The translations under genes were made by a program, and so were the position numbers. Of a stretch of DNA of 47,884 nt, positions 1-47,884 are shown one piece after another (positions within the stretch are counted from its first letter, which is position 1; the number at the start of each line of letters is the position of its first letter). Source of the DNA: Escherichia phage ZL19. The stretch lies in sequence record OM258170; one strand, 5' to 3'. The notes under the pieces were generated by a model that made no database searches, was not told where the DNA came from, and was given only the letters and a program-made list of their open reading frames with translations.

Positions 1-45
1 AGCTGACGCGTAATCGCCGTAGCGCGATGTAAGCCAACGCCTATC

Positions 46-83
46 GTTACGCTAGTTACGCGCAGCTACGCCCAGACTTACAC
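46..83. repeat. GTTACGC-type iteron-like repeats
   Basis: GTTACGC at 46-52 and 55-61, GCTACGC 65-71, CTTACAC 77-83. Confidence 0.5.
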
Positions 84-94
84 TATAAGTGCCT

Positions 95-146
95 AATATA
101 TATATATATCTTCTTTCTATTATTATTATTATTATTAATATTATTG
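95..146. repeat. (TA)n and (ATT)n microsatellite, AT-rich
   Basis: ATATATATATATAT followed by 5x ATT. Confidence 0.8.
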
Positions 147-284
147 TATGTAAGTCGTGTAACGGGGGTCTCGGCGATATTTATATGTTTTTTCCTCTCA
201 GTTATAGCCTTGTCTATAATTTAGGATATGGGGGGTGTTTTTGGGCTATTTGCCTCGTTACACGCACGACACGCTACTTACACC

Positions 285-309
285 GAGCTATAGCTGGGCT
301 GAAATGCCA
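285..309. repeat. conserved 25-bp box with AGCTATAGCT palindrome (copy 1)
   Basis: GAGCTATAGCTGGGCTGAAATGCCA, 24/25 identical to 30410-30434. Confidence 0.8.
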
Positions 310-348
310 TTTCGCGTAACGACCCCTCAAAGTTACCAAAAATTACAC

Positions 349-377
349 TTGACTACATGTGTAAGTCGGGATATGAT
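349..377 (+). promoter_or_regulatory. sigma70-like promoter TTGACT-17-TATGAT
   Basis: TTGACT 349-354, 17-nt spacer, TATGAT 372-377, ~30 nt upstream of first gene. Confidence 0.6.
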
Positions 378-408
378 GGACTCAACTTAAACGAGAGGAG
401 TGATAGAA

Positions 409-888
409 ATGAACGAGAAAGTAACATTAGGCCAAGTGATTCGTGAGATGGTGAAAGCAGCGCTTAAGTCTGAGGACAAGCAAATCAGCGTGACGCTCAA
501 CAAGATTGAGAGCCTTATTGGCGCTGAGGAGGGCGGTCTACATAAGCTTAAAAGCTCATACATCTATAATACGACGGCTCGCATGCCAGAGCTGAGAGAT
601 GCAGGGCTGAAGGCAACTCACTATTATGATGAGGATGAGGGTGATAGTGAGTTTGGTGAAACCACTCTAGCTGGAGACAAAAAGCTTGTTATTAAGCTGA
701 TTCCAGGCTCAGCAAACATTGGAATCAGGAAGAAGACCAACGACGCGATCAAGGATGAGGCAATCACTGAGTTCAAGGCGAAGATTTCTAAGGTGATGCC
801 AGACATTTCGGAGTATGAGGGTGAGGCGCTTACCGCGGCTATGAAGGCCATCAAGGATTACCGTTTAATTATCGATGATATTAAGTAA
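409..888 (+). CDS. hypothetical early protein (acidic)
   Basis: Track ORF 400..888 starts at GTG; in-frame ATG 409 has RBS GAGAGGAG 9 nt upstream. Confidence 0.5.
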   Translation: MNEKVTLGQVIREMVKAALKSEDKQISVTLNKIESLIGAEEGGLHKLKSSYIYNTTARMPELRDAGLKATHYYDEDEGDSEFGETTLAGDKKLVIKLIPGSANIGIRKKTNDAIKDEAITEFKAKISKVMPDISEYEGEALTAAMKAIKDYRLIIDDIK

Positions 889-964
889 TGCTTGACTTCA
901 ACTAGGACAAATTGACGACAAGGCATCTTGCGAGGTGCCTCAATAAGACAACTGGAGATAAAAC

Positions 965-1159
965 ATGAAAACTAAAATGGTACACAAGAGCGAAGTTAAG
1001 ATTGGGGATACTGTTATTCATCGTGGCTATCTTAGAACTGTAAACGCCAACACTTTTAGTGAGGATGAGTTTATGGGCCTACTCCTTTGGGGTGACTCCT
1101 ACCAACTTGGGCAGGAGAAGGTTGAGGTGATAATTGATGTTAAGCAGGCAAATTGCTAA
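965..1159 (+). CDS. hypothetical protein (64 aa)
   Basis: ORF with GGAGA RBS. Confidence 0.45.
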   Translation: MKTKMVHKSEVKIGDTVIHRGYLRTVNANTFSEDEFMGLLLWGDSYQLGQEKVEVIIDVKQANC

Positions 1160-1227
1160 ACAATGGATCGGGTAGTCAGCTATGATTACCCCATAGACAA
1201 CAAAGAGAAAGTATTGAGGATTGTAGG

Positions 1228-1491
1228 ATGAAACGTTTAATGAAATGCATGACTATTATTGCGGCAATGGTTGATCTTACTGGCTGCAAGAAGGTGTCGG
1301 AGGTTCAGATTCAGTCAGGTGAGTTCAATGTGGAGCGTCTATTCACAGTGGATGGATGTACCGCCTACCGATTCCTAGATAACGGTAGAACCGTCTACTA
1401 CACAAATTGCCATGGCAGTACGCAGAGTGAGTGCAATTCAGGCAAGGTCATGAAACAAGAAACAGTTCAGACAAATAGCACTAATTGGTAA
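1228..1491 (+). CDS. putative lipoprotein (signal peptide ending LTGC)
   Basis: N-terminal hydrophobic segment with lipobox-like LTGC; GAGGA RBS. Confidence 0.45.
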   Translation: MKRLMKCMTIIAAMVDLTGCKKVSEVQIQSGEFNVERLFTVDGCTAYRFLDNGRTVYYTNCHGSTQSECNSGKVMKQETVQTNSTNW

Positions 1492-1548
1492 AAAGGGATC
1501 ATCCTGACTGGTATAATCCACACATCAGCCACACTAAATGGTAGCAAT

Positions 1549-2001
1549 ATGAGAAAGGTAGATGAATTAATAATAATGATAAGTAGGCAAACGGATGATT
1601 GTATAGAGTGGAATAACTCAAGGACCGTTGATGGATATGGCCAGGTAAGATATGCTGGAACAACTAGAAGGGCGCACAAAGTAGCTTACTGCATAAGCAA
1701 TGATATAGATTATGAATGCGTAAAAGGTGTAATAATGCATTCATGCGATAATCCTTCTTGCATTAATCCAAAGCACCTATCGGTAGGTAGTCAGCATGAT
1801 AACGTGATTGATTGCGTATCAAAGGGCAGGTTCCGAAGCGTTGAGGGGCTTAAGAACCCGAAGTCAATAGTAACCATCGAAGACTCAAGAAAGATGTTAA
1901 GAATGAGAACTGATGGCATGACCTATCAGGATATAGCTGACGCAATGGTCGTTGGCAAAAGCACAGCATACAGAGTGATAACTACAGGATACTTACTATG
2001 A
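1549..2001 (+). CDS. HNH homing endonuclease
   Basis: HNH-type His/Asn/Cys motifs (HSCDNPSCINPKHL, GSQHDN); start uncertain. Confidence 0.55.
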   Translation: MRKVDELIIMISRQTDDCIEWNNSRTVDGYGQVRYAGTTRRAHKVAYCISNDIDYECVKGVIMHSCDNPSCINPKHLSVGSQHDNVIDCVSKGRFRSVEGLKNPKSIVTIEDSRKMLRMRTDGMTYQDIADAMVVGKSTAYRVITTGYLL

Positions 2002-2537
2002 ATCAGCTATACACCATGATTAAACACCATTTAGAAACAGTTGCAGTCAATAAAAAAGTATACTGCTTTGATTTCGACGGCACTCTGTCAGACGGAACTC
2101 ACCGCCTGCATAAGCTGCCGACCAAGGATTTGCACCTCACTGAGTCATGGCTTGAATTTAACTCATTGAGCAAGTTCGATCAGCCATTCCAGGAAACGAT
2201 TGACGTAATGAATAGCCTATTCGCTTCCGGCGCTTTCATCATCGTACTCACTGGTCGATCTGATGCTGTTGTTGAGGAATCAACGCAATGGCTGCATGAT
2301 GCTGGCGCTAAATATAGCGTTCTGGTCATGCGCCAGGCTGATGATAACCGAAAGGATACGATCATCAAGGAAGAGTTTTTACGATACATTGGCTTGCACC
2401 GCATCACCGCAGCGTGGGATGATAGCGTGAGTGTTATAAAGCACTTCCGCAGCTTAGGCATTACCACGTATCAGGTATGTGACTATGGCGATAAACTACA
2501 CGCCGGACTCGGATCGCATGGCGTTCATCATAAGTGA
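1998..2537 (+). CDS. HAD-superfamily phosphatase-like protein
   Basis: HAD motif I FDFDGTL near N-terminus; ATGA overlap with upstream stop. Confidence 0.55.
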   Translation: MNQLYTMIKHHLETVAVNKKVYCFDFDGTLSDGTHRLHKLPTKDLHLTESWLEFNSLSKFDQPFQETIDVMNSLFASGAFIIVLTGRSDAVVEESTQWLHDAGAKYSVLVMRQADDNRKDTIIKEEFLRYIGLHRITAAWDDSVSVIKHFRSLGITTYQVCDYGDKLHAGLGSHGVHHK

Positions 2538-2655
2538 CGATATACGAACATAAATTCAGCAGCAGGGGTATTGATATGCTCCTGCACTATATAGACGAAA
2601 AATACGCAAGGCTAATGCTTAAGACGCATGGCGGCACAATAACGAGGATTAATAT

Positions 2656-2916
2656 ATGAGCAAGTACGACCGCAAAATCATTGGTATTGATGGCACGGTA
2701 ACAACAGTAGATGTTTATCGTGTTCTTGATGCTTTTGGCGTAACTGACCCAGCAACGCAGCACGCGGTAAAGAAGATGCTTTGTATGGGATTGCGTGGCC
2801 ACAAAGATTACTTAACTGATCTTAATGACTCTATTGAGTCACTACAGAAAGCTAAGGAGCTTTACTTGCAGAGGATGATTAGTGAATCGCCTAAATCAAT
2901 TCAGGCTGGTAAATAG
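2656..2916 (+). CDS. hypothetical protein (86 aa)
   Basis: ORF with GAGGA RBS; stop TAG lies inside downstream promoter palindrome. Confidence 0.45.
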   Translation: MSKYDRKIIGIDGTVTTVDVYRVLDAFGVTDPATQHAVKKMLCMGLRGHKDYLTDLNDSIESLQKAKELYLQRMISESPKSIQAGK

Positions 2917-2956
2917 CACGAATTGCTAAAACCGCTCCGGCGGTTTTAGTTATAGT
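2914..2956 (+). promoter_or_regulatory. palindrome-type promoter module (TAGCACGAATTGCTA + TATAGT -10)
   Basis: 15-bp palindrome 2914-2928, -10 TATAGT 2951-2956 (37 bp downstream), then leader and RBS. Confidence 0.55.
2929..2947 (+). terminator. intrinsic terminator hairpin inside promoter module
   Basis: AAACCGC-TCCG-GCGGTTTT hairpin with T-run. Confidence 0.5.
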
Positions 2957-2985
2957 TAGTTAACACCAAACGAGAGGAAAGAGAA

Positions 2986-3078
2986 ATGAAGCAATACCCA
3001 TCAAGCAATCACCATAACGGTCACATCATGCAGTTCTACCGCCACAATCTGAAGACTAAGGGAGTATTTGGAAAATGA
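2986..3078 (+). CDS. small ORF (30 aa)
   Basis: ATG with GAGAGGAAAGAG RBS directly after promoter module; ATGA overlap with next gene; below track cutoff. Confidence 0.3.
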
Positions 3079-3371
3079 TTACAATTAACCTATCAGATAA
3101 AGACGCCGCAATCCTGAAGAGCATAGCTCAATTCAGTAACTCCAGCCCATTCGAGCAGATGAGGGTTGCCAAAGAGGTCGTGGCGCAGATTAATAACCAG
3201 CAGTTCGACGTCGGCGAATTCGAGTCATCACGTCAGTACGAGTCGCTTAGCGTGCAGAGTGCAGGGTTCATACCAAAGAGCGAGTTCACTAAAGGGAAGG
3301 GGTGGAGCATGAAAAAATCGCAGTCAGAATACTCATACCTAGATAACTGGGATAAGGCGAATAAGAAATGA
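3075..3371 (+). CDS. hypothetical protein (98 aa)
   Basis: ORF translationally coupled to upstream small ORF. Confidence 0.45.
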
Positions 3372-3556
3372 AAGATATTAAAACCACAGATCGAAGCGAT
3401 GACCCCCTAATGTTCCAGGTTGACAGCAAGACAACGAAAGAGCACATGAATAAACTGGAGTCATTTGGGATTGATGTTGGCGCATCGAAAGCAACATATG
3501 CCGATAAAATAATCAAATCAGCCATTCAATATGATGTTGGGTTCGGAGAGGGCTGA
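3368..3556 (+). CDS. hypothetical protein (62 aa)
   Basis: ORF with ATGA start/stop overlap. Confidence 0.4.
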   Translation: MKDIKTTDRSDDPLMFQVDSKTTKEHMNKLESFGIDVGASKATYADKIIKSAIQYDVGFGEG

Positions 3557-3559
3557 AGG

Positions 3560-3697
3560 ATGATTTACATTCACACTTACTACACAGGTAAGTTTAACAG
3601 CGTCAAGCATGTTCGCGTGCATGATAGCTACGAGAGTGCAAAGGCGCAATGGCTTATTCTTGGCGGTGACATTAATTCATATAGAGTCGCTGAATAG
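3560..3697 (+). CDS. small ORF (45 aa)
   Basis: ATG 3560 with GGAGAGGG RBS; stop TAG inside next promoter palindrome. Confidence 0.3.
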   Translation: MIYIHTYYTGKFNSVKHVRVHDSYESAKAQWLILGGDINSYRVAE

Positions 3698-3737
3698 CAC
3701 GAATTGCTAAAGCAGTATTGGGGTAATCTGATATAGT
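3695..3737 (+). promoter_or_regulatory. palindrome-type promoter module
   Basis: TAGCACGAATTGCTA 3695-3709; TG-n-TATAGT 3729-3737; TACCCCATTGAAACGAG leader. Confidence 0.55.
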
Positions 3738-3768
3738 TACCCCATTGAAACGAGATGAGGAATTGGAA

Positions 3769-4086
3769 ATGAAAGATCTTAGAATGTTTACTGTTTTTGT
3801 TGCAGTGGATGATGTTGATGGCGAAAATTCATTCTTTGTTTTCGAGCACGAAAAAGTAGCGGAATGGGAAAGATACTATTCTTATGTTGTTTTACCTGTA
3901 TCCGTGTTTGAAGGTCAATATATAATCGATAAGATAGGTAAGTTAAAGGAATACATCATGAAGGAAAAGAAATGCGAATGGCCTGAGATCAACAAGAGGA
4001 AAAGAATGAACGATATGGTTAATCCAATAATGGTTTGCTCATTTGCTATTGATGAATCTAAAAGTGATGATGGGGTAAAAAGATGA
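3769..4086 (+). CDS. hypothetical protein (105 aa)
   Basis: Track ORF 3745..4086 starts at TTG; ATG 3769 has GAGGA RBS. Confidence 0.45.
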   Translation: MKDLRMFTVFVAVDDVDGENSFFVFEHEKVAEWERYYSYVVLPVSVFEGQYIIDKIGKLKEYIMKEKKCEWPEINKRKRMNDMVNPIMVCSFAIDESKSDDGVKR

Positions 4087-4122
4087 ATAGCGACCAAATA
4101 TTTGACATGATGATGAGTCAAT

Positions 4123-4329
4123 GTGAAGAGGTTGGTAAAAAAAATGGCAATGCGATTCCACCAATCAGAACCCAAGCTCCAGGCCAACCACTTCGACGGC
4201 TACGCGACATTCATCATTGCCCAGGCTTGCGGGATGCGTGACGAGCCACAGGTTCACACCATCCACTTAACAGAAGAACAGGCTCGAGAGTTGGCCTACG
4301 AAATTCTAGAGCAATTGAACCGAATTTAA
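4123..4329 (+). CDS. hypothetical protein (start uncertain: GTG 4123 or ATG 4144)
   Basis: Protein-like frame; a competing 52-codon frame from ATG 4083 is Pro/Arg-rich and looks non-coding. Confidence 0.35.
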   Translation: MKRLVKKMAMRFHQSEPKLQANHFDGYATFIIAQACGMRDEPQVHTIHLTEEQARELAYEILEQLNRI

Positions 4330-4380
4330 CGAGCCTAAAACGAATTCTAACGAACTATAATTTAAGTAAGGTGATTCATC

Positions 4381-4506
4381 ATGGAAGTACAAGAAAGCCC
4401 AGTAGAGTGGTGCAGGCGAATGCAGGACGAAGCTAAAACGGGCGAAGAGGCGATGGCTTACTACGAGCTGGCGAAAATGTGGATGGAGCGGGAGAAGAGA
4501 CAATGA
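4381..4506 (+). CDS. small ORF (41 aa)
   Basis: ATG with TAAGGTGA RBS; ATGA overlap with next ORF. Confidence 0.3.
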   Translation: MEVQESPVEWCRRMQDEAKTGEEAMAYYELAKMWMEREKRQ

Positions 4507-4655
4507 GCTTCACTGAATATGTTATCGCATGCGAGAGGTTGGTTTTCGATATGAAGACTTTCCACTGGTTCGTCATTAAGGATTTGATTAAGCCTTATAA
4601 GCAGGGCGTGACACCTGAGGCATTTATCAAGAGCTTCTATAGCACTAAAAGCTAA
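4503..4655 (+). CDS. small ORF (50 aa)
   Basis: Coupled to upstream ORF; 3' end overlaps promoter palindrome. Confidence 0.3.
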   Translation: MSFTEYVIACERLVFDMKTFHWFVIKDLIKPYKQGVTPEAFIKSFYSTKS

Positions 4656-4682
4656 ACGCAGTCGCCACGGATGGCATATAAT
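4640..4682 (+). promoter_or_regulatory. palindrome-type promoter module (variant TAGCACTAAAAGCTA)
   Basis: Motif 4640-4654, CCACGGATGGC box, -10 TATAAT 4677-4682. Confidence 0.5.
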
Positions 4683-4712
4683 TACCCAATCAACACAGCG
4701 AGAGATTGAGAA

Positions 4713-4949
4713 ATGTTCGGACTAAATGACGCATACTTCAACGCAGTTAAGCGACAGGCTGACAAGCTAAACGATGAGTACAGCAAATTGGGAGTAAAGA
4801 AGAAAGATGATAAGGTTGTGGCTGCACTGATCACACAGGTTTGGGGCCCGGTATCAACACTTATCGCTCGCGATAAATTTGTGTGGATTGCTGGTTATCG
4901 AAAGGGTCGAGTTGGTCATGACGAGAATGGGAATAGCCTTTATGAATAA
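4713..4949 (+). CDS. hypothetical protein (78 aa)
   Basis: ORF downstream of promoter module with GAGAGA RBS. Confidence 0.45.
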   Translation: MFGLNDAYFNAVKRQADKLNDEYSKLGVKKKDDKVVAALITQVWGPVSTLIARDKFVWIAGYRKGRVGHDENGNSLYE

Positions 4950-5127
4950 TTGTAAGCACCACTATTACTACGCATACGAGTCGAAAGTGGAGAAGTCTGA
5001 CATTGATGGGCTTAAACATGGATGGGCTGACACAACTGCGCCATGTATCTTCGTAGGAATGAAAATGGCATTCTACGTTTGCAGTAAGTGCTACAATATA
5101 CTTATCGCGGAGAGGCTAGGTAAATGA
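4942..5127 (+). CDS. hypothetical Cys-containing protein (61 aa)
   Basis: Track ORF 4879..5127 trimmed to ATG overlapping upstream stop; start uncertain. Confidence 0.35.
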   Translation: MNNCKHHYYYAYESKVEKSDIDGLKHGWADTTAPCIFVGMKMAFYVCSKCYNILIAERLGK

Positions 5128-5210
5128 GCGAGTTAACAATCTGGTTTATCGCAGGGCTGATTACTTGGGGTTACTTTTTAATCGCTTAGATGGAGATTGT
5201 CAAAAAGAGC

Positions 5211-5239
5211 TTGCATCACTGACCGGAATTACCTAATAT
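5211..5239 (+). promoter_or_regulatory. sigma70-like promoter TTGCAT-17-TAATAT
   Basis: Hexamers with 17-nt spacer upstream of a ~180-nt non-coding stretch and the tRNA. Confidence 0.45.
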
Positions 5240-5422
5240 TGACCACGTAGAAGACAGCCATCCAAGATGGAACGGCGCACGGAGCGCACTACACGGTAAG
5301 TCCGTTGCTCATTAAGTAGCGTATGCGGCACACCCTTACGGGACTTGCAAGACCTAGCGCAAATAGGCAGATTAACCGGCTGTATCAGGCAGCCCCGGAG
5401 CCGTAACCGGGACTCATTCAAA

Positions 5423-5500
5423 GCTCTGCTAGCTCAACAGGATAGCAGCAACGACCTTCTAAGTCGTAGGTTACTGGTTCGAATCCAGTGCGGAGCGCCA
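5423..5500 (+). tRNA. tRNA-Arg (anticodon UCU), CCA encoded
   Basis: 7-bp acceptor stem GCTCTGC/GCGGAGC, anticodon stem ACGAC/GTCGT with loop CTTCTAA, T-arm ACTGG-TTCGAAT-CCAGT, GG in D-loop; D-arm atypical (3-bp stem, long loop). Confidence 0.7.
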
Positions 5501-5514
5501 ATAAAGGAGTCATT

Positions 5515-5697
5515 ATGTGGGATGTGAAGTTGTCCATTCGCTTAATGGGCCGCTCGTGCAAGAATTGCACTCAAGATTACATCGCGTCAGTTGCCGCAAT
5601 CAGCGCTGAGGATGCGGTAGCGAAAGTAAAGGAGTTGTCGGGCGCTGACCCTGATACCCACAAATTCCTGGTAGCTTACGTTCGTGAGCGAAAGTAA
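5515..5697 (+). CDS. hypothetical protein (60 aa)
   Basis: ATG with AAAGGAG RBS just after tRNA; track ORF 5488 starts at GTG inside the tRNA. Confidence 0.4.
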   Translation: MWDVKLSIRLMGRSCKNCTQDYIASVAAISAEDAVAKVKELSGADPDTHKFLVAYVRERK

Positions 5698-5740
5698 AAA
5701 GTGTTATACCCTCGTTAAGTTTCGTTTCTCTCGTTGTTTT

Positions 5741-5764
5741 AGCCCTCGCTTGAGGGCTTTTTTC
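5741..5764 (+). terminator. intrinsic terminator
   Basis: AGCCCTC-GCTT-GAGGGCT hairpin followed by T-run. Confidence 0.65.
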
Positions 5765-5773
5765 GACTGCATG

Positions 5774-5802
5774 TTGACAATAATATGTAGGTGCATTAGT
5801 AT
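5774..5802 (+). promoter_or_regulatory. sigma70-like promoter TTGACA-17-TAGTAT
   Basis: Consensus -35 with 17-nt spacer, 47 nt upstream of ATG 5844. Confidence 0.6.
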
Positions 5803-5843
5803 TAACTCATCGGGGCGACCCACTAACCAGAAGGAGATTCAAA

Positions 5844-6047
5844 ATGATGACATTAAAGGCAGTATACAAAGATGGCAGTGAGCAGATTATAGAAGTTAAA
5901 AGAGTTGGCTACGCTCATGGGTCTAGACTTGTTGACTTCGTTGATTGCGATGGACCCGGCCAGTTCTTCATGGAGGACCGCGTCTTGTCTGTTTATGTGA
6001 TGAATTCAGCCGGCAGCACAGTTGGGAAATACCAACTAGCGGAGTGA
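5844..6047 (+). CDS. hypothetical protein (67 aa)
   Basis: ORF with AAGGAG RBS. Confidence 0.45.
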   Translation: MMTLKAVYKDGSEQIIEVKRVGYAHGSRLVDFVDCDGPGQFFMEDRVLSVYVMNSAGSTVGKYQLAE

Positions 6048-6056
6048 GTTGCCACC

Positions 6057-6081
6057 AAGCCCCTTAATTGGGGCTTTTTTA
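6057..6081 (+). terminator. intrinsic terminator
   Basis: AAGCCCC-TTAATT-GGGGCTT hairpin plus T6. Confidence 0.65.
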
Positions 6082-6125
6082 CGCCTGTAATATGGTATAA
6101 TCTACCATCAACAAAGGAGGATTAA

Positions 6126-6632
6126 ATGAGCAAAGCAGCATTAAAGATGGGTGAGGGAAATTTCAAGGCGCTCTACAACAAGAAGTATGGCGACATTGCT
6201 ATGGTGGCAATCAACCGCAAGTACACGCCTGAGGAAGTTTTTGACTTCGCTGTTCGATACTTCTCTTGGGCAGAGAGTGAGGCAATCAAGGCTATTGAGA
6301 CGGCAGCATTCCAGGGGGTTGTTGGTGAAAGCCTCGTACATAAACCGCGAGTATTCACCTTGACGGGGCTTGCGCTCTTCATGGGTGTTAATATCAATAG
6401 ATTCGCTCGCTGGCGCACTGAGGCTGGATACTCTGATGTTATGGAATTCATTGATAACGTAATCTACGAGCAGAAATACCAACTTGGCGTTGCAGGCATT
6501 ATCAACTCCACCATCGTTGGTAAAGAGCTTGGCATTGATAAGCCACAGGAGATTACCATCAGTAATAACTCTACAGCTAACGACGTTGATAGCATGAAGG
6601 AAGCACTGGAATCTGTGATTGGTAAATTATAA
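6126..6632 (+). CDS. terminase small subunit (putative)
   Basis: Directly upstream of TerL; motifs TLTGLALFMGV and GVAGIINSTIVGKELG resemble small-terminase family. Confidence 0.6.
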   Translation: MSKAALKMGEGNFKALYNKKYGDIAMVAINRKYTPEEVFDFAVRYFSWAESEAIKAIETAAFQGVVGESLVHKPRVFTLTGLALFMGVNINRFARWRTEAGYSDVMEFIDNVIYEQKYQLGVAGIINSTIVGKELGIDKPQEITISNNSTANDVDSMKEALESVIGKL

Positions 6633-6651
6633 CAATAAGAGGGTATAACAC

Positions 6652-8217
6652 ATGTCTTTAGTATGGGAAGAAATGACCATTCAGGAAAAGATGGCCGTCA
6701 AGGCGATATCAGAACACAGCTTCGAGGGCTTTCTTCGCTGCTGGTTCCAAATCACACAAGGCGAGCGATACATCCCTAACTGGCACCACAAATATCTATG
6801 CCGAATTATCGACGAGATTATAGCAGGGGAGCGAAAGGACACCATCATCAACATAGCGCCGGGTAGTGGAAAGACGGAAATCGCTTCAATTCACTTTCCG
6901 GCCTACTCTATGGTTAAGTTAAAGAAGGTTCGCAACCTTAACATCTCTTTTGCCGACTCACTGGTTAAGCGCAACTCCAAGCGCGTACGTGACCTCATCA
7001 AGTCTCAAGAATTTCAGTCACTCTGGCCATGTAAGTTTGGCACTTGCAAAGACGATGAGCTTCAGGTTCTTGATGAGAGTGGCAAGGTGAGATTTGAGTC
7101 AATCTCGAAAGCGGCTGGTGGTCAGATTACTGGTGCTCGAGGTGGGTACATAACTGAAACATATAGCGGCGCGGTTTTGCTGGATGATTTTGACAAGCCC
7201 GCCGATATGCTATCAGCAGTGTACCGCTCGAATAATCACGTAATGCTAAAGAACACGATTCGCTCACGTCGCGCTAGCTCTGTAAAAGGAAAGGCGACAC
7301 CAATAATTTCGATACAGCAGCGACTGCACGTCAATGACTCAACGTATTTCATGATGGAAGGCGGTATGGGTATCGACTTTGACTTGATTAAGATACCTGC
7401 GCTAGTTACTGAGGATTACATAGATTCGCTTCCTGACTGGATTAAAGAACAGTTTGCGGAAGACGTATTAAGCAGTGAGTGCATTGAGCGAGATGGCGTA
7501 AAGTACTACAGCTACTTTCCTAAAAAGGAGTCAGTAAACGACCTTGTTGCGATGTGGGATAGTGACCCGTACACTTTCCTTAGTCAATATCAGCAGGAAC
7601 CTGTAGCACTAGGTGGAAACCTCATTAATGTGGATTGGTTCCAGCGAATCAGCGATACTTTCAGACCTCCAGCTAAGTATGACTATAGATTCATCACATG
7701 CGATACCGCGATGACTACAAAGAGTTATAGTGACTTCTCTGTGCTTCAACTGTGGGGATATAAGGATGCTAAGATTTACCTTATAGACCAGCGTCGAGGC
7801 AAATGGGAGGCGCCTGAGTTGGAGGCGGAACTACTGGACTTCGAGAGGAAATCAAGGGCAACCAGTCAGGTAGATGGCATCCTACGAAAAATCATCATCG
7901 AGAAGAAATCATCCGGAATCGGACTTATTCAGTCGGCAGGCAGAGTGATGAGAACGCCGATAGAGCCATACGTACCTGATAACGACAAGCTAACCAGGGT
8001 AATGAGCGCACTGCCACAGATTAAGGCTGGCAATGTAGTTCTTCCAGAATCAGCGCCGTGGTTAAGCGGATTGCTCACGGAGATTGCAGCTTTTACGGCA
8101 GATGATAGCCACAAACACGATGACCAAATTGACTGTCTAACAATGGCAGTAAACCTTGTTCTCAATATCGCAGATGATCCTAAGTCCAGATTAATGCGCA
8201 TAGCGGGAATTAAATAG
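6652..8217 (+). CDS. terminase large subunit
   Basis: 521 aa, Walker A APGSGKT, C-terminal nuclease-like region, position before portal. Confidence 0.85.
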   Translation: MSLVWEEMTIQEKMAVKAISEHSFEGFLRCWFQITQGERYIPNWHHKYLCRIIDEIIAGERKDTIINIAPGSGKTEIASIHFPAYSMVKLKKVRNLNISFADSLVKRNSKRVRDLIKSQEFQSLWPCKFGTCKDDELQVLDESGKVRFESISKAAGGQITGARGGYITETYSGAVLLDDFDKPADMLSAVYRSNNHVMLKNTIRSRRASSVKGKATPIISIQQRLHVNDSTYFMMEGGMGIDFDLIKIPALVTEDYIDSLPDWIKEQFAEDVLSSECIERDGVKYYSYFPKKESVNDLVAMWDSDPYTFLSQYQQEPVALGGNLINVDWFQRISDTFRPPAKYDYRFITCDTAMTTKSYSDFSVLQLWGYKDAKIYLIDQRRGKWEAPELEAELLDFERKSRATSQVDGILRKIIIEKKSSGIGLIQSAGRVMRTPIEPYVPDNDKLTRVMSALPQIKAGNVVLPESAPWLSGLLTEIAAFTADDSHKHDDQIDCLTMAVNLVLNIADDPKSRLMRIAGIK

Positions 8218-8257
8218 CACTAATTGCTAAACATTGAGGCCACGGATGGCGTATATT
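8215..8257 (+). promoter_or_regulatory. palindrome-type promoter module
   Basis: TAGCACTAATTGCTA 8215-8229 overlapping TerL stop; CCACGGATGGC; -10 TATATT 8252-8257. Confidence 0.5.
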
Positions 8258-8288
8258 TACCTTACACAAACGAGAGGAGAAAAGACAA

Positions 8289-8645
8289 ATGGCACGCACT
8301 TCAAAGGCTGTATATCTTGGCAACAACGATGATGTGTATTATGGCTTCACCGTAGGTAAGGAATATGAGATTGTATCGTATACTGATGATGACCTCATTC
8401 TGATCGTTGATGATGATGGCGAATGCCGTGGCATCAATAACGGGGCATTCCACAAGTTCGAACTCTCAGTAACAGAATGCGCAGCCGCAGCCACTGGCAA
8501 TAATAAAAGACCGGATCTCAGATATTACATAAACGGGCATGAGGTTGACATGATTGAGTTCGAAAATGTGCGCTATAAGGTGGATCAGCTTGATGAGGAT
8601 GGCGTAAAATGCGACACAATAAAGTTCGAGGTAAAATTCGAGTAA
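8289..8645 (+). CDS. hypothetical protein with internal duplication (moron-like)
   Basis: Own promoter module and terminator, inserted between TerL and portal; acidic D/E-D-G-x-x-C repeat. Confidence 0.45.
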   Translation: MARTSKAVYLGNNDDVYYGFTVGKEYEIVSYTDDDLILIVDDDGECRGINNGAFHKFELSVTECAAAATGNNKRPDLRYYINGHEVDMIEFENVRYKVDQLDEDGVKCDTIKFEVKFE

Positions 8646-8666
8646 CCACAAAAGCTATGATAAACT

Positions 8667-8689
8667 AGCCCCTACATGGGGCTTTTTTA
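8667..8689 (+). terminator. intrinsic terminator
   Basis: AGCCCC-TACAT-GGGGC hairpin plus T6. Confidence 0.65.
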
Positions 8690-8701
8690 TTGGAGAAAAA
8701 C

Positions 8702-9970
8702 ATGGTCAAGACAGACAGCTACGCCAATATCTTTCTCGGCGGTAGTGATGGTAGTGAGATTTACGGGAGCTTGCAGAACCAGGCTCCTACAATTCTGGCT
8801 TCGCTATATGCGGACAATGCTCTGGTGCGTCGAATTATCGACACAATCCCGGAGACAGCATTGGCGGCAGGATTCCATATTGACGGCATTGATGACGAAC
8901 CTGCATTCTGGTCGAGATGGGATGATTTGGAGATGACGCAGAATATCAACGATGCCTGGTCATGGGCCAGATTGTTCGGTGGGGCTGCTATTGTCGCTAT
9001 CGTCAAGGACAATAGAGCATTAACAAGCCCCGCCAGGGAAGGCGCTGAGCTTGAAACCGTTCGCGTTTACGACCGCACTCAAGTGAAAGTTCAGACTCGC
9101 GAGGAGAATCCGCGCAACGCACGTTTTGGTAAGCCATTAACCTATCGCATCACAACTAATGAGAGCGATATGTTCTATGATGTTCATTACAGCCGCATTC
9201 ATATCATCGATGGCGAGCGAATCCCTAACGTAATGCGTCGGCAAAATGACGGCTGGGGCCGTAGCGTTCTATCCAGTGACATTCTTGACTCAATCAAGGA
9301 TTACACCAACTGTGAACGACTTGCTACGCAATTACTGAAACGTAAGCAGCAAGCGGTATGGAAAGCCAAAGGTCTGGCTGAACTGTGTGATGATAGCGAA
9401 GGATTTGGTGCAGCAAGATTACGCCTGGCCCAGGTTGACAACAATAGCGGTGTTGGTCAGGCGATTGGCATTGACGCAGAATCTGAAGAGTACAGCGTTC
9501 TAAACTCTGATATTGGCGGCATCGACGCGTTTCTGGATAAGAAGTTCGATAGAATCGTTGCTCTGAGCGGCATTCATGAAATCATCCTGAAGAACAAGAA
9601 CGTTGGAGGGGTATCATCAAGCCAGAATACGGCACTGGAGACATTCCACAAGCTGGTTGACCGCAAGCGCAATGCTGAGTTGCTCCCTATTCTTGAGTTC
9701 TTGATCCCGTTCATCGCGAACGCAGAAGAGTGGTCAGTTGAGTTTAATCCGTTGGCTCAGGAATCAAGCAAGGATAAGGCCGAGATTCTTGAGAAGAACG
9801 CAAACAGCATTGCGGCACTAATTGCGGCAGGCGCTATGGATATCGACGAGGCTCGTGATACACTACGAACTATAGCCCCAGAGGTTAAGATCAATGATGG
9901 TTCAGTAGAGACAAAGGTGACAATTAGTGAAACCAGTAACGACCCGTTGGAAGTACCCACAGACAATTGA
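8702..9970 (+). CDS. portal protein (putative)
   Basis: ~420 aa ORF after TerL; track ORF starts at TTG 8690, ATG 8702 has GGAGA RBS. Confidence 0.65.
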   Translation: MVKTDSYANIFLGGSDGSEIYGSLQNQAPTILASLYADNALVRRIIDTIPETALAAGFHIDGIDDEPAFWSRWDDLEMTQNINDAWSWARLFGGAAIVAIVKDNRALTSPAREGAELETVRVYDRTQVKVQTREENPRNARFGKPLTYRITTNESDMFYDVHYSRIHIIDGERIPNVMRRQNDGWGRSVLSSDILDSIKDYTNCERLATQLLKRKQQAVWKAKGLAELCDDSEGFGAARLRLAQVDNNSGVGQAIGIDAESEEYSVLNSDIGGIDAFLDKKFDRIVALSGIHEIILKNKNVGGVSSSQNTALETFHKLVDRKRNAELLPILEFLIPFIANAEEWSVEFNPLAQESSKDKAEILEKNANSIAALIAAGAMDIDEARDTLRTIAPEVKINDGSVETKVTISETSNDPLEVPTDN

Positions 9971-10655
9971 GAGCCAGGTTAACCGCAATCTCAGTATTGC
10001 GGTAACTGAGTTAATTTCGGCAATGAGGGAGTCTGCAACAAGGCTTAAAATTGATACTGCAGATGAGCTTGAGGAAGAGGATGGATACCTTGACGGGATA
10101 ATTGCGGCGCTGGTGGCGTCATTTATATCAACCATCCCAGCTATAGGGGCAGCAATATACAGATACAATAGTTCGCAATTTCTTGTTCTTGCAATCAAGA
10201 CTGGAGGGAGATCTAATCCTAGCGTTCTAGACCTTGAATTTAACGGAATAAATGGCGATGAGCCGTGGTATAATGATGACCTCAAGAAGTGGATTTACAC
10301 CACGGATAAGTCAGCCAGAAAACTGCTAAACAACATCAAGGATGATTTCTTACAGACGGCTGCAACAATACAGAATGGTGACTACGTTAAGCTATCTGAC
10401 AGGTACAAAATCTACAGGAAGCGAACAGCAAACATTGCTTCTGGGATTGTTTCAAGCCTAAACTCGACACTCATGAGGCGCAGGCTTGAGGATGCTGGTG
10501 TTAGCCGCTATATCTGGCATGGCATGCTAGATGAGAGGGAGCGCCAATCACACATAGCAAGAGAAGGCCTTAGCTTTAAACTTGGTGGGGCAGATATATT
10601 TCCGGGCCAAGAGTACGGCTGTCGTTGCTGGTCAGTTCCAGATTGGGAATCATAA
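9927..10655 (+). CDS. head morphogenesis protein (Mu F / SPP1 gp7-like)
   Basis: C-terminal DERERQSHIA-type motif; overlaps portal 3' end; GTG start. Confidence 0.6.
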   Translation: MKPVTTRWKYPQTIESQVNRNLSIAVTELISAMRESATRLKIDTADELEEEDGYLDGIIAALVASFISTIPAIGAAIYRYNSSQFLVLAIKTGGRSNPSVLDLEFNGINGDEPWYNDDLKKWIYTTDKSARKLLNNIKDDFLQTAATIQNGDYVKLSDRYKIYRKRTANIASGIVSSLNSTLMRRRLEDAGVSRYIWHGMLDERERQSHIAREGLSFKLGGADIFPGQEYGCRCWSVPDWES

Positions 10656-10668
10656 TAGGAGAGTTTAA

Positions 10669-11757
10669 ATGAGTAAAATCCGCTATGACAGCGCAAAGTT
10701 TAAGGCAACAATCGACGAGAATGGATTCTTAGTCGACACACCAGTAGTCGCACGTCTCGGCGTGCAAGTCTACTACATGGAGGACGGTCGCACCGTTCGA
10801 GAGTTTCGTCCAGCAGAGGAGGTTTTCAAGTATGAGTCTCTGGCAAGTTACCAGGGCAAGCCAATGACGCTGGACCACGTCTTCGTTAACTCGGAGAATG
10901 CTAAAGACGTAGTGGTAGGTTCCGTTACTGGCAAGGCTGAACCATTGGGTAGCTCGGTCGTTGCTCCGATTGTTGTTTACGACAACACGGCCATTCAGGA
11001 AGCTATGGCAGGTAACGCCAAAGAGTTATCGGTTGGGTACTCCGCAGTTCTTGATGAGACCCCTGGCTGGGGCGACCCTATTACTGGCGAGTATGTACTT
11101 AAATCTGATGGTGAGCAATTCGATGCGCCTGAAGGATGGCAGGAGTTCGACGCAATTCAGCGTGACATTAAAGTTAACCATCTCGCAATGGTATATCGCG
11201 GTCGCGCAGGTATTGCCAAATTGAATATGGACGGTGAGCAGGAAAACCCGTATACTACTGACGTTGATATCAATAAAGAGGATAAACAGGAAATGACAGT
11301 TAAAATTAAACTCGACGGCGCGCAGGAATTTGAAGTCGCACCGGAAATCGCTTCTCACATCGAAGCGCTGAACGCAAAGGCTGACACTGCAATCGCAGAA
11401 CGCGATGCACTGAAAGCTAAAGTAGATGCAATCCCCTCTGAAATCGAGGCTGCTGTTGCTAAAGCGAAAGCTGATGCTGATGCTCTGGCTGCTCTGGTTG
11501 CTGTTGCTGCTGAAGCTGGTGTGAAAGCTGATGGTCTGGACGCTAAAGGCATCAAGATTGCTTACGTTAAAGAAGTCTCCGGCCTTGATGTTGCTGAGAA
11601 ATCTGACGCGTACATCGACGCAGCGTTCGACATTGCCAAAGAATCTGATAAAATGGCTGAAGTACGTAAAGCGACTACCGCTTCCGACAAATCTGACAGC
11701 GCCGATGAGCCTAAGAAATTAGACCCGCGTGCTCGTTTAGCTAAAATCAAGAAATAA
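10669..11757 (+). CDS. scaffolding protein, possibly with N-terminal prohead-protease-like domain
   Basis: C-terminal Ala/Lys/Glu-rich coiled-coil; N-terminal ~200 aa globular region; position before capsid gene. Confidence 0.5.
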   Translation: MSKIRYDSAKFKATIDENGFLVDTPVVARLGVQVYYMEDGRTVREFRPAEEVFKYESLASYQGKPMTLDHVFVNSENAKDVVVGSVTGKAEPLGSSVVAPIVVYDNTAIQEAMAGNAKELSVGYSAVLDETPGWGDPITGEYVLKSDGEQFDAPEGWQEFDAIQRDIKVNHLAMVYRGRAGIAKLNMDGEQENPYTTDVDINKEDKQEMTVKIKLDGAQEFEVAPEIASHIEALNAKADTAIAERDALKAKVDAIPSEIEAAVAKAKADADALAALVAVAAEAGVKADGLDAKGIKIAYVKEVSGLDVAEKSDAYIDAAFDIAKESDKMAEVRKATTASDKSDSADEPKKLDPRARLAKIKK

Positions 11758-11769
11758 GGAGTTATAAAC

Positions 11770-12249
11770 ATGGCAATTCGTTCTGTAGCACTCGCTGGTA
11801 TGATTTCTGATACCTCTCTGTATAACATCGACGGCGCATGTGTAGTTGGCGGCACTACTGCAATTCCAGTTGGGACTGTTGTTGGTGCGTCAGTGCCTGC
11901 TGATGAGCGCCTGGCTGGTCACAAGGTGATTGCAGCCACTGGCATCACTGCTGATAATGTTTACGGTGTGGTTGTTCGCTCTCATTACGAGACTCCTGAT
12001 GGGGCTGCTAAACCGCAAGAAGCTGTTAACGTGATGACACATGGTCGAATCTGGGTTCGCACCAGCCTTACTGCCGCGCCTACATTTGGTGCCCCAGTTC
12101 TTGTATCTGCCACTGGACTGGTTGAATCAGCAGGTGCAGTTGAGACTGGTTGGACTTTTGCAGGTGGTTACATCGCAAACACTGGCACAGACCCACAAAA
12201 CCTGAGCGTTGATGGCGCCCTGGTTGAAGTTCAGGTCAAGCAGAAGTAA
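11770..12249 (+). CDS. head structural/decoration protein (putative)
   Basis: Gly/Ala/Val-rich 159-aa ORF between scaffold and capsid genes. Confidence 0.4.
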   Translation: MAIRSVALAGMISDTSLYNIDGACVVGGTTAIPVGTVVGASVPADERLAGHKVIAATGITADNVYGVVVRSHYETPDGAAKPQEAVNVMTHGRIWVRTSLTAAPTFGAPVLVSATGLVESAGAVETGWTFAGGYIANTGTDPQNLSVDGALVEVQVKQK

Positions 12250-12266
12250 ATATTAAAGCTAAATTA

Positions 12267-12290
12267 AAGCCTCCTTCGGGAGGTTTTTTA
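12267..12290 (+). terminator. intrinsic terminator
   Basis: GCCTCC-TTCG-GGAGGT hairpin plus T6. Confidence 0.65.
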
Positions 12291-12614
12291 TTACCCATAA
12301 TCTGTTAGACTTATTATGTCTATTAACCAATCAGGAGATTAAGATGGATAGCGAATTAAGAGCAGCGCCCTAACACTTGGCGCCAGCTCTGCAGGACTTG
12401 GCTTGAGGACCGTTCACTACACGATAAAAGAGTGGGGTTCAAGATACATAGTGGAAATAGATATAACTCAACATGGAAGGGTTGGTGATTCTTCAATCCC
12501 AATTCAGGTAAGGATGGCATCTTATAAGTACTAACAAAGAGCCCACCATTGCGTGGGCTAAAAACTCGTGTATAATGAATCCGTAAACACATAACCGAAA
12601 AGGAACAACAAAGA

Positions 12615-13559
12615 ATGGCCATTAAATTTGATGCAGAACAAGCAAAAATCACCGCTCACCTCGAGCAAATGGGCGTAGAGAAAGCCGACGCCGCTGGTAT
12701 CTGGACTGTTAAGCAGCTTACCGCAACTCTGAATCGTGCTTACGAAAAAGAGTATGCAGACAATTCTGTTGTTAATATCTTCCCTGTAACCAATGAAATT
12801 CCTGGTCACGCGAAGTATTTCGAATACCCAGAGTTTGATGGTGTTGGTATCGCGCAGATTATCGCTGATTACTCTGATGACCTGCCGCTGGTTGATGCTT
12901 TCATGACCGAGAAACAAGGTAAAGTGTTCCGTTTCGGTAACGCATTCCTGATTTCTACTGATGAAATTAAAGCAGGCGCTGCAACTGGTCAGCCTCTGTC
13001 AGCTCGCAAGCAGGCACTGGCTTTCGAAGCGCACGACAACCTGCTGGATAAACTGGTTTGGTCTGGTTCCGCTCCCCACGGTATCGTAAGCGTATTCGAT
13101 CAGCCGAACATCAACAACGTTGTCGCAACACCAGACTGGAGTGCCCCGCAGAACGCAATTAATGACGTTACCGCAATGATTGACGCAGTTGAGACTTCAA
13201 CTCAGGGCTTCCATCATGTAACTGACATTCTGCTTCCGGCATCTGCCCGTCGAGTAATGCAGCGCCTTGTTCCGAATACAACTCTGAGCTACGGCGAGCT
13301 ATTCACTCGTAACAACCCAGGTATGACCATTCGTTTCATGCAGTTCCTGGACAACTACGATGGCGCAGGTGGTAAAGCTGCTCTGGCGTTTGAGAAGGAT
13401 CCGCTCAATATGTCCATTGAGATTCCAGAGGTTACCAACGTACTTCCGGCCCAACCTAAAGATCTGCATTTCCGCTACCCTGTAACATCAAAGGCTACAG
13501 GATTGATTGTTTATCGTCCGCTGACGATGGCTGTAATCAAAGGCATCACCTTTGCATAA
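12615..13559 (+). CDS. major capsid protein (putative)
   Basis: 314-aa ORF with GGAACAACAAAGA RBS, positioned after scaffold and followed by strong terminator. Confidence 0.65.
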   Translation: MAIKFDAEQAKITAHLEQMGVEKADAAGIWTVKQLTATLNRAYEKEYADNSVVNIFPVTNEIPGHAKYFEYPEFDGVGIAQIIADYSDDLPLVDAFMTEKQGKVFRFGNAFLISTDEIKAGAATGQPLSARKQALAFEAHDNLLDKLVWSGSAPHGIVSVFDQPNINNVVATPDWSAPQNAINDVTAMIDAVETSTQGFHHVTDILLPASARRVMQRLVPNTTLSYGELFTRNNPGMTIRFMQFLDNYDGAGGKAALAFEKDPLNMSIEIPEVTNVLPAQPKDLHFRYPVTSKATGLIVYRPLTMAVIKGITFA

Positions 13560-13563
13560 TAAA

Positions 13564-13588
13564 TCGCCCTCTTCGGAGGGCTTTTTTA
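13564..13588 (+). terminator. intrinsic terminator
   Basis: GCCCTC-TTCG-GAGGGC hairpin plus T6. Confidence 0.7.
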
Positions 13589-13651
13589 CGCCTGTACCAA
13601 ATGGAATTGTTGGGTTATAATCACCCAATCAGATAAACAAAGGAGACAAAG

Positions 13652-13897
13652 ATGATTAGTTTAGAACACACTGGTGCTTGCCTTATCGTTTACAAGGGTG
13701 AGAAATATTTGCCTGGTGACACTTTCGAGGTTGACGTAATTTGCGACGGCCTTAAGCGTTTAATCGCAGAGGGCAAGCTCACTATCGAAGGTGACGCCAA
13801 AACAACCAAGCAGATCGCGCAAGAAGTTATTAGCAAGAAAAAGCGCAAAGAACCGAAAACTATCTCCGAAGCTGAGACCGGTAACGAGTACAAATAA
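13652..13897 (+). CDS. hypothetical protein (81 aa, Lys-rich C-terminus)
   Basis: ORF with AAAGGAGA RBS. Confidence 0.4.
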   Translation: MISLEHTGACLIVYKGEKYLPGDTFEVDVICDGLKRLIAEGKLTIEGDAKTTKQIAQEVISKKKRKEPKTISEAETGNEYK

Positions 13898-13902
13898 CAA
13901 AC

Positions 13903-13922
13903 AGGGCGCTTCGGCGTCCTTT
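13903..13922 (+). terminator. intrinsic terminator (weak T-run)
   Basis: AGGGCGC-TTCG-GCGTCCT hairpin. Confidence 0.45.
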
Positions 13923-13938
13923 ATTGTATGGAGCTAAT

Positions 13939-14340
13939 ATGAATGATGAAATCTTGGCGTTTATGCGATCGCTTGTTCCTGCGCTCAAGGCAGTGGATGA
14001 TGAATCAATTAATGTGTGGATCGATTTGGCGCGTCTCTACGTATGTGCGGATAAGTTTGGTAATGATGCAGATCGCGCTGTGGGCCTTTATGCACTACAC
14101 CTGATGCTTTCTGATGGCGCATTTAAGGGGGAGAATGAAGGCTTGGAAACATACAGTCGTAGAATGGCAAGTTACGCACTGAGCGGTGAGTTCTCTATCA
14201 CTTATGATAATCAATCAGCAATCCAGGGTGACTTATCATCTTCCTCTTGGGGTCGCATGTACAAGGCACTTCTCCGCAAGAAAGGCGGCGGATTTGGATT
14301 GATTACTTCCGCTGCTGGCGGTGGGTGCGGTTGCCGATGA
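13939..14340 (+). CDS. head-tail connector/adaptor protein (putative)
   Basis: Track ORF 13924 starts at TTG; ATG 13939 after GGAG; position after capsid. Confidence 0.45.
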   Translation: MNDEILAFMRSLVPALKAVDDESINVWIDLARLYVCADKFGNDADRAVGLYALHLMLSDGAFKGENEGLETYSRRMASYALSGEFSITYDNQSAIQGDLSSSSWGRMYKALLRKKGGGFGLITSAAGGGCGCR

Positions 14341-14708
14341 ACTACAATGAAATCGAATCAATCACTCGCGCTGGCATTAACTTCTTTAGTGATGCCAATG
14401 GCGTTTACGAGATGAGCACTGGCGCTGGGTATGTTGAAATCGTTAACGGAGTTGAGGTTGAGGTTCCAGCAAGAAAATTCCAACTAAAGGGTTTGGTGCG
14501 AGAGATCAAGACTCGCGATATCGATGGCGAGTTTATCCAGTTTGGCGATAAGCGCGGAATCTTCACGGCCCAGGTAGAAATCAAGCAGGGTTATCAGATT
14601 AAAGTCGATGGTGAGACTTTTGTTGTTGTTGACCCGCGCCCCGTTAAACCAACAGGGACGACTGTTGGTTATCGTCCGATTCTTCGCAGGGTGGCTACTT
14701 ATGGCTAG
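14337..14708 (+). CDS. head-tail joining protein (putative)
   Basis: ATGA overlap with upstream gene; track ORF 14247 trimmed. Confidence 0.4.
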   Translation: MNYNEIESITRAGINFFSDANGVYEMSTGAGYVEIVNGVEVEVPARKFQLKGLVREIKTRDIDGEFIQFGDKRGIFTAQVEIKQGYQIKVDGETFVVVDPRPVKPTGTTVGYRPILRRVATYG

Positions 14709-15138
14709 AAACATGGGGAGTGTAGTTACGTTTGAGAAATCTATTGCTGACTGGATTGACAGAGCGGAGGATGGTTTTGGGATTGTGGTATCCAATACGG
14801 TTATCAAGACAGCAAACGCAATTGTTGACCTTTCACCCGTCGATACCGGCAGATTCAAGGCTAACTGGCAAATCTCCGCAAACTCACCAGCTCAGCAGTC
14901 ACTCAATGAGTACGACCAGACTGGCGGCCAGACCAAAACATATCTCGCCAGACAGGCTAGAGCGGTTGCCAACTCAAAAGCTACAAGTGTTATTTATATC
15001 ACCAATCGACTTGATTACGCGGTCGACCTTGAATACGGAGCTTCAAGCCAGGCTCCAGCTGGCGTTTTAGGTGTGGTGCAAGCAAGGCTGGGTAGGTATT
15101 TCCAGGAAGCAGTAGAGGAGGCTCGCCGTGCAATATGA
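14701..15138 (+). CDS. neck/tail component (putative)
   Basis: Track ORF 14608 trimmed to ATG overlapping upstream stop. Confidence 0.4.
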   Translation: MARNMGSVVTFEKSIADWIDRAEDGFGIVVSNTVIKTANAIVDLSPVDTGRFKANWQISANSPAQQSLNEYDQTGGQTKTYLARQARAVANSKATSVIYITNRLDYAVDLEYGASSQAPAGVLGVVQARLGRYFQEAVEEARRAI

Positions 15139-15529
15139 ATTATCATTAGCAGCAAGGAAATTCGTCAACGATTTGTTGGTAAATGAATTTCCTGTCAGAT
15201 ATCCAGTTGCTTGGGAGAACGCTGCCTTTGCGCCTCCTGCGGACGGCTCAATCTGGCTTAAGTACGACTACACAGAAGTTGACACAGTAACATACGGGTT
15301 AAGCAGGAAGTGCAAATACTACGTTGGCATGGTGCAGATTTCAGTGTTCTTCAGTCCGGGGACTGGGATTGATAAGCCGAGACAAATAGCTAATCAATTG
15401 GCAGAATCTATCGTTGATGGTACAATGCTTGACAGCGGGACCATTTATGAGTCTGGAGTTGTTAACCCGGTTATCAAATCCAAGTCTGGGTGGTTTATCC
15501 CGGTTCGTTTTTATGTTCGTCTAGACTAA
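15128..15529 (+). CDS. tail completion/terminator protein (putative)
   Basis: 133-aa ORF overlapping upstream gene, precedes major tail gene. Confidence 0.4.
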   Translation: MQYELSLAARKFVNDLLVNEFPVRYPVAWENAAFAPPADGSIWLKYDYTEVDTVTYGLSRKCKYYVGMVQISVFFSPGTGIDKPRQIANQLAESIVDGTMLDSGTIYESGVVNPVIKSKSGWFIPVRFYVRLD

Positions 15530-15544
15530 CAAAAGGAAAAATAC

Positions 15545-16201
15545 ATGGCCCATCTCAGCAATGGCACGCAGGTCTTCGTAGAAGGCTCTCGCGGAGCTGC
15601 AATCGACGTAACTGCAATTTCTAACGCAGTTACCCCTGTTTTAACTGTATCTGACGCGTCTGGTTTGGTCGTTGGTGATTACCTGCTTTTCACCTCTTCT
15701 GCTTCAACGCTTCTAGCTGACAAGCAAGTTCGAGTGACTGCAATCACTGGTACGTCAGTAACTGTTGAAGGTATTGATACCTCCAGCACCACAAAGTTCC
15801 CGGCTGGCTTAACTGGTGAAGTTGTCAAGATCACCTCCTGGTTCGAAGTTCCGTGCGTTCAGGACGTATCTACTGACGGTGGCGAACAGCAATTCGTTAA
15901 CTTCCAGTGCTTGTCCGATGACCGCGAACAGCAGATTCCGACTTATAAATCTGCGGTAACAAACACCTTCACCTTTGCTCACGAGTACACCAACCCGGTC
16001 TATCCGGTTCTGCGTAAATACGATGAGTCTGGCCAGGTTGTCGCGATTCGTCTGTTCGTACCTCGCGCTCAGGAAATGCGTTTGCAGTCCGGCACTATCG
16101 CTTTCAACGACACCCCTACCATTGGTGTTAACGAAATCGAAACGGTATCCATCGCAGTATCAATTCGTGGTCGCCTGTCCTCTGTGGCAGCTGAAGTTTA
16201 A
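15545..16201 (+). CDS. major tail protein
   Basis: 218-aa ORF with AAGGA RBS, followed by strong terminator, upstream of chaperones and tape measure. Confidence 0.6.
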   Translation: MAHLSNGTQVFVEGSRGAAIDVTAISNAVTPVLTVSDASGLVVGDYLLFTSSASTLLADKQVRVTAITGTSVTVEGIDTSSTTKFPAGLTGEVVKITSWFEVPCVQDVSTDGGEQQFVNFQCLSDDREQQIPTYKSAVTNTFTFAHEYTNPVYPVLRKYDESGQVVAIRLFVPRAQEMRLQSGTIAFNDTPTIGVNEIETVSIAVSIRGRLSSVAAEV

Positions 16202-16207
16202 AACACA

Positions 16208-16230
16208 AACCCTCTTCGGAGGGTTTTTTA
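16208..16230 (+). terminator. intrinsic terminator
   Basis: CCCTC-TTCG-GAGGG hairpin plus T6. Confidence 0.7.
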
Positions 16231-16235
16231 TTGCA

Positions 16236-16278
16236 TAGCACTTTTTGCTAAAGCACTTATTCAGCTTTACTGTATAGT
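16236..16278 (+). promoter_or_regulatory. palindrome-type promoter module
   Basis: TAGCACTTTTTGCTA 16236-16250; TG-TATAGT 16271-16278; CATCGAAACGAAATGAGAG leader. Confidence 0.55.
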
Positions 16279-16311
16279 TATCTCATCGAAACGAAATGAG
16301 AGATTAAAGAA

Positions 16312-16560
16312 ATGAATAACGTTAAAAACATCATCAAACTTGCTGCAGTTCTTGTTGCTTTTTATGCAGTAGTTCAGATTGTTAACCCAACTGGTGAGGC
16401 TGATGCCAATAGCAAGGCAAACAAATATACCGTTGAGTTCGCTAAAGCTGAGCGAGCATGTCAGGAGCTTGTGGGTAGTAAAGTTGACCAAATCATGAAA
16501 TATGGCAAAGAGGTCTGCAAGGACTCAGCTGCTAAGATTGCAAAAGAAAACACTAAGTAA
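16312..16560 (+). CDS. small secreted/membrane protein (moron-like)
   Basis: N-terminal hydrophobic segment; own promoter module between major tail and chaperone genes. Confidence 0.45.
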   Translation: MNNVKNIIKLAAVLVAFYAVVQIVNPTGEADANSKANKYTVEFAKAERACQELVGSKVDQIMKYGKEVCKDSAAKIAKENTK

Positions 16561-16599
16561 TAGAATACATACTCACAAACAATAAGAGGATTAACTAAG

Positions 16600-16914
16600 A
16601 TGGCTAAGTTCAAACTTTCACTGGCAGCACTCCCTGACTTCAAGCTTCCGGTAAAATTCAAGCTGGCTAACGACCAGGATGTAGAGGTTATCTTTACAGT
16701 CAAGCATAAGAAAACATCTGAGCTTCAGGAGCTTTTGCAGAAAGAAGACTTGAGTACTAAAGAATTGATTATGGCAATCGCCTCTGATTGGGATTTGGAA
16801 GAAGAATACAACGAGGATAACGTTAATGAGTTCTCCGACCTGTTCCCAGCGTCAACAGTTGCACTGACTACCGCTTACATGCAGGCACTGGCAGGCCAGC
16901 GGGTAAAAAACTAA
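16600..16914 (+). CDS. tail assembly chaperone (lambda G-like)
   Basis: Acidic 104-aa ORF immediately upstream of tape measure; ends at slippery site. Confidence 0.6.
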   Translation: MAKFKLSLAALPDFKLPVKFKLANDQDVEVIFTVKHKKTSELQELLQKEDLSTKELIMAIASDWDLEEEYNEDNVNEFSDLFPASTVALTTAYMQALAGQRVKN

Positions 16915-17234
16915 AGAGGGCGGTGTATCTACAGTACCAGTCAGATCCAACTGATGCCGAACTGGAAGCTATTGGGATGCGCCGCTCTGATTACGAAGAT
17001 GAAGAGCCTGAAGTTTTACACTTCGACGACAACATGATGAAGGCTTGGGACATTTATTGTTCAATGGCCACGCAATGGAGGGTTGGAGCTAACGGAGCTA
17101 CAGGGTTAGATTACAACGTGCTAAATTTCCTCTTTAGAGTGTATAATGTCTCAGAAGAAGAATTGGTGCTCAGTGATTTACGCATCCTTGAAGCTAAGGC
17201 TCTCGAGATGATGGATAATCTGAGAAAAAAATAA
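16600..17234 (+). CDS. tail assembly chaperone, frameshift-extended product (G-T-like)
   Basis: Predicted fusion of ORF 16600..16914 with -1 frame ORF ending 17234. Confidence 0.5.
16905..16911 (+). other. -1 programmed frameshift slippery heptamer A_AAA_AAC
   Basis: Heptamer 4 nt before G-frame stop; -1 frame is open from here through ORF 16923..17234. Confidence 0.6.
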
Positions 17235-17254
17235 CCCGCTTCGGCGGGTTTTCT
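17234..17254 (+). terminator. intrinsic terminator (short T-run)
   Basis: ACCCGC-TTCG-GCGGGT hairpin. Confidence 0.5.
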
Positions 17255-17269
17255 ATTATGGAGGCTTAG

Positions 17270-20245
17270 ATGGCAACAAATGAATTAGCCGGAATCACAC
17301 TAGCCGTAGACGTCTCGCAGGTAGACAGAGGTACACAGTCCCTGCGGAAGTTCAGGCAGGCAAACCAGCAGGCCGCTTCCGGCATTAGTGAGTTCGTCAA
17401 CGCCGAGCAGGTTGCAAAGAATCAAGCCAGAGACACAGCTCGCGCACTGGCTGAACAGCAATCATCTTTGGCTAAATTGCAAACGGCTATTGACCCAACT
17501 GCGGCAAAGTTCCGTAAACTCCAGGAGGCTGCTGTAGGTCTTGATAAGGCTTTCGCGGCTGGAGTAGTTCCTGATGAGGAGTTTTTCCGCTTAGGTGAGG
17601 CGCTTGAAACGCAGAACGCAAAACTTGCTCGTTCACGTGCGGCACTAACTGAAGAGGGTAGAGCGGCGGCGCAAGCTGCAAAGGATAAGGCAAAGGCAAA
17701 GGCTGAAGCGGATAGATTCATTGCATCACTTGAGCGTCAGGCTCAGGCGGCAACATTGACGCGAGAGGAGTACCTAAAGTTACAAGCGGCCCAGCTTGGC
17801 GTAAGTTCTCAGGCGGCGCCTATTATTGACAGAATCGCCGATGTATCACGGAAGGCAAACACCCAGCTAATTGCTCAGAGCAAGGCCTTTCAACGCTCTG
17901 GCTTAAGCGCAGGTCAATACAAGGCTGCAATCTCTCAATTGCCAGCGCAGATTACAGATATTGGGACATCACTTGCTGGCGGCATTCCGATTTGGCTTAT
18001 TGCAATTCAGCAAGGTGGACAAATTAAGGATGCATTTGGAGGTATTGGTAACACATTTAGTTTTGCGCTTGCTGCTTTAAACCCGTTCAACGTAGCAGTT
18101 GGGGTTCTCGGTGGCGCGCTTGTTGCTTTAGGCGTCGGTGCTGCGCAGGCTGAAAGTGAATTCAGGGCGTTAAACTCCGCCATTGCGTTCTCAAACAACT
18201 CCACAATCGCATCAATCTCGCAGGTTAGAGAGTTGGTTAGCTCTGTTTCTGATGCCACTGGTGCAACCAGAGGACTTGTGACTAGCATCGCAACAAGCCT
18301 TGTTGAGCAAGGAAACCTTACGCTAACGCAGATTGACAAGATTACTAAATCAACAGCCAGATGGGCTCAGTTGACAGGTAAGGATGCAAAGGAAATTACT
18401 GGTTACTATAACCAGATTGCGAGCGACCCAATTCAAGGACTTGCTGATTTAGACAAGAGGTTTAACTTCCTTACACAGGGGCAGTTAACAACAATTGAAA
18501 GATTGAGGGAGACTAGGGGTGAGGTTGAAGCCGTAACTGCTGCTATTGATATATTTAGCAAATCACAAGAGGCAAACCTTAACGATATTGCAGCCCAGCT
18601 TACTCCTCTTGAATTGGCCTGGAATGACTTCAGGAAGTACATATCTGATGTATGGGATGCAATTAGTCGCAGAACGGTTGGGGCGCTAAACCTGTTTGTT
18701 GACGTAATCGCCGGAACAATTGAGCAAATTAGGGTCTTCATCAACCAGGGTGATGTGCTGATTGGTGAATTCGTAATTAGCGCAACACAGGCACTGCAGA
18801 ACATCCCCGGCCTTGATGGTGTTGGTGATGATGTTGTCAAGGGACAGCAGAAGATTATCGATGCCGCTAAGAAGCAAAACATTGAGCTAGAGAAGTCTAT
18901 CAAGGAGCGCGATGCCAGAATCAGAGAAGGAGAACTTGGCTACGTTACTCGCAGAGAAAATCAGAATACCAATGAGCAGTCAGGCACGGATGAGGAGTTT
19001 GCAAAAAGGAAGAAAGCGCTTCAGGATGAACTTGATGCGATCAAGAAGAGCAGGAAAGAAGAAAATGGTAGGGTTAAAGAGCAAAGAGACCTTACAATTG
19101 GTTACGAATCTGGCGTACTTGCACTACAGGCACAACTCAAGGTGCTTCAGGAAAACAGGGATATTGGCGCAGTAATAAGCAATGAGCGCAAGCAGTATCT
19201 TCAGGAGGTTGCAAAATTCCAGATTCTTGAGCAAAGGCAGCGTGATGGCTCAATAAAAAAAGAGCAAGCAAGACTTCTCATTGAAAAGGATAAAGTTCTT
19301 GAGTTGGCCAGGCAGAAGGCTGAGCTAGGTGATCAGATTGTTTTGCAAGAAAGAGCCAATAAGTTGGCTGAAGATAACCGCAAGAAGATTCTTCAGATTA
19401 ACAATGAGGCAAGCAATATTGATTTGGGTACTGGATTATCATCTCGTGAACTGCAAAGAGCCAAAGAGATTCAGGCTCTTCAGTCCAATCAGGTCAATGC
19501 TGGTGGCTCTCTTGATGACGTTGATTTTCAGCAGCTACTGGAAGCAAGACGTAACTTTTATGCCCAGGAGGATGCGCTACGTGAAAACTGGCTCGCTGGT
19601 GTGAATCAATCCTTTGCCAATTGGGCTGAGAGCGCGACGGATGCATTCTCAATTGCTGGAAGTTTAACCACAACAGTCTTTGAAGGCATTACCGACCAGA
19701 TTACAAACCTCGTAACAACTGGCGAAACAAACTTCAGAGAGTTTACTGTTAGCATCCTTAAACAGATTGCTAAGATTGCAACCCAACTTCTTATTGTTAA
19801 GGCTATAGAGTCTAGCTTAAGTAGCTTCGGTGGTACTGGTGGCGCTATTGGTTCAATTTCTTCAGGTCTTGGTTTCGCTGGCGGCGGCTACACTGGTAAT
19901 GGCGGGAAATACCAACCAGCAGGTACTGTACATAAGGGTGAGTTTGTATTCACAAAAGAAGCGACTAGCAGAATTGGTGTTAAGAACCTTTACGCACTAA
20001 TGAAGGGATACGCAAACGGTGGCGCTGTAGGTGGTCCATCTGGTTATGCTAATGGTGGCTATGTTTCCGGCGGCTCGGATATTAATGTTAGTGGCATCAC
20101 TGTTAACGTTAATGGTGGCGTTGGTAGCGACCCAGAACAAGCTAAGGCGCTGCAAAGCGGAGTCAGGGCTATCGTAGCAGAGGAGATTGCTCAGTCCTTC
20201 CAGCAGGGCGGAAAAGCTTATCAGTACCTTCGCGGATTCAACTAA
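17270..20245 (+). CDS. tail tape measure protein
   Basis: 991 aa, Ala/Gln-rich coiled-coil with Gly-rich C-terminus, GGAGG RBS. Confidence 0.85.
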
Positions 20246-20275
20246 TTAACGGGGCTTTGGCCCCTAAGGATTTTT

Positions 20276-20626
20276 ATGGCTATTGATACTTTTAATTGGT
20301 GCACTCAGATACAGGGTGGATCAGCTTCATTCAGTAATACGAACAACGTGAGAGTTGTTAGCTTTGGCAATGGCTTTGAGCAAAGAGGCACGGGTGGTTA
20401 TCGCAGCAACAAGCGTAGCTACCAGATGACTTACACCAACAAGGATTGGCGCGATGTGATGGATTTCTGCTTCAACCACATCATCACTCCATTCTTCTGG
20501 ACCACTCCGCAGGGTGACACATCAATGTTTGTGATTCAGCAGGATAGCATTAGTGTTACACCGCTCAGTAAGGAAGTTCAGACTGTAAGTATGCAATTCG
20601 TAGAAGTATTTAGTTCAATGCGTTAA
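20276..20626 (+). CDS. minor tail protein (lambda M-like)
   Basis: 116-aa ORF directly after tape measure; FGNGFEQRG motif. Confidence 0.6.
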   Translation: MAIDTFNWCTQIQGGSASFSNTNNVRVVSFGNGFEQRGTGGYRSNKRSYQMTYTNKDWRDVMDFCFNHIITPFFWTTPQGDTSMFVIQQDSISVTPLSKEVQTVSMQFVEVFSSMR

Positions 20627-20630
20627 ACTA

Positions 20631-20653
20631 AGCCCCTATGCGGGGCTTTTTTA
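20631..20653 (+). terminator. intrinsic terminator
   Basis: AGCCCC-TATGC-GGGGC hairpin plus T6; near-duplicate of 8667-8689. Confidence 0.6.
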
Positions 20654-20665
20654 TTGGAGAAATAT

Positions 20666-21421
20666 ATGCTAAGTCCAAAGTTTGAAAATCAGTTGCAAAG
20701 CCTTTTTCCTGGCGAGATTGTGACACTAATCCAGGTAGACGGAACCTCATTTGGAAGTCTCGTTTACAACTTCCACAATGAGAACATTTCATACACACCA
20801 GAAGAGATTATGCTGGCCCAGATGAATGGCGAGCCACTACCAGAGAAGACTATTACATTTCGCGGTGAAGAGTATGGTCCTAGACCTTTCGGTATCTCGG
20901 GCATCAATATGACGTCTGACGGAAAGGCCAACAAAGTTACGCTAACAGTATCAAACGTAGATCAGCGTATTAGCGCGTTGATTCGCACATACAATGGACT
21001 CGTTAAGGCCAAGGTCACTATCTGGATTACTACGCGAGACAACATCAATGAGGATGGAAGTATTGCTGATGGGGATTATCGCCGCTTTGTATACTTCATT
21101 GAGCGACCAAAGCAGGTTGACTATAAGACTGCATCATTTGAGCTAAGCAGCCCGATGGATATGGATGGAATTTACATTCCTGCACGACTTGTTCAGTCGG
21201 TTTGCTATTGGGCTTCAAGGGGGTGGTATCGTAGCGGTAATGGGTGTTCATATGCTGGTAACAGATACTTTAGCAAGGATGATGAGCCAGTTGCAGACCC
21301 TTCATTAGACTTCTGTGCAGGAACTGTTAACAGTTGCAAACTTAGATTTGGTGAGAATAATCAGTTAGATTTCGGCGGCTGCGCTGCAGCAAGTCTTCAG
21401 GCTAAAGCCAATCAATCATAA
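20666..21421 (+). CDS. minor tail protein (lambda L-like)
   Basis: C-terminal Cys cluster typical of L-like tail tip proteins; track ORF 20654 starts at TTG. Confidence 0.65.
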   Translation: MLSPKFENQLQSLFPGEIVTLIQVDGTSFGSLVYNFHNENISYTPEEIMLAQMNGEPLPEKTITFRGEEYGPRPFGISGINMTSDGKANKVTLTVSNVDQRISALIRTYNGLVKAKVTIWITTRDNINEDGSIADGDYRRFVYFIERPKQVDYKTASFELSSPMDMDGIYIPARLVQSVCYWASRGWYRSGNGCSYAGNRYFSKDDEPVADPSLDFCAGTVNSCKLRFGENNQLDFGGCAAASLQAKANQS

Positions 21422-21445
21422 AAAAGGCCCCGAAAGGGGCCAAAA
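21422..21445. terminator. bidirectional terminator
   Basis: GGCCCC-GAAA-GGGGCC hairpin flanked by A-run and T-rich sequence, between convergent genes. Confidence 0.6.
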
Positions 21446-21943
21446 TTACCATCCAAGAGTTAACTGTGCTTCCTTGTAAAGGTTCTCCATTTCTTCTTTC
21501 CGCTGCTTCTTGACCCTCTTCCACTCAGATAGTGTCTTTCCGCAACTGCTAGCAATCTCAACCTCTGACTTTAACGTTCCGATTAACTCATTGCATTTCT
21601 GCATTACTGATTTATTTTCTTCTTTATACTCCTCTTTAAGAATTCGCTCCATTTCGTTAAAAGCATTAATGTAAGCTTCCTTCCACTTTGCTGCCTCCTT
21701 TCCGGTAAAGCCCATTGCTAGGAATGAGAAACCATCACGTGTAATGTCATAGCAATCTAACTTCTTGTTTTGCTTGGAAATATAAGATGAGGGCCGAAAA
21801 TTAGGCTCTCTAAATTCTTCGCTACAATCAAGTCCTCGAATAGCATCAAGCACGTGCTTGTGCGACTTACCAAACTTTTCTGAAACATCCTTTGATGTGA
21901 CTGTAATGCGACCATCTTTGCCTAAAGATACTAAATCGTTCAT
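21446..21943 (-). CDS. Rha-family phage regulatory protein
   Basis: N-terminal ITVTSKDVSEKFGKSHKHVLDAIRGL matches Rha domain pattern; track ORF trimmed to ATG with AGGTAGG RBS. Confidence 0.6.
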   Translation of the reverse strand: MNDLVSLGKDGRITVTSKDVSEKFGKSHKHVLDAIRGLDCSEEFREPNFRPSSYISKQNKKLDCYDITRDGFSFLAMGFTGKEAAKWKEAYINAFNEMERILKEEYKEENKSVMQKCNELIGTLKSEVEIASSCGKTLSEWKRVKKQRKEEMENLYKEAQLTLGW

Positions 21944-22039
21944 AATATACCTACCTGGTGAGTTGATTATTTGTTTATGGAGATTCAAATATAAAACTCC
22001 TAATAGGATTTGTCAAATCTTAAAATCATAGAGGTGAAG

Positions 22040-22798
22040 ATGTTAACACCAAAAGTTAAACTGGAAATCTTCCAGCACGCAAAAGAAGTTTACCCGCACG
22101 AATGTTGCGGGGTTGTCACGCAGAAAGGTCGCGCGCAGAAATACCACAGAATCAAGAACGCCAGCAAAGACCCAGAGAATGAATTCATCCTTGATTCAAA
22201 TGAGTATGCAGACGTTCTCTTTGAGTTGGCTCACAACGAGTCAATTGTTTATGTAGTTCACTCTCATACAGGCGATGGAGCCACAACAAGACCAAGCCCA
22301 GCGGACATTTGCAGCTGCAATGAGTGCGAGATTCCTTACGTTATCGTCAGCATTCCGGAAGGAGACATGCGGATCCTTGAACCTTCAACCATGCCACTGA
22401 TTGGTCGCCCATGGGGTCTTGGTAGCTTTGACTGCTGGGAGTTGGTAATGGCATTTCACAAGAAATACGGCGTCAAACTGAATGACTACCGCGTTAATTA
22501 CCCGTGGTGGGAGAAGCGATACAATGAGAATATCTATGAAGACAACTGGATTAAGGAAGGATTTGAGCTAGTAAAAACTTCAGATATTCCTATTGGCTCA
22601 ATGATTATGATGCAGGTTCAAAGTGAGGTGACAAACCACGCCGGAATCTATATTGGCAACAACAGATTCATTCATCACCTTTATGGTAAAATGAGTTCAG
22701 TTGATATCTACTCCGATTACTGGCGAGAGCGCACTGTGCGAATCGTTCGCCATAAGGATTTACCAGAGGATGTAATTTATGACCCAGAAACTGATTGA
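22040..22798 (+). CDS. tail assembly protein (lambda K-like, JAB/MPN + NlpC/P60)
   Basis: HECCGVV and HSH motifs plus C-terminal Cys/His region; track ORF 22010 starts at TTG. Confidence 0.7.
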   Translation: MLTPKVKLEIFQHAKEVYPHECCGVVTQKGRAQKYHRIKNASKDPENEFILDSNEYADVLFELAHNESIVYVVHSHTGDGATTRPSPADICSCNECEIPYVIVSIPEGDMRILEPSTMPLIGRPWGLGSFDCWELVMAFHKKYGVKLNDYRVNYPWWEKRYNENIYEDNWIKEGFELVKTSDIPIGSMIMMQVQSEVTNHAGIYIGNNRFIHHLYGKMSSVDIYSDYWRERTVRIVRHKDLPEDVIYDPETD

Positions 22799-23351
22799 TA
22801 TTAAGTTAGGCTTGTCTCTAGGCCGCAAGTTTGGAAAGATTCACCAGATGGCAGTGAATAGCGTGCCAGAGGCTATGCGAGCGCTTTGCTCTCAGATTCC
22901 TGCATTCAAGGAGTTCATGAGCAGCCACGTTGGGCAGAACACAAGATACGCAGTCTTTGTAGATGGTAAAAATGTGAACGAGCATCAAATCTCTGATTTT
23001 AGTGCCGTTCAGGAGATACGCATCTTGCCAATCCCGCAAGGCCGAAAGTCCGGCGGTTTGTTTCAGACAATTTTAGGTGCAGCGCTTATCACGGTTGGCA
23101 TCTTCACTGGGCAGATTTATCTTGTTGGTGCTGGCGTATCTTTGGCAGCAGGTGGTATTGCCCAGCTACTCTCACCGCAGGCAACTGGATTAAAGACCCA
23201 GAACAACCAAACAAGCAACAGAGCATCTTACGCATTTGGCTCCTCTGTAAACACGGTGGCTGCTGGTTATCCGGTTTGCCTTCCTTACGGCTATCGGACG
23301 GTTGGCGGGTCTGTATTTAGTGCAGGCAGTTATAGTGAAGATATTTCTTGA
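22779..23351 (+). CDS. tail assembly protein (lambda I-like)
   Basis: 190-aa ORF overlapping K 3' end, Gly-rich hydrophobic C-terminal half. Confidence 0.6.
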   Translation: MTQKLIDIKLGLSLGRKFGKIHQMAVNSVPEAMRALCSQIPAFKEFMSSHVGQNTRYAVFVDGKNVNEHQISDFSAVQEIRILPIPQGRKSGGLFQTILGAALITVGIFTGQIYLVGAGVSLAAGGIAQLLSPQATGLKTQNNQTSNRASYAFGSSVNTVAAGYPVCLPYGYRTVGGSVFSAGSYSEDIS

Positions 23352-23408
23352 TAATTAAATTATTCTGCATTACAGTCACCTTAAGATTTACTCTTTTGGT
23401 GACTTAAA

Positions 23409-23897
23409 ATGCAAAAATTCGAGAATTACCTTTACGAGATTGATGGAAAGCTATACTGGAAGGAGGCGAGAAACAACTCGGCCAAAATAGAGTCAGAGGC
23501 TGGATTTATTCATCATTCTGGCTATAGGTATGTTAAATTGAATGACAAACAGACTTCATCTCACAGGATTCTTTGGTACTTAAGAAATGGATTCAAGATG
23601 CCACCTAAAGGCATGGAGATTGACCATATAAATGGAAACAGGCTTGACAACTCAGCTAGTAACTTACGGATTGTATCTTCATCGGTAAACTCAAAAAACA
23701 GGTCAAAAAGGTCAGATAACTCAAGCGGCGTTGCGGGAGTTGGATTTCATAAGTTAACTGGAACGTGGTGGGCTACGATATCAATAAACAAAAAGAGAAA
23801 GCACTTGGGGCTATTCGTTGATTGGTTTGAAGCAGTGTGCGCCAGAAAGAGCGCTGAGAACTTAAATGGTGAGTACACCTATAGACATGGTAAGTAA
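23409..23897 (+). CDS. HNH homing endonuclease with AP2-like domain
   Basis: EIDHINGNRLDNSASNLR HNH motif plus GVAGVGFHKLTGTWWATI AP2-like segment; free-standing between I-like and J-like genes. Confidence 0.65.
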   Translation: MQKFENYLYEIDGKLYWKEARNNSAKIESEAGFIHHSGYRYVKLNDKQTSSHRILWYLRNGFKMPPKGMEIDHINGNRLDNSASNLRIVSSSVNSKNRSKRSDNSSGVAGVGFHKLTGTWWATISINKKRKHLGLFVDWFEAVCARKSAENLNGEYTYRHGK

Positions 23898-23905
23898 AAT
23901 CAGAA

Positions 23906-23926
23906 CCCGCCTGGCGCGGGTTTTTT
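23906..23926 (+). terminator. intrinsic terminator
   Basis: CCCGC-CTGGC-GCGGG hairpin plus T6. Confidence 0.6.
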
Positions 23927-23938
23927 ATTTACTGTAGA

Positions 23939-26900
23939 ATGGCACAAATGATCAAAACAAACATGAGGCTTTGTGATATGGCTGAAGAGATTAAGATTTA
24001 TGGTGCCAAGGGTGGTAGCCAAAAGCAGCATCAACCAGTGGAGCAGGAAGATAACCTAATTTCACTTAACAAGGTTAAGGTTCTTTTGGCGGTTGCTGAC
24101 GGTGAGGTGGATCCTAACTTCTCATTGAAGGATTTATACCTTGCTGACGTTCCGGTACAAAATCAGGATGGTAGCTACAACTATGAAGGTGTTCGCGCTG
24201 AGTTCCGTGCTGGCACGCAGTATCAGGACTATATCGCCGGGCTTGACGGTGCTAACTCAGAGATTCAGGCATCCAGAGAAATCAAGAACGATACCCCGTA
24301 CATCATTGCAGTTAACAATACTCAGCTTTCAGCAATTCGAGTTAAGCTATTCTGGCCTCGACTGGTTAAGCAAGAAAGCAATGGAGACCTGAACGGAACA
24401 ACCTGCGAGTATGCAATTGACCTTTCTGTTAATGGTGGCGCTTACCAGGAATACACTCGCGGAGTTGCTAACGGAAAGACCACTACAGGTTACGACCGAA
24501 GCATTCGCGTAAACCTTCCGGCAGAATTTGATAGCGCGCTTGTTCGCATCCGTAAGATTACGCCGGATTCAACAAGTAGCACCCTGGTTAACGGTATGCA
24601 GATTACAACCTATCAGGAAGTAATTGACGCTAAATTCCGCTATCCGCTTACGGCTCTGGTTTACGTTGAGTTTGGTTCTGACTTGTTCCCTAACGGCATC
24701 CCAACAATCTCAATCAAGAAGAGATGGAAGTTGATTCAGGTTCCTACAAACTATAACCCTGAAACCAGAACTTATAGCGGCACATGGAATGGTCTATTCA
24801 AGATGGCATGGTCAAACAACCCAGCATGGGTTCTTTATGACCTAGTAACAAACCGCCGTTACGGACTTGACCAGCGAGAGCTGGGTGTAGAGATTGATAA
24901 GTGGGGCCTGTACGAAGCTGCACAATTCTGTGACCAGATGGTTCCAGATGGCAAGGGTGGCTTAGAGCCGCGTTACCTTTGCGATATGGTTGTACAGAAC
25001 AAGGTTGAGGCTTACACGCTAATTCGTGATATCTGTTCAATCTTTCGCGGCCTGACTTTCTATGACGGCGAAAAGATTGGCATCGTGGTTGATAAGCCTC
25101 GCAACCCATCTTACATCTTCACCAATGATAACGTTGTAAACGGATTGTTCAGTCGCACATTTGCCAGCGATAAAAGTCTTTACACCACGGCAAACGTTCA
25201 GTTTGATGATGTAGAGAACAACTATCAGCAGGATGTTGAGCCAGTATTTGAGCTTGAGGCTACTCGCAGGTTCGGGTTTAATCCAGTCGACCTTACGGCA
25301 ATTGGCTGCACTCGCAGAAGTGAAGCAAACAGACGCGGCAGATGGCTCCTAAAAACCAACCTGAGAAGCGAAACTATCAGCTTCACTACCGGGTTGGAAG
25401 GCATGATTCCGATGATTGGCGAGGTTATTGCAGTTAATGATGCGGCATGGTCGAGCAACTATCAGTTGAACCTTTCCGGCCGCATTGAATCAGTGCAGGG
25501 GCTACAGGTTTTTACACCGTTTAAAGTTGACGCAGCGCCGGGTGACAGAATTCTTCTTAACAAGCCAGACGGAAGCCCGGAGGCAAGAACTATTGCCAGT
25601 GTTTCGGAAGACGGCAGAACAATCAACCTTAACACTGCTTTCAGTTTTGTAGCTCAGCCAGACACTGTGTTCGCAATTGATAAGGATAACCTTGCGCTTC
25701 AGCAGTATGTTGTGACCGGGATTCAAAAGGCAGATACTGACGGCTCTGATTCATTTCAGTACACGATTACTGCGGTGGAGTATGACCCTAACAAGTATGA
25801 CGAGATTGACTACGGCGTTAATATTGTTGACCGTCCAACTTCAGTCGTAGAGCCTGATAGATTGTCGCCACCTGAGAATTTAACAGTGTCAAGCTACAGC
25901 AAGGTTGTTCAAGGATTATCAGTTGAGACGATGGTTATCGGGTGGGATAAAGCGCCATACGCTAAAACCTACAATGTTCAATGGAGGAAAGAGAATGGTA
26001 ACTGGATTAACGTACCCAGAACAGCAAGCACAGAAGTTGATATCGAAGGTATTTACGCAGGAATCTATGACGTTAGGGTTCGCAGCGTATCAGATACTGA
26101 AAACGTGTCTGCCTGGTCTGACATTGTAACGGTGTCGCTAACTGGCAAGATTGGTCGCCCATCGGCGCCTACTGTTATCACGGCATCAACAGATGAGGTA
26201 TTTGGCATCCGTGTTAAGTGGGGTTTCCCTGAAGGCTCTGGTGACACTGCTTACACTGAACTTCAGCAGGTCCCTGATAATGGTGACGGCACTTACAATC
26301 CTGATAACGCAAGTTTGCTTACGTTACTTCCGTATCCGGCATATGAATACTGGCACACTCCGATTCAGCCAGGTAAGGCTATCTGGTATCGCGCAAGATT
26401 GATTGACAGAATAGGTAATACGTCTGATTGGTCTAGTTTCGCAAGAGGCATGAGTACTGACGACGAAAACATTATCAATGATTACATCAAAGTTGATATT
26501 GAAGGCTCAGAAGGATTCAAATACCTCGAACAGAATGCGATTCAAAAGAATCAGGACATCCAGAACCAGGCAGAATCAATTCTTGAGAACGCATTAGCTA
26601 ATGACACTGATGTTCGTCGCATGACAAAGGAGAATGGCGCAAGAAAGGCGGAGTATGTTCAGGCTGTGAATCTCATAGCCGATGAAACTCAGGCGCGCGT
26701 AGAGGCTCTAACGGCCCTTAAGGCGCAGATAGATGATGAAGTTGTAGCATCGATTACAGAAGTTCAGACTGCATTAGCCACAGAGACAGAAGCAAGGACT
26801 ACTGCAGACACGACTCTATCAGCAAGACTTGGTGAAAATGAGGCGGCTTTAAACCAGAAGCTGGACGCATTCTCTAATGCCACATCGACTGGTGTGCAGT

Positions 26901-27295
26901 ACGGAATTAGTCTTGGCCTGAAATACAATGGACAGACTTATTCATCCGGTATGAGCATGGAGCTTGTTGGTACTGGTGGTAATGTTCGCAGTCAGTTCAT
27001 CTTTGACGCAAACAGATTCGCAATCAGTAATGGTATTGGTTCTGGCTCCGGTCAATGGCAGCTCCCCTTCGTTGTAGAGAACGGAAACGTAATCATCCAA
27101 AGCGCGGTAATTGGCGATGGATCAATCAGCAACGCGAAGATTGGTAACTTCATTCAGTCTAATGACTGGGGTACAAATTCAGGCTGGAGGCTAGATAAGG
27201 ATGATGGATTGACGCTTAGGGGTTCCGATCGTGGCAAGATGAGAGTCCTGGACCGGAATGGAGTGGTTAGGGTAAAATTAGGATACTTGGGTTAA
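23939..27295 (+). CDS. central tail fibre / host specificity protein (lambda J-like)
   Basis: 1118 aa; segment QVPTNYNPETRTYSGTWNGLFKMAWSNNPAWVLYDLVTNRRYG aligns by eye with lambda J; start may be ATG 23978. Confidence 0.85.
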   Translation: MAQMIKTNMRLCDMAEEIKIYGAKGGSQKQHQPVEQEDNLISLNKVKVLLAVADGEVDPNFSLKDLYLADVPVQNQDGSYNYEGVRAEFRAGTQYQDYIAGLDGANSEIQASREIKNDTPYIIAVNNTQLSAIRVKLFWPRLVKQESNGDLNGTTCEYAIDLSVNGGAYQEYTRGVANGKTTTGYDRSIRVNLPAEFDSALVRIRKITPDSTSSTLVNGMQITTYQEVIDAKFRYPLTALVYVEFGSDLFPNGIPTISIKKRWKLIQVPTNYNPETRTYSGTWNGLFKMAWSNNPAWVLYDLVTNRRYGLDQRELGVEIDKWGLYEAAQFCDQMVPDGKGGLEPRYLCDMVVQNKVEAYTLIRDICSIFRGLTFYDGEKIGIVVDKPRNPSYIFTNDNVVNGLFSRTFASDKSLYTTANVQFDDVENNYQQDVEPVFELEATRRFGFNPVDLTAIGCTRRSEANRRGRWLLKTNLRSETISFTTGLEGMIPMIGEVIAVNDAAWSSNYQLNLSGRIESVQGLQVFTPFKVDAAPGDRILLNKPDGSPEARTIASVSEDGRTINLNTAFSFVAQPDTVFAIDKDNLALQQYVVTGIQKADTDGSDSFQYTITAVEYDPNKYDEIDYGVNIVDRPTSVVEPDRLSPPENLTVSSYSKVVQGLSVETMVIGWDKAPYAKTYNVQWRKENGNWINVPRTASTEVDIEGIYAGIYDVRVRSVSDTENVSAWSDIVTVSLTGKIGRPSAPTVITASTDEVFGIRVKWGFPEGSGDTAYTELQQVPDNGDGTYNPDNASLLTLLPYPAYEYWHTPIQPGKAIWYRARLIDRIGNTSDWSSFARGMSTDDENIINDYIKVDIEGSEGFKYLEQNAIQKNQDIQNQAESILENALANDTDVRRMTKENGARKAEYVQAVNLIADETQARVEALTALKAQIDDEVVASITEVQTALATETEARTTADTTLSARLGENEAALNQKLDAFSNATSTGVQYGISLGLKYNGQTYSSGMSMELVGTGGNVRSQFIFDANRFAISNGIGSGSGQWQLPFVVENGNVIIQSAVIGDGSISNAKIGNFIQSNDWGTNSGWRLDKDDGLTLRGSDRGKMRVLDRNGVVRVKLGYLG

Positions 27296-27336
27296 TAAAT
27301 TATTGGCGGGTAAATCCCGCCTAAGGTTTTATTTGT

Positions 27337-27708
27337 ATGGCTGGTTTGTATGGTTGGGAGATGTACGATTCTGCGGGGCGGCTTGTAGCTGACAATAGCA
27401 GCATAATGAGCAGGAGGCTATTCACTTATAGCGTGCCACTGATAAGGGCTTTATCTGCAAACATACCATGGGAAGTCTCATTTAATGTTAACTTCTCAAA
27501 TGGAACGCCTTATGCGCATTGCAATACCAGAACAGGGGTGGTGGTCCCTGCATCTACTAACTGGTATCCAGTATCACCTGATATAATAATATCTGGAAAT
27601 GCAGTTACACTCAGGTATACAAACAGGCATGTTTCCTATCCGGACGATCTTGGGTACATACTTGCAGTTGGTGGTGTTGATGTTCACTTAGGAGTTTATA
27701 ATAAATGA
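27337..27708 (+). CDS. hypothetical protein, paralog of next gene (tail/host-range associated?)
   Basis: N-terminus YGWEMYDSAGRLVAD resembles N-terminus of ORF 27705. Confidence 0.4.
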   Translation: MAGLYGWEMYDSAGRLVADNSSIMSRRLFTYSVPLIRALSANIPWEVSFNVNFSNGTPYAHCNTRTGVVVPASTNWYPVSPDIIISGNAVTLRYTNRHVSYPDDLGYILAVGGVDVHLGVYNK

Positions 27709-28502
27709 GTGATTATGGTGTTGAACTAATAAATGACTATGGTTTAAAGGTTGCTGACGCAGAGGATGTAAATTACGTACTAAGAAGTTCTGGTACATTT
27801 AATGATTCAAATTTCTACTCATATGCAAACTCCACATCTGCAATTAGCCTCATGACCACAGGAATGAATTCGCCTCTTCTATTTCTAAAGATGAACGAAA
27901 GTAGGTCAAGGATAAGCCAGAAGCCTGGAGTTAACAAAATATCACCTGATTTTGTTAACCCAAATACCACAATAACAAAGACAAGCATAGACCTATTCAA
28001 GTGGTGGAACATACCGCTAGGAACTGTAGAGTATTACATATTTGACAAGTGGATCCCGCCAGAAAGAAGTGATTATGGAATGCAGATATTTAATGAATCT
28101 GGTTCTATAATCTTTGATTCTGGCTGGTACTTCCTCAAACTTAGGGATGTGCTATGGCTTGATCCAAGTTATCCAAACCATTCAGATCAGGAAGGTGGTA
28201 GTAACTGGACTAACGTCGGGAATATTGTCAACTCCGCGAACGTATCAAACTCAGCATTATCAATGCCTGTTGGTAGGGGGTGGGTTGAAACATCATTGCA
28301 GGGTGGGTACTACTATAATGAATGCTGTCACCTTGACTCATCCGGTAATCTATTTATATCCATAATACCTACAGGTATATACCTTGATGTTTCACCAACT
28401 GGCGGCTGGGTTGGCAATATGAGGACGCAAGTTATGGTTTGCGACACCTCGAGGCTGCCTCTTAATTACAATCCAGTTGAGATAAGAAAGGAAAACAAAT
28501 AA
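27705..28502 (+). CDS. hypothetical Asn/Ser-rich protein with repeated DYG motif
   Basis: ATGA overlap with upstream paralog; two DYG-x-x-x-x-N-x-x-G segments. Confidence 0.4.
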   Translation: MSDYGVELINDYGLKVADAEDVNYVLRSSGTFNDSNFYSYANSTSAISLMTTGMNSPLLFLKMNESRSRISQKPGVNKISPDFVNPNTTITKTSIDLFKWWNIPLGTVEYYIFDKWIPPERSDYGMQIFNESGSIIFDSGWYFLKLRDVLWLDPSYPNHSDQEGGSNWTNVGNIVNSANVSNSALSMPVGRGWVETSLQGGYYYNECCHLDSSGNLFISIIPTGIYLDVSPTGGWVGNMRTQVMVCDTSRLPLNYNPVEIRKENK

Positions 28503-28504
28503 AA

Positions 28505-28528
28505 ATAAGGCCCTTAATGGGCCTTCTT
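28505..28528. terminator. bidirectional terminator
   Basis: AGGCCC-TTAAT-GGGCCT hairpin between convergent genes. Confidence 0.5.
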
Positions 28529-28699
28529 GTTAAAACAATATCCAGCTGGTAAAACCGAATAAAGATTTTGATTTACCTCTCCATTGCTGTATTCACAACC
28601 TCTAATTGTAACTGAGTAGTCACTGATAAGAACTATAGTTCTTTCACCGCCTGAACAACCAGCTAAAATCATTGCAGTGATAACGATTAATTTTTTCAT
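28514..28699 (-). CDS. small lipoprotein (Cor/Llp-like superinfection-exclusion candidate)
   Basis: Signal peptide with lipobox LAGC, 61 aa, located beside tail fibre genes. Confidence 0.45.
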   Translation of the reverse strand: MKKLIVITAMILAGCSGGERTIVLISDYSVTIRGCEYSNGEVNQNLYSVLPAGYCFNKKAH

Positions 28700-28700
28700 C

Positions 28701-28805
28701 TTAGAACCCTTTAAAGTTGCTAGCCAGCATCAGAAGCCATACGAAGAAACCAGTAGCTGCTACACCGAAGATTGCAGAGATTACGTTAGTAGTTAAGTTA
28801 GTCAT
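28701..28805 (-). CDS. small hydrophobic membrane peptide (34 aa)
   Basis: ATG with AAGGA RBS; stop abuts lipoprotein start; single predicted TM; below track cutoff. Confidence 0.35.
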   Translation of the reverse strand: MTNLTTNVISAIFGVAATGFFVWLLMLASNFKGF

Positions 28806-28826
28806 TTTGTATTCCTTAGTAAGTGT

Positions 28827-28866
28827 GTTTCGTTTCGATGGAAAGATAATACCGCATCCTTGCGAT
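28827..28866 (-). repeat. 40-bp perfect repeat (promoter -10 plus leader), copy A
   Basis: Identical to 46447-46486. Confidence 0.8.
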
Positions 28867-28888
28867 AAGTGTTTAGCAATTAGTGCTA
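28846..28888 (-). promoter_or_regulatory. palindrome-type promoter module (minus strand)
   Basis: Motif TAGCACTAATTGCTA on minus strand, -10 TATTAT 37 bp downstream, leader CCATCGAAACGAAAC. Confidence 0.5.
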
Positions 28889-29158
28889 TTAGTGAATATC
28901 CTCACAGCCAGGAATGGACTTAACATTGTAATGCCGATAAGCGAATATCAAGTTAAGAGCCTGCTCGACCGTGCATTTAAGGGCGCCAGAGATAATAAAT
29001 GAAGACTCAGTGATGTGATTTATTAACTCATTTCTGACAGGGTCGTCATCTGCTAGTAACTCTGCGCGCTTAACAAAAAGAGCGTTGTTTACCAGGATTG
29101 TCACAACCTTTTCATTGAGCTCTTTCTTCGCTTTTGCAATCTCTTTCTCGTAGTTCAT
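28889..29158 (-). CDS. hypothetical protein (89 aa)
   Basis: ORF with AAGGCGG RBS. Confidence 0.4.
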   Translation of the reverse strand: MNYEKEIAKAKKELNEKVVTILVNNALFVKRAELLADDDPVRNELINHITESSFIISGALKCTVEQALNLIFAYRHYNVKSIPGCEDIH

Positions 29159-29300
29159 CTTATACCGCCTTGTTTTCGATTTGCATTACGCTATTAACTG
29201 ACATCATAACATTCCGATTCTGCTGCTGAGTAGTGGTTACTACATGCTGCATTTTATTGCAGTCACTTTAAATGACCACATCTTATTGTGGTCATTAGTG

Positions 29301-29948
29301 CTACTTATCTTTAAGTAGCAACTTGATATCAATTCCTAGATTATTCTCAATCAATCCAGTCAGTGCACCTACCTTTTCCTTAAGCGCGAAGCATTGCGAT
29401 TCATACTTAAATCTTTCCTCCATCTCATCAGAACGACTAACCCAACACTGGCGAGCCTCACAAGCCAACATGTCGAGTTTTTCATCGGTATTCTTATCCA
29501 TGAGTAAGATCTCATTTATCCTTTGCTCTGCAACAATGCGCTGACTCAGGTGTGCATTTTGCGCATTAGCCACACCAAGCATCATGCGCGCTTCTTTTAA
29601 CTCATCAATGCTTACCATCTTACTGATTACTTCTTCTTGTTTTTTGACTAACGCCTCAAGTTCATGAAGTCGACGGATAACCCTGTGACGAAGAACGACG
29701 CTATAGCCAGTTATTAGCGTTTCTGTAAGTTCCTTGTTAAGTAAAATCTCTGATGTATAGCCGCGATTGTCCGTAAGTACTTGATAATCATCATGACCCA
29801 AATCTGGGGCATCGTTATAATGTAACAATTCATTGATCATTTCCTTTGTGTCGCGAACGACGTGATCATGACGCTTACCTGTCAATTCAGCAATTTCCTT
29901 CGTGCTCATCATGGTTTTTGGCTGTTCTTTGTACGCCTCAATGTTCAT
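29301..29948 (-). CDS. Rha-family regulatory protein with coiled-coil C-terminus
   Basis: MSTKEIAELTGKRHDHVVRDTKEMI matches Rha pattern; track ORF trimmed to ATG with AAGAGAGA RBS. Confidence 0.55.
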   Translation of the reverse strand: MNIEAYKEQPKTMMSTKEIAELTGKRHDHVVRDTKEMINELLHYNDAPDLGHDDYQVLTDNRGYTSEILLNKELTETLITGYSVVLRHRVIRRLHELEALVKKQEEVISKMVSIDELKEARMMLGVANAQNAHLSQRIVAEQRINEILLMDKNTDEKLDMLACEARQCWVSRSDEMEERFKYESQCFALKEKVGALTGLIENNLGIDIKLLLKDK

Positions 29949-30052
29949 TTTAGTCTCTCTTATGTTTTTCATGTCTCAGATTTTAGCCATCGTTTGGTTT
30001 TGGTCTATCGATTTTCGGTAGACCAAGCAGCACCATTGCCGCCATGCGCCTA

Positions 30053-30095
30053 AATATACCCAAAGATAGCTAGTTGTCTTTAGCAATTGGTGCTA
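30053..30095 (-). promoter_or_regulatory. palindrome-type promoter module (minus strand) for Rha gene
   Basis: Motif TAGCACCAATTGCTA on minus strand, -10 TATATT at 30053-30058. Confidence 0.5.
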
Positions 30096-30122
30096 TTTAT
30101 CGCCAATTCCACCATAAATCAC

Positions 30123-30215
30123 AGTTACACGTAACCGATGTAACTCGATGTATACAATCTCATCCGCGGAAAATGATATACGCACTGTTACGCCAATTTA
30201 CGCATTAGTTACATT
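30123..30215. repeat. GTTAC(A/G)C iteron-like repeats including palindrome GTTACACGTAAC
   Basis: Several GTTACGC/TTTACGC/GTTACAT copies in non-coding DNA. Confidence 0.5.
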
Positions 30216-30220
30216 AAAAT

Positions 30221-30270
30221 ATCTATATATATCAACCTTTTACTCTTATTATTATTATTATATATATTAC
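30221..30270. repeat. (TA)n and (ATT)n microsatellite, AT-rich
   Basis: ATCTATATATAT and 5x ATT then TATATAT. Confidence 0.8.
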
Positions 30271-30409
30271 TGTGTATATCATGTAACTACTTCTATAGAG
30301 TGTTTCGGTTATAATTTTAATATAATGTGGATTTATACAGTATTGCGTGGCAGCTATACCAATGCACCCCGCAAGGAATGGTATACACGATATACACACT
30401 GGTTACATT

Positions 30410-30434
30410 GAGCTATAGCTGGGCTGAGATGCCA
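30410..30434. repeat. conserved 25-bp box with AGCTATAGCT palindrome (copy 2)
   Basis: GAGCTATAGCTGGGCTGAGATGCCA, 24/25 identical to 285-309. Confidence 0.8.
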
Positions 30435-30514
30435 AAAAACGTAACTAGCGGCAATACCTACACGGAATTACAAAGATTCACGCGTAAGTCTGAATCAACG
30501 ATTGGCAAAACCAA

Positions 30515-30544
30515 TTGGACTGGCTACGGTGCCGAATATATAGT
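30515..30544 (+). promoter_or_regulatory. sigma70-like promoter TTGGAC-18-TATAGT
   Basis: Followed by TACCACATCGAAAG leader and RBS of gene 30582. Confidence 0.5.
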
Positions 30545-30581
30545 TACCACATCGAAAGCAAACAACCAGAGAGATAAATAA

Positions 30582-30776
30582 ATGACCTACTACATTATCA
30601 AAGAGAAAAACAACGCACTGTTCGGTGATTGCTACTTTGGTGGGCCGGCCGGATACACCACAGATAAGAGTGAAGCTGACAGATTCGAAACTAAAGAAGA
30701 AGCCCGAGATGTGCTGACCGGTTACTTCACTGAAGAAGATTTGAAGTCTGTTAAAGTAGTTAAGGTTAAGGAATAA
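30582..30776 (+). CDS. hypothetical protein (64 aa)
   Basis: ORF with GAGAGA RBS, first gene of recombination module. Confidence 0.45.
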   Translation: MTYYIIKEKNNALFGDCYFGGPAGYTTDKSEADRFETKEEARDVLTGYFTEEDLKSVKVVKVKE

Positions 30777-30779
30777 ATT

Positions 30780-31745
30780 ATGGGCTTTAAAGTTTACACA
30801 CGAGAAGAGCTATCAAACTGGGAGTACCACGCCGAAACTGAACACATCTCAGGTAGCTCGCTTGTTGAGATTATCCAGGGATCCCCAGCTAAATGGAAGT
30901 TCAAGCAGCGCAATAATGACAGCAAGGCGCTTAAATTCGGAACGCTTAGTCACACGTACATCCTGGAAGGTGACATGTTTGATAAAGAATACCTTCGAGC
31001 TACAGACCTTGACGCGATTGAAGGATTAATTACAAGCCAGACCGGATTATCGGCAGCGCTGAAAAAAGTTGGCGTGGCTGGCACGTCAGGGAAGGGCTAT
31101 AGCGAGCTCGTAGAGATGATGTATCGCTCTGGTGAGGATTGGCCTATTGAATGGCTAATTGAGCAGCAGGAGAGCGCCAGGGCGCTTGTGGAGGGTAAGG
31201 AGCTAGTTAGCGCAGCAGACTACGACAAGGTGGTGGCGATGCGTGAGGTTCTTTGCAACATCCCGGCGTATGATGCAATTGTGAATAGCGAAACGGCGCA
31301 GAAGGAGTTATCAATCTTTGGTGAGATTCTCGGTGTTGGAGTTAAGATTCGAATAGACCACGTTGATGTTGTTGATGGTGCGGTTAAGATCACAGATTTT
31401 AAAACGACCGCCGACGCAAGCCCGGAAGGATTCGGAAAGTCTGCATTCAATCACGGATACCTTGCAAAAATGTCGCTTCAGCGCGATCTGTTTGTGAAGG
31501 CATTCAACGAGAAGCGCAAGGTTGTTGTAGGATTGCTGGCGCAGGAGAAGGTGGAGCCATACTTACCAATGCTGTACACCCTAACTGACGAACAGCTACG
31601 AATCGGCCGTCTTCAGTATCTTGAGGCGCTGGCTACTTATAAGAAGTGCAAGGAGCTAGATATCTGGCCTGGATATTCGAATGGAATTACAGAGCAAGAG
31701 CTAATGATTCCTGAGTGGGCATTAAAACAATACAAAGAAATCTAA
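30780..31745 (+). CDS. PD-(D/E)xK recombination exonuclease (putative)
   Basis: IDHVDVVDGAVKITDFKT D..D-x-K motif; adjacent to ERF and SSB. Confidence 0.6.
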   Translation: MGFKVYTREELSNWEYHAETEHISGSSLVEIIQGSPAKWKFKQRNNDSKALKFGTLSHTYILEGDMFDKEYLRATDLDAIEGLITSQTGLSAALKKVGVAGTSGKGYSELVEMMYRSGEDWPIEWLIEQQESARALVEGKELVSAADYDKVVAMREVLCNIPAYDAIVNSETAQKELSIFGEILGVGVKIRIDHVDVVDGAVKITDFKTTADASPEGFGKSAFNHGYLAKMSLQRDLFVKAFNEKRKVVVGLLAQEKVEPYLPMLYTLTDEQLRIGRLQYLEALATYKKCKELDIWPGYSNGITEQELMIPEWALKQYKEI

Positions 31746-31746
31746 A

Positions 31747-31789
31747 TAGCACGAATTGCTAAAGACAAAATTAAAAGGCGGGGTATGAT
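31747..31789 (+). promoter_or_regulatory. palindrome-type promoter module
   Basis: TAGCACGAATTGCTA 31747-31761, -10 TATGAT 31784-31789, TACCCCATC leader. Confidence 0.55.
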
Positions 31790-31818
31790 TACCCCATCAA
31801 CAACGAACGAGGTTAAAG

Positions 31819-32469
31819 ATGCAAATTTCAGAATCATGCAAATCAATTTTAAACGCTCTACACACTGCAAAATCGCTATTTGCGAAGGCTGAAAAATCAA
31901 AGCAGAACTCACACTTAAAGAACAAGTACGCTACCTTAGAAGACGTACTAGCGGCTGTTGAGCCAGGCCTAGATGAGTGTGGCTTGGTTATGTTCCAGAG
32001 CGTGCTTGATGATGAACAAGCCAACCGTATGAAGGTTGAGACAAAATTGTTTCATGCTGAATCTGGAGAGTGGGTTAGCTTCTTGATGATCGTCCCAATC
32101 AGTAAGAATGATGCACAAGGTTACGGATCAGCATTAACATACGCTCGACGATACGGCATTACAGCAGCTTTAGGTCTTAGTCAGGCAGATGACGATGGTA
32201 ATCTCGCAGCTAAAGGTGTTAAAGACTTTAAGCGAGAACTTGAGAAGTGCAACACTCTTGATGAGCTTCGCAATGTCTGGAAAGATGCTAAGCAGTCACT
32301 CGATGCGGCTGGATGGAAGGTGTTTGAGCCTTACATTATCGAGCGAAAAGCAGAGATTGAGGCAAATGCAGCAACTGGCTTCAACCCAGCAACACCAAAG
32401 AAAGTTGCAGAAAAAAGTAGTACTACTGAAAAGATTGAAGTAGAATCACAACAAATCGACACATTCTAA
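31819..32469 (+). CDS. erf: ERF-family single-strand annealing protein
   Basis: KYATLEDVLAAVEPGL and GSALTYARRYGITAALGL resemble P22 Erf conserved segments. Confidence 0.8.
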   Translation: MQISESCKSILNALHTAKSLFAKAEKSKQNSHLKNKYATLEDVLAAVEPGLDECGLVMFQSVLDDEQANRMKVETKLFHAESGEWVSFLMIVPISKNDAQGYGSALTYARRYGITAALGLSQADDDGNLAAKGVKDFKRELEKCNTLDELRNVWKDAKQSLDAAGWKVFEPYIIERKAEIEANAATGFNPATPKKVAEKSSTTEKIEVESQQIDTF

Positions 32470-32512
32470 ATTAAGCGGGGATTCGTCCCCAACAAAACAG
32501 AGAGAGATAACA

Positions 32513-32932
32513 ATGCACGTAATTACTGGTCAGATTCGCAAAGCACCATTCACCAAAGAAGGCAGCAACAACAACGGACGTTGGAAAATGTACGCAGTAG
32601 AACTTTCTGAACGAATGAAGATTCGAAATCAGAATGGCGAGGATGAGACTGTTTACAGTAACTACCGCGCTACGTTCTTCGCAAAGGAAAATGTCATGGC
32701 ATGGTATGACGAAGCGTTCCAGGAAGGTAAGGTGGTCTCTATTTCGTCAGATACGTTACACATTACGGCGCGTGATCATAACGGAACTACATACACAACA
32801 GCGGAGCTTATCCGCCCTCAGTTGCAATTCAGCCAGCGCGAGCCAGCACAACAGCAGCCTCAGCAACAACAGCAGCAACCTCAGCGGTCACCGCAGCAGC
32901 AAAAACAATTCGATGACGACATTCCATTCTAA
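32513..32932 (+). CDS. ssb: single-stranded DNA-binding protein
   Basis: C-terminal acidic tail DDDIPF after Gln/Pro-rich linker. Confidence 0.75.
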   Translation: MHVITGQIRKAPFTKEGSNNNGRWKMYAVELSERMKIRNQNGEDETVYSNYRATFFAKENVMAWYDEAFQEGKVVSISSDTLHITARDHNGTTYTTAELIRPQLQFSQREPAQQQPQQQQQQPQRSPQQQKQFDDDIPF

Positions 32933-32944
32933 TGATAAAACTAA

Positions 32945-32970
32945 CCCCGCCTCCGCGGGGTTTTTGTTTT
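32945..32970. terminator. bidirectional terminator
   Basis: CCCCGC-CTCC-GCGGGG hairpin plus T-run, between convergent SSB and tailspike genes. Confidence 0.65.
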
Positions 32971-35533
32971 ATATTGGATAATTAGATACCTTGATGTCAG
33001 AAAAAATTGTTGTTCCGGTAAGCGCAGAATCAGCGTCAGATGCAGCTGCCGGAGCTAAAAGTATTTCAACCGCAGCACAATTCGCATTAGTCACTGCATA
33101 TATAAGAGACTTCAATTCCCATGACGAGTTAGGAACTAAAGGTCTGTAAGTATTAACCAGTGCAGCTCCAGATGAATCAAGTTCTCTGAATATCACAGAG
33201 GCGACACTCGAACTACCACGTAGAACATACAAATCAAGATAAACCCAACCTTTTGTCGACGCAAGAATTGTAGCAACACTAAGAGACTGAATGCTGGCCC
33301 TATTTTCGTCGCCCAATGTAAACGCATATCCGGTTCCCAGGGGCCACGAAGCGCTATCGGTTTTTTTTGGAGCAGTGCTTGTGACATTTTTTAACAGTCT
33401 GTCGTAATTTAAGTAATTTGGTTTTACTACAGAGTATGGTTTGTTCCCATGGTATGTTATTGAACTGCTAGATACCTTTGTTTTACCGTTATTATTATTG
33501 ACAACGCCTGATAATGTTACATTGTGGCCTGTATCGACATTGAGGTCATAGGAGTTGTCGTACGACATAGCGGAACCTTGCGTGTTATCGGTAGGTACTA
33601 TCTCAGCGAGCGTAGTACCGTCTATTCTACCGCGAACCAGTTCCCATGACACCGCCGCGCCGTTGCAAAACTTAGCCCACACACCATCAACAGTGCAATG
33701 TGATGTATTTGCTAACCTAATGGCACTGTTGTTAACTCGTTCAATACTCGCTGAAAGGATATTTATATAGAGACTTTGATGGTAATTAGTTTCGCTTGGA
33801 TACTTATAATCCGTCACGAAAAGACCTGCTTGACCTGCCCGTGAAGCAGGTGACGCACTGTATCGGAAGCCCTCAATTGTTATATGCTCTCCCTGTACTT
33901 CCAGGTAGTTCTTTGTGGTCTGGGATGCCCCCGTCTGTACACCTTCGTTTGAAGAAGTGAATACCCCATAGCTAGAACCATCAGTACTATGGTGGCAGTC
34001 ATTCATATCGTATGTTTGACACCCATCAATAATCCAATGCTCACAACCACGCTTAAGATCTGCCAGGGTTCGGTGGCCATTGGCCGTACTATTACGACAT
34101 ACAATATTTTTAATTGTGTACGTTCCGTAAGGCCCTGGCGCGTCAATAGTTCCATTCATGCATTTGAATGCGTTGAATCCAATCGCAGTAACTGTTGGGT
34201 CTGTACCCTCAGACGAGCAGTTAATATAGCGTATACCGTCAATCTTCCCACCACCTGTGGTATAGCCTTCCCACGCCTCATGAGGGCAATTTTTAAAGTG
34301 ACAACCGTTAGCCTCTATATCACGGATAATATTACCGACACCGTCACTGTGCCAGCAAAAAGCGCGAATCAGGTTTTCGGATGGAGTTGAATACCCACCC
34401 TGATACTGACCGTCAAATCCGATATTCTCCAGGCGCGCGAAGGTTAGCCCCGTGGCTGGGTTCTTTCTGGAAAACCAGGCATACACACTACCATAGTTAC
34501 CAGAATACGCAGCACCTAATGCAGTTCTCGTCAGGGTTAATGGTTTGATTGTAGTGTTGAACCTTCCGTTGGATTTCCAGTGGAAAAAATCTCCAACTCT
34601 GACCATGCCAGAGAAAACAACCTCTTCAATGCCACTAAAATCTATTGGTAAGCGAAGTGACTCTGATAGATCCTGTATCTCTTGGATTATAGAAGAACAA
34701 TCAACCCCGCTAACAACACCGTATAGTTTTGCTGAAATCACGCCAGAAGAGGATGCGAAATTCCCTATGTGTAACGCTCCTTTTTCAGATGCAAGCTCAC
34801 TTCTCAAAGCAGCATCGCCAACACTAACCCACGCCCCTAATTCAATCCCACCAGTGCTATCTGGGGTTGAACCACCTGGAAACATCTTTGGCAATGATCC
34901 AGTCCATATATAAGACTTAACATCGCTTCCATTGACGTATAAAACCTGCTGATTTTTAGACTCTAGCGTTCCTCCATCTGAGAAGTTTAAAGTTAATGAC
35001 CCAGACACAGAATTTGCCGCTGCCTCTGCTCTATCGGCGGCAGATGATGCATTGGTAGCGTTAATTTGTGATGATGATACATCATTTGAAACCTGTGTTG
35101 CATCACTTGAAACCTGCGCACCAATAGAAACAACATCACCATGCTGAGTGTTTACCTGAGCTACCTTCGATTCAAAATCCGCAGAGTCAAAGTTGTTAAA
35201 AGCATCAACGGCATCTGCAACTTCTGTTTCTCGAGACTGATAATATCGAAGCGTTTCAGCAACATCCTGAGCCAAACCCTGAACGGTAATCCCATCGTGT
35301 GCAAGAATCGCGTAACCAGTTCCGGCAGGAACAGTTTCAGAATTAGGATTATAAACATTAACCTGAGTGTCGCTGATAATTTCTGAGATAGTGTAAATCT
35401 GTACTGGTTCAGTTTTGAAAACAATGGTAGCACCAATGCGAATCAGTGTAAGCGGCGCTTTCCATGTCGTTCCTACGCCAGTTACCTCGCCATTCGCGGC
35501 TAGCGATGCTGTTCCTAAGTCATAAATTGCCAT
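32969..35533 (-). CDS. tail fibre / tailspike protein (depolymerase-type, putative)
   Basis: ~854 aa from ATG 35533 (GGAGA RBS); Gly/Asn/Ser-rich central region; track ORF starts at upstream GTG. Confidence 0.65.
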   Translation of the reverse strand: MAIYDLGTASLAANGEVTGVGTTWKAPLTLIRIGATIVFKTEPVQIYTISEIISDTQVNVYNPNSETVPAGTGYAILAHDGITVQGLAQDVAETLRYYQSRETEVADAVDAFNNFDSADFESKVAQVNTQHGDVVSIGAQVSSDATQVSNDVSSSQINATNASSAADRAEAAANSVSGSLTLNFSDGGTLESKNQQVLYVNGSDVKSYIWTGSLPKMFPGGSTPDSTGGIELGAWVSVGDAALRSELASEKGALHIGNFASSSGVISAKLYGVVSGVDCSSIIQEIQDLSESLRLPIDFSGIEEVVFSGMVRVGDFFHWKSNGRFNTTIKPLTLTRTALGAAYSGNYGSVYAWFSRKNPATGLTFARLENIGFDGQYQGGYSTPSENLIRAFCWHSDGVGNIIRDIEANGCHFKNCPHEAWEGYTTGGGKIDGIRYINCSSEGTDPTVTAIGFNAFKCMNGTIDAPGPYGTYTIKNIVCRNSTANGHRTLADLKRGCEHWIIDGCQTYDMNDCHHSTDGSSYGVFTSSNEGVQTGASQTTKNYLEVQGEHITIEGFRYSASPASRAGQAGLFVTDYKYPSETNYHQSLYINILSASIERVNNSAIRLANTSHCTVDGVWAKFCNGAAVSWELVRGRIDGTTLAEIVPTDNTQGSAMSYDNSYDLNVDTGHNVTLSGVVNNNNGKTKVSSSSITYHGNKPYSVVKPNYLNYDRLLKNVTSTAPKKTDSASWPLGTGYAFTLGDENRASIQSLSVATILASTKGWVYLDLYVLRGSSSVASVIFRELDSSGAALVNTYRPLVPNSSWELKSLIYAVTNANCAAVEILLAPAAASDADSALTGTTIFSDIKVSNYPI

Positions 35534-35557
35534 TGTGTAAAGTCTCCATATGTAAAA

Positions 35558-35602
35558 TAGCACGAATTGCTAAAGTGGATTGTAGCATCTTTCAGGTATA
35601 AA
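35558..35602 (+). promoter_or_regulatory. palindrome-type module in plus orientation, function ambiguous
   Basis: TAGCACGAATTGCTA 35558-35572 with TATAAA at 35597-35602; no plus-strand gene downstream; 25 nt upstream of tailspike ATG on minus strand. Confidence 0.35.
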
Positions 35603-35623
35603 AAAAACCTCCCGAAGGAGGTT
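35598..35623 (-). terminator. intrinsic terminator of primase gene
   Basis: AACCTCC-CGAA-GGAGGTT hairpin followed by T8 on minus strand. Confidence 0.65.
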
Positions 35624-36596
35624 AGCTGTTCAATAAATCACTTGCCTTATATATCTTCTTCCTGATTCCGCTCTTGAATGAGTATTCATCATTTGGTATT
35701 ACCACATCAAGATTCCTCTCATCAGCAACGCAAAGCAATTCCCTATCAAGATAGCAAGCAACTCTTAACTTGAAATCTTTGAGTGCGTAAGCAACCATCT
35801 CCATGTTGTAGCTAGAGTGGCAAACAAGTACACATCGGTTGCCAGTAGCAAGATGAACACGAATACCATCAATCCAATTATCCACAAGATAAGCGTACTC
35901 ATCACTTTTAAAGGAACCAATAACAGCAACTGACTGGCGTGTGTAATATTTTGCAGCATAACTAACACCTCCCTCCTCGTTAATAAACATTACATTGCAC
36001 ATTTCTTCTGATATACCGTCACTATAAACCATAAAGCACGGTATTGCGTGTATTATTTCACCGGATTTTGTCCTGCCAACATCAAAACCAAACTCGCTAT
36101 AGATACCCTCGTATGTACTGAGCGGGGTTGATTCTACTCTTTCAGTCCTCTCCATTATCTCTAAGCATCTCTCGTGGTCAATTTGAGCGCCCATTTTGTA
36201 GAGCTTGGTTCTTGATGCTTGCTTGTTTGCCTTGTTAACAACCTCAACAGGGATAAGGCTTAACCACCCACCGAGAACATCGATACATTCACTAAATGAC
36301 TCACCTCGCATTTTCTGGACCCAAACAACACCATCTCCTGAACCGCATTGGTTGCAGATAATTCCACCATCACCATCTTCGCTAACCTTATTAGTCCATC
36401 TTGCGCGATCGTTGCCGCCGCAATAAATGCACGGCTGATGCTTTTTGGTCTGGAAAAACTTAGGGTCAGCGCCGCAGATGTTGATAAGTGCTTTATCCCA
36501 CAGGCCGCGCATTCTTGGTATAACTTCTTTCTTATCGTAGTGCATATCAATCTGTCTCTTAACAAATAAAAAAAGGATGTACCGATTATGGCACAT
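35622..36596 (-). CDS. DNA primase (zinc-ribbon + TOPRIM-like)
   Basis: CIYCGG...CNQCGSGDG zinc-ribbon motif; start could be M18 at 36545. Confidence 0.55.
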   Translation of the reverse strand: MCHNRYILFLFVKRQIDMHYDKKEVIPRMRGLWDKALINICGADPKFFQTKKHQPCIYCGGNDRARWTNKVSEDGDGGIICNQCGSGDGVVWVQKMRGESFSECIDVLGGWLSLIPVEVVNKANKQASRTKLYKMGAQIDHERCLEIMERTERVESTPLSTYEGIYSEFGFDVGRTKSGEIIHAIPCFMVYSDGISEEMCNVMFINEEGGVSYAAKYYTRQSVAVIGSFKSDEYAYLVDNWIDGIRVHLATGNRCVLVCHSSYNMEMVAYALKDFKLRVACYLDRELLCVADERNLDVVIPNDEYSFKSGIRKKIYKASDLLNS

Positions 36597-36604
36597 CCCA
36601 TTCT

Positions 36605-37078
36605 TTACTCTTTAGCTTTTCGTGCTGCCTCGTTGGCGGCCTTAATCTTACGCCATGATCGACACTCTGGCTTGGTGGCTAATTCAGCTTCGGTAACCAC
36701 GCGCAGCATATGACGCTTTTTGCAACGTAGTGTAAGAGGCTTGCCGTTACCGTCGAATTGCAGGTCTGGTCGGCAGAATGTAGCTCGAAAACCTTCTCCG
36801 GTTCGTTTGTAGTAGTTGTGCGACAGCTGAGCACCACGCGCAGAAATCATACCACGATTGAACCATTCTTCTACAGTTTGGGGAGTTACCTTTAACTGCT
36901 TTGCGATGTTTGCCTTTGTTCCGAAGAAATCAAGGAGCATCTCAAGCCGTGCGCGTAACCCTGCCCTTACCTCGTCTTTTAAAACGTAGTAGCCTGAAGG
37001 TCGTTTCCGTTGTTTTTTGTCTTCAGTGCGGATGGTTCCGTTATTACCGTTAGTGGTTCGCTTGTCAACTGCACTCAT
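36605..37078 (-). CDS. HTH DNA-binding protein (putative regulator)
   Basis: Basic protein with helix-turn-helix-like IAKQLKVTPQTVEEWFNRG; ATG with GAGGT RBS; divergent from helicase. Confidence 0.5.
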   Translation of the reverse strand: MSAVDKRTTNGNNGTIRTEDKKQRKRPSGYYVLKDEVRAGLRARLEMLLDFFGTKANIAKQLKVTPQTVEEWFNRGMISARGAQLSHNYYKRTGEGFRATFCRPDLQFDGNGKPLTLRCKKRHMLRVVTEAELATKPECRSWRKIKAANEAARKAKE

Positions 37079-37091
37079 TTTGTTACCTCGA

Positions 37092-37133
37092 TAGCATTTT
37101 TTGTTAAAAGTCATTCTTATTTGATGGTAGTAT
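37092..37133 (+). promoter_or_regulatory. palindrome-type promoter module (variant) for helicase
   Basis: TAGCATTTTTTGTTA 37092-37106, -10 TAGTAT 37128-37133. Confidence 0.45.
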
Positions 37134-37179
37134 TGTACTCAATTAAACGCTACAAGACAATTTTTATAGGAATTTAGAT

Positions 37180-39174
37180 ATGTTGCCTATCGAGAAGCTG
37201 GTTGCCAACTTTGATAAAGAAAGAATCAAACAGATTCAGAAAGATTATCAGTTTGGCGAGATAACCCCTTACGAATTCCAGTGCGTAACATTTGATGCAA
37301 TCGGAAAGTCTATTGGCAAGTACGAGGCACCATTTATCGCTGACCTTTCAGTATCCGCTGGTAAGACAATCATTCTTGCTATGATTGGAAAGCGTATGGA
37401 GCAGCTTGGGCTTCCTTATATGGTTCTTTCTCGCCAGTCAGAAATAATTAGCCAGAACTCAGAAGAGCTTCGTAATTTCGGCATCCGTAATAGCGTCTAT
37501 TGCGCCGGACTTAACGTTAAATCAGTTTACTACCCAACCATAGTGGCTAGCGAGGGTACAGCAGCTAACGGCTTGTTTAAGGGGCTTGGTGACTATGTTC
37601 CTGCCGTTATCGCGATAGATGAGGTCCATCATATGGACCATATGGATATCGTGGAGGCTGAAGAGAACGAAGAAACATTTGAGCAAATGAGCACAAAGAA
37701 AGGAGAGATGGTTTTCAAGGATGGCGTTAATACCGGATTGCTTGGCACTGGTCGCGCGCAGTACACGCTAATAATTATTGAGATGAAGCGCCGCTGCAAA
37801 GAAAAGTACGGTCGTGAGCTTCGTATCTTTGGCCTTACTGGCAGCCCGTATCGTAACAACGATCACATTGTCATTAGCAACCCAAACATCCGTGGATTCT
37901 GGCGCAAAACAGTGATTCAGGTGCCAACCAATTACCTGGTTGATTTGGGGTTTGTTGTGCCAACTGTTTACGGAGAGGTTGGTGATTTGGGTTACGACCT
38001 TAGCGAATTTGCTCCAGACGGTAGTGATGGTGTGAAAGACTTTAGTAAGAAAGAAATGGATGCAATGCAGGAAAAGATTCATCAAAACCAGTCCATGACG
38101 CAAAAGATTATGCAATTTGCCGCAAAGTTCATGGAGACTCGCAACGCTGCGCTTGTGACATGTGCCGGTAAACGTCATTGTGAGGAGGCAGCAGCAGCGC
38201 TTCCTGAGGGTGTAACCTGGGCTATAGTAACTGACTCTACTGGTGAGAAAAAGCGTAGGGAGATTCTTTCTGACGCAGTTGAAGGTAAGTATAAATTCAT
38301 ATTTCAGATCGGTTGTCTCACAACTGGCGTGAACGTCCCGCCATGGGATACATCAATCATTCTGCGCAAAGTTGGTAGTATCACGCTTCTTATTCAGCTT
38401 TTGGGGCGAGGCATGCGAATACTTAAGAAGAAACATAAGGACATGGGGATGGTCAAGGATGATCACGTGGTGCTAGACTTTGCTGGCACTCTTGATGACA
38501 TGGCAGAATTATACTTTGATCCAATCATAGAGGAGGTGCAGGATCAGAAATTCAAGTCCTCTCGTAAAGTTGGGGATAAGTCAAGAGTATGTCAGGCCTG
38601 TGGATATAAAAACTCCCCACTTGCTCGTCGTTGCAATAACGTAATTGACGGAAAGCGTTGTGATAATTTTTTTACATTTCGCTTGTGTGAAGATATAGAG
38701 GACCCGCAGACAAAATCTATTATTAAGAAAGGTTGTGGTGAGAAGAATGATATTGCCGCTAAAAACTGTCGGTGCTGCGGTGAGATGTTAATAGACCCGA
38801 ATGCAAAGTTATCTGGGAAAATGTATCGTAAAGGAGACTGGTTGCGAGTCTACGACTTTAAGATTGGATTAACAAAGAATCAATCAGGGATTGTTGCCTC
38901 ATACGAGGTCATGGCTCATAGTGGTGATAGGTTCCGGGCCTATGAGACGTTTTTTCCAGAGTCAGACCATCGCGTTTGCTCTGTAAGATGGAAAGCATTT
39001 TGCTCAACTCACATAGAGAACAGGACTGAGGCTTTTAGAATTGGCAGGTTACGTAATGCTAAGATGATTATGACTAATGCTCACCTTTTTCGTGCGCCAT
39101 TAAGGATTACGCACAGAAAAAACCAGAAAGGTCAGGATATTATCGCCAATAAATCTTTTACTATGGAGGATTGA
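37180..39174 (+). CDS. superfamily-2 DNA helicase (DExH)
   Basis: Walker A SAGKT, motif II AIDEVHH, 664 aa with C-terminal Cys-rich zinc-finger-like region. Confidence 0.75.
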   Translation: MLPIEKLVANFDKERIKQIQKDYQFGEITPYEFQCVTFDAIGKSIGKYEAPFIADLSVSAGKTIILAMIGKRMEQLGLPYMVLSRQSEIISQNSEELRNFGIRNSVYCAGLNVKSVYYPTIVASEGTAANGLFKGLGDYVPAVIAIDEVHHMDHMDIVEAEENEETFEQMSTKKGEMVFKDGVNTGLLGTGRAQYTLIIIEMKRRCKEKYGRELRIFGLTGSPYRNNDHIVISNPNIRGFWRKTVIQVPTNYLVDLGFVVPTVYGEVGDLGYDLSEFAPDGSDGVKDFSKKEMDAMQEKIHQNQSMTQKIMQFAAKFMETRNAALVTCAGKRHCEEAAAALPEGVTWAIVTDSTGEKKRREILSDAVEGKYKFIFQIGCLTTGVNVPPWDTSIILRKVGSITLLIQLLGRGMRILKKKHKDMGMVKDDHVVLDFAGTLDDMAELYFDPIIEEVQDQKFKSSRKVGDKSRVCQACGYKNSPLARRCNNVIDGKRCDNFFTFRLCEDIEDPQTKSIIKKGCGEKNDIAAKNCRCCGEMLIDPNAKLSGKMYRKGDWLRVYDFKIGLTKNQSGIVASYEVMAHSGDRFRAYETFFPESDHRVCSVRWKAFCSTHIENRTEAFRIGRLRNAKMIMTNAHLFRAPLRITHRKNQKGQDIIANKSFTMED

Positions 39175-39175
39175 T

Positions 39176-39595
39176 ATGAATATTACAGACAAAGTTGATT
39201 ACATTGAGTTTTACCCTGGCCCGGTTAAGTCATGCCCTAAAGAGGATGATGAACAAATCTTTTGCTCTGATTGGGTTAAGTATAACTACCCAGGGATGGT
39301 ATTTTTCCACTGCGTGAATGAGGGTAAGAAAACCATTGGTCAAGCAAGAAAAGATCAGGCTAAGGGTCTCCTTAAGGGAGTGTCAGACTGTATGTTTCTT
39401 ATACCTGAATCTATCCGAGGCAAATACCCTTTCGGAGCTATAGAGCTAAAGAGAGCAGGAAAAACGCAGGCAAGCCCAGTCAGTGAGGAGCAGAAAGCTT
39501 TCCTTAAAAGCGTAATGGAATCAGGTGGTTTCTCCGCAGTCGCCTACGGCAGGGAAGGGTTCCTTGCAGCATTCAAAGAAATGATTTCAAAATAG
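39176..39595 (+). CDS. VRR-NUC domain nuclease
   Basis: PD-(D/E)xK-type core GAIELKRAG; immediately after helicase. Confidence 0.6.
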   Translation: MNITDKVDYIEFYPGPVKSCPKEDDEQIFCSDWVKYNYPGMVFFHCVNEGKKTIGQARKDQAKGLLKGVSDCMFLIPESIRGKYPFGAIELKRAGKTQASPVSEEQKAFLKSVMESGGFSAVAYGREGFLAAFKEMISK

Positions 39596-39635
39596 CACGA
39601 ATTGCTAAATGAGATTTCAAAAGATGGGGTATAGT
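39593..39635 (+). promoter_or_regulatory. palindrome-type promoter module
   Basis: TAGCACGAATTGCTA 39593-39607 overlapping stop; -10 TATAGT 39630-39635; CATCGAAACGAAACGAAG leader. Confidence 0.55.
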
Positions 39636-39671
39636 TACTTCATCGAAACGAAACGAAGAGAGAGAAACAAA

Positions 39672-39872
39672 ATGGCTACTATCTACACTGGAAAATTCTA
39701 CGAGTCACGCAAAACTGGTTATATTTATGAGTTGCAAATCACTGAGGATGGTTATGTTTTGGTTGATATCGAAGATTGCACTTACGCATTCGAGGTTAGC
39801 CCGACCTACAAGGATGACTTGGAAACTGTTAAAAACGCATTTGGAGAAAAATTTAATGAGGTATCAGAATAA
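39672..39872 (+). CDS. hypothetical protein (66 aa)
   Basis: ATG with GAGAGAG RBS; track ORF 39609 trimmed. Confidence 0.4.
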   Translation: MATIYTGKFYESRKTGYIYELQITEDGYVLVDIEDCTYAFEVSPTYKDDLETVKNAFGEKFNEVSE

Positions 39873-40093
39873 TGGCAATTTTTACATTTGAGCAACAATG
39901 GGAAGCATTCAAGGTAATGGCGGCGGAGGAATTATACAACGCACATTATAAGCGTGATTTATGGGGTGTTGTGAGTTGCCTGGATATGAGCTTCGAAGAA
40001 GACTACCTGAACACTGATATCGAAACATGGCGAGACCGTATGGTTGCTGATATCGAAGAGATGAAAAAAGATTGCCCGGAGGATTTTTTATGA
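39872..40093 (+). CDS. hypothetical protein (73 aa)
   Basis: TAATG overlap coupling. Confidence 0.4.
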   Translation: MAIFTFEQQWEAFKVMAAEELYNAHYKRDLWGVVSCLDMSFEEDYLNTDIETWRDRMVADIEEMKKDCPEDFL

Positions 40094-40278
40094 TTGGCAT
40101 CTGCGTAAAAACAAATGGCTTCTTTACACTTCTTGAGGATTATGAAATTAATTTCGATTCAAATGAAATAACAGTGTTAAGCGATGATGGGTGCTATTGG
40201 TTCCTTAGTTATCAAGGTGATGGTTATTACGGTTGCAGAGATTCAGGCGGAAAAGAGGTTAGTTTCTTAGTCGAATAG
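40090..40278 (+). CDS. hypothetical protein (62 aa)
   Basis: ATGA overlap; GGAGGA RBS. Confidence 0.4.
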   Translation: MIGICVKTNGFFTLLEDYEINFDSNEITVLSDDGCYWFLSYQGDGYYGCRDSGGKEVSFLVE

Positions 40279-40318
40279 CACTTTTTGTTAAAAATCAAAT
40301 CCATGGATGGATTATATT
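40276..40318 (+). promoter_or_regulatory. palindrome-type promoter module (variant)
   Basis: TAGCACTTTTTGTTA 40276-40290; CCATGGATGG; -10 TATATT 40313-40318. Confidence 0.45.
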
Positions 40319-40348
40319 AAACACATCAACAACGCAGAGGATTGAGAG

Positions 40349-40474
40349 ATGAAAATTGTAGACAGAGAGATGTTTGAGATCGCACAGATGTACGCAAATG
40401 ATGCTGTAAAAACTGGCTCTGATTATTGCTGGATGTGCGCTAAAGAATACCTGAAAATGGCCTACGGCTTATGA
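40349..40474 (+). CDS. small ORF (41 aa)
   Basis: ATG with GAGGATTGAGAG RBS; ATGA overlap with next gene; below track cutoff. Confidence 0.3.
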   Translation: MKIVDREMFEIAQMYANDAVKTGSDYCWMCAKEYLKMAYGL

Positions 40475-40713
40475 TAGTTAAAACCGGACGCGCGGAAGTA
40501 TGGGCGCACTGTGGGGAGGCTGGCATTCAGGATGATATTAAACAAATTTCTCGCTTCTTCGACATAAAAGATATAAGCGTAGTCTATGATGGTAAATTCT
40601 CATACGTTGATGAGCGCCCAAGAAAGTACGTAAGAGTTAAGCCAGGTGTAAGCATAGATGTTAACGAATTCCTGAAATCTCAGGGATGCAAATTTAAGAT
40701 AACTAAGGCATAA
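40471..40713 (+). CDS. hypothetical protein (80 aa)
   Basis: Coupled ORF. Confidence 0.4.
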   Translation: MIVKTGRAEVWAHCGEAGIQDDIKQISRFFDIKDISVVYDGKFSYVDERPRKYVRVKPGVSIDVNEFLKSQGCKFKITKA

Positions 40714-40716
40714 ATT

Positions 40717-40968
40717 ATGTTGGGATTGGACTTTCAGCCAGAGCATTACGATTTAGTTCATGGTCAGAGTGGGGTAAAGTTTAGAGCTATACCTATTGCT
40801 GACTGGTTTCCTCCTGATTATGTGGATGTGAACGCAAAAACTAAAGACGGGAAGTGGGTTCAGATTTACTACTCCCCAGCATGCGGAAACCTTTGCATGA
40901 CTGACCTTGATAAGAAATTAGCAATTAGTGCGGAAGTTATCGACTACTGGTTGAAAGAAGTTGAATGA
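40717..40968 (+). CDS. hypothetical protein (83 aa)
   Basis: ORF 3 nt after upstream stop. Confidence 0.4.
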   Translation: MLGLDFQPEHYDLVHGQSGVKFRAIPIADWFPPDYVDVNAKTKDGKWVQIYYSPACGNLCMTDLDKKLAISAEVIDYWLKEVE

Positions 40969-41050
40969 AGAGCCTGATACTAGTAGCATTAGTCCCACTG
41001 TTTAGCTTTACTATCTTATACTTTATCGTAATGAATTAAGGAACTTATAA

Positions 41051-42187
41051 ATGGCAACTGCAAAAATTACCAACGAAGAACTGCGCGAAGAACTGGCAAA
41101 TGGCATGACAAACAAGGCAATCGCAGAGAAGTACGGCATGAACATTCGCAACGTTGAATTGCGTCGCAGTAAGCTGGCGAAGAGTGGAGAATTGCACGGA
41201 AACCCAGGCATCAAGAAGCTAGTTCCTGACGGTTATATGGTTAAGGGTACGTCAACCATGATTGACGCTGATGGTAACGAGAAGATTAGATGGGTCAAAA
41301 CCTCAATAGACAATGAGCGCCTTGAGGTTTTAATGGAGCAAGCTCGCGAGGCATTCTGCTCTGAGTTGCCAAAGGCCACTCCATCTGAATCACCAAATGT
41401 TAACTTTGATAATGACACACTTGCGATGTATCCAGTTTTTGATTTGCACATTGGGGCGATGGCCCACAAACATGAGTGTGGCGAAAACTATGATACAGCA
41501 ACAGCAGAGAATGTTATGAATGGGTTCTTTGACTACGCTGTAGATAAGGCGCCAAACTCTAAGAATGCTGTATTGGTATTGGGTGGTGATTTCCTACATT
41601 ACGATTCCCTAGAGGCTAAAACCCCGGCCTCAGGCCATATCTTAGACTCTGACAGTCGTTACGCTAAGATTGTTTATGTCGCAATCCGGTCAGTTCGTCG
41701 TGCGATCTCTCGAATGATGGAGAAGCACCAAGTTATTGATATTAAAGTAATAAGTGGAAATCACGACGAAGCAGGGATGGTTTGGCTTCGCGCTGCTCTT
41801 GCTGCATTTTATGAAGACGAGCCTCGCGTAAATGTTGATGTTAGCCCAGCTGCAATGATGATGACAAGCTTTGGAACGACGCTTATTGGATACACTCATG
41901 GCCACCAAATGCGGAAAGCCGATACTCGACTAACTGTTATGGCAACTGATTTTCGTAAGTTATTTGGTCAAAGTGAGTATGTTTACACACATAGTGGCCA
42001 CTGGCATTCTCAGAAGATTACAGAAACAAACTTGGGAATTGATGAGGTTCATGGGCAGCTGGGAAGTCCTGACGCGTACTCAGCAAATGGCGGCTGGCGC
42101 TCTCAACGTCAAGCGGCAGTTATTGTCTACCATAAAGAATTCGGTGAAGTTGGCCGCTTCATTTGTCGCCCTAAAATGTTTAGCTAA
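41051..42187 (+). CDS. metallophosphoesterase with N-terminal HTH-like domain
   Basis: Calcineurin-like motifs GGDFLHYD, GNHDE, GHWH; N-terminal MTNKAIAEKYGMNIRNVELRR HTH-like segment. Confidence 0.6.
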   Translation: MATAKITNEELREELANGMTNKAIAEKYGMNIRNVELRRSKLAKSGELHGNPGIKKLVPDGYMVKGTSTMIDADGNEKIRWVKTSIDNERLEVLMEQAREAFCSELPKATPSESPNVNFDNDTLAMYPVFDLHIGAMAHKHECGENYDTATAENVMNGFFDYAVDKAPNSKNAVLVLGGDFLHYDSLEAKTPASGHILDSDSRYAKIVYVAIRSVRRAISRMMEKHQVIDIKVISGNHDEAGMVWLRAALAAFYEDEPRVNVDVSPAAMMMTSFGTTLIGYTHGHQMRKADTRLTVMATDFRKLFGQSEYVYTHSGHWHSQKITETNLGIDEVHGQLGSPDAYSANGGWRSQRQAAVIVYHKEFGEVGRFICRPKMFS

Positions 42188-42230
42188 TAGCACTTTTTGC
42201 CTAACCCATGCCGTAGAAATGCGGCATAAT
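42188..42230 (+). promoter_or_regulatory. palindrome-type promoter module (variant)
   Basis: TAGCACTTTTTGCCT 42188-42202; -10 CATAAT 42225-42230; CATCGAAACGAG leader. Confidence 0.45.
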
Positions 42231-42271
42231 TACCACATCGAAACGAGATGAACTAAGCGAGGAAACACAAG

Positions 42272-42448
42272 ATGACCAAGATGATTTATTGCACAAAGAA
42301 CAACTCCAAGACCCTGCCATTTACAGTTAACCAGCCGTACAATGCAGAGTACCAGGGTGATGGATATTACAAGATTTACAGCGACGATATGACGTGGATT
42401 TTAGCGCCGATTGAAGGTTCACTGGTTGAATTTATTATCGCTGACTAG
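42272..42448 (+). CDS. small ORF (58 aa)
   Basis: ATG with GAGGAAACACAAG RBS after promoter module; below track cutoff. Confidence 0.35.
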   Translation: MTKMIYCTKNNSKTLPFTVNQPYNAEYQGDGYYKIYSDDMTWILAPIEGSLVEFIIAD

Positions 42449-42474
42449 CACAGAAAAAACATAGCGTTACGCAC

Positions 42475-42500
42475 GGGGAGCCTTTGGGCTCCCTTTTTTT
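42475..42500 (+). terminator. intrinsic terminator upstream of lysis cassette
   Basis: GGGGAGCC-TTTG-GGCTCCC hairpin plus T7. Confidence 0.7.
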
Positions 42501-42578
42501 GTGCTTCTTTTACGAGCAGGGCTAATGTATCATTCTTTTACTAACTTAAACATTGACAAATACATAAAGGTGGATCAC

Positions 42579-42794
42579 ATGAGGGAAGTAATCAACGCCG
42601 CTACGGCATCAACTGGCGGTGCTGCGGTAACTGGCGCGGCAACTGGTCAAATGACTATAGCAATAATCAGCCTTATCGCTCTAATCATTTTTGGAGCTTG
42701 GGGTGCTTACTGGAAGTATAAGGATAGCCAGGCAATTCGACGAGCGCTTGAATCAAGGGATTTAAAGACGGCAATCAAGATAAGGAGCAGGTAA
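42579..42794 (+). CDS. holin (pinholin-like)
   Basis: 72 aa; Gly/Ala-rich weak TM1 and strong TM2 then charged tail; abuts endolysin start; track ORF starts at upstream GTG. Confidence 0.55.
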   Translation: MREVINAATASTGGAAVTGAATGQMTIAIISLIALIIFGAWGAYWKYKDSQAIRRALESRDLKTAIKIRSR

Positions 42795-43280
42795 ATGAAG
42801 CAGAAGCTGGTAGTTGGTGCTGCGACCGCTGCGGCAATATACATCGCAGCGCCGCTTATTGAGCTTGTAGAGGGTGTTGAGAATAGGCCTTACATGGACA
42901 TTGCTGGGGTGAAAACTGTTTGTGCTGGCGTAACTGGTCCTGACGTAGTTTGGGGTAAGACTTACAGTAACAGGGAGTGCCGGAACCTGCTGGAGAAACA
43001 CATTCAGATTCATGGGAAGCATGTTCAGGATGCAGTTACCTACCCAATTTCACCGCAGACAAGAGCGGCGTTAATCAGCTTTAGCTACAATGTTGGTGGT
43101 CATGCTATGAAGAACTCAACAGCAGTTCGACTTATTAACCAGGGTAAAGTGGAGCAGGGTTGCAGGGCTCTCGGGGTGTGGAATAAAGCTACCATTAACG
43201 GCAAGAAGGTTGTGGTTAAGGGGTTGGTAAATCGCAGGAATGAGGAGATTAAGTTATGCTTAAGTGGATTGCAGCGTTAG
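42795..43280 (+). CDS. SAR endolysin (lysozyme)
   Basis: N-terminal signal-anchor-release-like TM; PYMDIAGVKTVCAGVTG...GKTYSNRECRNLL resembles phage 21 R-type lysozymes. Confidence 0.8.
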   Translation: MKQKLVVGAATAAAIYIAAPLIELVEGVENRPYMDIAGVKTVCAGVTGPDVVWGKTYSNRECRNLLEKHIQIHGKHVQDAVTYPISPQTRAALISFSYNVGGHAMKNSTAVRLINQGKVEQGCRALGVWNKATINGKKVVVKGLVNRRNEEIKLCLSGLQR

Positions 43281-43645
43281 TAATGTGCGTAGCTTTATCT
43301 GGATGTTCAGCAACATCCGCGCTGACCGGATTAATTGGCAGCAAGCCAGAGATTAGCGCCCAGGCTGGCGCTGAGAACAATAAGGTTGGTGTTGGGTTAA
43401 CGAACAAGGTTGACTCAAGTAACTCAAGTGAAGCCACGGTTAAAGATTCTAAGGTTGGGTCACTGGATAGCTCGAGCGGGAAAAAGACTGCTGACAACTC
43501 GATTAAGGCCTCAACAATCACTGCTGAAAAGATTGAGATCACAAATAACGAATCATCAGCGCTTCCGTGGGTCGGAACAGGAGCAATGGGGTTGCTGGTT
43601 CTTATTCTCATGGCATTAATCTTAAGACGTAAAAAAGCCCCCTAA
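43256..43645 (+). CDS. unimolecular spanin (T1 gp11-like)
   Basis: N-terminal lipoprotein signal (LSGC) plus C-terminal TM followed by RRKK; overlaps endolysin 3' end. Confidence 0.7.
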   Translation: MLKWIAALVMCVALSGCSATSALTGLIGSKPEISAQAGAENNKVGVGLTNKVDSSNSSEATVKDSKVGSLDSSSGKKTADNSIKASTITAEKIEITNNESSALPWVGTGAMGLLVLILMALILRRKKAP

Positions 43646-43653
43646 TGGGGGCT
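43636..43653. terminator. bidirectional terminator
   Basis: AGCCCCC-TAAT-GGGGGCT hairpin between convergent genes. Confidence 0.5.
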
Positions 43654-43658
43654 ATATT

Positions 43659-43994
43659 TTAGCTAAATAACTCGTCGTCAGTCATTGTTCCTATATTCAT
43701 CATCTCTTTTATGTACTTGCTCTGATACCCGCTAAGTGCCTCGAAATTAAACTCAAATGGCCTTTTCAAACTCCCCTTGCTAACAAACTCACCGCACTTA
43801 CCATCAATGTAACCCGCGCTAAGCATCTTCGCGCAGAACTCCTTTGAAGCAGCACTGCAAAACTCTCTATGCGATAAACCCGATGCCTTGCTGAACCTCT
43901 CAGAGTCCTTATGTTGGTATATGAACCGCGCCAAATGCTGTCGCGTGAAAAAGCTGTAAGATTCGCAGAACTTAAATATATCGAGCATGAACAT
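43659..43994 (-). CDS. hypothetical protein (111 aa)
   Basis: Track ORF trimmed to ATG with GGAGTT RBS. Confidence 0.45.
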   Translation of the reverse strand: MFMLDIFKFCESYSFFTRQHLARFIYQHKDSERFSKASGLSHREFCSAASKEFCAKMLSAGYIDGKCGEFVSKGSLKRPFEFNFEALSGYQSKYIKEMMNIGTMTDDELFS

Positions 43995-44083
43995 AATTAA
44001 CTCCATTGCATGCTTAAAACAAATATGACACCAGAAATCACCACAAGGAAACCAAACAATATAAGTAGAATGTCAAGCATAAA

Positions 44084-45667
44084 TCACCCCAACAGTCGTG
44101 GATTAATGTAAACTTTATCACCAATCAGGCACGTATAGTTTTTCTCATCAAGCATTGGCAGTAAGTGATCTTTAATCTTTGTCATTACACCAGCCTGAGC
44201 TTCGAACGGCTTAACCTTACGAGCCGCTTCATATAGAGAACGAATACCCACTACTCCTTTACCGTTCTTGCCTTGCTTAATTAGAATATCAATCAGCTTA
44301 TTCATCTCGGCATTGTCGCCAGCGTGACCAGCGGCGTTTGCAGATGACAGATAAGTCTTGCTAAGTTCATGGAACATAATTACAGCTTCTTGCATGGTGT
44401 CGAGCTCGATCTCTCTGGACTTCTGTGGACTACCGCCATTTGGGTTGAACCAGTTGCGCACAGTGTGAAGAACAGCTGCAATCCTTATGGCCTGCTTATC
44501 GAACTTACCCAACGCGCCACGTAACATTGTGTGTGAATACTTCCCGCCATCTGCAAGGTGAGGCTCCATCTCCTGACGCGCACGGTTGAGGTATTTCATC
44601 GCTGAGTTGCTAACTGTCAATTTCACTTCTTGCTCGTTCATGATCTCGTGAACCAGACGGAAATAGTTAGCCTTCAGCTCACCATCAATTGGCTCGTATG
44701 TTGAGTTGCCATTCTCATCAACGAATACGCGCTCACCAAGGAATGATTTTTCACGAACCAAAAGGAAACGTTCAGATACACCGATACCACGCGCACCAGC
44801 ATTCATGATGGCGTTGATTGTTTCATCCTGCGCAATTACAGAGATGCAACCCATAGCAACGAAACTCATGTTATTTTCTGCGTTGGCACGCGCGATAGAT
44901 ACGTTACCAGCGTCCCACGCTTTCAGTACAAGCTCGCTGTTCGTTTTCTTGGATCCGTCGCCATATGTCATACCAAGTAGTGAGTTCACGCTCGTTGCTT
45001 CATCCGAGATCACGGCAAAGTTACCCTGGCGGTTGTTTATTCGCGCAAGACCTTCAGGTGTGGTATCTGACACGGGGAAAACGATATCGCATAGCTTCTC
45101 GAGCTTCTCCTCTAACTCCTCTTTCTCCTCAAAAAGTGAGGCCATCTCTGATGGTGACTTCTCCTGCTTCATCTCTTTGGATAATGCAGATAGTTTTGCC
45201 ATGATCTTCTTGCGCTCACGCTTTCGCACTTCATTCAGTCGCTCAGTCTCAGCAATCATTGGAGCAATTGAAAGTGAGTTAATGGCTGACTTACCAGTCG
45301 ATGGTGGCTGGCTTGTTACGACGTAAAGCGAAGTCGGTTGCTGGGTTCCATGATACTCTACAGTAAAACGTCCAAGCATCGCCGCAGAAATACATCCCAG
45401 GAAGTGCATATAAGCAGATGACTCAGGGAACTGGACTGAGCGAGCGATGTTAGATGAAAGTTTACCAACAACATCAATGTCATTGCCGAGTGAGATTACG
45501 GGGTACTTGTCATTAGCAGCATCAATCTCGACTGGTGCTTTCCAGAATGATTGAGACTGACGATAGCCATTAGCATTAATAGCGACGCGCAGGGGTGAGA
45601 GGTTGTCTGCGGCAGCAATTGCCATAACCTGTTCAACAGATAGTTTATCTTCGTTGAAATCAAACAT
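44084..45667 (-). CDS. P-loop NTPase of unknown function (possibly DUF3987-like)
   Basis: 527 aa; Walker A SQPPSTGKSA and Walker B VISDEAT; GGAGAGAAG RBS. Confidence 0.6.
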   Translation of the reverse strand: MFDFNEDKLSVEQVMAIAAADNLSPLRVAINANGYRQSQSFWKAPVEIDAANDKYPVISLGNDIDVVGKLSSNIARSVQFPESSAYMHFLGCISAAMLGRFTVEYHGTQQPTSLYVVTSQPPSTGKSAINSLSIAPMIAETERLNEVRKRERKKIMAKLSALSKEMKQEKSPSEMASLFEEKEELEEKLEKLCDIVFPVSDTTPEGLARINNRQGNFAVISDEATSVNSLLGMTYGDGSKKTNSELVLKAWDAGNVSIARANAENNMSFVAMGCISVIAQDETINAIMNAGARGIGVSERFLLVREKSFLGERVFVDENGNSTYEPIDGELKANYFRLVHEIMNEQEVKLTVSNSAMKYLNRARQEMEPHLADGGKYSHTMLRGALGKFDKQAIRIAAVLHTVRNWFNPNGGSPQKSREIELDTMQEAVIMFHELSKTYLSSANAAGHAGDNAEMNKLIDILIKQGKNGKGVVGIRSLYEAARKVKPFEAQAGVMTKIKDHLLPMLDEKNYTCLIGDKVYINPRLLG

Positions 45668-45741
45668 TACTTCTCTCCGTGTTGTTTCTGAGCGGCCATT
45701 ATATCAACGACCGCTTATAATTCATTATCAATTTGTGCTAT

Positions 45742-46095
45742 TTACAGGTATTGCGCCTCGAAGTGATATGTCTCACAAAGAGTGTAAAATCCAACATCCT
45801 CACTTCGGTAAAGCTGCCATGCGTTACCATCTTCGTCATAAATGTATCCGGCAGACTGACCAAGACCCGTATGAAGATTTACTTGATAACGATTATTCTC
45901 TTTAAAGTCTTTTTTAACTCCTGACTTGTGGTTAACCTTTGTGCAGTAAAGAGTCTTGGTCTTGATATACTTGCCGCGCTCTTCCAGGTTAATCCATTTG
46001 CCATCTTTCTTGATTTGCTCTACACCATCTTTAACGCGAGCTTTGTAGAGTACGTTTTCGCTGCTAATCCAGTTTTTAGTCAGTGTGGTAGTCAT
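45742..46095 (-). CDS. hypothetical protein (117 aa)
   Basis: Track ORF 45742..46119 trimmed to ATG 46095 that overlaps upstream stop (TAATG). Confidence 0.45.
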   Translation of the reverse strand: MTTTLTKNWISSENVLYKARVKDGVEQIKKDGKWINLEERGKYIKTKTLYCTKVNHKSGVKKDFKENNRYQVNLHTGLGQSAGYIYDEDGNAWQLYRSEDVGFYTLCETYHFEAQYL

Positions 46096-46256
46096 TATTT
46101 CGCTCTCTTCGTTGTCCACATGAATTTGTTTGGTACTGATTTGCGCACTATTCGTACAACAATCTTATCAGTCTTCTGAACTAAACCGTAAATCTTTCCA
46201 TCAAGGGAGGCTCGGTAAACGGCCTCCTCCATTGCGTCATGAAAGTTGTCGAACAT
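46095..46256 (-). CDS. small ORF (53 aa)
   Basis: ATG overlapping stop of upstream gene, stop overlapping next ATG; below track cutoff. Confidence 0.3.
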   Translation of the reverse strand: MFDNFHDAMEEAVYRASLDGKIYGLVQKTDKIVVRIVRKSVPNKFMWTTKRAK

Positions 46257-46429
46257 TAGTGAGCCTTGTAGTTGGTAGAGAATTTAGCACCTTCGAATTT
46301 TGAAGGGCGGCGGTTAGCGTTAATTGCTTCGTAAGTTTTTTTAGTGTCGCGAGCATCAATCACTTCAACAACCATCATGGCAACCATCGGGAAAACTACT
46401 GCGATAACCATCAGAGTTAAAATAATCAT
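46256..46429 (-). CDS. small membrane protein (57 aa)
   Basis: ATG 46429 with AAAGGTAAAG RBS; N-terminal TM segment; track ORF extends upstream into promoter leader. Confidence 0.4.
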   Translation of the reverse strand: MIILTLMVIAVVFPMVAMMVVEVIDARDTKKTYEAINANRRPSKFEGAKFSTNYKAH

Positions 46430-46446
46430 TTTCTTTACCTTTCGTT

Positions 46447-46486
46447 GTTTCGTTTCGATGGAAAGATAATACCGCATCCTTGCGAT
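46447..46486 (-). repeat. 40-bp perfect repeat (promoter -10 plus leader), copy B
   Basis: Identical to 28827-28866. Confidence 0.8.
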
Positions 46487-46508
46487 TCTGTTTTAGCAAT
46501 TCGTGCTA
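46466..46508 (-). promoter_or_regulatory. palindrome-type promoter module (minus strand)
   Basis: Motif TAGCACGAATTGCTA on minus strand at 46494-46508, -10 TATTAT 46466-46471. Confidence 0.5.
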
Positions 46509-46653
46509 TTTCGTGCCTTTTCTATCGCCTTGAGCATAATTTCATGACTCTCAAGCAAGTCTTCGCGAAACCAGTCGCCGCAGGGCCAACCCTTTCCGCT
46601 GTAGGCGCTAATAACTTCCAGATCGAAATAATTTATCTCAGATGGTAGAAGCA

Positions 46654-46893
46654 TCATTTCACCTCGTCAAAAGTTGCAACCCCAGGAATAAACATCCCAA
46701 CCTTCCAACCTGCAATGGCAATCCATCCAGAATCGTGCCTGTGTGGTCGATCAGCGCCATTAATCACCCATTCGTTCGGGATTATCTTCCCGTTAATGAT
46801 TAGCGGCTCAGCGTCGTATACAGGGCCTTTAACGAATGGCGTTAATACTTTCTTGTCGGTACTTGTAATGCAATTGGTGCAGCGAATTTTCAT
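46654..46893 (-). CDS. hypothetical protein (79 aa)
   Basis: Track ORF 46654..46959 trimmed to ATG with GAGGA RBS. Confidence 0.4.
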   Translation of the reverse strand: MKIRCTNCITSTDKKVLTPFVKGPVYDAEPLIINGKIIPNEWVINGADRPHRHDSGWIAIAGWKVGMFIPGVATFDEVK

Positions 46894-46903
46894 ATCTAAA
46901 TCC

Positions 46904-47080
46904 TCAAATAAATGGTAAACATTCGGCACAGCCAAGACCATCACAGCACAGTAATTCATCCTCTGACTGGAATTGCCTTGCTAAATCAATGTCCAACTTT
47001 CCGCGCACCACAAGGTCTGTGTAATCTTCGTTAAGCCCAATCAGTGCGCATTCGTGACGCAACTTATCTTTCTTATTCAT
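46904..47080 (-). CDS. small Cys-rich ORF (58 aa)
   Basis: ATG with GAGG RBS; five Cys near C-terminus; below track cutoff. Confidence 0.3.
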   Translation of the reverse strand: MNKKDKLRHECALIGLNEDYTDLVVRGKLDIDLARQFQSEDELLCCDGLGCAECLPFI

Positions 47081-47088
47081 GAATAACC

Positions 47089-47286
47089 TCAGAAGTTACC
47101 AAGTACCAAAGACATTTGCTTGCGTGTCTTGCACTCAGACAGCTTAGCGAACAAAGCCTTAGCTTCAGGGTCATCTGTCTGCTTTACACAGAATGCGCAA
47201 CTTTCTGCGATATCCTTCACACGGCGGCGAGCATCCTTAATTTCCATTGCGATTTCGTTTAAAGTGTTCTTGATTGCGATATCCAT
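47089..47286 (-). CDS. hypothetical protein (65 aa)
   Basis: ATG with GAGGG RBS; first gene of right-arm minus operon. Confidence 0.45.
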   Translation of the reverse strand: MDIAIKNTLNEIAMEIKDARRRVKDIAESCAFCVKQTDDPEAKALFAKLSECKTRKQMSLVLGNF

Positions 47287-47411
47287 TTTATTCCCTCGTC
47301 TCGTTTAAGTTGTTAGAGGTTCGCTTTGATGCCATCGCTGCTTGGGTGGTTATCCTGTTCCTTCAGGAGGCCGCTCGGCTCTTTACTTCCCACCCCGTTC
47401 TCTATGTATTA

Positions 47412-47454
47412 ACTATACTTCTTTTCTTTACTGCTGTTTTAACATTTCGTGCTA
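47412..47454 (-). promoter_or_regulatory. palindrome-type promoter module (minus strand, variant)
   Basis: Motif TAGCACGAAATGTTA on minus strand at 47440-47454, -10 TATAGT at 47412-47417. Confidence 0.45.
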
Positions 47455-47652
47455 TTTAATAACTTTCCACTTCATTTACTTCTTTCGAGGAACCCGGTCA
47501 GACTTTGCTGCCGGAGAAGGTGTCTGGGAGTTTACCTATTCGGAAGTGACTCAACGTGCCCTTTCTCAACACTCGCCAGCATTTTTCATCTGGACGATTC
47601 GACCTCTGGGAGGCAGCTACTTGGCGTTCGCTTCACTGCTTCCTTGAGGTAC
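47455..47652 (-). ncRNA. candidate non-coding transcript between two promoter modules
   Basis: ~200 nt downstream of minus-strand promoter 47653-47695 without an RBS-preceded ORF; speculative. Confidence 0.25.
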
Positions 47653-47695
47653 ATATTACCAGTTTCTTGATTTATGTCTTTAGCAAAAAGTGCTA
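47653..47695 (-). promoter_or_regulatory. palindrome-type promoter module (minus strand)
   Basis: Motif TAGCACTTTTTGCTA on minus strand at 47681-47695, -10 TAATAT at 47653-47658. Confidence 0.45.
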
Positions 47696-47715
47696 TTCGT
47701 CAGATTTATGGATTG

Positions 47716-47796
47716 TTGCAGATATTGCAATGATTTAGATGACTATTGCACATATAGCAATATTTCTTCATATGCAATGATGTTTTTGATTGTTGC
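47716..47796. repeat. cluster of inverted and direct repeats (TTGCA-N5-TGCAA, ATTGC-N7-GCAAT, TGCAATGAT x2, GATTGTTGC x2)
   Basis: Palindromes at 47716-47730 and 47745-47761 plus direct repeats, non-coding, near window end. Confidence 0.6.
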
Positions 47797-47884
47797 GAAA
47801 AGTGAAATGAATTGGGGAGCGAGTGAATGAAAGATTGATGGACTACCATACAAGTTGATTTTGATTCTGGGTGAACCATTTTTG

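Follow-up and report, generated by a model that had tools for sequence, protein, structure and literature searches.

The window analysed here, the whole 47,884-nucleotide sequence of Escherichia phage ZL19 (OM258170), is a complete T1-like phage genome (Drexlerviridae, Braunvirinae). A gap at 29949-30581 lies between the start of the leftward Rha gene (29948, or 29972 if the longer ORF is used) and the ATG at 30582 of the rightward recombination module, and is flanked by two outward-facing promoters of the standard type of this phage. It holds a module of short repeats, an AT tract and a box (copy B), which recurs where the genome begins (copy A). The features are as follows.

30053-30098, minus strand: promoter of the leftward Rha operon, with the 21-nt repeat AAATAGCACCAATTGCTAAAG (30098 to 30078) and the -10-like TATATT (30058 to 30053)
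30124-30155, no strand assigned: left repeat set of module 1, with a direct TTACAC (30125-30130) and three inverted copies at 10-bp spacing (ACGTAA 30129, ATGTAA 30139, ATGTAT 30149) that are nearly invariant in 15 phages
30163-30173, no strand assigned: conserved spacer motif CCGCGGAAAAT, from the sequence and its relatives
30178-30214, plus strand: four direct repeats (ATACGC 30178, TTACGC 30188, TTACGC 30198, TTACAT 30209)
30215-30270, no strand assigned: AT tract, candidate unwinding element, a stability minimum of fixed length in relatives
30272-30289, minus strand: two inverted repeats to the right of the AT tract (GTGTAT 30272, ATGTAA 30281)
30290-30367, no strand assigned: variable spacer between the modules, holding the half-box CAGCTATA at 30351-30358
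30368-30409, plus strand: head of module 2, CCGCAAGGAATG followed by direct TATACAC 30382, TATACAC 30392 and TTACAT 30403
30410-30434, plus strand: box GAGCTATAGCTGGGCTGAGATGCCA, in two copies and with a consensus across relatives
30439-30491, no strand assigned: right repeats of module 2, with inverted ACGTAA at 30439, copies of CTACAC and ATTACA, and the palindrome TTCACGCGTAAG at 30476-30487
30494-30581, plus strand: promoter and leader of the rightward recombination module, with a degenerate 21-nt repeat, TGGACT-17-TATAGT, the leader TACCACATCGAAAGCAAA and a ribosome-binding site before ATG 30582
1-164, no strand assigned: module 1 of copy A, with inverted repeats at 8, (18) and 27 and direct repeats at 47, 56, (66) and 78
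84-146: AT tract of copy A, (TA)7 and (ATT)7, followed by inverted repeats at 148 and 157
255-378, plus strand: module 2 of copy A, with direct repeats at 258 and 278, the box at 285-309 and an inverted repeat at 314
409-888, plus strand: gene 1 (DUF7174), the first gene to the right of copy A, a candidate repeat-binding winged-helix protein
44084-45667, minus strand: DUF3987 protein, a candidate replicative MCM-like (SF6) helicase (E = 6.5e-42; PHROG 'DNA helicase'; PMC4889955)

The gap is non-coding, as the sequence-only reading had proposed, and its substitutions lack codon periodicity. The two listed ORFs within it (30148-30411 and 30327-30581), which that reading had called spurious, are frameshifted or broken in relatives: the window carries a 2-nt deletion relative to them, 12210I has a 1-nt insertion, DTL lacks 53 nt, and SU57 and TR2 have stop codons in the region. 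It could be argued that the ORFs nevertheless encode proteins and that 30327-30581 extends the 64-aa gene 30582-30776, with which it shares its frame, at the N-terminus; annotations of CEB_EC3a (143 aa), Rtp46 and BEK2 contain the fused ORF, and a PHROG family of 143-aa proteins exists. However, codon-position counts in the alignment with relatives are flat, with no excess of third-position substitutions in either ORF (variable columns 39/36/35, of 84 at each position, and 27/25/25, of 87 at each), the relatives carry the frameshifts and stops just described, two stop codons (TAA TAA) precede ATG 30582 in the window, and the 64-aa gene has its own ribosome-binding site and a promoter 40 bp upstream. 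A coding reading of the gap is thus extremely improbable and is rejected.

The motifs of the two outward promoters stand upstream of every operon of the phage. The 21-nt repeat of the T1 family, with the consensus aaATAGCACnnnTTGnTAAAA, precedes most operons (PMC11447400) and characteristically points toward a gene from about 76 nt before its start codon; at the gap this applies to the flank, where the copy AAATAGCACCAATTGCTAAAG points to Rha. This good copy lies at 30078-30098 on the minus strand, and a degenerate one at 30494-30512. The promoter that had been placed downstream of the box is indeed there (TGGACT-17-TATAGT, 30516-30544), with the -10 and leader of the phage's own promoter family. 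The 21-nt repeat flanks the gap and is absent as a feature of the central module; it is promoter-associated and occurs about 15-20 times per genome, whereas the module of repeats, AT tract and box is a separate element present only twice. A sigma-54 reading of the 21-nt repeat was rejected on its spacing, which is wrong by inspection. Because no convincing internal promoter was found, the spacer between the two promoters is probably untranscribed; a literature search found no published transcriptome of a T1-like phage.

Repeats, AT tract and box

The same ordered architecture had been said to recur at the window start, and the comparison of 1-400 with 30100-30500 establishes significant paralogy, with one alignment of 85% over 41 nt (E = 5e-10) and a second of 66% over 165 nt (E = 1e-5); the order of features is the same at 1-380. 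Copy A stands at the head of the operon with the DUF3987 helicase, about 2 kb away, and has a sigma-70 promoter (TTGACT-17-TATGAT, 349-377), while copy B heads recE/erf/ssb. In Rtp and SU57, locus A holds a B-type module, so that the paralogues are interchangeable. When the element was compared by BLASTN with E. coli genomes and plasmids, no match appeared, and it therefore seems that no satellite or plasmid borrows it.

The repeats that the sequence-only reading gave as GTTAC(A/G)C are present (GTTACRC alone has 21 genome-wide matches against 8.2 expected), and are better described as WTACRY (TTACGC, TTACAC, TTACAT, ATACGC, TATACA). This motif has only 6 bp and derives from the window sequence itself; it matches 15 times in 30120-30500, against 6.0 +/- 2.2 in 1000 local dinucleotide shuffles (maximum 13), and 12 times in 1-380, against 4.1 +/- 1.9 in local shuffles (maximum 11). 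With a genome average of 1.7 per 381 bp, both copies are enriched 7-9 fold, above all 1000 shuffles. The matches are spaced 9-12 bp apart, a clustering at roughly helical spacing that is expected of iteron origins, and they include the previously noted palindrome GTTACACGTAAC at 30124-30135. Among 15 phages, 93% of the columns in repeat cores are invariant against 43% of other columns (Fisher p = 6e-9), and bases drift between the cores. In T1, which belongs to another subfamily, repeat density is highest at the same two loci; the variants there are ATTACGCC, GTGTAACAG and GATTAACAC. The WTACRY repeats are candidate protein-binding sites.

Module 1 runs from three inverted copies, including a period-10 array at 30131-30152, through four direct copies that adjoin the AT tract (spacing 10, 10 and 11 bp) and the 56-bp tract itself to two inverted copies. 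The last pair has a column identity of 1.00 in close relatives, and its ATGTAACTA exactly complements TAGTTACAT at 30206-30214. The inverted repeats around the B tract are 72 bp apart, centre to centre, in 10 of 14 orthologues (63-71 in the others), and those around the A tract 70 bp apart in all nine. An obligatory cruciform formed by these arms was rejected: pairing is kept in some relatives and broken in SU57, DTL and ACG-M12, and the arms are therefore more probably oriented binding sites. A variant of the spacer motif CCGCGGAAAAT heads module 2 (30368-30379), and the motif is found twice in Rtp region A.

The AT tract contains (TA)n at 30223-30232, (TTA)5.3 at 30246-30261 and TATATAT at 30259-30267. 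It had been taken for a microsatellite; the tract is there, but the length variability that the term implies is not, for its length is fixed and its mean column identity of 0.99 in 11 close relatives makes it the most conserved segment of the region. Nearest-neighbour calculation bears out the suggested ease of unwinding: no 40-bp duplex segments of the 47.9-kb genome are less stable than those in the two AT tracts, with stability z values of 5.0 for copy A (97-136), 4.4 for copy B and 3.2 for the next unrelated site, and T1, Rtp and Rao1 have their minima at these two loci as well. Both copies thus combine repeats with an adjacent, easily melted AT-rich segment, as iteron origins do. Conservation of the exact sequence would be unneeded for a mere unwinding element and is a hint that the sequence itself matters, for example as a promoter or a protein site. 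One exact match to the IHF core, TATCAACCTTTTA, lies at 30230-30242, in copy B only. A host-type (oriC-like) origin is not supported: both copies lack perfect DnaA boxes, the only one-mismatch matches being the TATACAC repeats themselves, and GATC is absent from both, let alone clustered.

Module 2 follows about 90 bp after module 1, and its repeats are arranged around the 25-bp box, which takes the place that the AT tract has in module 1. The box GAGCTATAGCTGGGCTGARATGCCA occurs exactly twice (285-309 and 30410-30434; 0 expected), and a scan of viral contigs matched only 2 loci. Its consensus in relatives is AGCTATRGCTKGSYT-N5-TGCCA, and it is presumably a protein-binding site. The conserved 10-bp palindrome once seen in it does not survive comparison, since TATGG replaces TATAG in many relatives, and with the symmetry lost the box was rejected as a hairpin or palindrome. 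It was also rejected as a sigma-70 promoter (TTACAY-16-TGARAT), because Rtp copy A retains the box without the -10, and as a sigma-54 promoter, for which the spacing is wrong by inspection. Transcription from a promoter within the AT tract could turn the box into an RNA element, such as a leader, a nut/put-like antitermination site or a small RNA; both boxes are oriented alike and precede a rightward operon, many intrinsic terminators lie between the genes of the phage, and a weak TTTACT-18-TATATT match is found inside the tract (30239-30268). The evidence argues otherwise: in both copies the box lies upstream of recognisable promoters, its variants (TATAG to TATGG, GGGCT to GGCTT) show no compensatory pattern, the region has no terminator-like hairpin, and RNAalifold with column shuffles finds in the core only the signal of the inverted DNA repeats (module 2, plus strand, z = 0.6). 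A search of the window with Rfam (gathering threshold or E <= 1) gave a tRNA elsewhere as its sole match and nothing in the element. An RNA role is accordingly very unlikely, and this reading of the gap is rejected.

Candidate proteins and rival readings

The replication proteins of the phage include an MCM-like DUF3987 helicase and a primase (35622-36596), and no recognised initiator; a Cro-like protein of 169 aa is also encoded. The predicted structure of the DUF3987 protein (pLDDT 87.8) has its best PDB matches in MCM2-7 and archaeal MCM. Two phages with about 35% identical DUF3987 proteins have a divergent gap of the same design just upstream of the helicase operon, where a stability minimum rich in (TA)n is surrounded by other repeats, either G5/C5 runs or CTTACCG. 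DUF7174, whose helix sequence is KSSYIYNTTARM, is a lead only as a winged-helix protein that may bind the repeats; Foldseek gave no significant match for it, and hhalign found no similarity to the origin-proximal gene of a distant phage.

The repeats may, in a purely regulatory role, be operators through which an early regulator of the phage switches the early and middle promoters that diverge at the two junctions, the AT tract being an UP-like or bending element or the home of weak promoters, without any part in replication. The inverted pair TTACAC (343-348) and GTGTAA (359-364) brackets the -35 and spacer of the copy A early promoter in an operator-like manner, a similar bracketing occurs in SU57, and the T1 repeats lie just upstream of the -35; moreover, the repeats are limited to two junctions with host-type promoters, both AT tracts have weak sigma-70-like matches on both strands, and exact conservation of the tract suits a promoter better than a simple unwinding element. 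These in-tract matches, however, number 7 against 4.0 +/- 2.2 expected, which is not significant, and about 350 bp of phased sites, mostly 150-400 bp from the promoters, extend far beyond usual bacterial promoter control. Neither the global stability minimum in four genomes nor the recurrence of the design at the helicase operons of distant phages is explained by regulation, which is in any case compatible with an origin. We therefore hold an exclusively regulatory function to be rather unlikely.

The module may otherwise be a packaging signal, in which repeats bound by the small terminase surround a bendable AT segment as in the pac sites of P1 and SPP1, with copy A active and copy B secondary or vestigial. 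In favour of this, the hexamer repeats of P1 pac flank the cut on both sides, the ends of the SU57 record (set from read coverage) lie about 20 bp to the left of the first copy A repeats, and the Jk06 and phiJLA23 records are linearised within the B core. The pac of T1-like phages has been assigned to the untranslated region with which the genome starts (PMC7718038), and ATATA repeats in that region of T1 were proposed as pac in an earlier study, as related by a later paper. A pac should nevertheless be a single site, and every relative has the module twice in its genome; the element is also some 6 kb away from the gene of the small terminase. T1 has a single pac, which likewise counts against this proposal, as does the one submolar pac fragment found by mapping in TLS (PMC11447400). 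Copy B, in addition, lacks the ATGCAATGAT / GATTGTTGC repeat block, which T1 and Rtp conserve, which in SU57 lies to the left of the end, and which is a better pac candidate than the shared module. Packaging by the module is consequently improbable, although at copy A, which abuts the genome end inferred for SU57, a packaging role would be hard to tell from an origin. The transcriptional-hub and packaging alternatives may also coexist with an origin, because the repeats bracket the early promoter and the packaging end, as inferred, is next to copy A.

The origin reading and known systems

A replication origin, proposed in the sequence-only reading, is the best-supported reading of the gap: the repeats, the stability minima, their conservation and the position between diverging promoters all favour it, and replication would start there. 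Specifically, the gap and 1-380 may be a pair of iteron-plus-unwinding-element origins that serve the MCM-like DUF3987 helicase, with repeats doubling as operators of the early promoters, an account to which we give slightly less than an even chance. Counted against an origin are the 6-bp repeat, the exact conservation of the tract, the operator-like repeats, the closeness of copy A to the genome end inferred for SU57 and the lack of perfect DnaA boxes or a GATC cluster. GC and AT skew track the direction of transcription and gene orientation, each of the three divergent junctions having a minimum, and are therefore uninformative as to the place of an origin. No origin is known for T1-like phages in the open literature (PMC11447400; PMC7718038); for TLS it is expressly reported that no origin-type repeats were found (PMC11447400), and a literature search found no marker-frequency or cloning data on a T1-like origin.

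Initiation at such an origin would probably start with a phage-encoded protein, either DUF7174, encoded beside copy A, or the DUF3987 helicase with its C-terminal winged helix, coating the phased repeats to the left and right of the AT tract; the iterons lie on the same helix face and point toward each other across the 56-62 bp tract. Negative supercoiling from diverging transcription may aid opening of the tract, the DUF3987 helicase and the zinc-ribbon primase would then be loaded, and host polymerase would take over. On the inverted pairs at the early promoters, the same protein would shut those promoters off. Plasmid iteron-binding initiators repress their own promoters.

The proposed design resembles the origins of phage-inducible chromosomal islands (PICIs) of the SaPI and E. 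coli types, in which two sets of short iterons flank an AT-rich, non-coding putative melting site and a helicase and primase encoded by the element serve the origin (PMC6092414), as those of the phage would here. The PICI origin, in contrast, lies directly after pri-rep and occurs once per element, whereas the present module is found in two copies, between diverging promoters and at least 2 kb from the helicase gene, has the additional box-containing module, and would serve a helicase of the DUF3987 (MCM-like) type. SPP1, a pac-type headful siphovirus, also has two separate origin regions, oriL and oriR, both bound by one phage protein, and its oriL is described as repeats or iterons (AB boxes) with an adjacent AT-rich unwinding element (PMC5737612). 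However, oriL lies inside the initiator gene, SPP1 uses a DnaB-like helicase together with a loader, its origins show no sequence similarity to the T1-like modules, and binding and replication are demonstrated in SPP1, whereas the T1-like modules are known from sequence. Compared with iteron plasmids (F RepE, R6K pi, pPS10 RepA), which have iterons of 17-22 bp, the conserved core here is 6 bp; the Rep proteins of plasmids contain two winged-helix domains and bring in DnaA and DnaB of the host, whereas DUF7174 has one such domain at most, with a similarity below the safe threshold.

In P4, ori and crr are two distant clusters of the same short repeat, direct and inverted, which are both needed in cis, lie 4.5 kb apart and are both bound (octamer TGTTCACC) by the phage primase-helicase, an SF3-type fusion. 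By analogy, the two T1-like copies might cooperate, which is pure speculation. More broadly, the two modules could form one control system, instead of two redundant origins, that acts through DUF7174 on origin firing, shut-off of the host-type early promoters and the start of packaging next to copy A; looping, as between ori and crr, would let the sites cooperate over the 18 and 30 kb that separate them, and the MCM-like helicase would be loaded in a sequence-specific way on the strictly conserved (TA)n/(ATT)n tract, which would then be more than a generic unwinding element. We consider so integrated a system improbable.

Returning to the pair of origins, the analysis leaves two bounded candidates, 30120-30290 plus 30368-30490 and 1-165 plus 255-380, and the defined repeat, the melting tract and the named candidate proteins make the origin question of T1-like phages experimentally tractable. 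If the reading is true, these phages would offer an example from bacterial viruses of origin-dependent loading of an MCM-related (DUF3987) helicase. T1, one of the seven classic T phages, is a notorious contaminant of laboratories and fermenters, and its origins would then also be a target for CRISPR-based or decoy-based decontamination.

Repeat architecture of the divergent junctions

The window, 47,884 bp long, comprises the whole genome of a T1-like siphovirus; the phages that match it best at the DNA level are Rao1, BEK2/3 and CEB_EC3a (Drexlerviridae, Braunvirinae). Its genes point rightward between 400 and 28,502 and lie in alternating blocks beyond, with divergent junctions at 29,949-30,581 (the region treated here as copy B), at 37,115-37,179 (just 65 bp) and, across the wrap-around, from ~47,700 to 400. 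A tRNA gene lies at 5423-5497 (Rfam RF00005, 55.9 bits), and relatives reportedly carry a tRNA-Arg.

The features that the sequence-only reading had listed for 29949-30581 are all found in the sequence, among them the palindrome GTTACACGTAAC (30124-30135) and, downstream of a 25-bp box, a promoter at 30516-30544. The same architecture had been proposed for the window start, and comparison of 1-400 with 30100-30500 indeed gives two significant blocks (E = 5e-10 and 1e-5); in this paralogue, copy A, the elements follow the same order. The box (30410-30434) has a second exact copy, with one R position, at 285-309, where 0 is expected by chance. The repeat clusters were also recovered, although their unit, worded earlier as GTTAC(A/G)C, is better described as the 6-bp iteron WTACRY. 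There are 15 copies of it in 30120-30500 (6.0 +/- 2.2 in 1000 local dinucleotide shuffles) and 12 in 1-380 (4.1 +/- 1.9), counts matched by 0 of 1000 shuffles for both copies; the genome average is 1.7.

Elements of copy B, its flanking promoters and the copy A promoter
30098->30078, minus strand: left promoter, 21-nt repeat AAATAGCACCAATTGCTAAAG plus a -10-like hexamer
30124-30155: module 1, left repeats, one direct and three inverted, at 10-bp spacing
Between the left repeats (30124-30155) and the direct repeats from 30178: module 1, conserved spacer CCGCGGAAAAT
30178, 30188, 30198, 30209: module 1, four direct repeats
30215-30270: module 1, AT tract of 56 bp, after the direct repeats
30272, 30281: module 1, two inverted repeats right of the AT tract
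Head of module 2: spacer variant CCGCAAGGAATG, then three direct repeats
Right side of module 2: more inverted and direct repeats beyond the box
Plus strand: right promoter, degenerate 21-nt repeat, then TGGACT-17-TATAGT and the family leader TACCACATCGAAAGCAAA
Copy A: sigma-70 promoter TTGACT-17-TATGAT, a good match

The arms TAGTTACAT and ATGTAACTA of module 1 are exact complements. About 90 variable bases separate module 1 from module 2, in which the box takes the position that the AT tract holds in module 1. In copy A, repeats at 343-348 and 359-364 also form an inverted pair around the -35 element and spacer of the sigma-70 promoter. There is an exact IHF core consensus match, WATCAANNNNTTR (TATCAACCTTTTA), midway along the B AT tract (30230-30242), one of only 7 genome-wide; it is kept in Braunvirinae B copies, and copy A is without one.

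The two outward-facing promoters that bound the copy B gap are of the phage's own kind, and their 21-nt repeat has been published for TLS, T1 and Rtp with no function assigned (PMC11447400). A promoter cassette recurs at ~15 sites of the window (for example 2910-2958, 3691-3739, 8213-8279, 31743-31807, 35554-35581 and 39589-39657, and, on the minus strand, 46485-46511 and 47678-47697). It consists of AAATAGCACNNNTTGCTAAA with the inverted repeat TAGCA-N5-TGCTA, centred near -42 as is a class II activator site, then, ~20 nt downstream, TATAGT or TATGAT and TTACC...CATCGAAACGAGAGGAG. A 65-nt segment with a minus-strand promoter and leader, 91% identical between 28826-28890 and 46446-46510, heads the cor-lipoprotein gene and one gene of the left early operon. 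Because in Rogunavirinae the promoter of this segment directly adjoins the element B core, the Rha gene block of ZL19 looks like an insertion. In BEK6 (MN158208) a homing-endonuclease gene lies inside the region homologous to copy B (~450 bp extra), and the records DQ121662 (Jk06) and NC_047740 (phiJLA23) are linearised within the copy B core, which could be an AT-tract assembly artefact or a real end.

Conservation and duplex stability

The copy B region matches 134 phage records, and the conserved island in a 15-phage alignment is module 1 (30122-30289), with a mean column identity of 0.89-0.94 over two subfamilies as against 0.34-0.65 in flanking untranslated and promoter DNA. At Rogunavirinae loci, BLASTN aligns essentially only the module 1 core and a promoter piece, and not the neighbouring genes. 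Within module 1, 37 of the 40 columns of the 4-nt repeat cores are invariant, compared with 60 of 139 other columns (Fisher p = 6e-9), a footprint that points to the WTACRY repeats as units under selection. Measured between centres, the innermost opposed repeats are 72 bp apart in 10 of 14 B orthologues, 63-71 bp apart in the remaining 4, and 70 bp apart in 9/9 A orthologues. The AT tract, previously taken for a variable microsatellite, is 0.99 identical among close relatives; conservation of the box is good in copy A and lower in copy B, and the 10-bp palindrome of the box, earlier described as conserved, is often broken (TATGG) in relatives.

Of all 40-bp segments of the window, those in the two AT tracts form the least stable duplexes when calculated with nearest-neighbour parameters (97-136, z = 5.0; 30226-30265, z = 4.4; next unrelated site, 3.2). 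The two minima fall at the same two loci in T1, Rtp and Rao1, and T1, of another subfamily and diverged in sequence, likewise has (TA)n tracts and its top density of WTACRY at these two junctions. At junction A, Rtp (L007 165-300) and SU57 (L028 60-200) have a module 1 of B type (TATATATCAACCTTTTACT...), and ZL19 has a distinct A-type module there; given this natural swap of paralogues, the copies appear interchangeable.

Replication proteins and a candidate repeat binder

The ZL19 genome is without a DNA polymerase or a recognised initiator, and encodes a zinc-ribbon primase, a Cro-like regulator and an SF2 helicase. A 527-aa DUF3987 protein is labelled 'DNA helicase' in PHROGs, and the structures that its AlphaFold model (pLDDT 87.8) resembles most are MCM2-7 subunits, archaeal MCM and Cdc6/Orc1, with E values down to 4.5e-6 and a TM-score of about 0.34. 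This model-based match agrees with published work that places DUF3987 among the MCM-related SF6 replicative helicases carrying a C-terminal winged helix (PMC4889955), and helicase activity has been demonstrated for one member (PMC11724360). Two distant phages with ~35% identical DUF3987 proteins have a helicase operon with an SF2 helicase and an exonuclease (and, in one of the two, SSB), and directly upstream of both operons lies a divergent gap, 620-690 bp long, built on the same plan as copy B (L025 9059-9681; L026 8512-9200). The repeats are G5 runs to one side and C5 runs to the other in one gap and CTTACCG in the second; in both they surround a (TA)n-rich stretch, at which the stability of the locus is lowest.

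In ZL19 and Rtp, and probably also in T1 (weak Pfam match, E = 2e-4), the gene that comes first to the right of copy A is gene 1, which encodes a DUF7174 protein. Its model (pLDDT 74) has a winged-helix topology, and Foldseek returned nothing significant for it. In iteron plasmids, direct repeats lie at an AT tract and an inverted pair covers the promoter of the adjacent winged-helix gene. Copy A and gene 1 are arranged alike. DUF7174 is a candidate repeat binder, with scores too low for a claim.

Candidate origins and competing readings

The best-supported explanation is that copies A and B are a pair of iteron-plus-unwinding-element origins; it is held tentatively, at somewhat less than even confidence, because binding, melting and initiation are inferred from sequence. 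In the proposed mechanism, a protein made by the phage would coat the repeats, which are phased and opposed, and the negative supercoiling would come from diverging transcription; the AT tract would open and be loaded with the MCM-like helicase and primase. The same repeat-coating protein would repress early promoters via the inverted pairs. The layout has precedents in PICI origins, with two iteron sets around an AT-rich region (PMC6092414), and in SPP1, with separate oriL and oriR regions, of which oriL consists of iterons beside an AT-rich unwinding element (PMC5737612).

That the module is purely regulatory is rather unlikely. Repeats that bracket a promoter and the unusually strict conservation of the AT tract sequence favour this reading, but it would leave unexplained how far the array extends, why the tracts are stability minima and why distant helicase operons show a parallel. 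A regulatory role may well coexist with origin function. It is improbable that the module is a packaging signal, although the pac site has been placed in region A (PMC7718038) and the SU57 ends lie ~20 bp left of its copy A repeats, since the module occurs twice per genome, yet one pac fragment is reported (PMC11447400), and copy B is without the ATGCAATGAT / GATTGTTGC block of 47700-47800. This block lies across the SU57 end from the copy A repeats and is kept in T1 and Rtp. It contains the repeats ATTGTTGC, TTGCAATGAT, ATTGCAC and AGCAATATT, is confined to junction A and has counterparts at L006 1-60, L007 1-60 and L029 690-790; in SU57 the genome ends derived from read coverage lie just to the right of such a block, which is the better candidate for the pac recognition site.

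An RNA element is very improbable: an Rfam search of the copy B region gave no match at gathering score or E <= 1, the sole RNAalifold signal against column shuffles was the inverted DNA repeats of module 1 (module 2, plus strand, z = 0.6), and no terminator-like hairpin was found in the region. Protein coding has next to no likelihood. The ORFs 30148..30411 and 30327..30581, already suspected to be spurious, show variable columns spread evenly over codon positions in nine close relatives (39/36/35 and 27/25/25), and the window lacks 2 nt that the others have, while frameshifts, stops or a 53-nt deletion occur in four relatives. ORF 30327..30581 is in frame with a real 64-aa gene (30582..30776), with TAA TAA between them in ZL19; the fused form, found as an annotation in several GenBank records and as a PHROG family of 143 aa, probably reflects an over-extended start.

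For the T1 family, the 2024 re-annotation of TLS reported no origin-type repeats anywhere in the genome (PMC11447400), no origin was found in SU57 (PMC7718038), and other papers on T1-like phages used GC skew alone. Elements of the kind proposed here as paired origins are well known; leaving aside the first genome papers on T1 and Rtp, finding them in the T1 family appears to be new.

What the first reader, a model, noticed from the sequence alone, without database searches (positions are those of the whole stretch)
32969..35533. Tailspike on the opposite strand, embedded among recombination and replication genes
The only large structural gene on the minus strand sits far from the tail block, between SSB and primase. 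It has a probable conserved N-terminal anchor and a long Gly/Asn/Ser-rich region typical of beta-helix depolymerase tailspikes. Its isolation by bidirectional terminators suggests a swappable host-range cassette.
Basis: inference. Interest (0 to 1): 0.5.

Follow-up and report, generated by a model that had tools for sequence, protein, structure and literature searches.

The report
T1-like phage lateral tailspike gene
This is the side tailspike of a T1/Rtp-like coliphage: its unusual position, shared N-terminal anchor and swappable beta-helix sugar-recognition module are already documented for this phage family, so the finding is correct but ordinary, apart from an uncharacterised C-terminal module.

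Summary
The 854-aa ORF at 32969-35533 (-) is real. The window is a Drexlerviridae (Rtp-like) coliphage, 98.8% identical to phage TR3 across the 5-kb region around the gene. The gene sits in the family's lateral-tail-fibre slot between SSB and primase, on the opposite strand. This layout was described for Rtp rtp50 and by the BASEL study.

The swappable-cassette idea is right, but its boundaries are not the two terminators. Backbone identity stops inside the gene at aa ~134-150. From aa ~215 through the stop codon and the 3' hairpin, the DNA is 87% identical to the gp17-slot gene of a T7-like podophage. Only the 3' hairpin has terminator features on both strands.

The C-module family is small (67 clusters among 1.84 billion representatives) and has no characterised or solved sequence relative. 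Adjacent acyltransferase genes in two prophages suggest an O-antigen target. Enzyme chemistry, trimer state and virion presence remain untested.

The parts
32969..35533 (-). Lateral tailspike gene, 854 aa plus stop. Ortholog by position of Rtp rtp50, T1 gp26 and BASEL 'lateral tail fiber protein'.
   Evidence: ORF list. 98.9% aa identity to TR3 WVX92959. Same slot annotated as tail fiber/tail spike in Rtp, SU57, JulesPiccard and ETEP102.
35132..35533 (-). N-terminal anchor module (aa 1-~134), conserved across Drexlerviridae. Its C-terminal part continues into an alpha-helical stalk (aa ~89-176, window 35006-35269).
   Evidence: PHROG tail-fibre families hit aa 1-190. PDB 7vyv/7vz3/7lzj hit aa 1-178, E 1e-34. 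tblastn gives 44-82% identity over aa 1-~130 in T1-like phages and 37.5% to the phi80 side tail fibre. DNA identity to four relatives ends at window 35082-35130. The helices come from DSSP of a low-confidence part of the model.
34814..35002 (-). Tail_spike_N (PF18668) small beta domain, aa 178-240. It connects the stalk to the enzymatic body.
   Evidence: Pfam E 7e-17. Matches CBA120 TSP3/TSP1/TSP4 N-domains. pLDDT 75-86.
33404..34648 (-). Right-handed parallel beta-helix, aa ~296-710, preceded by neck and cap helices (aa 241-293).
33791..34129 (-). Candidate active-site or binding groove on three consecutive stretches (aa 469-581). Family-wide conserved residues: Y469, R488, D492, K494, R495, D512, S516, D518, N542, E545, Q547, E549, E581.
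   Evidence: Conserved in 31-38 of 38 family members down to 20% identity. The most conserved block is D509-G519, which lies mostly in the turn after strand 506-508. A catalytic role is inferred.
32972..33376 (-). C-terminal beta-sandwich domain, aa ~720-854. It is in the position where Depo32 carries its carbohydrate-binding module.
   Evidence: DSSP shows all-beta structure with pLDDT >90. Depo32 domain layout from PMC10581125. The function is inferred by analogy.
32935..34891 (-). Horizontally exchanged unit: codons ~215-854, the stop codon and the 3' hairpin.
   Evidence: 87% nt identity to the gp17-slot gene of a T7-like podophage contig (L008) from gene nt 643 to ~60 nt past the stop. 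Backbone similarity to Drexlerviridae resumes at 32939.
32943..32962 (.). Convergent intrinsic-terminator hairpin shared by the SSB (+) and tailspike (-) transcripts, with terminator features on both strands.
   Evidence: Found on both strands by the scan. dG -17.6 (+) and -16.1 (-) kcal/mol, z -4.7 and -4.0. Its sequence differs from the GCCCCTTTCGGGGC hairpin of relatives and matches the T7-like locus.
35598..35623 (-). One-way intrinsic terminator (7-bp stem, UUCG loop, U8) that ends the regulator-primase transcript just upstream of the tailspike gene.
   Evidence: Scan. dG -10.5 kcal/mol; no U-tract on the + strand. Stem conserved and loop variable in five phages. Annotated as a terminator in SU57 and ETEP102.
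35579..35587 (-). Putative extended -10 promoter TGCTACAAT dedicated to the tailspike gene. RBS GGAG at 35544-35547.
   Evidence: Conserved in TR3, JulesPiccard, Rtp and SU57 (TGCTATACT in ETEP102) between the terminator and the RBS. Promoter function is inferred. The simple -35/-10 scan did not call it.

Best explanation
The gene encodes the lateral (side) tailspike of a T1/Rtp-like siphophage.

**How it most likely works**
- It is transcribed as its own unit, starting from a conserved extended -10 promoter just after the primase terminator. Transcription ends at a hairpin shared with the convergent SSB gene.
- The protein probably forms a homotrimer.
- The family-conserved N-terminal ~130 aa dock it to the tail.
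- An alpha-helical stalk and a PF18668 connector domain carry a right-handed beta-helix followed by a beta-sandwich.
- The beta-helix groove binds, and probably cleaves, a surface polysaccharide. The groove is lined by Y469, R488, D492, K494, R495, D512, S516, D518, N542, E545 and Q547.
- The target is most likely an O-antigen of a smooth enterobacterial host. Cleaving it would let the phage reach the outer-membrane protein receptor used by the gpJ tip.
- On rough laboratory strains the spike should be dispensable.

**Host-range change**
The module from about codon 140-215 to just past the 3' terminator is replaced by recombination, while the anchor, promoter and 5' terminator stay with the backbone.

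**Shown here:** gene, synteny, anchor homology, fold, mosaic breakpoints, hairpins.
**Inferred:** trimer, virion attachment, enzymatic cleavage, O-antigen target, promoter activity.
For: **Synteny and annotation in relatives**
-. Rtp's own note on rtp50 reads 'putative tail fiber with beta-helix fold; similarity to T1 gp26 limited to N-terminal region'.
- BASEL S1C Fig describes conserved recombination and primase flanks, with only the 5' end of the lateral-fibre gene conserved (PMC8594841).

**Anchor**
-.

**Fold**
- AF2 pLDDT >90 for most of aa 270-854.
- BFVD top hits are the phiKP26, Rtp and Jk06 tail fibres.
- The domain order parallels Depo32.

**Module exchange**
- The same C-module sits behind Drexlerviridae, T7-type (PF03906), P22 head-binding (PF09008), P2-type (PF12571) and other N-termini.
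- It sits in the same slot of another Drexlerviridae contig.
- It sits in the gp17 slot of T7-like phages.
- Breakpoints.

**O-antigen lead**
- An Acyl_transf_3 gene lies directly next to the tailspike in a P22-like prophage (followed by integrase) and in an E. coli chromosome prophage. By established knowledge this is the Sf6 oac-type serotype-conversion layout.

**Conserved charged groove residues**
-.

**Transcription signals**
-.
Against: - No experiment or characterised close homologue exists for the C-module. A profile search of PDB sequences hits only the PF18668 part, and Pfam finds no catalytic family.
- The N-terminal 179 aa of the model is low-confidence, and only a monomer was modelled.
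- The virion proteomics I could read for T1-like phages detected the 124-kDa gpJ-type fibre, not this protein (PMC4070988).
- BASEL states that the lateral-fibre role in Drexlerviridae 'has never been directly demonstrated'.
- TR-series phages with papers (TR1, TR2) were isolated as contaminants of E. coli fermentations, so the spike's natural target host is unknown.
Confidence: 0.8

Rival explanations
1. The spike is a polysaccharide lyase (beta-eliminase, AlgE/AlgG/K5-lyase-like chemistry) that acts on a uronic-acid-containing capsule or O-antigen, rather than a glycoside hydrolase.
For: - Conserved Tyr, Arg and Lys residues (Y469, R488, K494, R495) accompany the carboxylates.
- H514 and H515 are present in about 75% of members.
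Against: - There is no sequence-level alignment to AlgE4. hhalign probability is 0.1%. The local HMM search gives P ~0.005 over a non-catalytic stretch only, and shuffled sequences reach higher scores.
- The by-eye match of NCPHE (aa 415-419) to AlgE4 FDPHE is not conserved in the family.
- An abundance of conserved Asp and Glu is equally typical of O-antigen endoglycosidases (established knowledge for the P22, Sf6 and HK620 tailspikes).
Confidence: 0.25
2. The beta-helix only binds its glycan and does not cleave it, so the protein is a lateral adhesin fibre.
For: - No catalytic Pfam or PDB sequence family is detected.
- The completed BASEL study found that many O-antigen-dependent phages use non-enzymatic fibres (PMC11990801).
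Against: - Twelve charged or polar residues are conserved on consecutive rungs down to 20% identity. This is more typical of an active site than of a binding surface that tracks variable glycans.
- Most structural neighbours are enzymes.
- Relatives with the same N-terminal anchor (Depo32, DpK2) are proven depolymerases.
Confidence: 0.15
3. The target is a capsule or other exopolysaccharide (K-antigen, colanic acid, an Enterobacter capsule) rather than an O-antigen.
For: - The solved proteins that share the N-terminal anchor are Klebsiella capsule depolymerases.
- Structural neighbours include the K5, K1 and K2 capsule enzymes.
- The cultured phage relatives of the module infect Enterobacter.
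Against: - Two independent temperate carriers pair the module with an Acyl_transf_3 gene, one of them followed by an integrase. This layout is classically linked to O-antigen acetylation (Sf6 Oac, established knowledge). It is suggestive, not proof.
- BASEL attributes Drexlerviridae lateral fibres in E. coli to O-antigen recognition.
Confidence: 0.25
4. The protein is not a virion part but a soluble enzyme expressed from the replication region and released at lysis.
For: - The gene lies among early/middle genes, far from the tail block, with its own promoter-like element.
- It was not among the seven virion proteins identified in related phages.
Against: - A conserved N-terminal anchor shared by more than a thousand T1-like phage records and by the phi80 side tail fibre would have no purpose in a soluble enzyme.
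- The same C-module occupies true tail-fibre slots (T7 gp17, P22 tailspike) in other phages.
Confidence: 0.05

Closest known systems
Lateral tail fibre/tailspike of Drexlerviridae (Rtp rtp50, T1 gp26, BASEL Bas01-13 'lateral tail fiber protein', SU57_00050 'tail spike protein')
   Same: - Same slot (SSB -> gene on the opposite strand <- primase).
- Same N-terminal ~130 aa.
- Same flanking terminators and upstream TGCTACAAT element.
- Beta-helix body already noted for rtp50.
- Only the 5' end is conserved between phages.
   Different: The C-terminal ~640-700 aa is a different allele. Among 50,697 phage records it occurs only in TR3 (98.6%) and, at 44%, in two Enterobacter podophages.
Klebsiella Webervirus capsule depolymerases Depo32 (7VYV/7VZ3) and DpK2 (7LZJ)
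   Same: - Homologous N-terminal anchor plus helical region (aa 1-178, E 1e-34).
- Same overall order: anchor, helical bundle, connector, beta-helix, beta-sandwich.
   Different: - No sequence similarity beyond aa ~180.
- Their K2-capsule specificity and mapped catalytic Asp/Glu residues cannot be transferred.
- Depo32 has an extra C-terminal domain.
CBA120 tailspikes TSP1-4 and other PF18668-bearing tailspikes
   Same: - The Tail_spike_N domain (aa 178-240) is followed by a beta-helix.
- They are the top Foldseek hits.
   Different: - They belong to myophages with branched multi-spike assemblies.
- Their beta-helix bodies show no detectable sequence similarity to this one (10-16% identity in the fold-search alignments).
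AlgE4 mannuronan C-5 epimerase A-module (2PYG) and related alginate epimerase/lyases
   Different: - 12% identity and no significant profile alignment.
- The catalytic Y149/D152/H154/D178 motif (PMC7385640) is not recognisably present or conserved.
- AlgE4 is not a phage protein, and no R-modules are seen in this tailspike's domain layout.
Modular tailspikes of P22, Sf6 and T7-like phages (shared receptor module behind lineage-specific adaptors)
   Same: The same C-module is found behind P22 head-binding and T7 gp17 N-termini. In prophages it lies next to an acyltransferase and an integrase, as in Sf6.
   Different: Here the adaptor is the siphophage T1-type anchor, and the gene is displaced from the structural block.

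Membership tests
Drexlerviridae lateral tail fibre/tailspike locus | Gene on the opposite strand between the recombination genes/SSB and the primase | tested here: met
   for the window. Identical layout in TR3, JulesPiccard, Rtp, SU57, ETEP102 and a metagenomic relative.
Drexlerviridae lateral tail fibre/tailspike locus | Conserved N-terminal anchor (~120-130 aa) with an unrelated remainder | tested here: met
   tblastn gives 44-82% identity limited to aa 1-~130-156 in T1-like phages. DNA identity to relatives stops at window 35082-35130.
Drexlerviridae lateral tail fibre/tailspike locus | Protein is part of the virion, attached laterally to the tail | not testable with these tools
   Inferred only from anchor homology. 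The proteomics paper read did not list this protein, and BASEL calls the role undemonstrated.
Right-handed beta-helix tailspike depolymerases (pectin-lyase-like fold) | Right-handed parallel beta-helix body | tested here: met
Right-handed beta-helix tailspike depolymerases (pectin-lyase-like fold) | Homotrimeric assembly | not tested
   Only a monomer was modelled. Trimer is inferred from homologues (Depo32, DpK2 and the CBA120 TSPs are trimers).
Right-handed beta-helix tailspike depolymerases (pectin-lyase-like fold) | Glycan-cleaving active site (acidic pair or lyase base) in the groove | tested here: inconclusive
   D492, D512, D518, E545 and E581, plus R488, K494, R495 and Y469, are conserved in 35-38 of 38 sequences. 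Their spatial arrangement and activity could not be examined.
PF18668 Tail_spike_N-containing tailspikes | Pfam Tail_spike_N above the gathering score | tested here: met
   61.7 bits against a cut-off of 25, at aa 178-240.
AlgE/AlgG-type mannuronan C-5 epimerase/lyase | Catalytic YG(F/I)DPH(D/E) motif plus Asp178 | tested here: not met
   No significant alignment. The only look-alike, NCPHE (aa 415-419), is not conserved across the family: C in 7, P in 10 and H in 14 of 38 sequences.
AlgE/AlgG-type mannuronan C-5 epimerase/lyase | Beta-helix geometry of the A-module | tested here: met

The most novel reading that the evidence does not exclude
The C-terminal module (aa ~250-854) founds a small, entirely uncharacterised tailspike enzyme family. 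It has 67 clusters among 1.84 billion representative proteins, no solved or named sequence relative, and an AlgE4-like beta-helix. Its invariant constellation is Y469 / R488-D492-K494-R495 / D512-S516-D518 / N542-E545-Q547. The family could have a glycan specificity, or a lyase/epimerase-like chemistry, not yet described for O-antigen-directed spikes. It has moved recently (87% nt identity) between a siphophage and a T7-like podophage, carrying its transcription terminator with it.
Probability: 0.25. Interest if true: 0.4.

Novelty: new member of a known kind. Interest (0 to 1): 0.15.

Why it matters
The architecture itself is textbook for T1-like phages, so it changes nothing conceptually. 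Three practical points follow.

1. GenBank's nearest record (TR3) leaves this gene as 'hypothetical protein'. It can now be annotated as the lateral tailspike.
2. The mapped junctions give ready-made seams for engineering host range in T1-like phages. These are the anchor/stalk boundary at aa ~134-150, the PF18668 domain at aa ~215, and the end just past the 3' terminator.
3. The receptor module is a rare, unstudied beta-helix family. Its substrate, probably an O-antigen of an Escherichia or Enterobacter serotype, could be found with simple spot assays.

Tried and rejected
- **Longer GTG start at 35563.** Rejected. The RBS, the homologues and the TR3 annotation all support the ATG at 35533.
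- **Sequence link between the beta-helix and a solved enzyme.**
  - phmmer and a 42-sequence profile against the PDB hit only the N-terminal parts.
  - Pfam finds no catalytic family.
  - hhalign against AlgE4 gives probability 0.1%.
  - A local hmmsearch against AlgE4 is marginal and not over catalytic residues.
- **By-eye equivalences to AlgE4.** I considered NCPHE 415-419 ~ FDPHE and NDCH 511-514 ~ NDRH 193-196. The first fails family-wide conservation. The second could not be tested without coordinates.
- **Inferring the target serotype from E. coli genomes.** Only 1 of 5,426 complete genomes carries even a distant relative, and no serotype information was available.
- **A paper on phage TR3.** None found. 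Only TR1 and TR2, both fermentation contaminants, have papers.
- **Direct virion evidence in the literature.** The proteomics of four T1-like O157 phages lists the 124-kDa gpJ-type fibre, not the lateral spike.
- **The idea that the two terminators delimit the mobile cassette.** Rejected from the breakpoint mapping.
- **The N-terminal 179 aa of the AF2 model.** Unusable (pLDDT <50), because few rows of the alignment share this N-terminus.
Full report
**1. Observation**

The ORF list shows a minus-strand ORF at 32969..35563. This start is correct for three reasons:
- GGAG lies 10 nt upstream.
- The near-identical TR3 gene is annotated from the same ATG.
- Homologues begin MAIY/MALY.

The gene is flanked by an SSB (32513-32932, +) and a primase (35622-36596, -). 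The gpJ central fibre ends at 27295.

The other minus-strand ORFs of at least 150 aa are these:
- 18433-18903, which lies inside the 17270-20245 (+) ORF and was not scanned;
- a Rha-like regulator;
- an anti-repressor;
- the primase;
- a transcriptional regulator;
- a helicase.

So 'only large structural gene on the minus strand' holds. G+N+S is 27.0% here, against 14-22% in 12 other large ORFs.

**2. Which genome, and is the arrangement known?**

The 5-kb region around the gene is 98.8% identical to Escherichia phage TR3 (Drexlerviridae, Braunvirinae). About a hundred other T1/Rtp-like phages match only the flanks.

In Rtp, SU57, JulesPiccard, ETEP102 and others, the same slot holds a gene annotated as tail fiber, tail spike or lateral tail fiber.
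- Rtp's record says of rtp50: 'putative tail fiber with beta-helix fold; sequence similarity to gp26 of phage T1 limited to N-terminal region'.
- The BASEL paper (PMC8594841, S1C Fig) describes this locus. [quoted passage not shown]
- SU57 and ETEP102 annotate terminators on both sides of the gene.

TR3 itself labels the gene 'hypothetical protein'.

**3. Anatomy of the protein**

*Sequence evidence*
- PHROG tail-fibre families cover aa 1-190.
- Pfam Tail_spike_N (PF18668) covers aa 178-240.
- PDB sequences of the Klebsiella Webervirus depolymerases Depo32 and DpK2 match aa 1-178 at E 1e-34. CBA120-type spikes match aa ~146-300.
- tblastn over 50,697 phage records shows the N-terminal ~115-156 aa in Escherichia, Klebsiella, Shigella and Citrobacter T1-like phages at 44-82% identity. 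It is also in the phi80 side tail fibre at 37.5%.

*Structure evidence*
- An AlphaFold2 model from a 42-sequence alignment is confident for aa ~180-854 (pLDDT mostly >90). It is unreliable for aa 1-179.
- The model shows helices at aa 89-176, a small beta domain at 181-240, neck and cap helices, beta-helix rungs at ~296-710, and a beta-sandwich at ~720-854.
- Foldseek against the PDB returns CBA120 TSP4/3/1/2, K2-2 TSP, Depo32, DpK2, phi92 gp150 and the Sf6 spike, all at probability 1.0.
- BFVD's best hits are the phiKP26, Rtp and Jk06 tail fibres.

The domain order parallels that published for Depo32 (PMC10581125).

**4. The swappable unit**

Homologues of aa 250-854 carry different N-termini:
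- the Drexlerviridae anchor;
- the T7 tail-fibre N-domain (PF03906);
- the P22 head-binding domain (PF09008);
- a P2-type fibre N-domain (PF12571).

Context look-ups place the module as follows:
- in the same primase/SSB slot of another Drexlerviridae contig (61% identity);
- in the gp17 slot of a T7-like contig (92% aa identity);
- in the gp17 slot of an Enterobacter Kayfunavirus (44%);
- in the tailspike slot of a P22-like prophage.

Breakpoints were mapped with blastn.
- Identity to JulesPiccard, Rtp, SU57 and ETEP102 runs from the primase through the intergenic region into the gene. It stops at window 35082-35130 (aa ~134-150) and resumes at 32939, the end of the SSB region.
- Identity to the T7-like locus (87% nt) starts at gene nt 643 (aa ~215, window 34891). 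It continues through the stop codon and the 3' hairpin.
- That hairpin differs from the GCCCCTTTCGGGGC hairpin of the other Drexlerviridae and resembles the one in the podophage.

So the exchanged unit is 'most of the gene plus its 3' terminator', not the whole gene between two terminators.

**5. Transcription signals**
- The 3' hairpin (32943-32962) folds at -17.6 kcal/mol on + and -16.1 kcal/mol on -, with T-rich tails on both strands. It is terminator-like in both directions, between the two convergent genes.
- The 5' hairpin (35606-35623) has a U8 tail only on the minus strand, so it is a one-way terminator after the primase.
- In five phages its stem is conserved while the loop varies.
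- It is followed by a conserved TGCTACAAT (TGCTATACT in ETEP102), which has the form of an extended -10 promoter, and then by the RBS.
- That the spike is an independent transcription unit is an inference from these elements.

**6. What the body probably does**

The C-module family is small.
- 41 proteins were found in the word-indexed search.
- 67 representative clusters were found among 1.84 billion proteins in the exhaustive search. All carry the module at the C-terminus of 600-900-aa proteins.
- Among cultured phages it is found only in TR3 and two Enterobacter podophages.
- It is found in 1 of 5,426 complete E. coli genomes.

In an alignment reaching 20% identity, these residues are conserved in 35-38 of 38 sequences: Y469, R488, D492, K494, R495, D512, S516, D518, N542, E545, Q547 and E581. 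E549 is conserved in 31 of 38. Most of them lie in three stretches about one helix turn apart (aa 488-496, 509-519, 541-549). The D509-G519 block lies mostly in the turn after strand 506-508. This pattern suggests an active-site groove.

Whether the chemistry is hydrolytic or eliminative is open.
- The fold neighbours lean towards epimerases and lyases.
- The AlgE catalytic motif (Y149/D152/H154/D178; PMC7385640) could not be aligned.
- The look-alike NCPHE is not conserved across the family.

In both temperate carriers examined, an Acyl_transf_3 gene lies immediately next to the spike, once followed by an integrase. By established knowledge this is the Sf6-type serotype-conversion layout, so it points to an O-antigen target. 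This is a lead, not proof.

**7. Verdict**

It is wrong on the cassette boundaries and on both terminators being bidirectional.

The arrangement is already described for T1/Rtp-like phages. The only new element is an uncharacterised allele of the receptor module. Enzymatic activity, trimer state, virion presence, target glycan and promoter activity remain inferred. Interest is low.

Noticed in passing
window 21446-21988 (-) and 29301-29972 (-): A Rha-like regulator ORF sits on the opposite strand inside the tail-gene block. An anti-repressor-like ORF follows the gpJ/RBP region. Both are unexpected in a phage family regarded as virulent. They may be mobile or morons.
   Followed up: no
L001 (TR3, PP069512) 3968-6532 and 3512-3931: The closest GenBank record labels both the tailspike (98.9% identical) and the SSB as 'hypothetical protein'. 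This is an annotation gap, not a biological difference.
   Followed up: yes
L011 8799-9857 (-) and L012 7397-8563 (-): Both prophages that carry the same C-terminal module have an Acyl_transf_3 acyltransferase gene directly after the tailspike, on the opposite strand. In L012 an integrase follows. This is an Sf6-like serotype-conversion layout and suggests an O-antigen target.
   Followed up: partly
window 35579-35623 (-): In five phages the terminator stem AACCTCC/GGAGGTT upstream of the spike is conserved while its loop varies (TTCG, CACG, CTCG, TACG). A TGCTACAAT extended -10-like element follows at a fixed distance.
   Followed up: partly
window 32943-32962 versus L008 ~7485-7510: The 3' terminator hairpin of the spike resembles the one after the gp17-slot gene of a T7-like podophage. 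It does not resemble the hairpin of other Drexlerviridae, so the terminator appears to have been transferred together with the receptor module.
   Followed up: yes
window 27705-28502 (+): A 265-aa ORF just downstream of the gpJ homologue matches only a PHROG of unknown function. According to BASEL this position holds the terminal receptor-binding protein of small siphophages.
   Followed up: no
window 32513-32932 (+): The SSB has a glutamine-rich tract (QQQPQQQQQQPQRSPQQQ) just before its acidic DDDIPF tail.
   Followed up: no
window 28001-31000: This is the lowest-GC part of the window (0.40). It has a sharp negative GC and AT skew at 29001-30000, which coincides with the strand switch after the tail block.
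   Followed up: no

Follow-up and report, generated by a model that had tools for sequence, protein, structure and literature searches.

A palindrome over the predicted start of an extended −10 promoter as a putative operator of the tailspike gene in an Rtp-like coliphage

We analyzed a stretch of 47,884 nucleotides from Escherichia phage ZL19 (sequence record OM258170), hereafter the window, with a focus on the junction between its DNA primase and tailspike genes. The region 35000–36700 is 99.8% identical to Escherichia phage TR3 and 79–88% identical to Rtp, SU57, ACG-M12 and other Braunvirinae (Drexlerviridae, the T1 superfamily), and, on the strength of this relatedness, the window phage is an Rtp-like Drexlerviridae coliphage. 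Three genes follow one another on the minus strand, namely those for a 157-aa regulator (36605–37078), a DNA primase with a Pfam Zn_Ribbon_Prim domain (35622–36545) and a tailspike or lateral tail fibre (32969–35533), with a divergent helicase gene running on the plus strand from 37180. The tailspike gene codes for 854 aa from the ATG at 35533 (start codon 35531–35533, minus strand); its product matches Pfam Tail_spike_N (E = 7e-17), and the names given to its homologues are tail spike or lateral tail fibre. It is preceded by the Shine–Dalgarno sequence GGAGA (35543–35547, minus strand), and a ribosome-binding site is annotated at the homologous place in SU57.

The primase gene ends in an intrinsic terminator (35598–35623, minus strand) consisting of AACCTCC-TTCG-GGAGGTT followed by TTTTTTAT. 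The stem-loop itself occupies 35606–35623, the T-run lies on the minus strand, and the primase stop codon (35622–35624) falls within the stem. A terminator is annotated at the matching place in SU57, ETEP102, AKS96 and Stevie. The tailspike gene lies behind this element, and the authors of the SU57 genome saw no way for the tail spike to be transcribed there, doubting its transcription altogether (PMC7718038).

Between the tailspike start and the primase terminator lies a perfect 20-nt copy of a palindrome, AAATAGCACGAATTGCTAAA (35555–35574, read on the plus strand), whose dyad core TAGCA-N5-TGCTA spans 35558–35572. The centres of its half-sites are 10 bp apart, as expected of a dimer bound to one face of the helix. 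An earlier first-pass annotation, made from the letters of the window, had placed a promoter palindrome in plus orientation at this spot, 25–40 nt upstream of the tailspike ATG; the sequence is as described, with the core 24 nt from the ATG. Two properties define the orientation: the asymmetry of flanks and half-sites (ATAGCAC versus GCTAAA), and the −10 hexamer that 15 of the 16 strong copies of the palindrome in the window have exactly 19 nt downstream. The same annotation had singled this copy out as the only one with no plus-strand gene ahead of it, which our survey bears out: every other strong copy is followed by a gene on its own strand, and on the plus strand downstream of 35555–35574 we found only short, non-conserved mechanical ORFs.

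Genome-wide, the motif takes the form ATAGCAC-N5-GCTAAA, followed after 19 nt by a TATAGT-like −10. Its 15-nt core has 22 matches in the window with up to three mismatches, against 1.67 expected, and none of 100 shuffles reached 22; six copies are exact. Fifteen of the 16 strong copies have 19 nt between site and hexamer, so that the hexamer begins at motif position 39 (19-nt site plus 19 nt); the remaining one has 18 nt. Beyond the hexamer come a G+C-rich discriminator, a conserved start region CATCGAAACGAG, a Shine–Dalgarno sequence and a same-strand gene, with long leaders before the gene at the copies 30078–30096, 47437–47455 and 47678–47696 (all on the minus strand). The spacers of these canonical promoters in the window are not conserved, and no −35 hexamer is present in the strong window copies. 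With the hexamer set at −12 to −7, the dyad centre falls at −42. A palindrome at −42 without a −35 is, judged by its layout, the geometry of a class II activator; the activator-type arrangement that had earlier been ascribed to the other copies is borne out by this computed position. Both the head and the tail operon (8214+, 16235+) carry the palindrome as a −42 site.

The same promoter class recurs outside the Rtp-like phages. The Rogunavirus AKS96 has 14 palindrome promoters of the −42 type elsewhere in its genome, some of which its GenBank record labels as ‘TTGACA(N23)TATAAT’ promoters. In T1, palindromes also lie near the start codons of terS, gp47, gp40 and J, which suggests that operator-type use is wider in the T1 lineage. 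Taken by its sequence signature, the whole looks like a single-factor regulon common to the examined Drexlerviridae phages of E. coli and of other hosts, including a Vibrio phage. Two further readings of the promoter class were considered and set aside. The consensus elements of sigma54 promoters (−24/−12) are TGGCAC-N5-TTGC; the corresponding TAGCAC-N3-TTGC of the palindrome has AG rather than GG and N3 rather than N5, and the sigma70-type −10 at a fixed 19 nt also speaks against this assignment. A sigma32-like reading was prompted by CCCCAT after some canonical −10s, which is not conserved and lacks a −35 partner.

We then compared the half-sites of 67 promoters of the −42 type, drawn from the window and from Rtp, T1 and AKS96. 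An exact ATAGCAC forms the upstream half in 58 of the 67, and an exact TTGCTAA the downstream half in only 37. The G at position 4 is invariant. Its counterpart across the dyad varies, with C in 44 promoters, T in 18, A in three and G in two, without compensation. The uncompensated changes in one arm, together with the fixed G4, argue for a protein site rather than a hairpin, and from this pattern the palindrome is best described as a protein-binding dyad with unequal half-sites. The same data bear on the idea that the copy before the tailspike gene works as a nucleic-acid element, either through a 5′ stem-loop that stabilizes the mRNA of the tailspike or, at the DNA level, as a cruciform or hairpin promoter. 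A transcript beginning at the start predicted below would open with UAGCA-AUUCG-UGCUA and could form a 5-bp stem at its 5′ end. However, the 5′ UTR folds no better than its shuffles (z = +0.5), the stem is absent from the minimum free energy structure, no Rfam match was found, arm changes are never compensated across the 67 copies, and the degenerate copy of Tlsvirus GS156 (TAACA/TGCTA) breaks a pair. The annotations of these phages contain no recognizable phage RNA polymerase gene. We regard a nucleic-acid element as extremely unlikely.

To place the copy in its evolutionary context, the locus was sampled at several depths: an alignment of the junction from 13 Rtp-like genomes; the tail-fibre upstream regions of 15 more distant phages, retrieved through the conserved N-terminus of the tail fibre (tblastn); and 22 IMG/VR contigs recovered by a DNA pattern scan, which comprise 20 distinct sequences. 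The palindrome is found at the same site in T1 and other lineages, and every one of the 22 matching IMG/VR contigs carries it in one and the same orientation (22:0).

Could the copy nevertheless be what its orientation proclaims, namely an activator-dependent plus-strand promoter whose RNA, antisense to primase, would shut the primase off late? It is a perfect consensus copy, oriented like the real promoters. When the 16 canonical copies are used to build a position weight matrix, its palindrome block reaches 31.6 bits, above the canonical median of 27.6. A TATAAA lies 21 nt downstream, the −10 block shifted by +2 nt scores 3.0 bits, and the terminator hairpin, having no T-run on the plus strand, would let such a transcript pass. 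Yet the hexamer at the canonical gap is GGTATA, and the −10 block there scores −10.9 bits, compared to a canonical median of 8.6 and a random mean of −9.2. The TATAAA (35597–35602) is 2 nt out of register; TATAAA or CATAAA lacks the T at −7 found in every canonical copy, and it is simply the plus-strand complement of the terminator T-run. Further, the conserved start region is absent, the leader block reaching −4.1 bits where the median is 7.5. On the plus strand, not one of 25 distinct homologous copies offers a −10-like hexamer at the canonical place, and in T1, LF82-19, YP10S2 and mar001J1, where the terminator is farther off, nothing −10-like stands there. Finally, the bases that are conserved in the would-be spacer, ATTGTAGCA, are the extended −10 of the opposite strand. 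An antisense promoter, which the first-pass annotation had entertained, is thereby very unlikely, and the site is in all likelihood a binding site and not a promoter.

The reverse reading, with the palindrome as a class II activator site for the tailspike gene on the minus strand, fails on spacing. The hexamer at centre+30 is CAATGG, and CACAAT at centre+28, the nearest −10-like hexamer, would start transcription within the coding sequence, past the conserved ATG and Shine–Dalgarno sequence. The earlier judgement that the copy stands too near the tailspike ATG to be a −41.5 activator site was correct.

What the first-pass annotation missed is an extended −10 element on the minus strand, TGCTACAAT (35579–35587; hexamer TACAAT at 35584→35579), situated between the primase terminator and the palindrome, which we propose as a sigma70 promoter, P_ts. 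It has TG at −15/−14 and, within the hexamer, T−12, A−11 and T−7. Its −35 region is nothing but the terminator T-run, a point that counts against the operator model developed below. Standard sigma70 geometry (6–8 nt after the hexamer) puts the predicted transcription start at 35571–35573 on the minus strand, coinciding with the first bases of the palindrome core. P_ts escapes a simple promoter scanner, which demands a −35 match, and is marked in none of the annotated records that we examined.

Comparison across lineages showed that this element persists. All 25 distinct upstream regions that bear the palindrome contain the pattern TGnTAnnnT, and in 14 of 17 distinct types of Drexlerviridae-like upstream region it lies 11–13 nt past the T-run of an upstream terminator. 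The lineages concerned are the Braunvirinae, Tunavirinae (T1), Rogunavirinae, Webervirus, Hanrivervirus, Warwickvirus, and unclassified Yersinia and E. coli LF82 phages. The hexamer appears as TACAAT, TAAAAT, TATAAT, TATACT, TAGAAT or TATTAT in at least seven lineages; TG, T−12, A−11 and T−7 are constant in the TGnTAnnnT copies, and the remaining hexamer positions drift. Fixed key bases amid drifting neighbours are the signature of a working promoter. The variant of T1 is TGATAAAAT, joined there by TTGCAA as a −35 at a distance of 17 nt. Rogunavirus has TGATACAAT, while TGCTATTAT is common to Webervirus, Hanrivervirus and Warwickvirus; TGATATAAT, TGGTATACT and TGATAGAAT occur among the further upstream regions. 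The exceptions are two Tlsviruses and the Vibrio phage Vc1, which feature a −35/−10 pair instead (TTGCAT or TTGCCG, 17 nt, CATAAT); K62PH164C2, which lacks an upstream terminator, has just a TATGAT-like hexamer. Based on this conservation, P_ts is very likely the tailspike promoter, which would answer the puzzle of the SU57 authors as to how the tail spike gene is transcribed.

The palindrome shares in the conservation of the junction. Among the 13 Rtp-like genomes, invariant columns make up 84% of the terminator, 70% of the palindrome (14/20) and 67% of the extended −10, in comparison to 37% of the primase 3′ coding sequence and 11% of the tailspike third-codon positions, a contrast that points to purifying selection on the junction elements. 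The spacing is conserved as well: the gap from the −10 to the core is 6 nt in the window and 6–7 nt in all 20 distinct IMG/VR sequences, LF82-19 and YP10S2, lengthening to 12 nt in Warwickvirus mar001J1 and 15 nt in Tlsvirus GS156. These values weigh on the proposition that the copy has no regulatory role and is a promoter relic, or a patch of homology for swaps of the tailspike module. Within Drexlerviridae genomes, variability is greatest at the tail fibre locus, where only the N-terminus is conserved (PMC8594841), the SU57 authors proposed recombination at the tail spike locus (PMC7718038), and the palindrome is missing in several lineages. But a relic should decay like the third-codon positions, and nothing about a homology patch calls for a constant spacing relative to the −10. 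In ETEP102, moreover, both flanks are rewritten and TACAAT has become TATACT, yet TGCTATACT and the palindrome core are retained; the core is likewise kept across subfamilies with unalignable surroundings. A site devoid of regulatory function is accordingly rather improbable.

The absences are themselves informative. P_ts occurs without the palindrome, and with no better −35, in Rogunavirus, Webervirus, Hanrivervirus and Citrobacter phage Stevie. As the promoter exists without it, the palindrome would be an add-on modulator rather than a required activator site; equally, its absence from several lineages marks it as dispensable, and we count this against the operator model.

Together, these observations lead us to propose that the palindrome at 35555–35574 is an operator on a sigma70 tailspike promoter, acting negatively and probably bound by a Cro-fold regulator, a reading to which we assign a probability of roughly 0.55. 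With its core 6 nt downstream of the −10 hexamer, the site lies over the predicted start; the core spans about +1 to +16 of the predicted tailspike transcript, within the polymerase footprint. Every feature of an extended −10 promoter plus operator that can be checked in the letters is present in this copy and P_ts. Host sigma70 polymerase would start the tailspike mRNA at about 35571–35573 from P_ts. A palindrome-binding factor, probably a dimer of the regulator, would occupy 35555–35574 and either exclude the polymerase or block its escape from the promoter, and would also stop read-through from the primase operon, the outcome being that tailspike expression is limited or timed. A single factor would in this manner activate about 17 promoters from −42 sites and repress that of the tailspike. 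The option of an operator controlling the tailspike, which had been raised alongside the antisense RNA, hence gains support from both geometry and comparison, the site standing 6 nt past a conserved extended −10 in a layout that is met again in T1, Rtp-like phages and other lineages. A precedent for the layout is offered by the regulator gene itself, which has a sigma70 promoter followed by a leader palindrome in the window, T1, AKS96 and Vc1.

The sign of the effect deserves separate consideration. We judge it probably negative, though the factor could conceivably aid the tailspike by holding polymerase near P_ts or remodelling the DNA, or it could only block primase read-through, with the tailspike driven solely by P_ts. 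Co-activation would be coherent with the apparent activation of the structural operons (8214+, 16235+) by the same factor, the fixed orientation (22:0) hints at a directional contact, and a roadblock directly past the terminator would reinforce termination. Set against a positive role is the position of the site, which would be centred at about +9 and overlap the polymerase footprint. At bacterial promoters, this footprint reaches to about +20, and activation from around +9 is rare. Additionally, the range of 6–15 nt in the −10-to-site gap among lineages argues against a phase-dependent activating contact, and three lineages possess P_ts unchanged although they lack the site. We therefore consider it unlikely that the role is positive or purely insulating, and repression through an operator is retained as the preferred reading.

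Two features of the locus sit apart from this reading. A symmetric operator does not need a constant orientation; the 22:0 bias may reflect simple descent, or the strong half-site may have to lie distal to the polymerase as in the −42 promoters, in a mirror geometry. Likewise, a factor that switches on the other structural operons (8214+, 16235+) while repressing the tailspike is a misfit. One could speculate that a low stoichiometry of the side fibre explains such a throttle.

As to the factor, the regulator encoded at 36605–37078 (minus strand), a homologue of Rtp52 and T1 gp23, is the only recognizable DNA-binding protein nearby. It belongs to PHROG 2856, ‘transcriptional regulator’ (E = 2e-83), and the Rtp record notes an HTH in its homologue. 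Its AF2 model (pLDDT 86) displays a central all-α domain, for which a Foldseek search of the PDB recovered Xfaso-1 Cro (3bd1) and N15 Cro (2hin/6on0), with a TM of about 0.7 on the target. This domain, a generic HTH of the Cro type, lies between a basic N-terminal arm of high conservation and a C-terminal extension. At the sequence level the relationship is faint: Pfam gave only a weak P22_Cro (E = 1e-4, below the cutoff) and YdaS, and a sequence search of the PDB with the regulator returned nothing significant. The family is confined to contigs of about 45–52 kb, a size typical of Drexlerviridae. We also considered a membership in the Mu Mor/C family and found it unsupported, the top fold matches being Cro and no Mor/C occurring among the 50 matches listed.

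The surroundings of the regulator gene are suggestive of autoregulation. Its sigma70 promoter TTGTCT-17-TACAAT (37132–37160, minus strand) coincides with a BPROM promoter annotated in SU57, and T1 has TTGAAT-17-TATAAT at the matching place. A weak palindrome, ATAGCATTTTTTGTTAAAA (37091–37109, plus strand), forms the −42-type site of the divergent helicase promoter and at the same time lies in the regulator leader, 12 nt from the regulator ATG, a shared layout kept in T1, AKS96 and Vibrio phage Vc1. Another weak copy, within the 3′ end of the regulator gene, is predicted to drive the primase. By position, the layout is typical of an autoregulated phage regulator, and position is also what ties the Rtp52-like protein to the palindrome, an assignment that we hold to be slightly better than an even bet. 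The predicted recognition helix differs among homologues (TPQTV, SQQTV, CCVRL), and the DNA motif remains unchanged despite these changes, even in Vibrio phage Vc1, which speaks against the regulator as the binder. The palindrome may instead be bound by a host factor or by a functionally uncharacterized early protein such as DUF7174; the first sigma70-driven early proteins are either DUF7174 or likewise uncharacterized.

An extension of the operator reading would turn the regulon into a timer by titration. An autoregulated Cro-fold factor, produced early from a sigma70 promoter, would activate most operons from −42 sites and would also sit on the starts of a few sigma70 or extended −10 promoters that need no activator, namely that of the tailspike here and those of terS, gp40 and J in T1. 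Replication would multiply the approximately 18 sites per genome and soak up the factor, such that the operator-type promoters would be freed last, forming a late class without a dedicated late activator; the 22:0 orientation would then reflect a directional contact between factor and polymerase. We consider this extension unlikely.

The searched literature, with the Rtp and T1 genome papers lying outside it, contains no description of the motif or its regulon, of the T1/Rtp promoter class or of a Drexlerviridae transcriptome, nor of a terminator/extended −10/operator module before a tail fibre gene; no start map, RNA-seq or binding study for Drexlerviridae phages was found in it either. For Rtp/T1-like phages, the proposal furnishes a testable answer to how a tailspike gene that stands behind the primase terminator, among replication genes, is transcribed, as well as an entry point to gene regulation in the Drexlerviridae. 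Tailspikes set the host range, and the junction is relevant to swaps of receptor-binding modules in phages for therapy or typing. The terminator, extended −10, operator and Shine–Dalgarno sequence together make up a 90-bp junction; as it probably sets the dosage of the tailspike, it should be kept, or deliberately edited, in such swaps.

In principle, an operator for a dual-function regulator is a textbook kind of element and not surprising. Its closest functional parallels include λ cI and similar lambdoid repressors. The λ cI protein at OR activates PRM from a site near −42, and the same operators repress PR. The present system would be comparable in its Cro-type HTH candidate, its −42 sites at promoters with a poor −35, a site over the core promoter, and a regulator gene with a site of its own. 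Unlike λ, this is a virulent phage with no lysogeny switch, about 17 activating sites are spread across the genome in place of one tripartite operator, and nothing at the tailspike suggests cooperative tandem sites. The regulator also departs from cI and Cro in its long basic N-terminal arm and C-terminal extension, its sequence match being just the weak P22_Cro. The C proteins of restriction–modification systems are another precedent, being small Xre/Cro-like HTH dimers that bind palindromes and activate or repress depending on the site occupied, and C.EcoT38IS is among the weak fold matches of the regulator (rank 16). C-boxes, however, are tandem operators at one promoter, whereas here one type of site is found at many promoters and once at a start.

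In phage Mu, the middle and late promoters that depend on Mor and C have a good −10 and no −35, and the small dimeric phage activator binds a dyad just upstream of and overlapping the −35 region (PMC2582627, PMC4287176, bioRxiv 10.1101/2025.05.02.651988). The −42-class promoters are alike in having a −10 and no −35, but the fold of the regulator is of the Cro type. To our knowledge, Mu does not employ its activators in an operator role on sigma70 promoters.

For P_ts, the nearest likeness is galP1, an extended −10 (TGn) sigma70 promoter with no recognizable −35. P_ts resembles it in its TG at −15/−14, A−11, T−7 and want of a recognizable −35, and differs in lying about 12 nt past an intrinsic terminator T-run, in an arrangement repeated across the Drexlerviridae. 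Within the window, a second module of terminator plus extended −10 is found before terS (TGGTATAAT, 6093–6101).

Copies of the promoter palindrome (ATAGCAC-N5-GCTAAA) were found near start codons in the phage T1 genome, in both orientations, at T1 positions 8363, 15068-15085, 18832-18849 and 25022. The start codons concerned, with a palindrome a few to ~55 nt away, are those of terS, the major head protein gene, a tail assembly gene and the gene for a J-like tail protein, and the palindromes are mostly situated directly downstream of -10-like elements. Operator-type use of the palindrome, of the kind proposed for the copy over the predicted tailspike transcription start of ZL19, may be common in T1. 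The small terminase gene of ZL19 is itself preceded by a second instance of the module seen at the proposed tailspike promoter P_ts, i.e., a terminator T-run followed by an extended -10 element (TGnTAnnnT): TGGTATAAT (6093-6101, plus strand), which lies ~12 nt past the T-run. This module has no palindrome, unlike the equivalent terS promoter of T1, TGGTAAAAT, which overlaps one.

In the window, 16 promoters of the -42 class, with the palindrome centered at -42, a -10 hexamer and no -35 element (e.g., 3694, 16235, 39592 and 46491-46509), have in common a G+C-rich discriminator, TTACCCC. Their initial transcribed sequence, CATCGAAACGAG, is likewise conserved and lies upstream of the SD; this start region could play a role in initiation efficiency, RNA stability or processing. 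Two such promoters are arranged in tandem at the right end on the minus strand (47437-47455 and 47678-47696), with leaders of ~125 nt and >360 nt, respectively, and no ORF of at least 30 aa was found between them and the first leftward gene (47286). Rtp displays a matching layout of tandem right-end promoters with long leaders. In the non-coding segment upstream of the 47678-47696 promoter (47705-47800), short inverted repeats of the ATTGCA/TGCAAT type are clustered, namely ATTGTTGCA, ATTGCAATGAT, ATTGCACATATAGCAAT, ATGCAATGAT and ATTGTTGC. This cluster could serve in packaging or as an origin, or its members could form a further family of operators.

On the minus strand, the primase promoter has a weak copy of the palindrome, GCAGCACGAAAAGCTAAAG (36610-36628), within the 3' end of the gene for the Cro-fold regulator, the candidate palindrome-binding protein. 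As its -10 hexamer, CATAAT (36585-36590), falls in the loop of the terminator hairpin of the regulator gene (36574-36599), terminator and promoter are interleaved over 36574-36628, an arrangement retained in Rtp-like relatives. Alignments of the regulator family showed that the invariant residues (D5, R7, N10, G11, N12, N13, R17, D20 and R24) are grouped in an N-terminal arm predicted to be disordered (residues 5-24 in the numbering of the ZL19 protein), and that the recognition helix of the HTH varies across the family. The regulator of Vibrio phage Vc1 is 47% identical, yet the DNA motif is unchanged. A near-consensus sigma70 promoter, TTGACT-17-TATGAT (345-373, plus strand), precedes the first rightward gene, which codes for a DUF7174 protein (ATG at 409); hence, at least one operon can do without the palindrome-binding factor, for which the proteins it encodes are candidates other than the Cro-fold regulator.

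Simple-sequence tracts of (TA)n and (ATT)n, belonging to two repeat families (D8 and D10), occur at two far-apart intergenic sites (95-146 and 30218-30260). The genome also codes for a tRNA-Arg with the anticodon TCT (5423-5500, plus strand), which is found in other T1-like phages as well.

Follow-up and report, generated by a model that had tools for sequence, protein, structure and literature searches.

The lysis cassette of the Rtp-like Escherichia phage ZL19: a predicted holin, SAR endolysin and unimolecular spanin of T1 type

The locus and its borders

The stretch of DNA analysed, referred to here as the window, comprises 47,884 nucleotides of Escherichia phage ZL19 (sequence record OM258170). 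The list of open reading frames and the sequence place three co-directional, close-packed plus-strand genes between two terminator hairpins (Table 1), and their outer coordinates, 42579-43645, are exactly those assigned to a lysis cassette in the first-pass annotation. The endolysin gene starts directly after the holin stop codon, and the spanin gene overlaps the endolysin gene by 25 nt in a different frame. The holin matches phrog_2877 (holin; 6e-36, positions 1-71 of the 71 in the profile), the endolysin matches PF00959 (Phage_lysozyme, 1.6e-34) and the PHROG endolysin profile (4e-47), and the spanin matches phrog_1804 (Rz-like spanin, 3.7e-50). Because of these matches, the cassette cannot be attributed to chance. 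Gene structure, homology, motifs and hydropathy are observed properties of the cassette. Transmembrane segments, signals and the lipobox were called by homology, with two hydropathy scales and with a regular expression for the lipobox; Kyte-Doolittle values are 17-residue means, and Hessa values are sums of apparent free energies over 17 residues.

Table 1. Features of the lysis locus and its immediate surroundings (window coordinates)
Feature	Position	Strand	Details
DUF7244 gene (standalone SH3-like), T1 gp14 homologue	42272..42448	+	PF23896, 4.7e-29
Terminator-like hairpin, Rho-independent	42475..42500	+	8-bp G+C-rich stem and T7, upstream of the holin gene
Holin leader, candidate promoter region	42501..42578	+	Ends in Shine-Dalgarno AAAGGTGGA
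Holin, T1 gp13 family, 71 aa	42579..42794	+	ATG 42579, TAA 42794; Shine-Dalgarno AAAGGTGGA
R21-type SAR endolysin (GH24 muramidase), predicted, 161 aa	42795..43280	+	ATG 42795; GGAG upstream
Unimolecular spanin, T1 gp11 family, 129 aa	43256..43645	+	ATG 43256, TAA 43645; GGAG upstream
Bidirectional terminator hairpin	43636..43653	.	AGCCCCC-TAAT-GGGGGCT; loop holds the spanin stop codon

The upstream hairpin was found by a terminator scan and folds as RNA with -20.4 kcal/mol (z -4.4). It sits between the DUF7244 gene and the lysis cassette and separates the two. The leader that follows is almost invariant in the alignment of Rtp-like phages, and the record of phage SU57 carries a BPROM-predicted promoter in the matching region. 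A scan of the DNA from the upstream terminator to the start of the holin gene found no plus-strand site with the sigma-70 consensus, and a promoter function of the leader is therefore reached by inference only. The downstream hairpin is matched by the scan on both strands, with folds of -15.8 and -15.9 kcal/mol; it ends the lysis operon as well as the minus-strand unit converging on it.

The DUF7244 protein is 44% identical to T1 gp14, and a 2026 paper (PMC13164509) proposes an accessory role for it in the lysis module of Drexlerviridae; its gene is a neighbour of the cassette and not an established part of it. Three antisense or embedded open reading frames, 43249-43611 (-), 42762-43022 (-) and 43410-43619 (+), were considered as genes and, since they have no family matches, are treated as spurious. 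An Rfam search of the cassette region returned no match.

The records of related phages differ in the start codons that they choose. Some of them place the holin start 18 codons upstream, and the spanin of Rtp is annotated to begin 9 codons late. These alternative starts are supported neither by conservation nor by what a lipoprotein signal needs. The IME253 RefSeq and OzMSK records have a longer holin, of 89 or 97 residues from ATG 42525 or GTG 42501; this version was rejected. SU57 has CTG at the position of ATG 42525 together with a frame-breaking 1-nt indel, T1 has unrelated sequence upstream of its holin start and no equivalent of ATG 42525, and of the longer frame only the final 71 residues are matched by the holin PHROG profile. 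In the alignment of relatives, ATG 42579 is the single conserved start. The open frame of 18 codons that precedes it is not significant.

The holin and the pinholin label

The holin contains two uncharged segments joined through a single residue, Q24. The first (residues 4-23, nt 42588-42647) is rich in Gly, Ala and Thr, with 76% Gly/Ala/Ser/Thr, and is weakly hydrophobic (Kyte-Doolittle 0.95; Hessa sum over residues 4-20, +6.1), which is the character of a SAR-like segment. The second (residues 25-45, nt 42651-42713) is a strong transmembrane domain (TMD), with a Kyte-Doolittle value of 2.48 and a Hessa sum of -2.0. Residues 46-71 form a basic tail with a net charge of about +6, which is presumably cytoplasmic.

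The first-pass annotation had named this protein a pinholin, pointing to a weak Gly/Ala-rich TM1 followed by a strong TM2. The pattern is as described; the name is a prediction by analogy. The same name is repeated for T1-type holins in published annotations, which describe T1-like cassettes as pinholin, SAR endolysin and u-spanin (PMC4559738, PMC4319613, PMC11447400, PMC13164509). A search of the literature found no experimental test of any T1-type holin or endolysin, and of the T1-type lysis proteins only gp11 has been tested.

The analogy is with the pinholin S21 and its homologue EssD. TMD1 of EssD has a Kyte-Doolittle value of 0.56 and a Hessa sum of +7.0, against 0.95 and +6.1 in the N-terminal segment of the holin, and its Gly/Ala/Ser/Thr content is 53%, against 76%. 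The two proteins have no sequence similarity (BLASTP E 0.98), and the copy of Pfam that was searched contained no S21-holin or other holin family match for the window protein. At most, then, the holin is an analogue of S21/EssD in function; it does not belong to the S21 family.

It is possible, though rather unlikely, that the holin crosses the membrane only once, with its N-terminus out and its C-terminus in. The Gly/Ala/Thr helix would then be periplasmic from the start, and the protein might open large holes or work through some mechanism peculiar to it, with the endolysin and the spanin working as described below. The absence of relationship to S21/EssD is consistent with such an arrangement, and so is the single residue between the two segments. 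An AlphaFold2 (AF2) model built from an 11-sequence alignment gives one continuous helix from residue 2 to 58, and a note on gp13 in the T1 GenBank record reads 'single transmembrane domain'. A comparison with SU57 and T1 found no conserved dual start, and hence no dual-start antiholin, in the holin gene. SAR endolysins are, moreover, known to work with holins that are not pinholins, as Lyz, the SAR endolysin of phage P1, does with the holin LydA.

Several observations argue against a single pass. Throughout the small family the N-terminus keeps an uncharged stretch of about 17-20 residues with charged or polar residues at both edges, as a membrane segment would. In composition and hydropathy this stretch matches TMD1 of the S21 family, which is a proven SAR-type segment. 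The residues A7, S11, A15, G19 and G23 form a small-xxx-small ladder, typical of helices that pack against each other in membranes. The Center for Phage Technology (CPT) annotates the protein as a class II holin with two TMDs. The AF2 model is of low confidence in the part that matters here, with pLDDT of 56-58 in the first 20 residues.

A further proposal, somewhat more doubtful than the single pass, is that the T1-type holins (PF27028 / phrog_2877) might constitute a separate type of small holin instead of being S21-like hairpin pinholins. In such proteins a conserved N-terminal Gly/Ala/Thr helix with the small-xxx-small pattern would lead through an invariant A-T-G-Q junction into the sole stable TMD, and triggering and hole formation would follow a course not yet described. 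Very few proteins belong to the family: a search of 1.84 billion cluster representatives gave 10 matches at E<=0.001, about eight of them full-length relatives, and with only 10 representatives returned by an exhaustive search for distant relatives a deep alignment cannot be built.

The endolysin and the spanin

The closest PDB matches of the endolysin are the prototype SAR endolysins RrrD (4zpu, 5e-27) and R21 (3hde, 2e-26). Its N-terminal segment (residues 5-22, nt 42807-42860; LVVGAATAAAIYIAAPLI) is uncharged and follows K2 and K4. It has a Kyte-Doolittle value of 2.02, a Hessa sum over residues 6-22 of +2.0 and 53% Gly/Ala/Ser/Thr; the corresponding values for the SAR segment of RrrD are 2.29, +0.15 and 59%. 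The triad E26-x8-D35-x5-T41 (nt 42870-42917) is invariant with respect to T1 gp12 and RrrD. Cysteines occur at positions 43, 62, 123 and 155 only; the SAR segment has none, unlike those of the disulfide-regulated types P1 Lyz and Lyz103.

The positively charged K2/K4 region followed by a hydrophobic stretch is what any Sec signal would have, and the segment might thus be a cleavable signal peptide or a permanent anchor. Such a role is improbable. The only Ala-x-Ala-like site after the core, I17-A18-A19, precedes Pro20, and signal peptidase I is blocked by Pro at +1. The segment, rich in small residues, is less hydrophobic than the SAR domain of RrrD, and the alignment with R21/RrrD begins inside it: phmmer aligns endolysin residues 8-160 with residues 16-165 of RrrD and R21. 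The segment ends only 4 residues before the catalytic Glu. If it were cleaved off or stayed anchored for good, the active site would therefore probably be disturbed, in line with the mechanism of R21. The earlier identification of a SAR endolysin with lysozyme motifs is thus borne out by homology to structurally characterised proteins that extends into the N-terminal segment, and the N-terminal TM segment on which it depended is present by hydropathy.

The spanin begins with a lipoprotein signal, MLKWIAALVMCVA-LSGC17-S, in which the regular expression recognises the lipobox L14-S-G-C17 (nt 43295-43306). Ser occupies the +2 position, and the lack of Asp there corresponds to outer-membrane sorting. 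The lipobox is invariant in the alignment of relatives; it is identical to the LSGC lipobox of T1 gp11, which has been tested experimentally (PMC6139136). A periplasmic domain of about residues 18-103 is followed by a C-terminal TMD at about 105-123 (nt 43568-43624; Kyte-Doolittle 2.46 and Hessa sum -1.8 for residues 106-122) and the basic tail RRKKAP. On the Hessa scale, the putatively releasable N-terminal segments of endolysin and holin have positive sums, and the permanent anchors, TMD2 of the holin and the TMD of the spanin, have negative ones. An AF2 model from the single sequence has helices at 2-27 and 106-127, the latter with pLDDT of about 82, and low-confidence coil, with pLDDT of 45-54, at residues 28-105. 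For this domain of the gp11 family a short helix and then four or more beta strands have been described (Kongari et al. 2018, PMC6139136), and the model does not reproduce the beta-rich fold.

The protein is 98% identical to that of Rtp, and Table 5 of Kongari et al. 2018 (PMC6139136) places phage RTP in the u-spanin family of T1 gp11. The first-pass reading of a gp11-type unimolecular spanin, made from a lipoprotein signal together with a C-terminal TM segment, therefore holds; hydropathy confirms the latter. It is highly improbable that the product of the third gene is a lipoprotein of different function, such as Cor-like superinfection exclusion. Phage lipoproteins of similar size do include exclusion factors, and the NCBIfam spanin model scores only 21.5 bits, far under its cut-off of 80. 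Against this stand the clear homology to T1 gp11 and phrog_1804, and the combination of an outer-membrane lipobox with a C-terminal inner-membrane helix, which is what a periplasm-spanning protein needs. The gene is the last of the lysis genes, and the cassette contains no separate i-spanin/o-spanin pair of Rz/Rz1 type. In addition, T1 gp11 complements lambda Rz/Rz1 mutants (PMC6139136).

A proposed stepwise lysis pathway and its relation to known systems

By combining these observations, a course of lysis can be proposed, in which the topology of the proteins, their release, the size of the holes and the timing are predicted ones. The cassette very probably serves an Rtp-like coliphage of the Drexlerviridae as its late lysis operon, in which the holin, SAR endolysin and u-spanin would act one after the other. 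The holin would accumulate in the inner membrane, trigger at a programmed time and collapse the membrane potential, probably by small holes of the pinholin type that form when the weak Gly/Ala/Thr N-terminal helix exits the bilayer. Until then the endolysin, exported by the Sec system, would stay inactive at the periplasmic face, tethered by its SAR segment. Judging by R21/RrrD, depolarisation would allow this segment to leave the membrane, the enzyme would refold as R21 does, and the E26/D35/T41 site would cut the peptidoglycan. The spanin would be lipoylated at Cys17 and sorted to the outer membrane, its C-terminal helix remaining in the inner membrane; with its lipid in one membrane and its helix in the other, it would therefore bridge the periplasm. 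Once the meshwork of the wall is gone, it could bring about fusion of the two membranes and in this way disrupt the outer one, a function that has been shown for its homologue T1 gp11.

The holin/lysozyme/spanin cassette is a textbook T1-like arrangement that is already known. Its identification confirms that the window belongs to an Rtp-like Drexlerviridae phage with a standard T1-type lysis module, fixes the best-supported starts of the 71-residue holin and the 129-residue spanin, and draws attention to the fact that a widely copied label for T1-type holins, 'pinholin', derives only from analogy. It has little significance beyond correct annotation.

The nearest relative is vB_EcoS-IME253 (NC_047810; Rtpvirus, Braunvirinae, Drexlerviridae), from which the cassette DNA differs in one base out of 1301 (about 99.9% identity): position 42756 is A in the window and G in IME253, a Gly to Arg change at holin residue 60. 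Identity of the cassette DNA to Rtp, JeanPiccard, SU57 and OzMSK is about 87-91%, Rtp reaching 91%. IME253 and Rtp (rtp63-65) have the same gene order, overlaps and terminators, and their records annotate a holin, an endolysin and an Rz-like spanin; across the records of all five phages the cassette appears as holin, (SAR) endolysin and u-spanin. Over most of the window, identity is 98.5-99.9% to IME253 and about 89-91% to Rtp. It is this genome-wide similarity, and not the cassette, that secures the assignment to Drexlerviridae. The first-pass annotation had taken the cassette as support for a T1-like phage. This is correct at the level of the family, and the cassette by itself is not diagnostic, the gp11 family being wider. 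KP34, F19 and NTUH-K2044-K1-1 are Klebsiella podophages. These are among the phages that also appear in Table 5 as members of the gp11 family (Kongari et al. 2018, PMC6139136).

All three genes have homologues in T1, in the same order: the holin is 59% identical to gp13 (E 5e-32), the endolysin 44% to gp12 (E 3e-43), with the same E-x8-D-x5-T triad, and the spanin 37% to gp11 over 126 residues (E 5e-25). T1 belongs to the subfamily Tunavirinae and the relatives of the window to Braunvirinae, both within Drexlerviridae. The neighbourhood is also shared, namely a DNA repair exonuclease gene, a DUF7244 gene, holin, endolysin, spanin, a terminator and converging minus-strand genes that include a helicase. 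Terminator-like hairpins flank the cassette on both sides in T1 as they do here; the T1 hairpin at the upstream position is in an equivalent place but is not homologous, and the annotated downstream terminator of T1 overlaps the end of gene 11. T1 differs from the window in having an HNH endonuclease inserted upstream, in an endolysin/spanin gene overlap of 1 nt instead of 25 nt, and in a spanin whose periplasmic domain and TMD have diverged.

The system of phage 21 and DLP12 is the likely mechanistic model for the holin and endolysin steps. R21(RrrD) is a true homologue of the endolysin (E about 1e-26), with the triad and the four Cys positions aligned, although the linker from the SAR segment to the catalytic Glu is 6 residues shorter in the window protein. 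S21(EssD) resembles the holin in size (71 residues) and in its weak-then-strong hydrophobic pattern, but its TMDs are separated by a loop of about 10 residues instead of a 1-residue junction. The phage 21/DLP12 system has a dual-start antiholin and an Rz/Rz1 pair, whereas the window has no dual start and a single-protein spanin.

With lambda S105-R-Rz/Rz1 the cassette shares the three-step logic and the order of holin, endolysin and spanin. The lambda components themselves are a large-hole holin with three TMDs, a cytoplasmic transglycosylase that has no export signal, and a two-component embedded spanin.

Cassette layout and flanking elements

The interval 42579-43645, read as a lysis cassette in the first-pass annotation, is filled exactly by three plus-strand genes, as seen both in the ORF list and in the raw sequence. 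The PHROGs and Pfam profile matches rule out a chance origin of these ORFs. The endolysin ORF begins directly next to the holin TAA, and the spanin ORF shares 25 nt with the endolysin ORF in a different frame. Good ribosome-binding sites are present at all three starts (AAAGGTGGA for the holin, GGAG for both the endolysin and the spanin). No family matches were found for opposite-strand and embedded ORFs in the cassette, and the Rfam scan gave no match in the cassette region.

Lysis genes, neighboring elements and the tRNA gene of the window
Feature	Position	Strand	Properties
tRNA-Arg (anticodon TCT)	5423-5500	+	sole Rfam or ARAGORN match in window
DUF7244 gene	42272-42448	+	58 aa; PF23896 4.7e-29; 44% identical to T1 gp14
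Upstream terminator hairpin	42475-42500		strong; -20.4 kcal/mol, z -4.4
Candidate late promoter or leader	42501-42578	+	78 bases
Holin	ATG 42579 to TAA 42794	+	71 aa; PHROGs holin 6e-36 over full profile
Endolysin	42795-43280	+	161 aa; PHROGs endolysin 4e-47; Pfam Phage_lysozyme 1.6e-34
Spanin	43256-43645	+	129 aa; PHROGs Rz-like spanin 4e-50
Bidirectional hairpin	43636-43653		spanin stop codon in loop

Public records differ in the start codons of the holin (window 42525) and the spanin (window 43256). The upstream ATG 42525, which gives an 89-residue holin in the records of Escherichia phage vB_EcoS-IME253 (IME253; RefSeq NC_047810) and the Rtp-like phage OzMSK (PQ659294), is not conserved. 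The 120-residue spanin of the Rtp record (NC_007603) starts 9 codons late, which would cut away most of the signal peptide; read from the equivalent start, the Rtp spanin is 98% identical to that of the window.

T1 has hairpins at both equivalent positions, but these are not homologous to those of the window. Rtp-like phages hardly vary in the stretch from the upstream terminator to the holin start, which is better conserved than the coding DNA on either side (about 87-91% identity). This near-invariance suggests a late promoter or leader. A consensus sigma-70 scan of this stretch found no plus-strand site; the record of the Rtp-like phage SU57 has a BPROM promoter annotated in its equivalent.

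In a 2026 proposal (PMC13164509), the standalone SH3-like DUF7244 protein belongs to the Drexlerviridae lysis module as an accessory. A terminator-like hairpin separates the DUF7244 gene from the holin gene in both the window and T1, and no signal peptide or TMD was seen when the protein sequence was read by eye. Both observations would fit awkwardly with a periplasmic wall-binding role.

Endolysin and spanin

The nearest solved structures to the endolysin are those of DLP12 RrrD (4zpu, 5e-27) and phage 21 R21 (3hde and 3hdf, ~1e-26), the prototype signal-anchor-release (SAR) endolysins, and the alignment starts at residue 8, within the N-terminal hydrophobic segment. This segment (residues 5-22, LVVGAATAAAIYIAAPLI) follows K2 and K4 and is 53% Gly/Ala/Ser/Thr. 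A crude sum of Hessa free energies gives +2.0 kcal/mol for it, compared to +0.15 for the RrrD SAR segment; the permanent anchors of the cassette sum to about -2. Endolysin E26-x8-D35-x5-T41 corresponds to the RrrD triad E35/D44/T50, which is invariant across the alignment of the window endolysin, Rtp, SU57, T1 gp12 and RrrD. The SAR segment, its homology to R21 and RrrD and the conserved triad support the proposed SAR endolysin with lysozyme motifs.

Since the SAR segment lacks Cys, the endolysin is of the R21 type, not the disulfide-regulated P1 Lyz type. Outside the segment, each of Cys43, Cys62, Cys123 and Cys155 has an aligned cysteine in T1 gp12 and in RrrD. A proline after an AxA-like site argues against signal peptidase cleavage; Pro20 directly follows the only such site in the endolysin, so cleavage is disfavored. 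We infer that the endolysin is released from the membrane.

At the N-terminus of the spanin, a short basic n-region and a hydrophobic core precede the lipobox L-S-G-C17, which has Ser at +2. T1 gp11 has an identical lipobox, which is the one manipulated experimentally (PMC6139136). The C-terminal hydrophobic helix (residues ~105-123; mean Kyte-Doolittle 2.46 over the 17 residues 106-122) is followed by RRKKAP. In the alignment, the lipobox, helix and tail are invariant in Rtp-like relatives and common to T1. The last gene, as proposed, encodes a lipoprotein signal together with a C-terminal TM, and is homologous to T1 gp11. The periplasmic domain of the gp11 family is reported to be beta-rich; the single-sequence AF2 model of the spanin reproduces the terminal helices alone.

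Holin topology and the proposed course of lysis

Several properties point in favor of two TMDs with a SAR-type first helix. The holin carries no charge in residues 4-23, of which 76% are Gly/Ala/Ser/Thr, and the hydropathy of this segment resembles that of TMD1 of EssD, the DLP12 homolog of the phage 21 pinholin S21 (Kyte-Doolittle 0.95 vs 0.56 in EssD; Hessa +6.1 vs +7.0). In every family member found, [KR][DE] borders the segment on its N-terminal side and Q or E on the other. The segment of this holin also carries a ladder of small residues (A7, S11, A15, G19 and G23). With 9 basic residues against 3 acidic ones, the C-terminal tail should be cytoplasmic.

Other observations are against this topology or neutral. 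Q24 alone separates the two segments, whereas EssD has ~10 residues there. AF2, run on an 11-sequence alignment, gives a single helix over residues 2-58 (N-terminal pLDDT 56-58), and the T1 record notes one TMD for its holin. Comparison with EssD found no similarity (E 0.98), and no dual start is conserved among the relatives compared. The family is very narrow: a search of 1.84 billion cluster representatives gave only 10 proteins with E<=0.001, and all 12 clusters matching in a 5.8-billion-sequence set are tagged PF27028.

T1-like holins are termed class II pinholins in PMC4559738, PMC4319613, PMC11447400, PMC13164509 and the OzMSK record, and all these labels are predictions. The weak Gly/Ala-rich segment described as TM1 in the first-pass annotation is present at residues 4-23, but the pinholin label, the one point where the interpretation outruns the evidence, is unproven. 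A pinholin-like function is predicted with moderate confidence. With that reservation, the original observation is confirmed and its interpretation supported.

The best-supported account of lysis would have three steps. Holin triggering would depolarize the inner membrane; the SAR endolysin would then be freed and refold, degrading the wall; finally, the u-spanin tethered to both membranes would disrupt the outer membrane. The experimental backing concerns the last step alone and comes from a homolog: T1 gp11 complements lambda Rz/Rz1 mutants (Kongari et al. 2018, PMC6139136).

Relationship to Rtp and T1

The cassette and its surroundings differ from IME253 by one mismatch in 1301 bases and are 91% identical to Rtp. 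The mismatch at 42756 (A in the window, G in IME253) changes holin Gly60 to Arg in the cytoplasmic tail; the other 10 of the 11 close family members aligned have Gly. Arg60 could be an allele for lysis timing or just a variant that is neutral or arose in sequencing.

The remainder of the window is 98.5% identical to IME253 where aligned and 89-91% to Rtp. In the first 24 kb, the listed IME253 match starts at 4170 (98.5% up to 24000) and the Rtp alignment at ~1215. With the IME253 record circularly permuted, window 1-4170 may be mosaic or may simply lie elsewhere in that record.

The records classify IME253 and Rtp as Rtpvirus, Braunvirinae, Drexlerviridae; T1 also belongs to Drexlerviridae, but to the subfamily Tunavirinae. 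We take KP34, F19 and NTUH-K2044-K1-1 to be Klebsiella podophages. These too are included in the gp11 u-spanin family (Table 5 of Kongari et al., PMC6139136), in which RTP was placed by the same authors. Judging from the sequence comparisons, the T1-like assignment is secured by genome-wide similarity, not by the cassette.

Placement in the T1-like group is correct at the family level, in agreement with taxonomy, protein homology and gene neighborhood. Identity to the T1 homologs is 59% for the holin (gp13), 44% for the endolysin (gp12) and 37% for the spanin (gp11). T1 and the window share the order DNA repair exonuclease, DUF7244 gene (T1 gp14), three lysis genes and terminator, beyond which both have converging minus-strand genes including a helicase. 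The cassette is already known, because it is nearly identical to an annotated one and the architecture of the family has been published.

Follow-up and report, generated by a model that had tools for sequence, protein, structure and literature searches.

In phage TLS, a 21-nt direct repeat, aaATAGCACnnnTTGnTAAAA, is found 21 times, roughly 76 nt ahead of start codons; T1, Rtp and Rogue1 have it as well (PMC11447400). The function of this repeat was left open, a stoperator, an enhancer site and an UP element being the possibilities named, and just three ordinary sigma-70 promoters were found in TLS (PMC11447400). For the T1 late region, a 'transcripton' organisation has been proposed, in which gene units are bounded by rho-independent terminators and promoters, possibly also by enhancers (Roberts et al., 2004, as cited in PMC11447400). 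A further point of reference is provided by the PeSL units of T4-like phages, cassettes that combine an early promoter with a stem-loop (PMC2839356; PMC4122927). The PeSL stem-loops act as terminators and mediate the shuffling of modules, and terminator activity, promoter activity and mini-circles have been shown experimentally (PMC2839356; PMC4122927).

The DNA analysed here is a stretch of 47,884 nucleotides from Escherichia phage ZL19 (record OM258170), which we refer to in its entirety as the window. The phage is a T1-like siphovirus of the Rtpvirus group within the Drexlerviridae; Rtp is the closest genome, with 91% identity over 74% of a 24.9-kb half-genome query, and the gene order of the window agrees with the Rtp annotation. 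At its right end (47756-47882), the window corresponds at 87% to bases 1-127 of the Rtp record. It is therefore either permuted with respect to the Rtp coordinates or extended at its terminus. The 40-mer GTTTCGTTTCGATGGAAAGATAATACCGCATCCTTGCGAT is found exactly twice in the window, at 28827-28866 (copy A) and 46447-46486 (copy B), in direct orientation and in minus-sense use, and it found zero matches in 100 dinucleotide-preserving shuffles. The original prediction of a repeat identical at two sites is borne out, with an exact match of 41 rather than 40 bp, one base beyond the 40-mer (28826-28866 and 46446-46486); similarity between the two sites reaches further, covering 65 nt at 91% once the upstream palindrome is included. 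The two copies are members of a family, namely two of about 18 promoter-plus-hairpin cassettes typical of T1-like phages. A longer repeat of about 270 bp, partly conserved (77% column identity), is present at 60-330 and 30183-30455 and contains the blocks AT-rich AATATATATATATATC...TTATTATTATTATTATTA and TTACA..GAGCTATAGCTGGGCTGA.ATGCCA..CGTAAC; both of its copies lie where rightward transcription begins, and possible roles are those of an origin or of an early control region.

Both ZL19 cassettes begin with the T1-family repeat in the form ATAGCACnnnTTGnTAAAA, intergenic and oriented with transcription, 84 nt (A) and 80 nt (B) before the start codon as compared with about 76 nt in TLS. Copy A reads ATAGCACTAATTGCTAAAC and copy B ATAGCACGAATTGCTAAAA, each with 0 mismatches to the core pattern of the 21-nt consensus. 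The TLS paper was the only match of a literature text search for ATAGCAC, and no transcript-start data on T1-like phages came to light in literature text searches. The present analysis goes beyond that paper in working out a 22-nt link between repeat and -10 box, a start motif, covarying hairpins and core alleles shared between cassettes.

About 18 copies of the palindrome TAGCAC-N3-TTGCTA precede genes in the window. Each cassette starts with the palindromic repeat ATAGCAC-N3-TTGCTAAA, followed by a fixed 22-nt spacer, a -10 box and a TACCCC-type stretch, and ends with CATCGAAACGA at the predicted start, an A-rich unstructured leader and a ribosome-binding site. A -10-like hexamer lies exactly 22 nt past TTGCTA at 94 of the 112 palindrome sites in seven genomes, and the cassettes of phage T1 show the same layout with the same 22-nt geometry. 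From 69 non-redundant cassettes, the consensus ATAGCACtAATTGCTAAA..aTg.GgTATAaTtACC.CATCgAAAc is obtained, or, in parts, ATAGCACtAATTGCTAAA - variable spacer - aTg.Gg - TATAaT - tACC.C - ATCgAAAc.AaA. The start codon is found 73-89 nt from the repeat in 13 of the 18 window cassettes. Off the usual layout, an inverse palindrome copy is present at 35557-35625, about 30 nt upstream of a minus-strand tail-fibre start; the strong hairpin AAAAAACCTCCCGAAGGAGGTT beside it could terminate transcription both ways.

On the minus strand, both copies of the 41-mer begin 7 nt past the palindrome. They contain 15 nt of a hairpin allele, the -10 box TATTAT, CTTTCC and the 14-nt start motif ATCGAAACGAAACA, which is common to other cassettes. 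The expectation that the repeat lies just downstream of the palindrome and spans the -10 box and the start of the leader thus holds for both copies, whose parts are as follows:

28871..28891, minus strand: family repeat/palindrome of cassette A, aATAGCACTAATTGCTAAAc, centred at about -42 from the predicted start
28826..28866, minus strand: copy A of the 41-nt repeat (exact match)
28866-28852, minus strand: dyad of copy A, ATCGCAAGGATGCGG (sequence)
28851-28846, minus strand: -10 box TATTAT of copy A
28845-28840, minus strand: CTTTCC of copy A
28839, minus strand: predicted +1 A of copy A, followed by TCGAAACGAAACA
46491..46511, minus strand: family repeat/palindrome of cassette B, aATAGCACGAATTGCTAAAa
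46446..46486, minus strand: copy B of the 41-nt repeat (exact match)
46486-46472, minus strand: dyad of copy B
46471-46466, minus strand: -10 box TATTAT of copy B
46465-46460, minus strand: CTTTCC of copy B
46459, minus strand: predicted +1 A of copy B

The stop codon of an upstream 89-aa ORF abuts the palindrome of cassette A, and that of an upstream 54-aa ORF falls inside the palindrome of cassette B. The hexamer TATTAT matches TATAAT at 5 of 6 positions (family consensus TATAaT). A promoter scan found no -35 hexamer near TTGACA at 16-18 nt spacing in copy B, and the best candidate in copy A is only TAAACA at 18 nt (9/12 overall). TTGCTA itself was considered as a -35 box and rejected, as it lies 22 nt from the -10 box. 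If transcription starts 7 nt past the -10 box, as predicted, the palindrome spans -49 to -35 with its centre at about -42. Class II activator-dependent sigma-70 promoters carry, for example, CRP or FNR sites centred at -41.5. The cassettes would resemble them, given the assumed start, in a dyad site at about -42 that overlaps a poor -35 region and accompanies a good -10 box. The palindrome is probably the site of a phage helix-turn-helix regulator, which would act in the manner of a class II activator on the host sigma-70 polymerase where a proper -35 box is lacking.

A candidate for such a regulator is encoded in the window:

36605..37078, minus strand: candidate palindrome-binding helix-turn-helix regulator, homologue of Rtp52 and T1 gp23

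Its product is assigned to phrog_2856 with a weak Cro-type helix-turn-helix match, and inverted repeats were reportedly proposed as Rtp52 binding sites in the Rtp genome description by Wietzorrek and colleagues in 2006. The regulator gene has a sigma-70-like promoter, TTGTCT-17-TACAAT at 37160-37132, and a palindrome copy at 37092-37106 lies between this promoter and the start codon, where it is also placed for the divergent helicase gene. This position suggests autoregulation combined with divergent activation, and the ordinary promoter would fit an early regulator that switches on the cassettes.

The cassettes can also be compared with PeSL. Both are small, repeated, intergenic promoter/stem-loop units, with the stem-loop before or over the -10 box and with the order upstream stop codon, cassette, ribosome-binding site and start codon, and in both, gene insertions, deletions and replacements end at the cassettes; the stem-loop positions seen here agree with those of PeSL subclasses. 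In contrast, PeSL units have consensus sigma-70 -35 and -10 boxes and an AT-rich upstream region, whereas in the ZL19 cassettes a phage-specific palindrome at about -42 replaces the -35 box; furthermore, PeSL units belong to T4-like phages, while the present cassettes are those of a Drexlerviridae siphovirus. Because of the missing -35 box, the phage-specific palindrome and the different phage family, the T1-family cassettes are not members of PeSL, although PeSL appears to be their closest functional counterpart.

Together with the -10 region, the spacer that follows the palindrome usually forms a hairpin, the second element of the cassette. In a fold test on 35 non-redundant cassettes, using 36 nt that cover the spacer, the -10 box and the following bases, the mean was -7.8 kcal/mol vs -3.8 +/- 0.3 kcal/mol in column-shuffled controls (z = -12.8). 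Because these regions fold far better than the shuffled controls, dyad symmetry is a selected feature of the cassette family, though the sequences vary between cassettes. One class of stems, xxCA-NGGA-TGxx, ends right at the -10 box; among its 17 sequences 91.8% of cells pair, and two stem pairs change in a fully compensatory manner, every one of their cells being paired (GC8/CG6/UA2/GU1 and CG9/GC7/AU1). The observed covariation was reached by 0 of 500 shuffles, in an alignment picked by its CA..GGATG core and hence biased, a bias of which the 35-cassette fold test is free. The 41-mer carries the allele ATCGCA-AGGA-TGCGGT of this class, and the hairpins of the two cassettes are located as follows:

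28850..28867, minus strand: hairpin of cassette A, UAUCGCA-AGGA-UGCGGUA, -7.1 kcal/mol, followed by UUAUCUUU; terminator-like in the scan
46471..46486, minus strand: hairpin of cassette B, the same as in A; terminator-like in the scan

A second allele, GCCA-CGGA-TGGC, is shared by the cassettes at 4639-4700 and 8214-8275 at the same position upstream of the -10 box; it is conserved at both loci in Rtp and present at two loci in JulesPiccard, possibly the corresponding ones. Six terminator-like structures, CCCTCTTCGGAGGGTTTTTT, in the structural-gene region at 12260-32968 are hairpins of another kind and form a repeat family of their own, distinct from the promoter cassettes.

In the T1 GenBank record, three annotated terminators fall within cassette spacers:

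38953-39030, phage T1: cassette with a rho-independent terminator between palindrome and -10 box (GenBank annotation)
39976-40050, phage T1: cassette with a rho-independent terminator between palindrome and -10 box (GenBank annotation)
41956-42030, phage T1: cassette with a rho-independent terminator between palindrome and -10 box (GenBank annotation)

In T1, annotated terminators therefore overlap unannotated promoters, and it is in this respect that the cassettes differ from the transcripton description, which, as summarised in the citing paper, is given without a single overlapping, exchangeable terminator-promoter cassette. The A/B hairpin sits upstream of the predicted transcription start, and it can therefore act only on RNA arriving from the upstream gene. 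We propose that its most likely target is such read-in RNA, whose transcription it would weakly terminate or attenuate or whose 3' end it would stabilise; the U-rich -10 box would then double as the tail of the hairpin. With 6-7 pairs and -6 to -7.1 kcal/mol, tail UUAUCUUU included in the description, the hairpin is weaker than typical rho-independent terminators; because of this weakness (-6 to -7 kcal/mol as computed), termination may be poor. In many other cassettes the stems enclose the -10 box and have no U-tract, which a terminator role does not explain.

Against this family background, the identity of A and B stands out. Over the 105 pairs of window cassettes, the 41-nt core agrees at a mean of 19.2 +/- 4.8 positions and at 28 in the next best pair, while A and B agree at all 41; the pair is a clear outlier within its own cassette family. 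The original prediction had placed this identity in an otherwise diverged genome and had suggested recent duplication or strong selection on the leader. The relatives of ZL19 lead to a different account. The region of copy B is 97.8% identical to Rtp, which carries an identical copy B. That of copy A is 100% identical to IME253 over 901 bp and sits in a module identical to IME253, TR3 and Rao1; copy A itself recurs unchanged in IME253, TR3, Rao1 and phiA2-1, all of which differ at locus B, and in Rtp nothing homologous to the copy A region was found except the promoter. The closest relatives thus differ between the segments that hold the two copies, and around these copies the genome is not a diverged one. 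With such local identity (97.8% at B, 100% at A), the divergence of the 41-mer is about what would be predicted, and no special selection on these 41 nt is needed. Exceptional purifying selection was likewise rejected: 37 of 41 positions match locus B of 12210I, where the local region is 87% identical.

The history of the core was read from an alignment of several genomes at locus A, at locus B and at a third locus, C:

Locus B, exact 41-mer: window and Rtp
Locus B, near-exact 41-mer: IME253, 12210I and BECP10
Locus B, different core with the terminator-like hairpin CCCTTCGGGGC: TR3, Rao1 and JulesPiccard
Locus A, no dyad: Rtp
Locus A, dyad with another -10 region, TACTATTACTCC: JulesPiccard, 12210I and ESCO41
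Locus A, exact B-type 41-mer: window, IME253, TR3, Rao1 and phiA2-1

In its flanks, copy A agrees with the cor-type locus of other phages, yet its core is of the B type. Downstream, 30 of 36 positions match between locus A of Rtp and locus A of the window, as compared with 9 of 36 between A and B of the window itself (17 of 23 upstream). Flanks follow the locus; the core does not. A comparable pair is found in JulesPiccard, where the cores at loci A and C have 36 of 41 positions in common. No record in the searched phage collection holds two exact copies, and an IMG/VR scan with a 32-nt core returned Rtp, IME542 and IME253 only, with no new contexts.

These data bear directly on the idea that one promoter region was recently copied to the other locus within this genome. 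A perfect identity of 41 bp, in direct orientation on the same strand, is what such a duplication would leave. However, apart from the family palindrome the identity ends within a few bases on each side, the downstream flanks being unrelated, each copy is found unchanged in other phages that lack the other copy, and the A and B segments have different closest relatives. Recent duplication is thereby largely refuted, and we consider it very doubtful. Copy B, being identical in Rtp, has been inherited vertically, and the A/B identity most likely reflects cassette recombination together with mosaic inheritance.

The explanation that we favour overall, and that we hold to be reasonably probable, is a composite and exchangeable cassette with a regulator-bound palindrome, a hairpin and a core subject to conversion. 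Cassette cores would be swapped by recombination or gene conversion, with the conserved palindrome, the dyad and the leader motifs offering short homology arms for the exchange. In the lineage of the IME253/TR3/Rao1 module, the cor-type locus A would have received a copy of the B-type core, and ZL19 would then have joined an IME253-type module to an Rtp-type right end. It is by such an exchange of cores that A and B are proposed to share both the hairpin allele and the -10 region. The layout of the cassettes, the covariation of their hairpins, the mosaic history and the position of junctions at cassette motifs are seen in the sequences themselves, while the transcription start, the need for the regulator, the terminator role and the direction of conversion are predictions.

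The junctions of other rearrangements are found at the same motifs. The segment next to cassette A is an example:

28891..29293, minus strand: insertion of 403 bp with an 89-aa ORF, immediately upstream of cassette A

Direct repeats of the half-palindrome TAGCACTAAT flank this insertion, which Rao1 and 12210I lack; judged from these boundaries, it looks as if it had entered by recombination at the palindrome of the promoter. Homology with Rao1, Rtp, JulesPiccard and 12210I stops at 28889-28890, the outer edge of the cassette A palindrome. At the other locus, IME253 and 12210I lack the 57-aa gene behind copy B, and the deletion junction lies right after CATCGAAACG. Genome-wide, 15 of 87 distinct homology breakpoints fall within cassettes, vs 3.0 expected (p = 3e-7), an enrichment that is confounded by the general preference of breakpoints for intergenic DNA and hence supportive only.

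A different account of the identity invokes selection rather than exchange. The dyad ATCGCA-AGGA-TGCGRT would be a sequence-specific DNA operator or a protein-binding RNA hairpin, read by a dedicated regulator of the cor-type unit A, the right-end unit B and sometimes a third unit, and kept identical by selection. Phages of four genera indeed carry the same 14-16-nt dyad at locus A and/or B, where it spans -27 to -12 and overlaps the region that RNA polymerase must occupy. In the form ATCGCAAGGATGCGRT it is kept at A and/or B in Rtpvirus, Veterinaerplatzvirus, Nouzillyvirus and Rogunavirus, which could mean selection and not repeated conversion; a third locus also carries it in JulesPiccard, and the version in 12210I and ESCO41 forms a perfect 6+4+6 palindrome. 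The second hairpin allele, GCCACGGATGGC, common to the cassettes at 4639 and 8214, hints at promoter subclasses. Yet stem pair 2/15 is U.G, C-G or U-A among the copies, which suits a folded strand over a symmetric duplex, and stems that differ from this one, with compensatory changes, occupy the corresponding position in other cassettes. The dyad occurs in only two places in the window, and it is dispensable at either locus, since Rtp is without it at A and TR3, Rao1 and JulesPiccard are without it at B. A candidate binding protein was not identified, and to our knowledge the dyad corresponds to no convincing consensus of a host transcription factor. We regard a dedicated dyad regulator as unlikely.

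A related and bolder proposal is that each spacer hairpin serves as an address label and not as an interchangeable terminator, with ATCGCA-AGGA-TGCGRT read as RNA or melted DNA by a specific phage or host factor. We hold this to be quite improbable. If true, the address-label hairpins would define a sub-regulon within the palindrome regulon, for instance for the timing of membrane and superinfection-exclusion genes, and other alleles such as GCCA-CGGA-TGGC would mark further subclasses.

Under the favoured cassette model, the genes behind the cores are cargo that is gained and lost at cassette motifs. In the window, the leaders and the genes that follow them are:

28806..28839, minus strand: predicted 34-nt leader of unit A, A-rich and unstructured (0 kcal/mol), with ribosome-binding site AAGGA
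28701-28805, minus strand: ORF of a 34-aa transmembrane peptide, cargo A
28514-28699, minus strand: 61-aa lipoprotein, cargo A, with lipobox LAGC and a weak Cor match (E=7e-5)
28525-28507, minus strand: terminator after cargo A
46430..46459, minus strand: predicted 30-nt leader of unit B, A-rich and unstructured (0 kcal/mol), with ribosome-binding site AAGG
46256..46429, minus strand: 57-aa membrane protein, homologue of Rtp71, cargo B

The two units are as originally named, A being headed by the 34-aa peptide and the lipoprotein and B by the 57-aa protein, for which a protein family search gave no assignable family and whose gene is followed by a chain of small genes. Whether related phages carry the repeat ahead of different cargo had been posed as a check, and a comparison across genomes showed that they do: behind this core are found the peptide and lipoprotein, an 80-aa Cor-like lipoprotein or the 57-aa protein, and likewise a 53-aa MFDNF protein directly, an 83-aa protein or an Rtp55-like gene.

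A shared structure of the leader RNA had also been envisaged, and more broadly the repeat could encode a leader RNA element (a structure, a riboregulator or a small ORF) that controls how both membrane-protein messages are translated or how stable they are. Part of the repeat, its 3' third, does lie within the predicted leader, and an ATG inside copy B opens a frame in phase with the 57-aa gene. However, if transcription starts 7 nt past the -10 box, only about 14 nt of the 41-mer are transcribed from its own promoter, and these are the family-wide motif ATCGAAACGAAAC, common to most cassettes. Both leaders folded to 0 kcal/mol, and an Rfam scan of the window gave no family at the leaders, its sole match being a plus-strand tRNA gene at 5423-5497; because the leaders are unstructured and match no Rfam family, a shared RNA structure is unsupported. 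The ATG lies upstream of the predicted start, and in copy A it opens a frame of 13 codons that is out of phase. A leader element thus seems exceedingly unlikely. As regards the tRNA, TR3, JulesPiccard and 12210I have one annotated tRNA-Arg each, possibly at a corresponding position.

Coding explanations of the repeat were also rejected. A 73-aa extension of the 57-aa ORF from the ATG inside the repeat has no counterpart in copy A, where the frame is the short one just described. The plus-strand ORFs over both copies (68 and 67 aa, with TTG starts) share residues only through crossing the repeat.

As to the regulation of the two units, their identical core promoters make the predicted co-regulation plausible, but the palindrome is common to about 18 cassettes, and any co-regulation is for this reason regulon-wide; a regulator site specific to A and B is possible.

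Altogether, the repeat itself is ordinary for the T1-like family, and its context is more useful. The 22-nt link, the start motif and the covarying hairpins amount to a testable model of how transcription is organised in T1-like phages, which has a bearing on the annotation of these phages and on the design of engineered ones. The analysis further suggests that the cassettes also act as the recombination joints behind the mosaic genomes of the Drexlerviridae.
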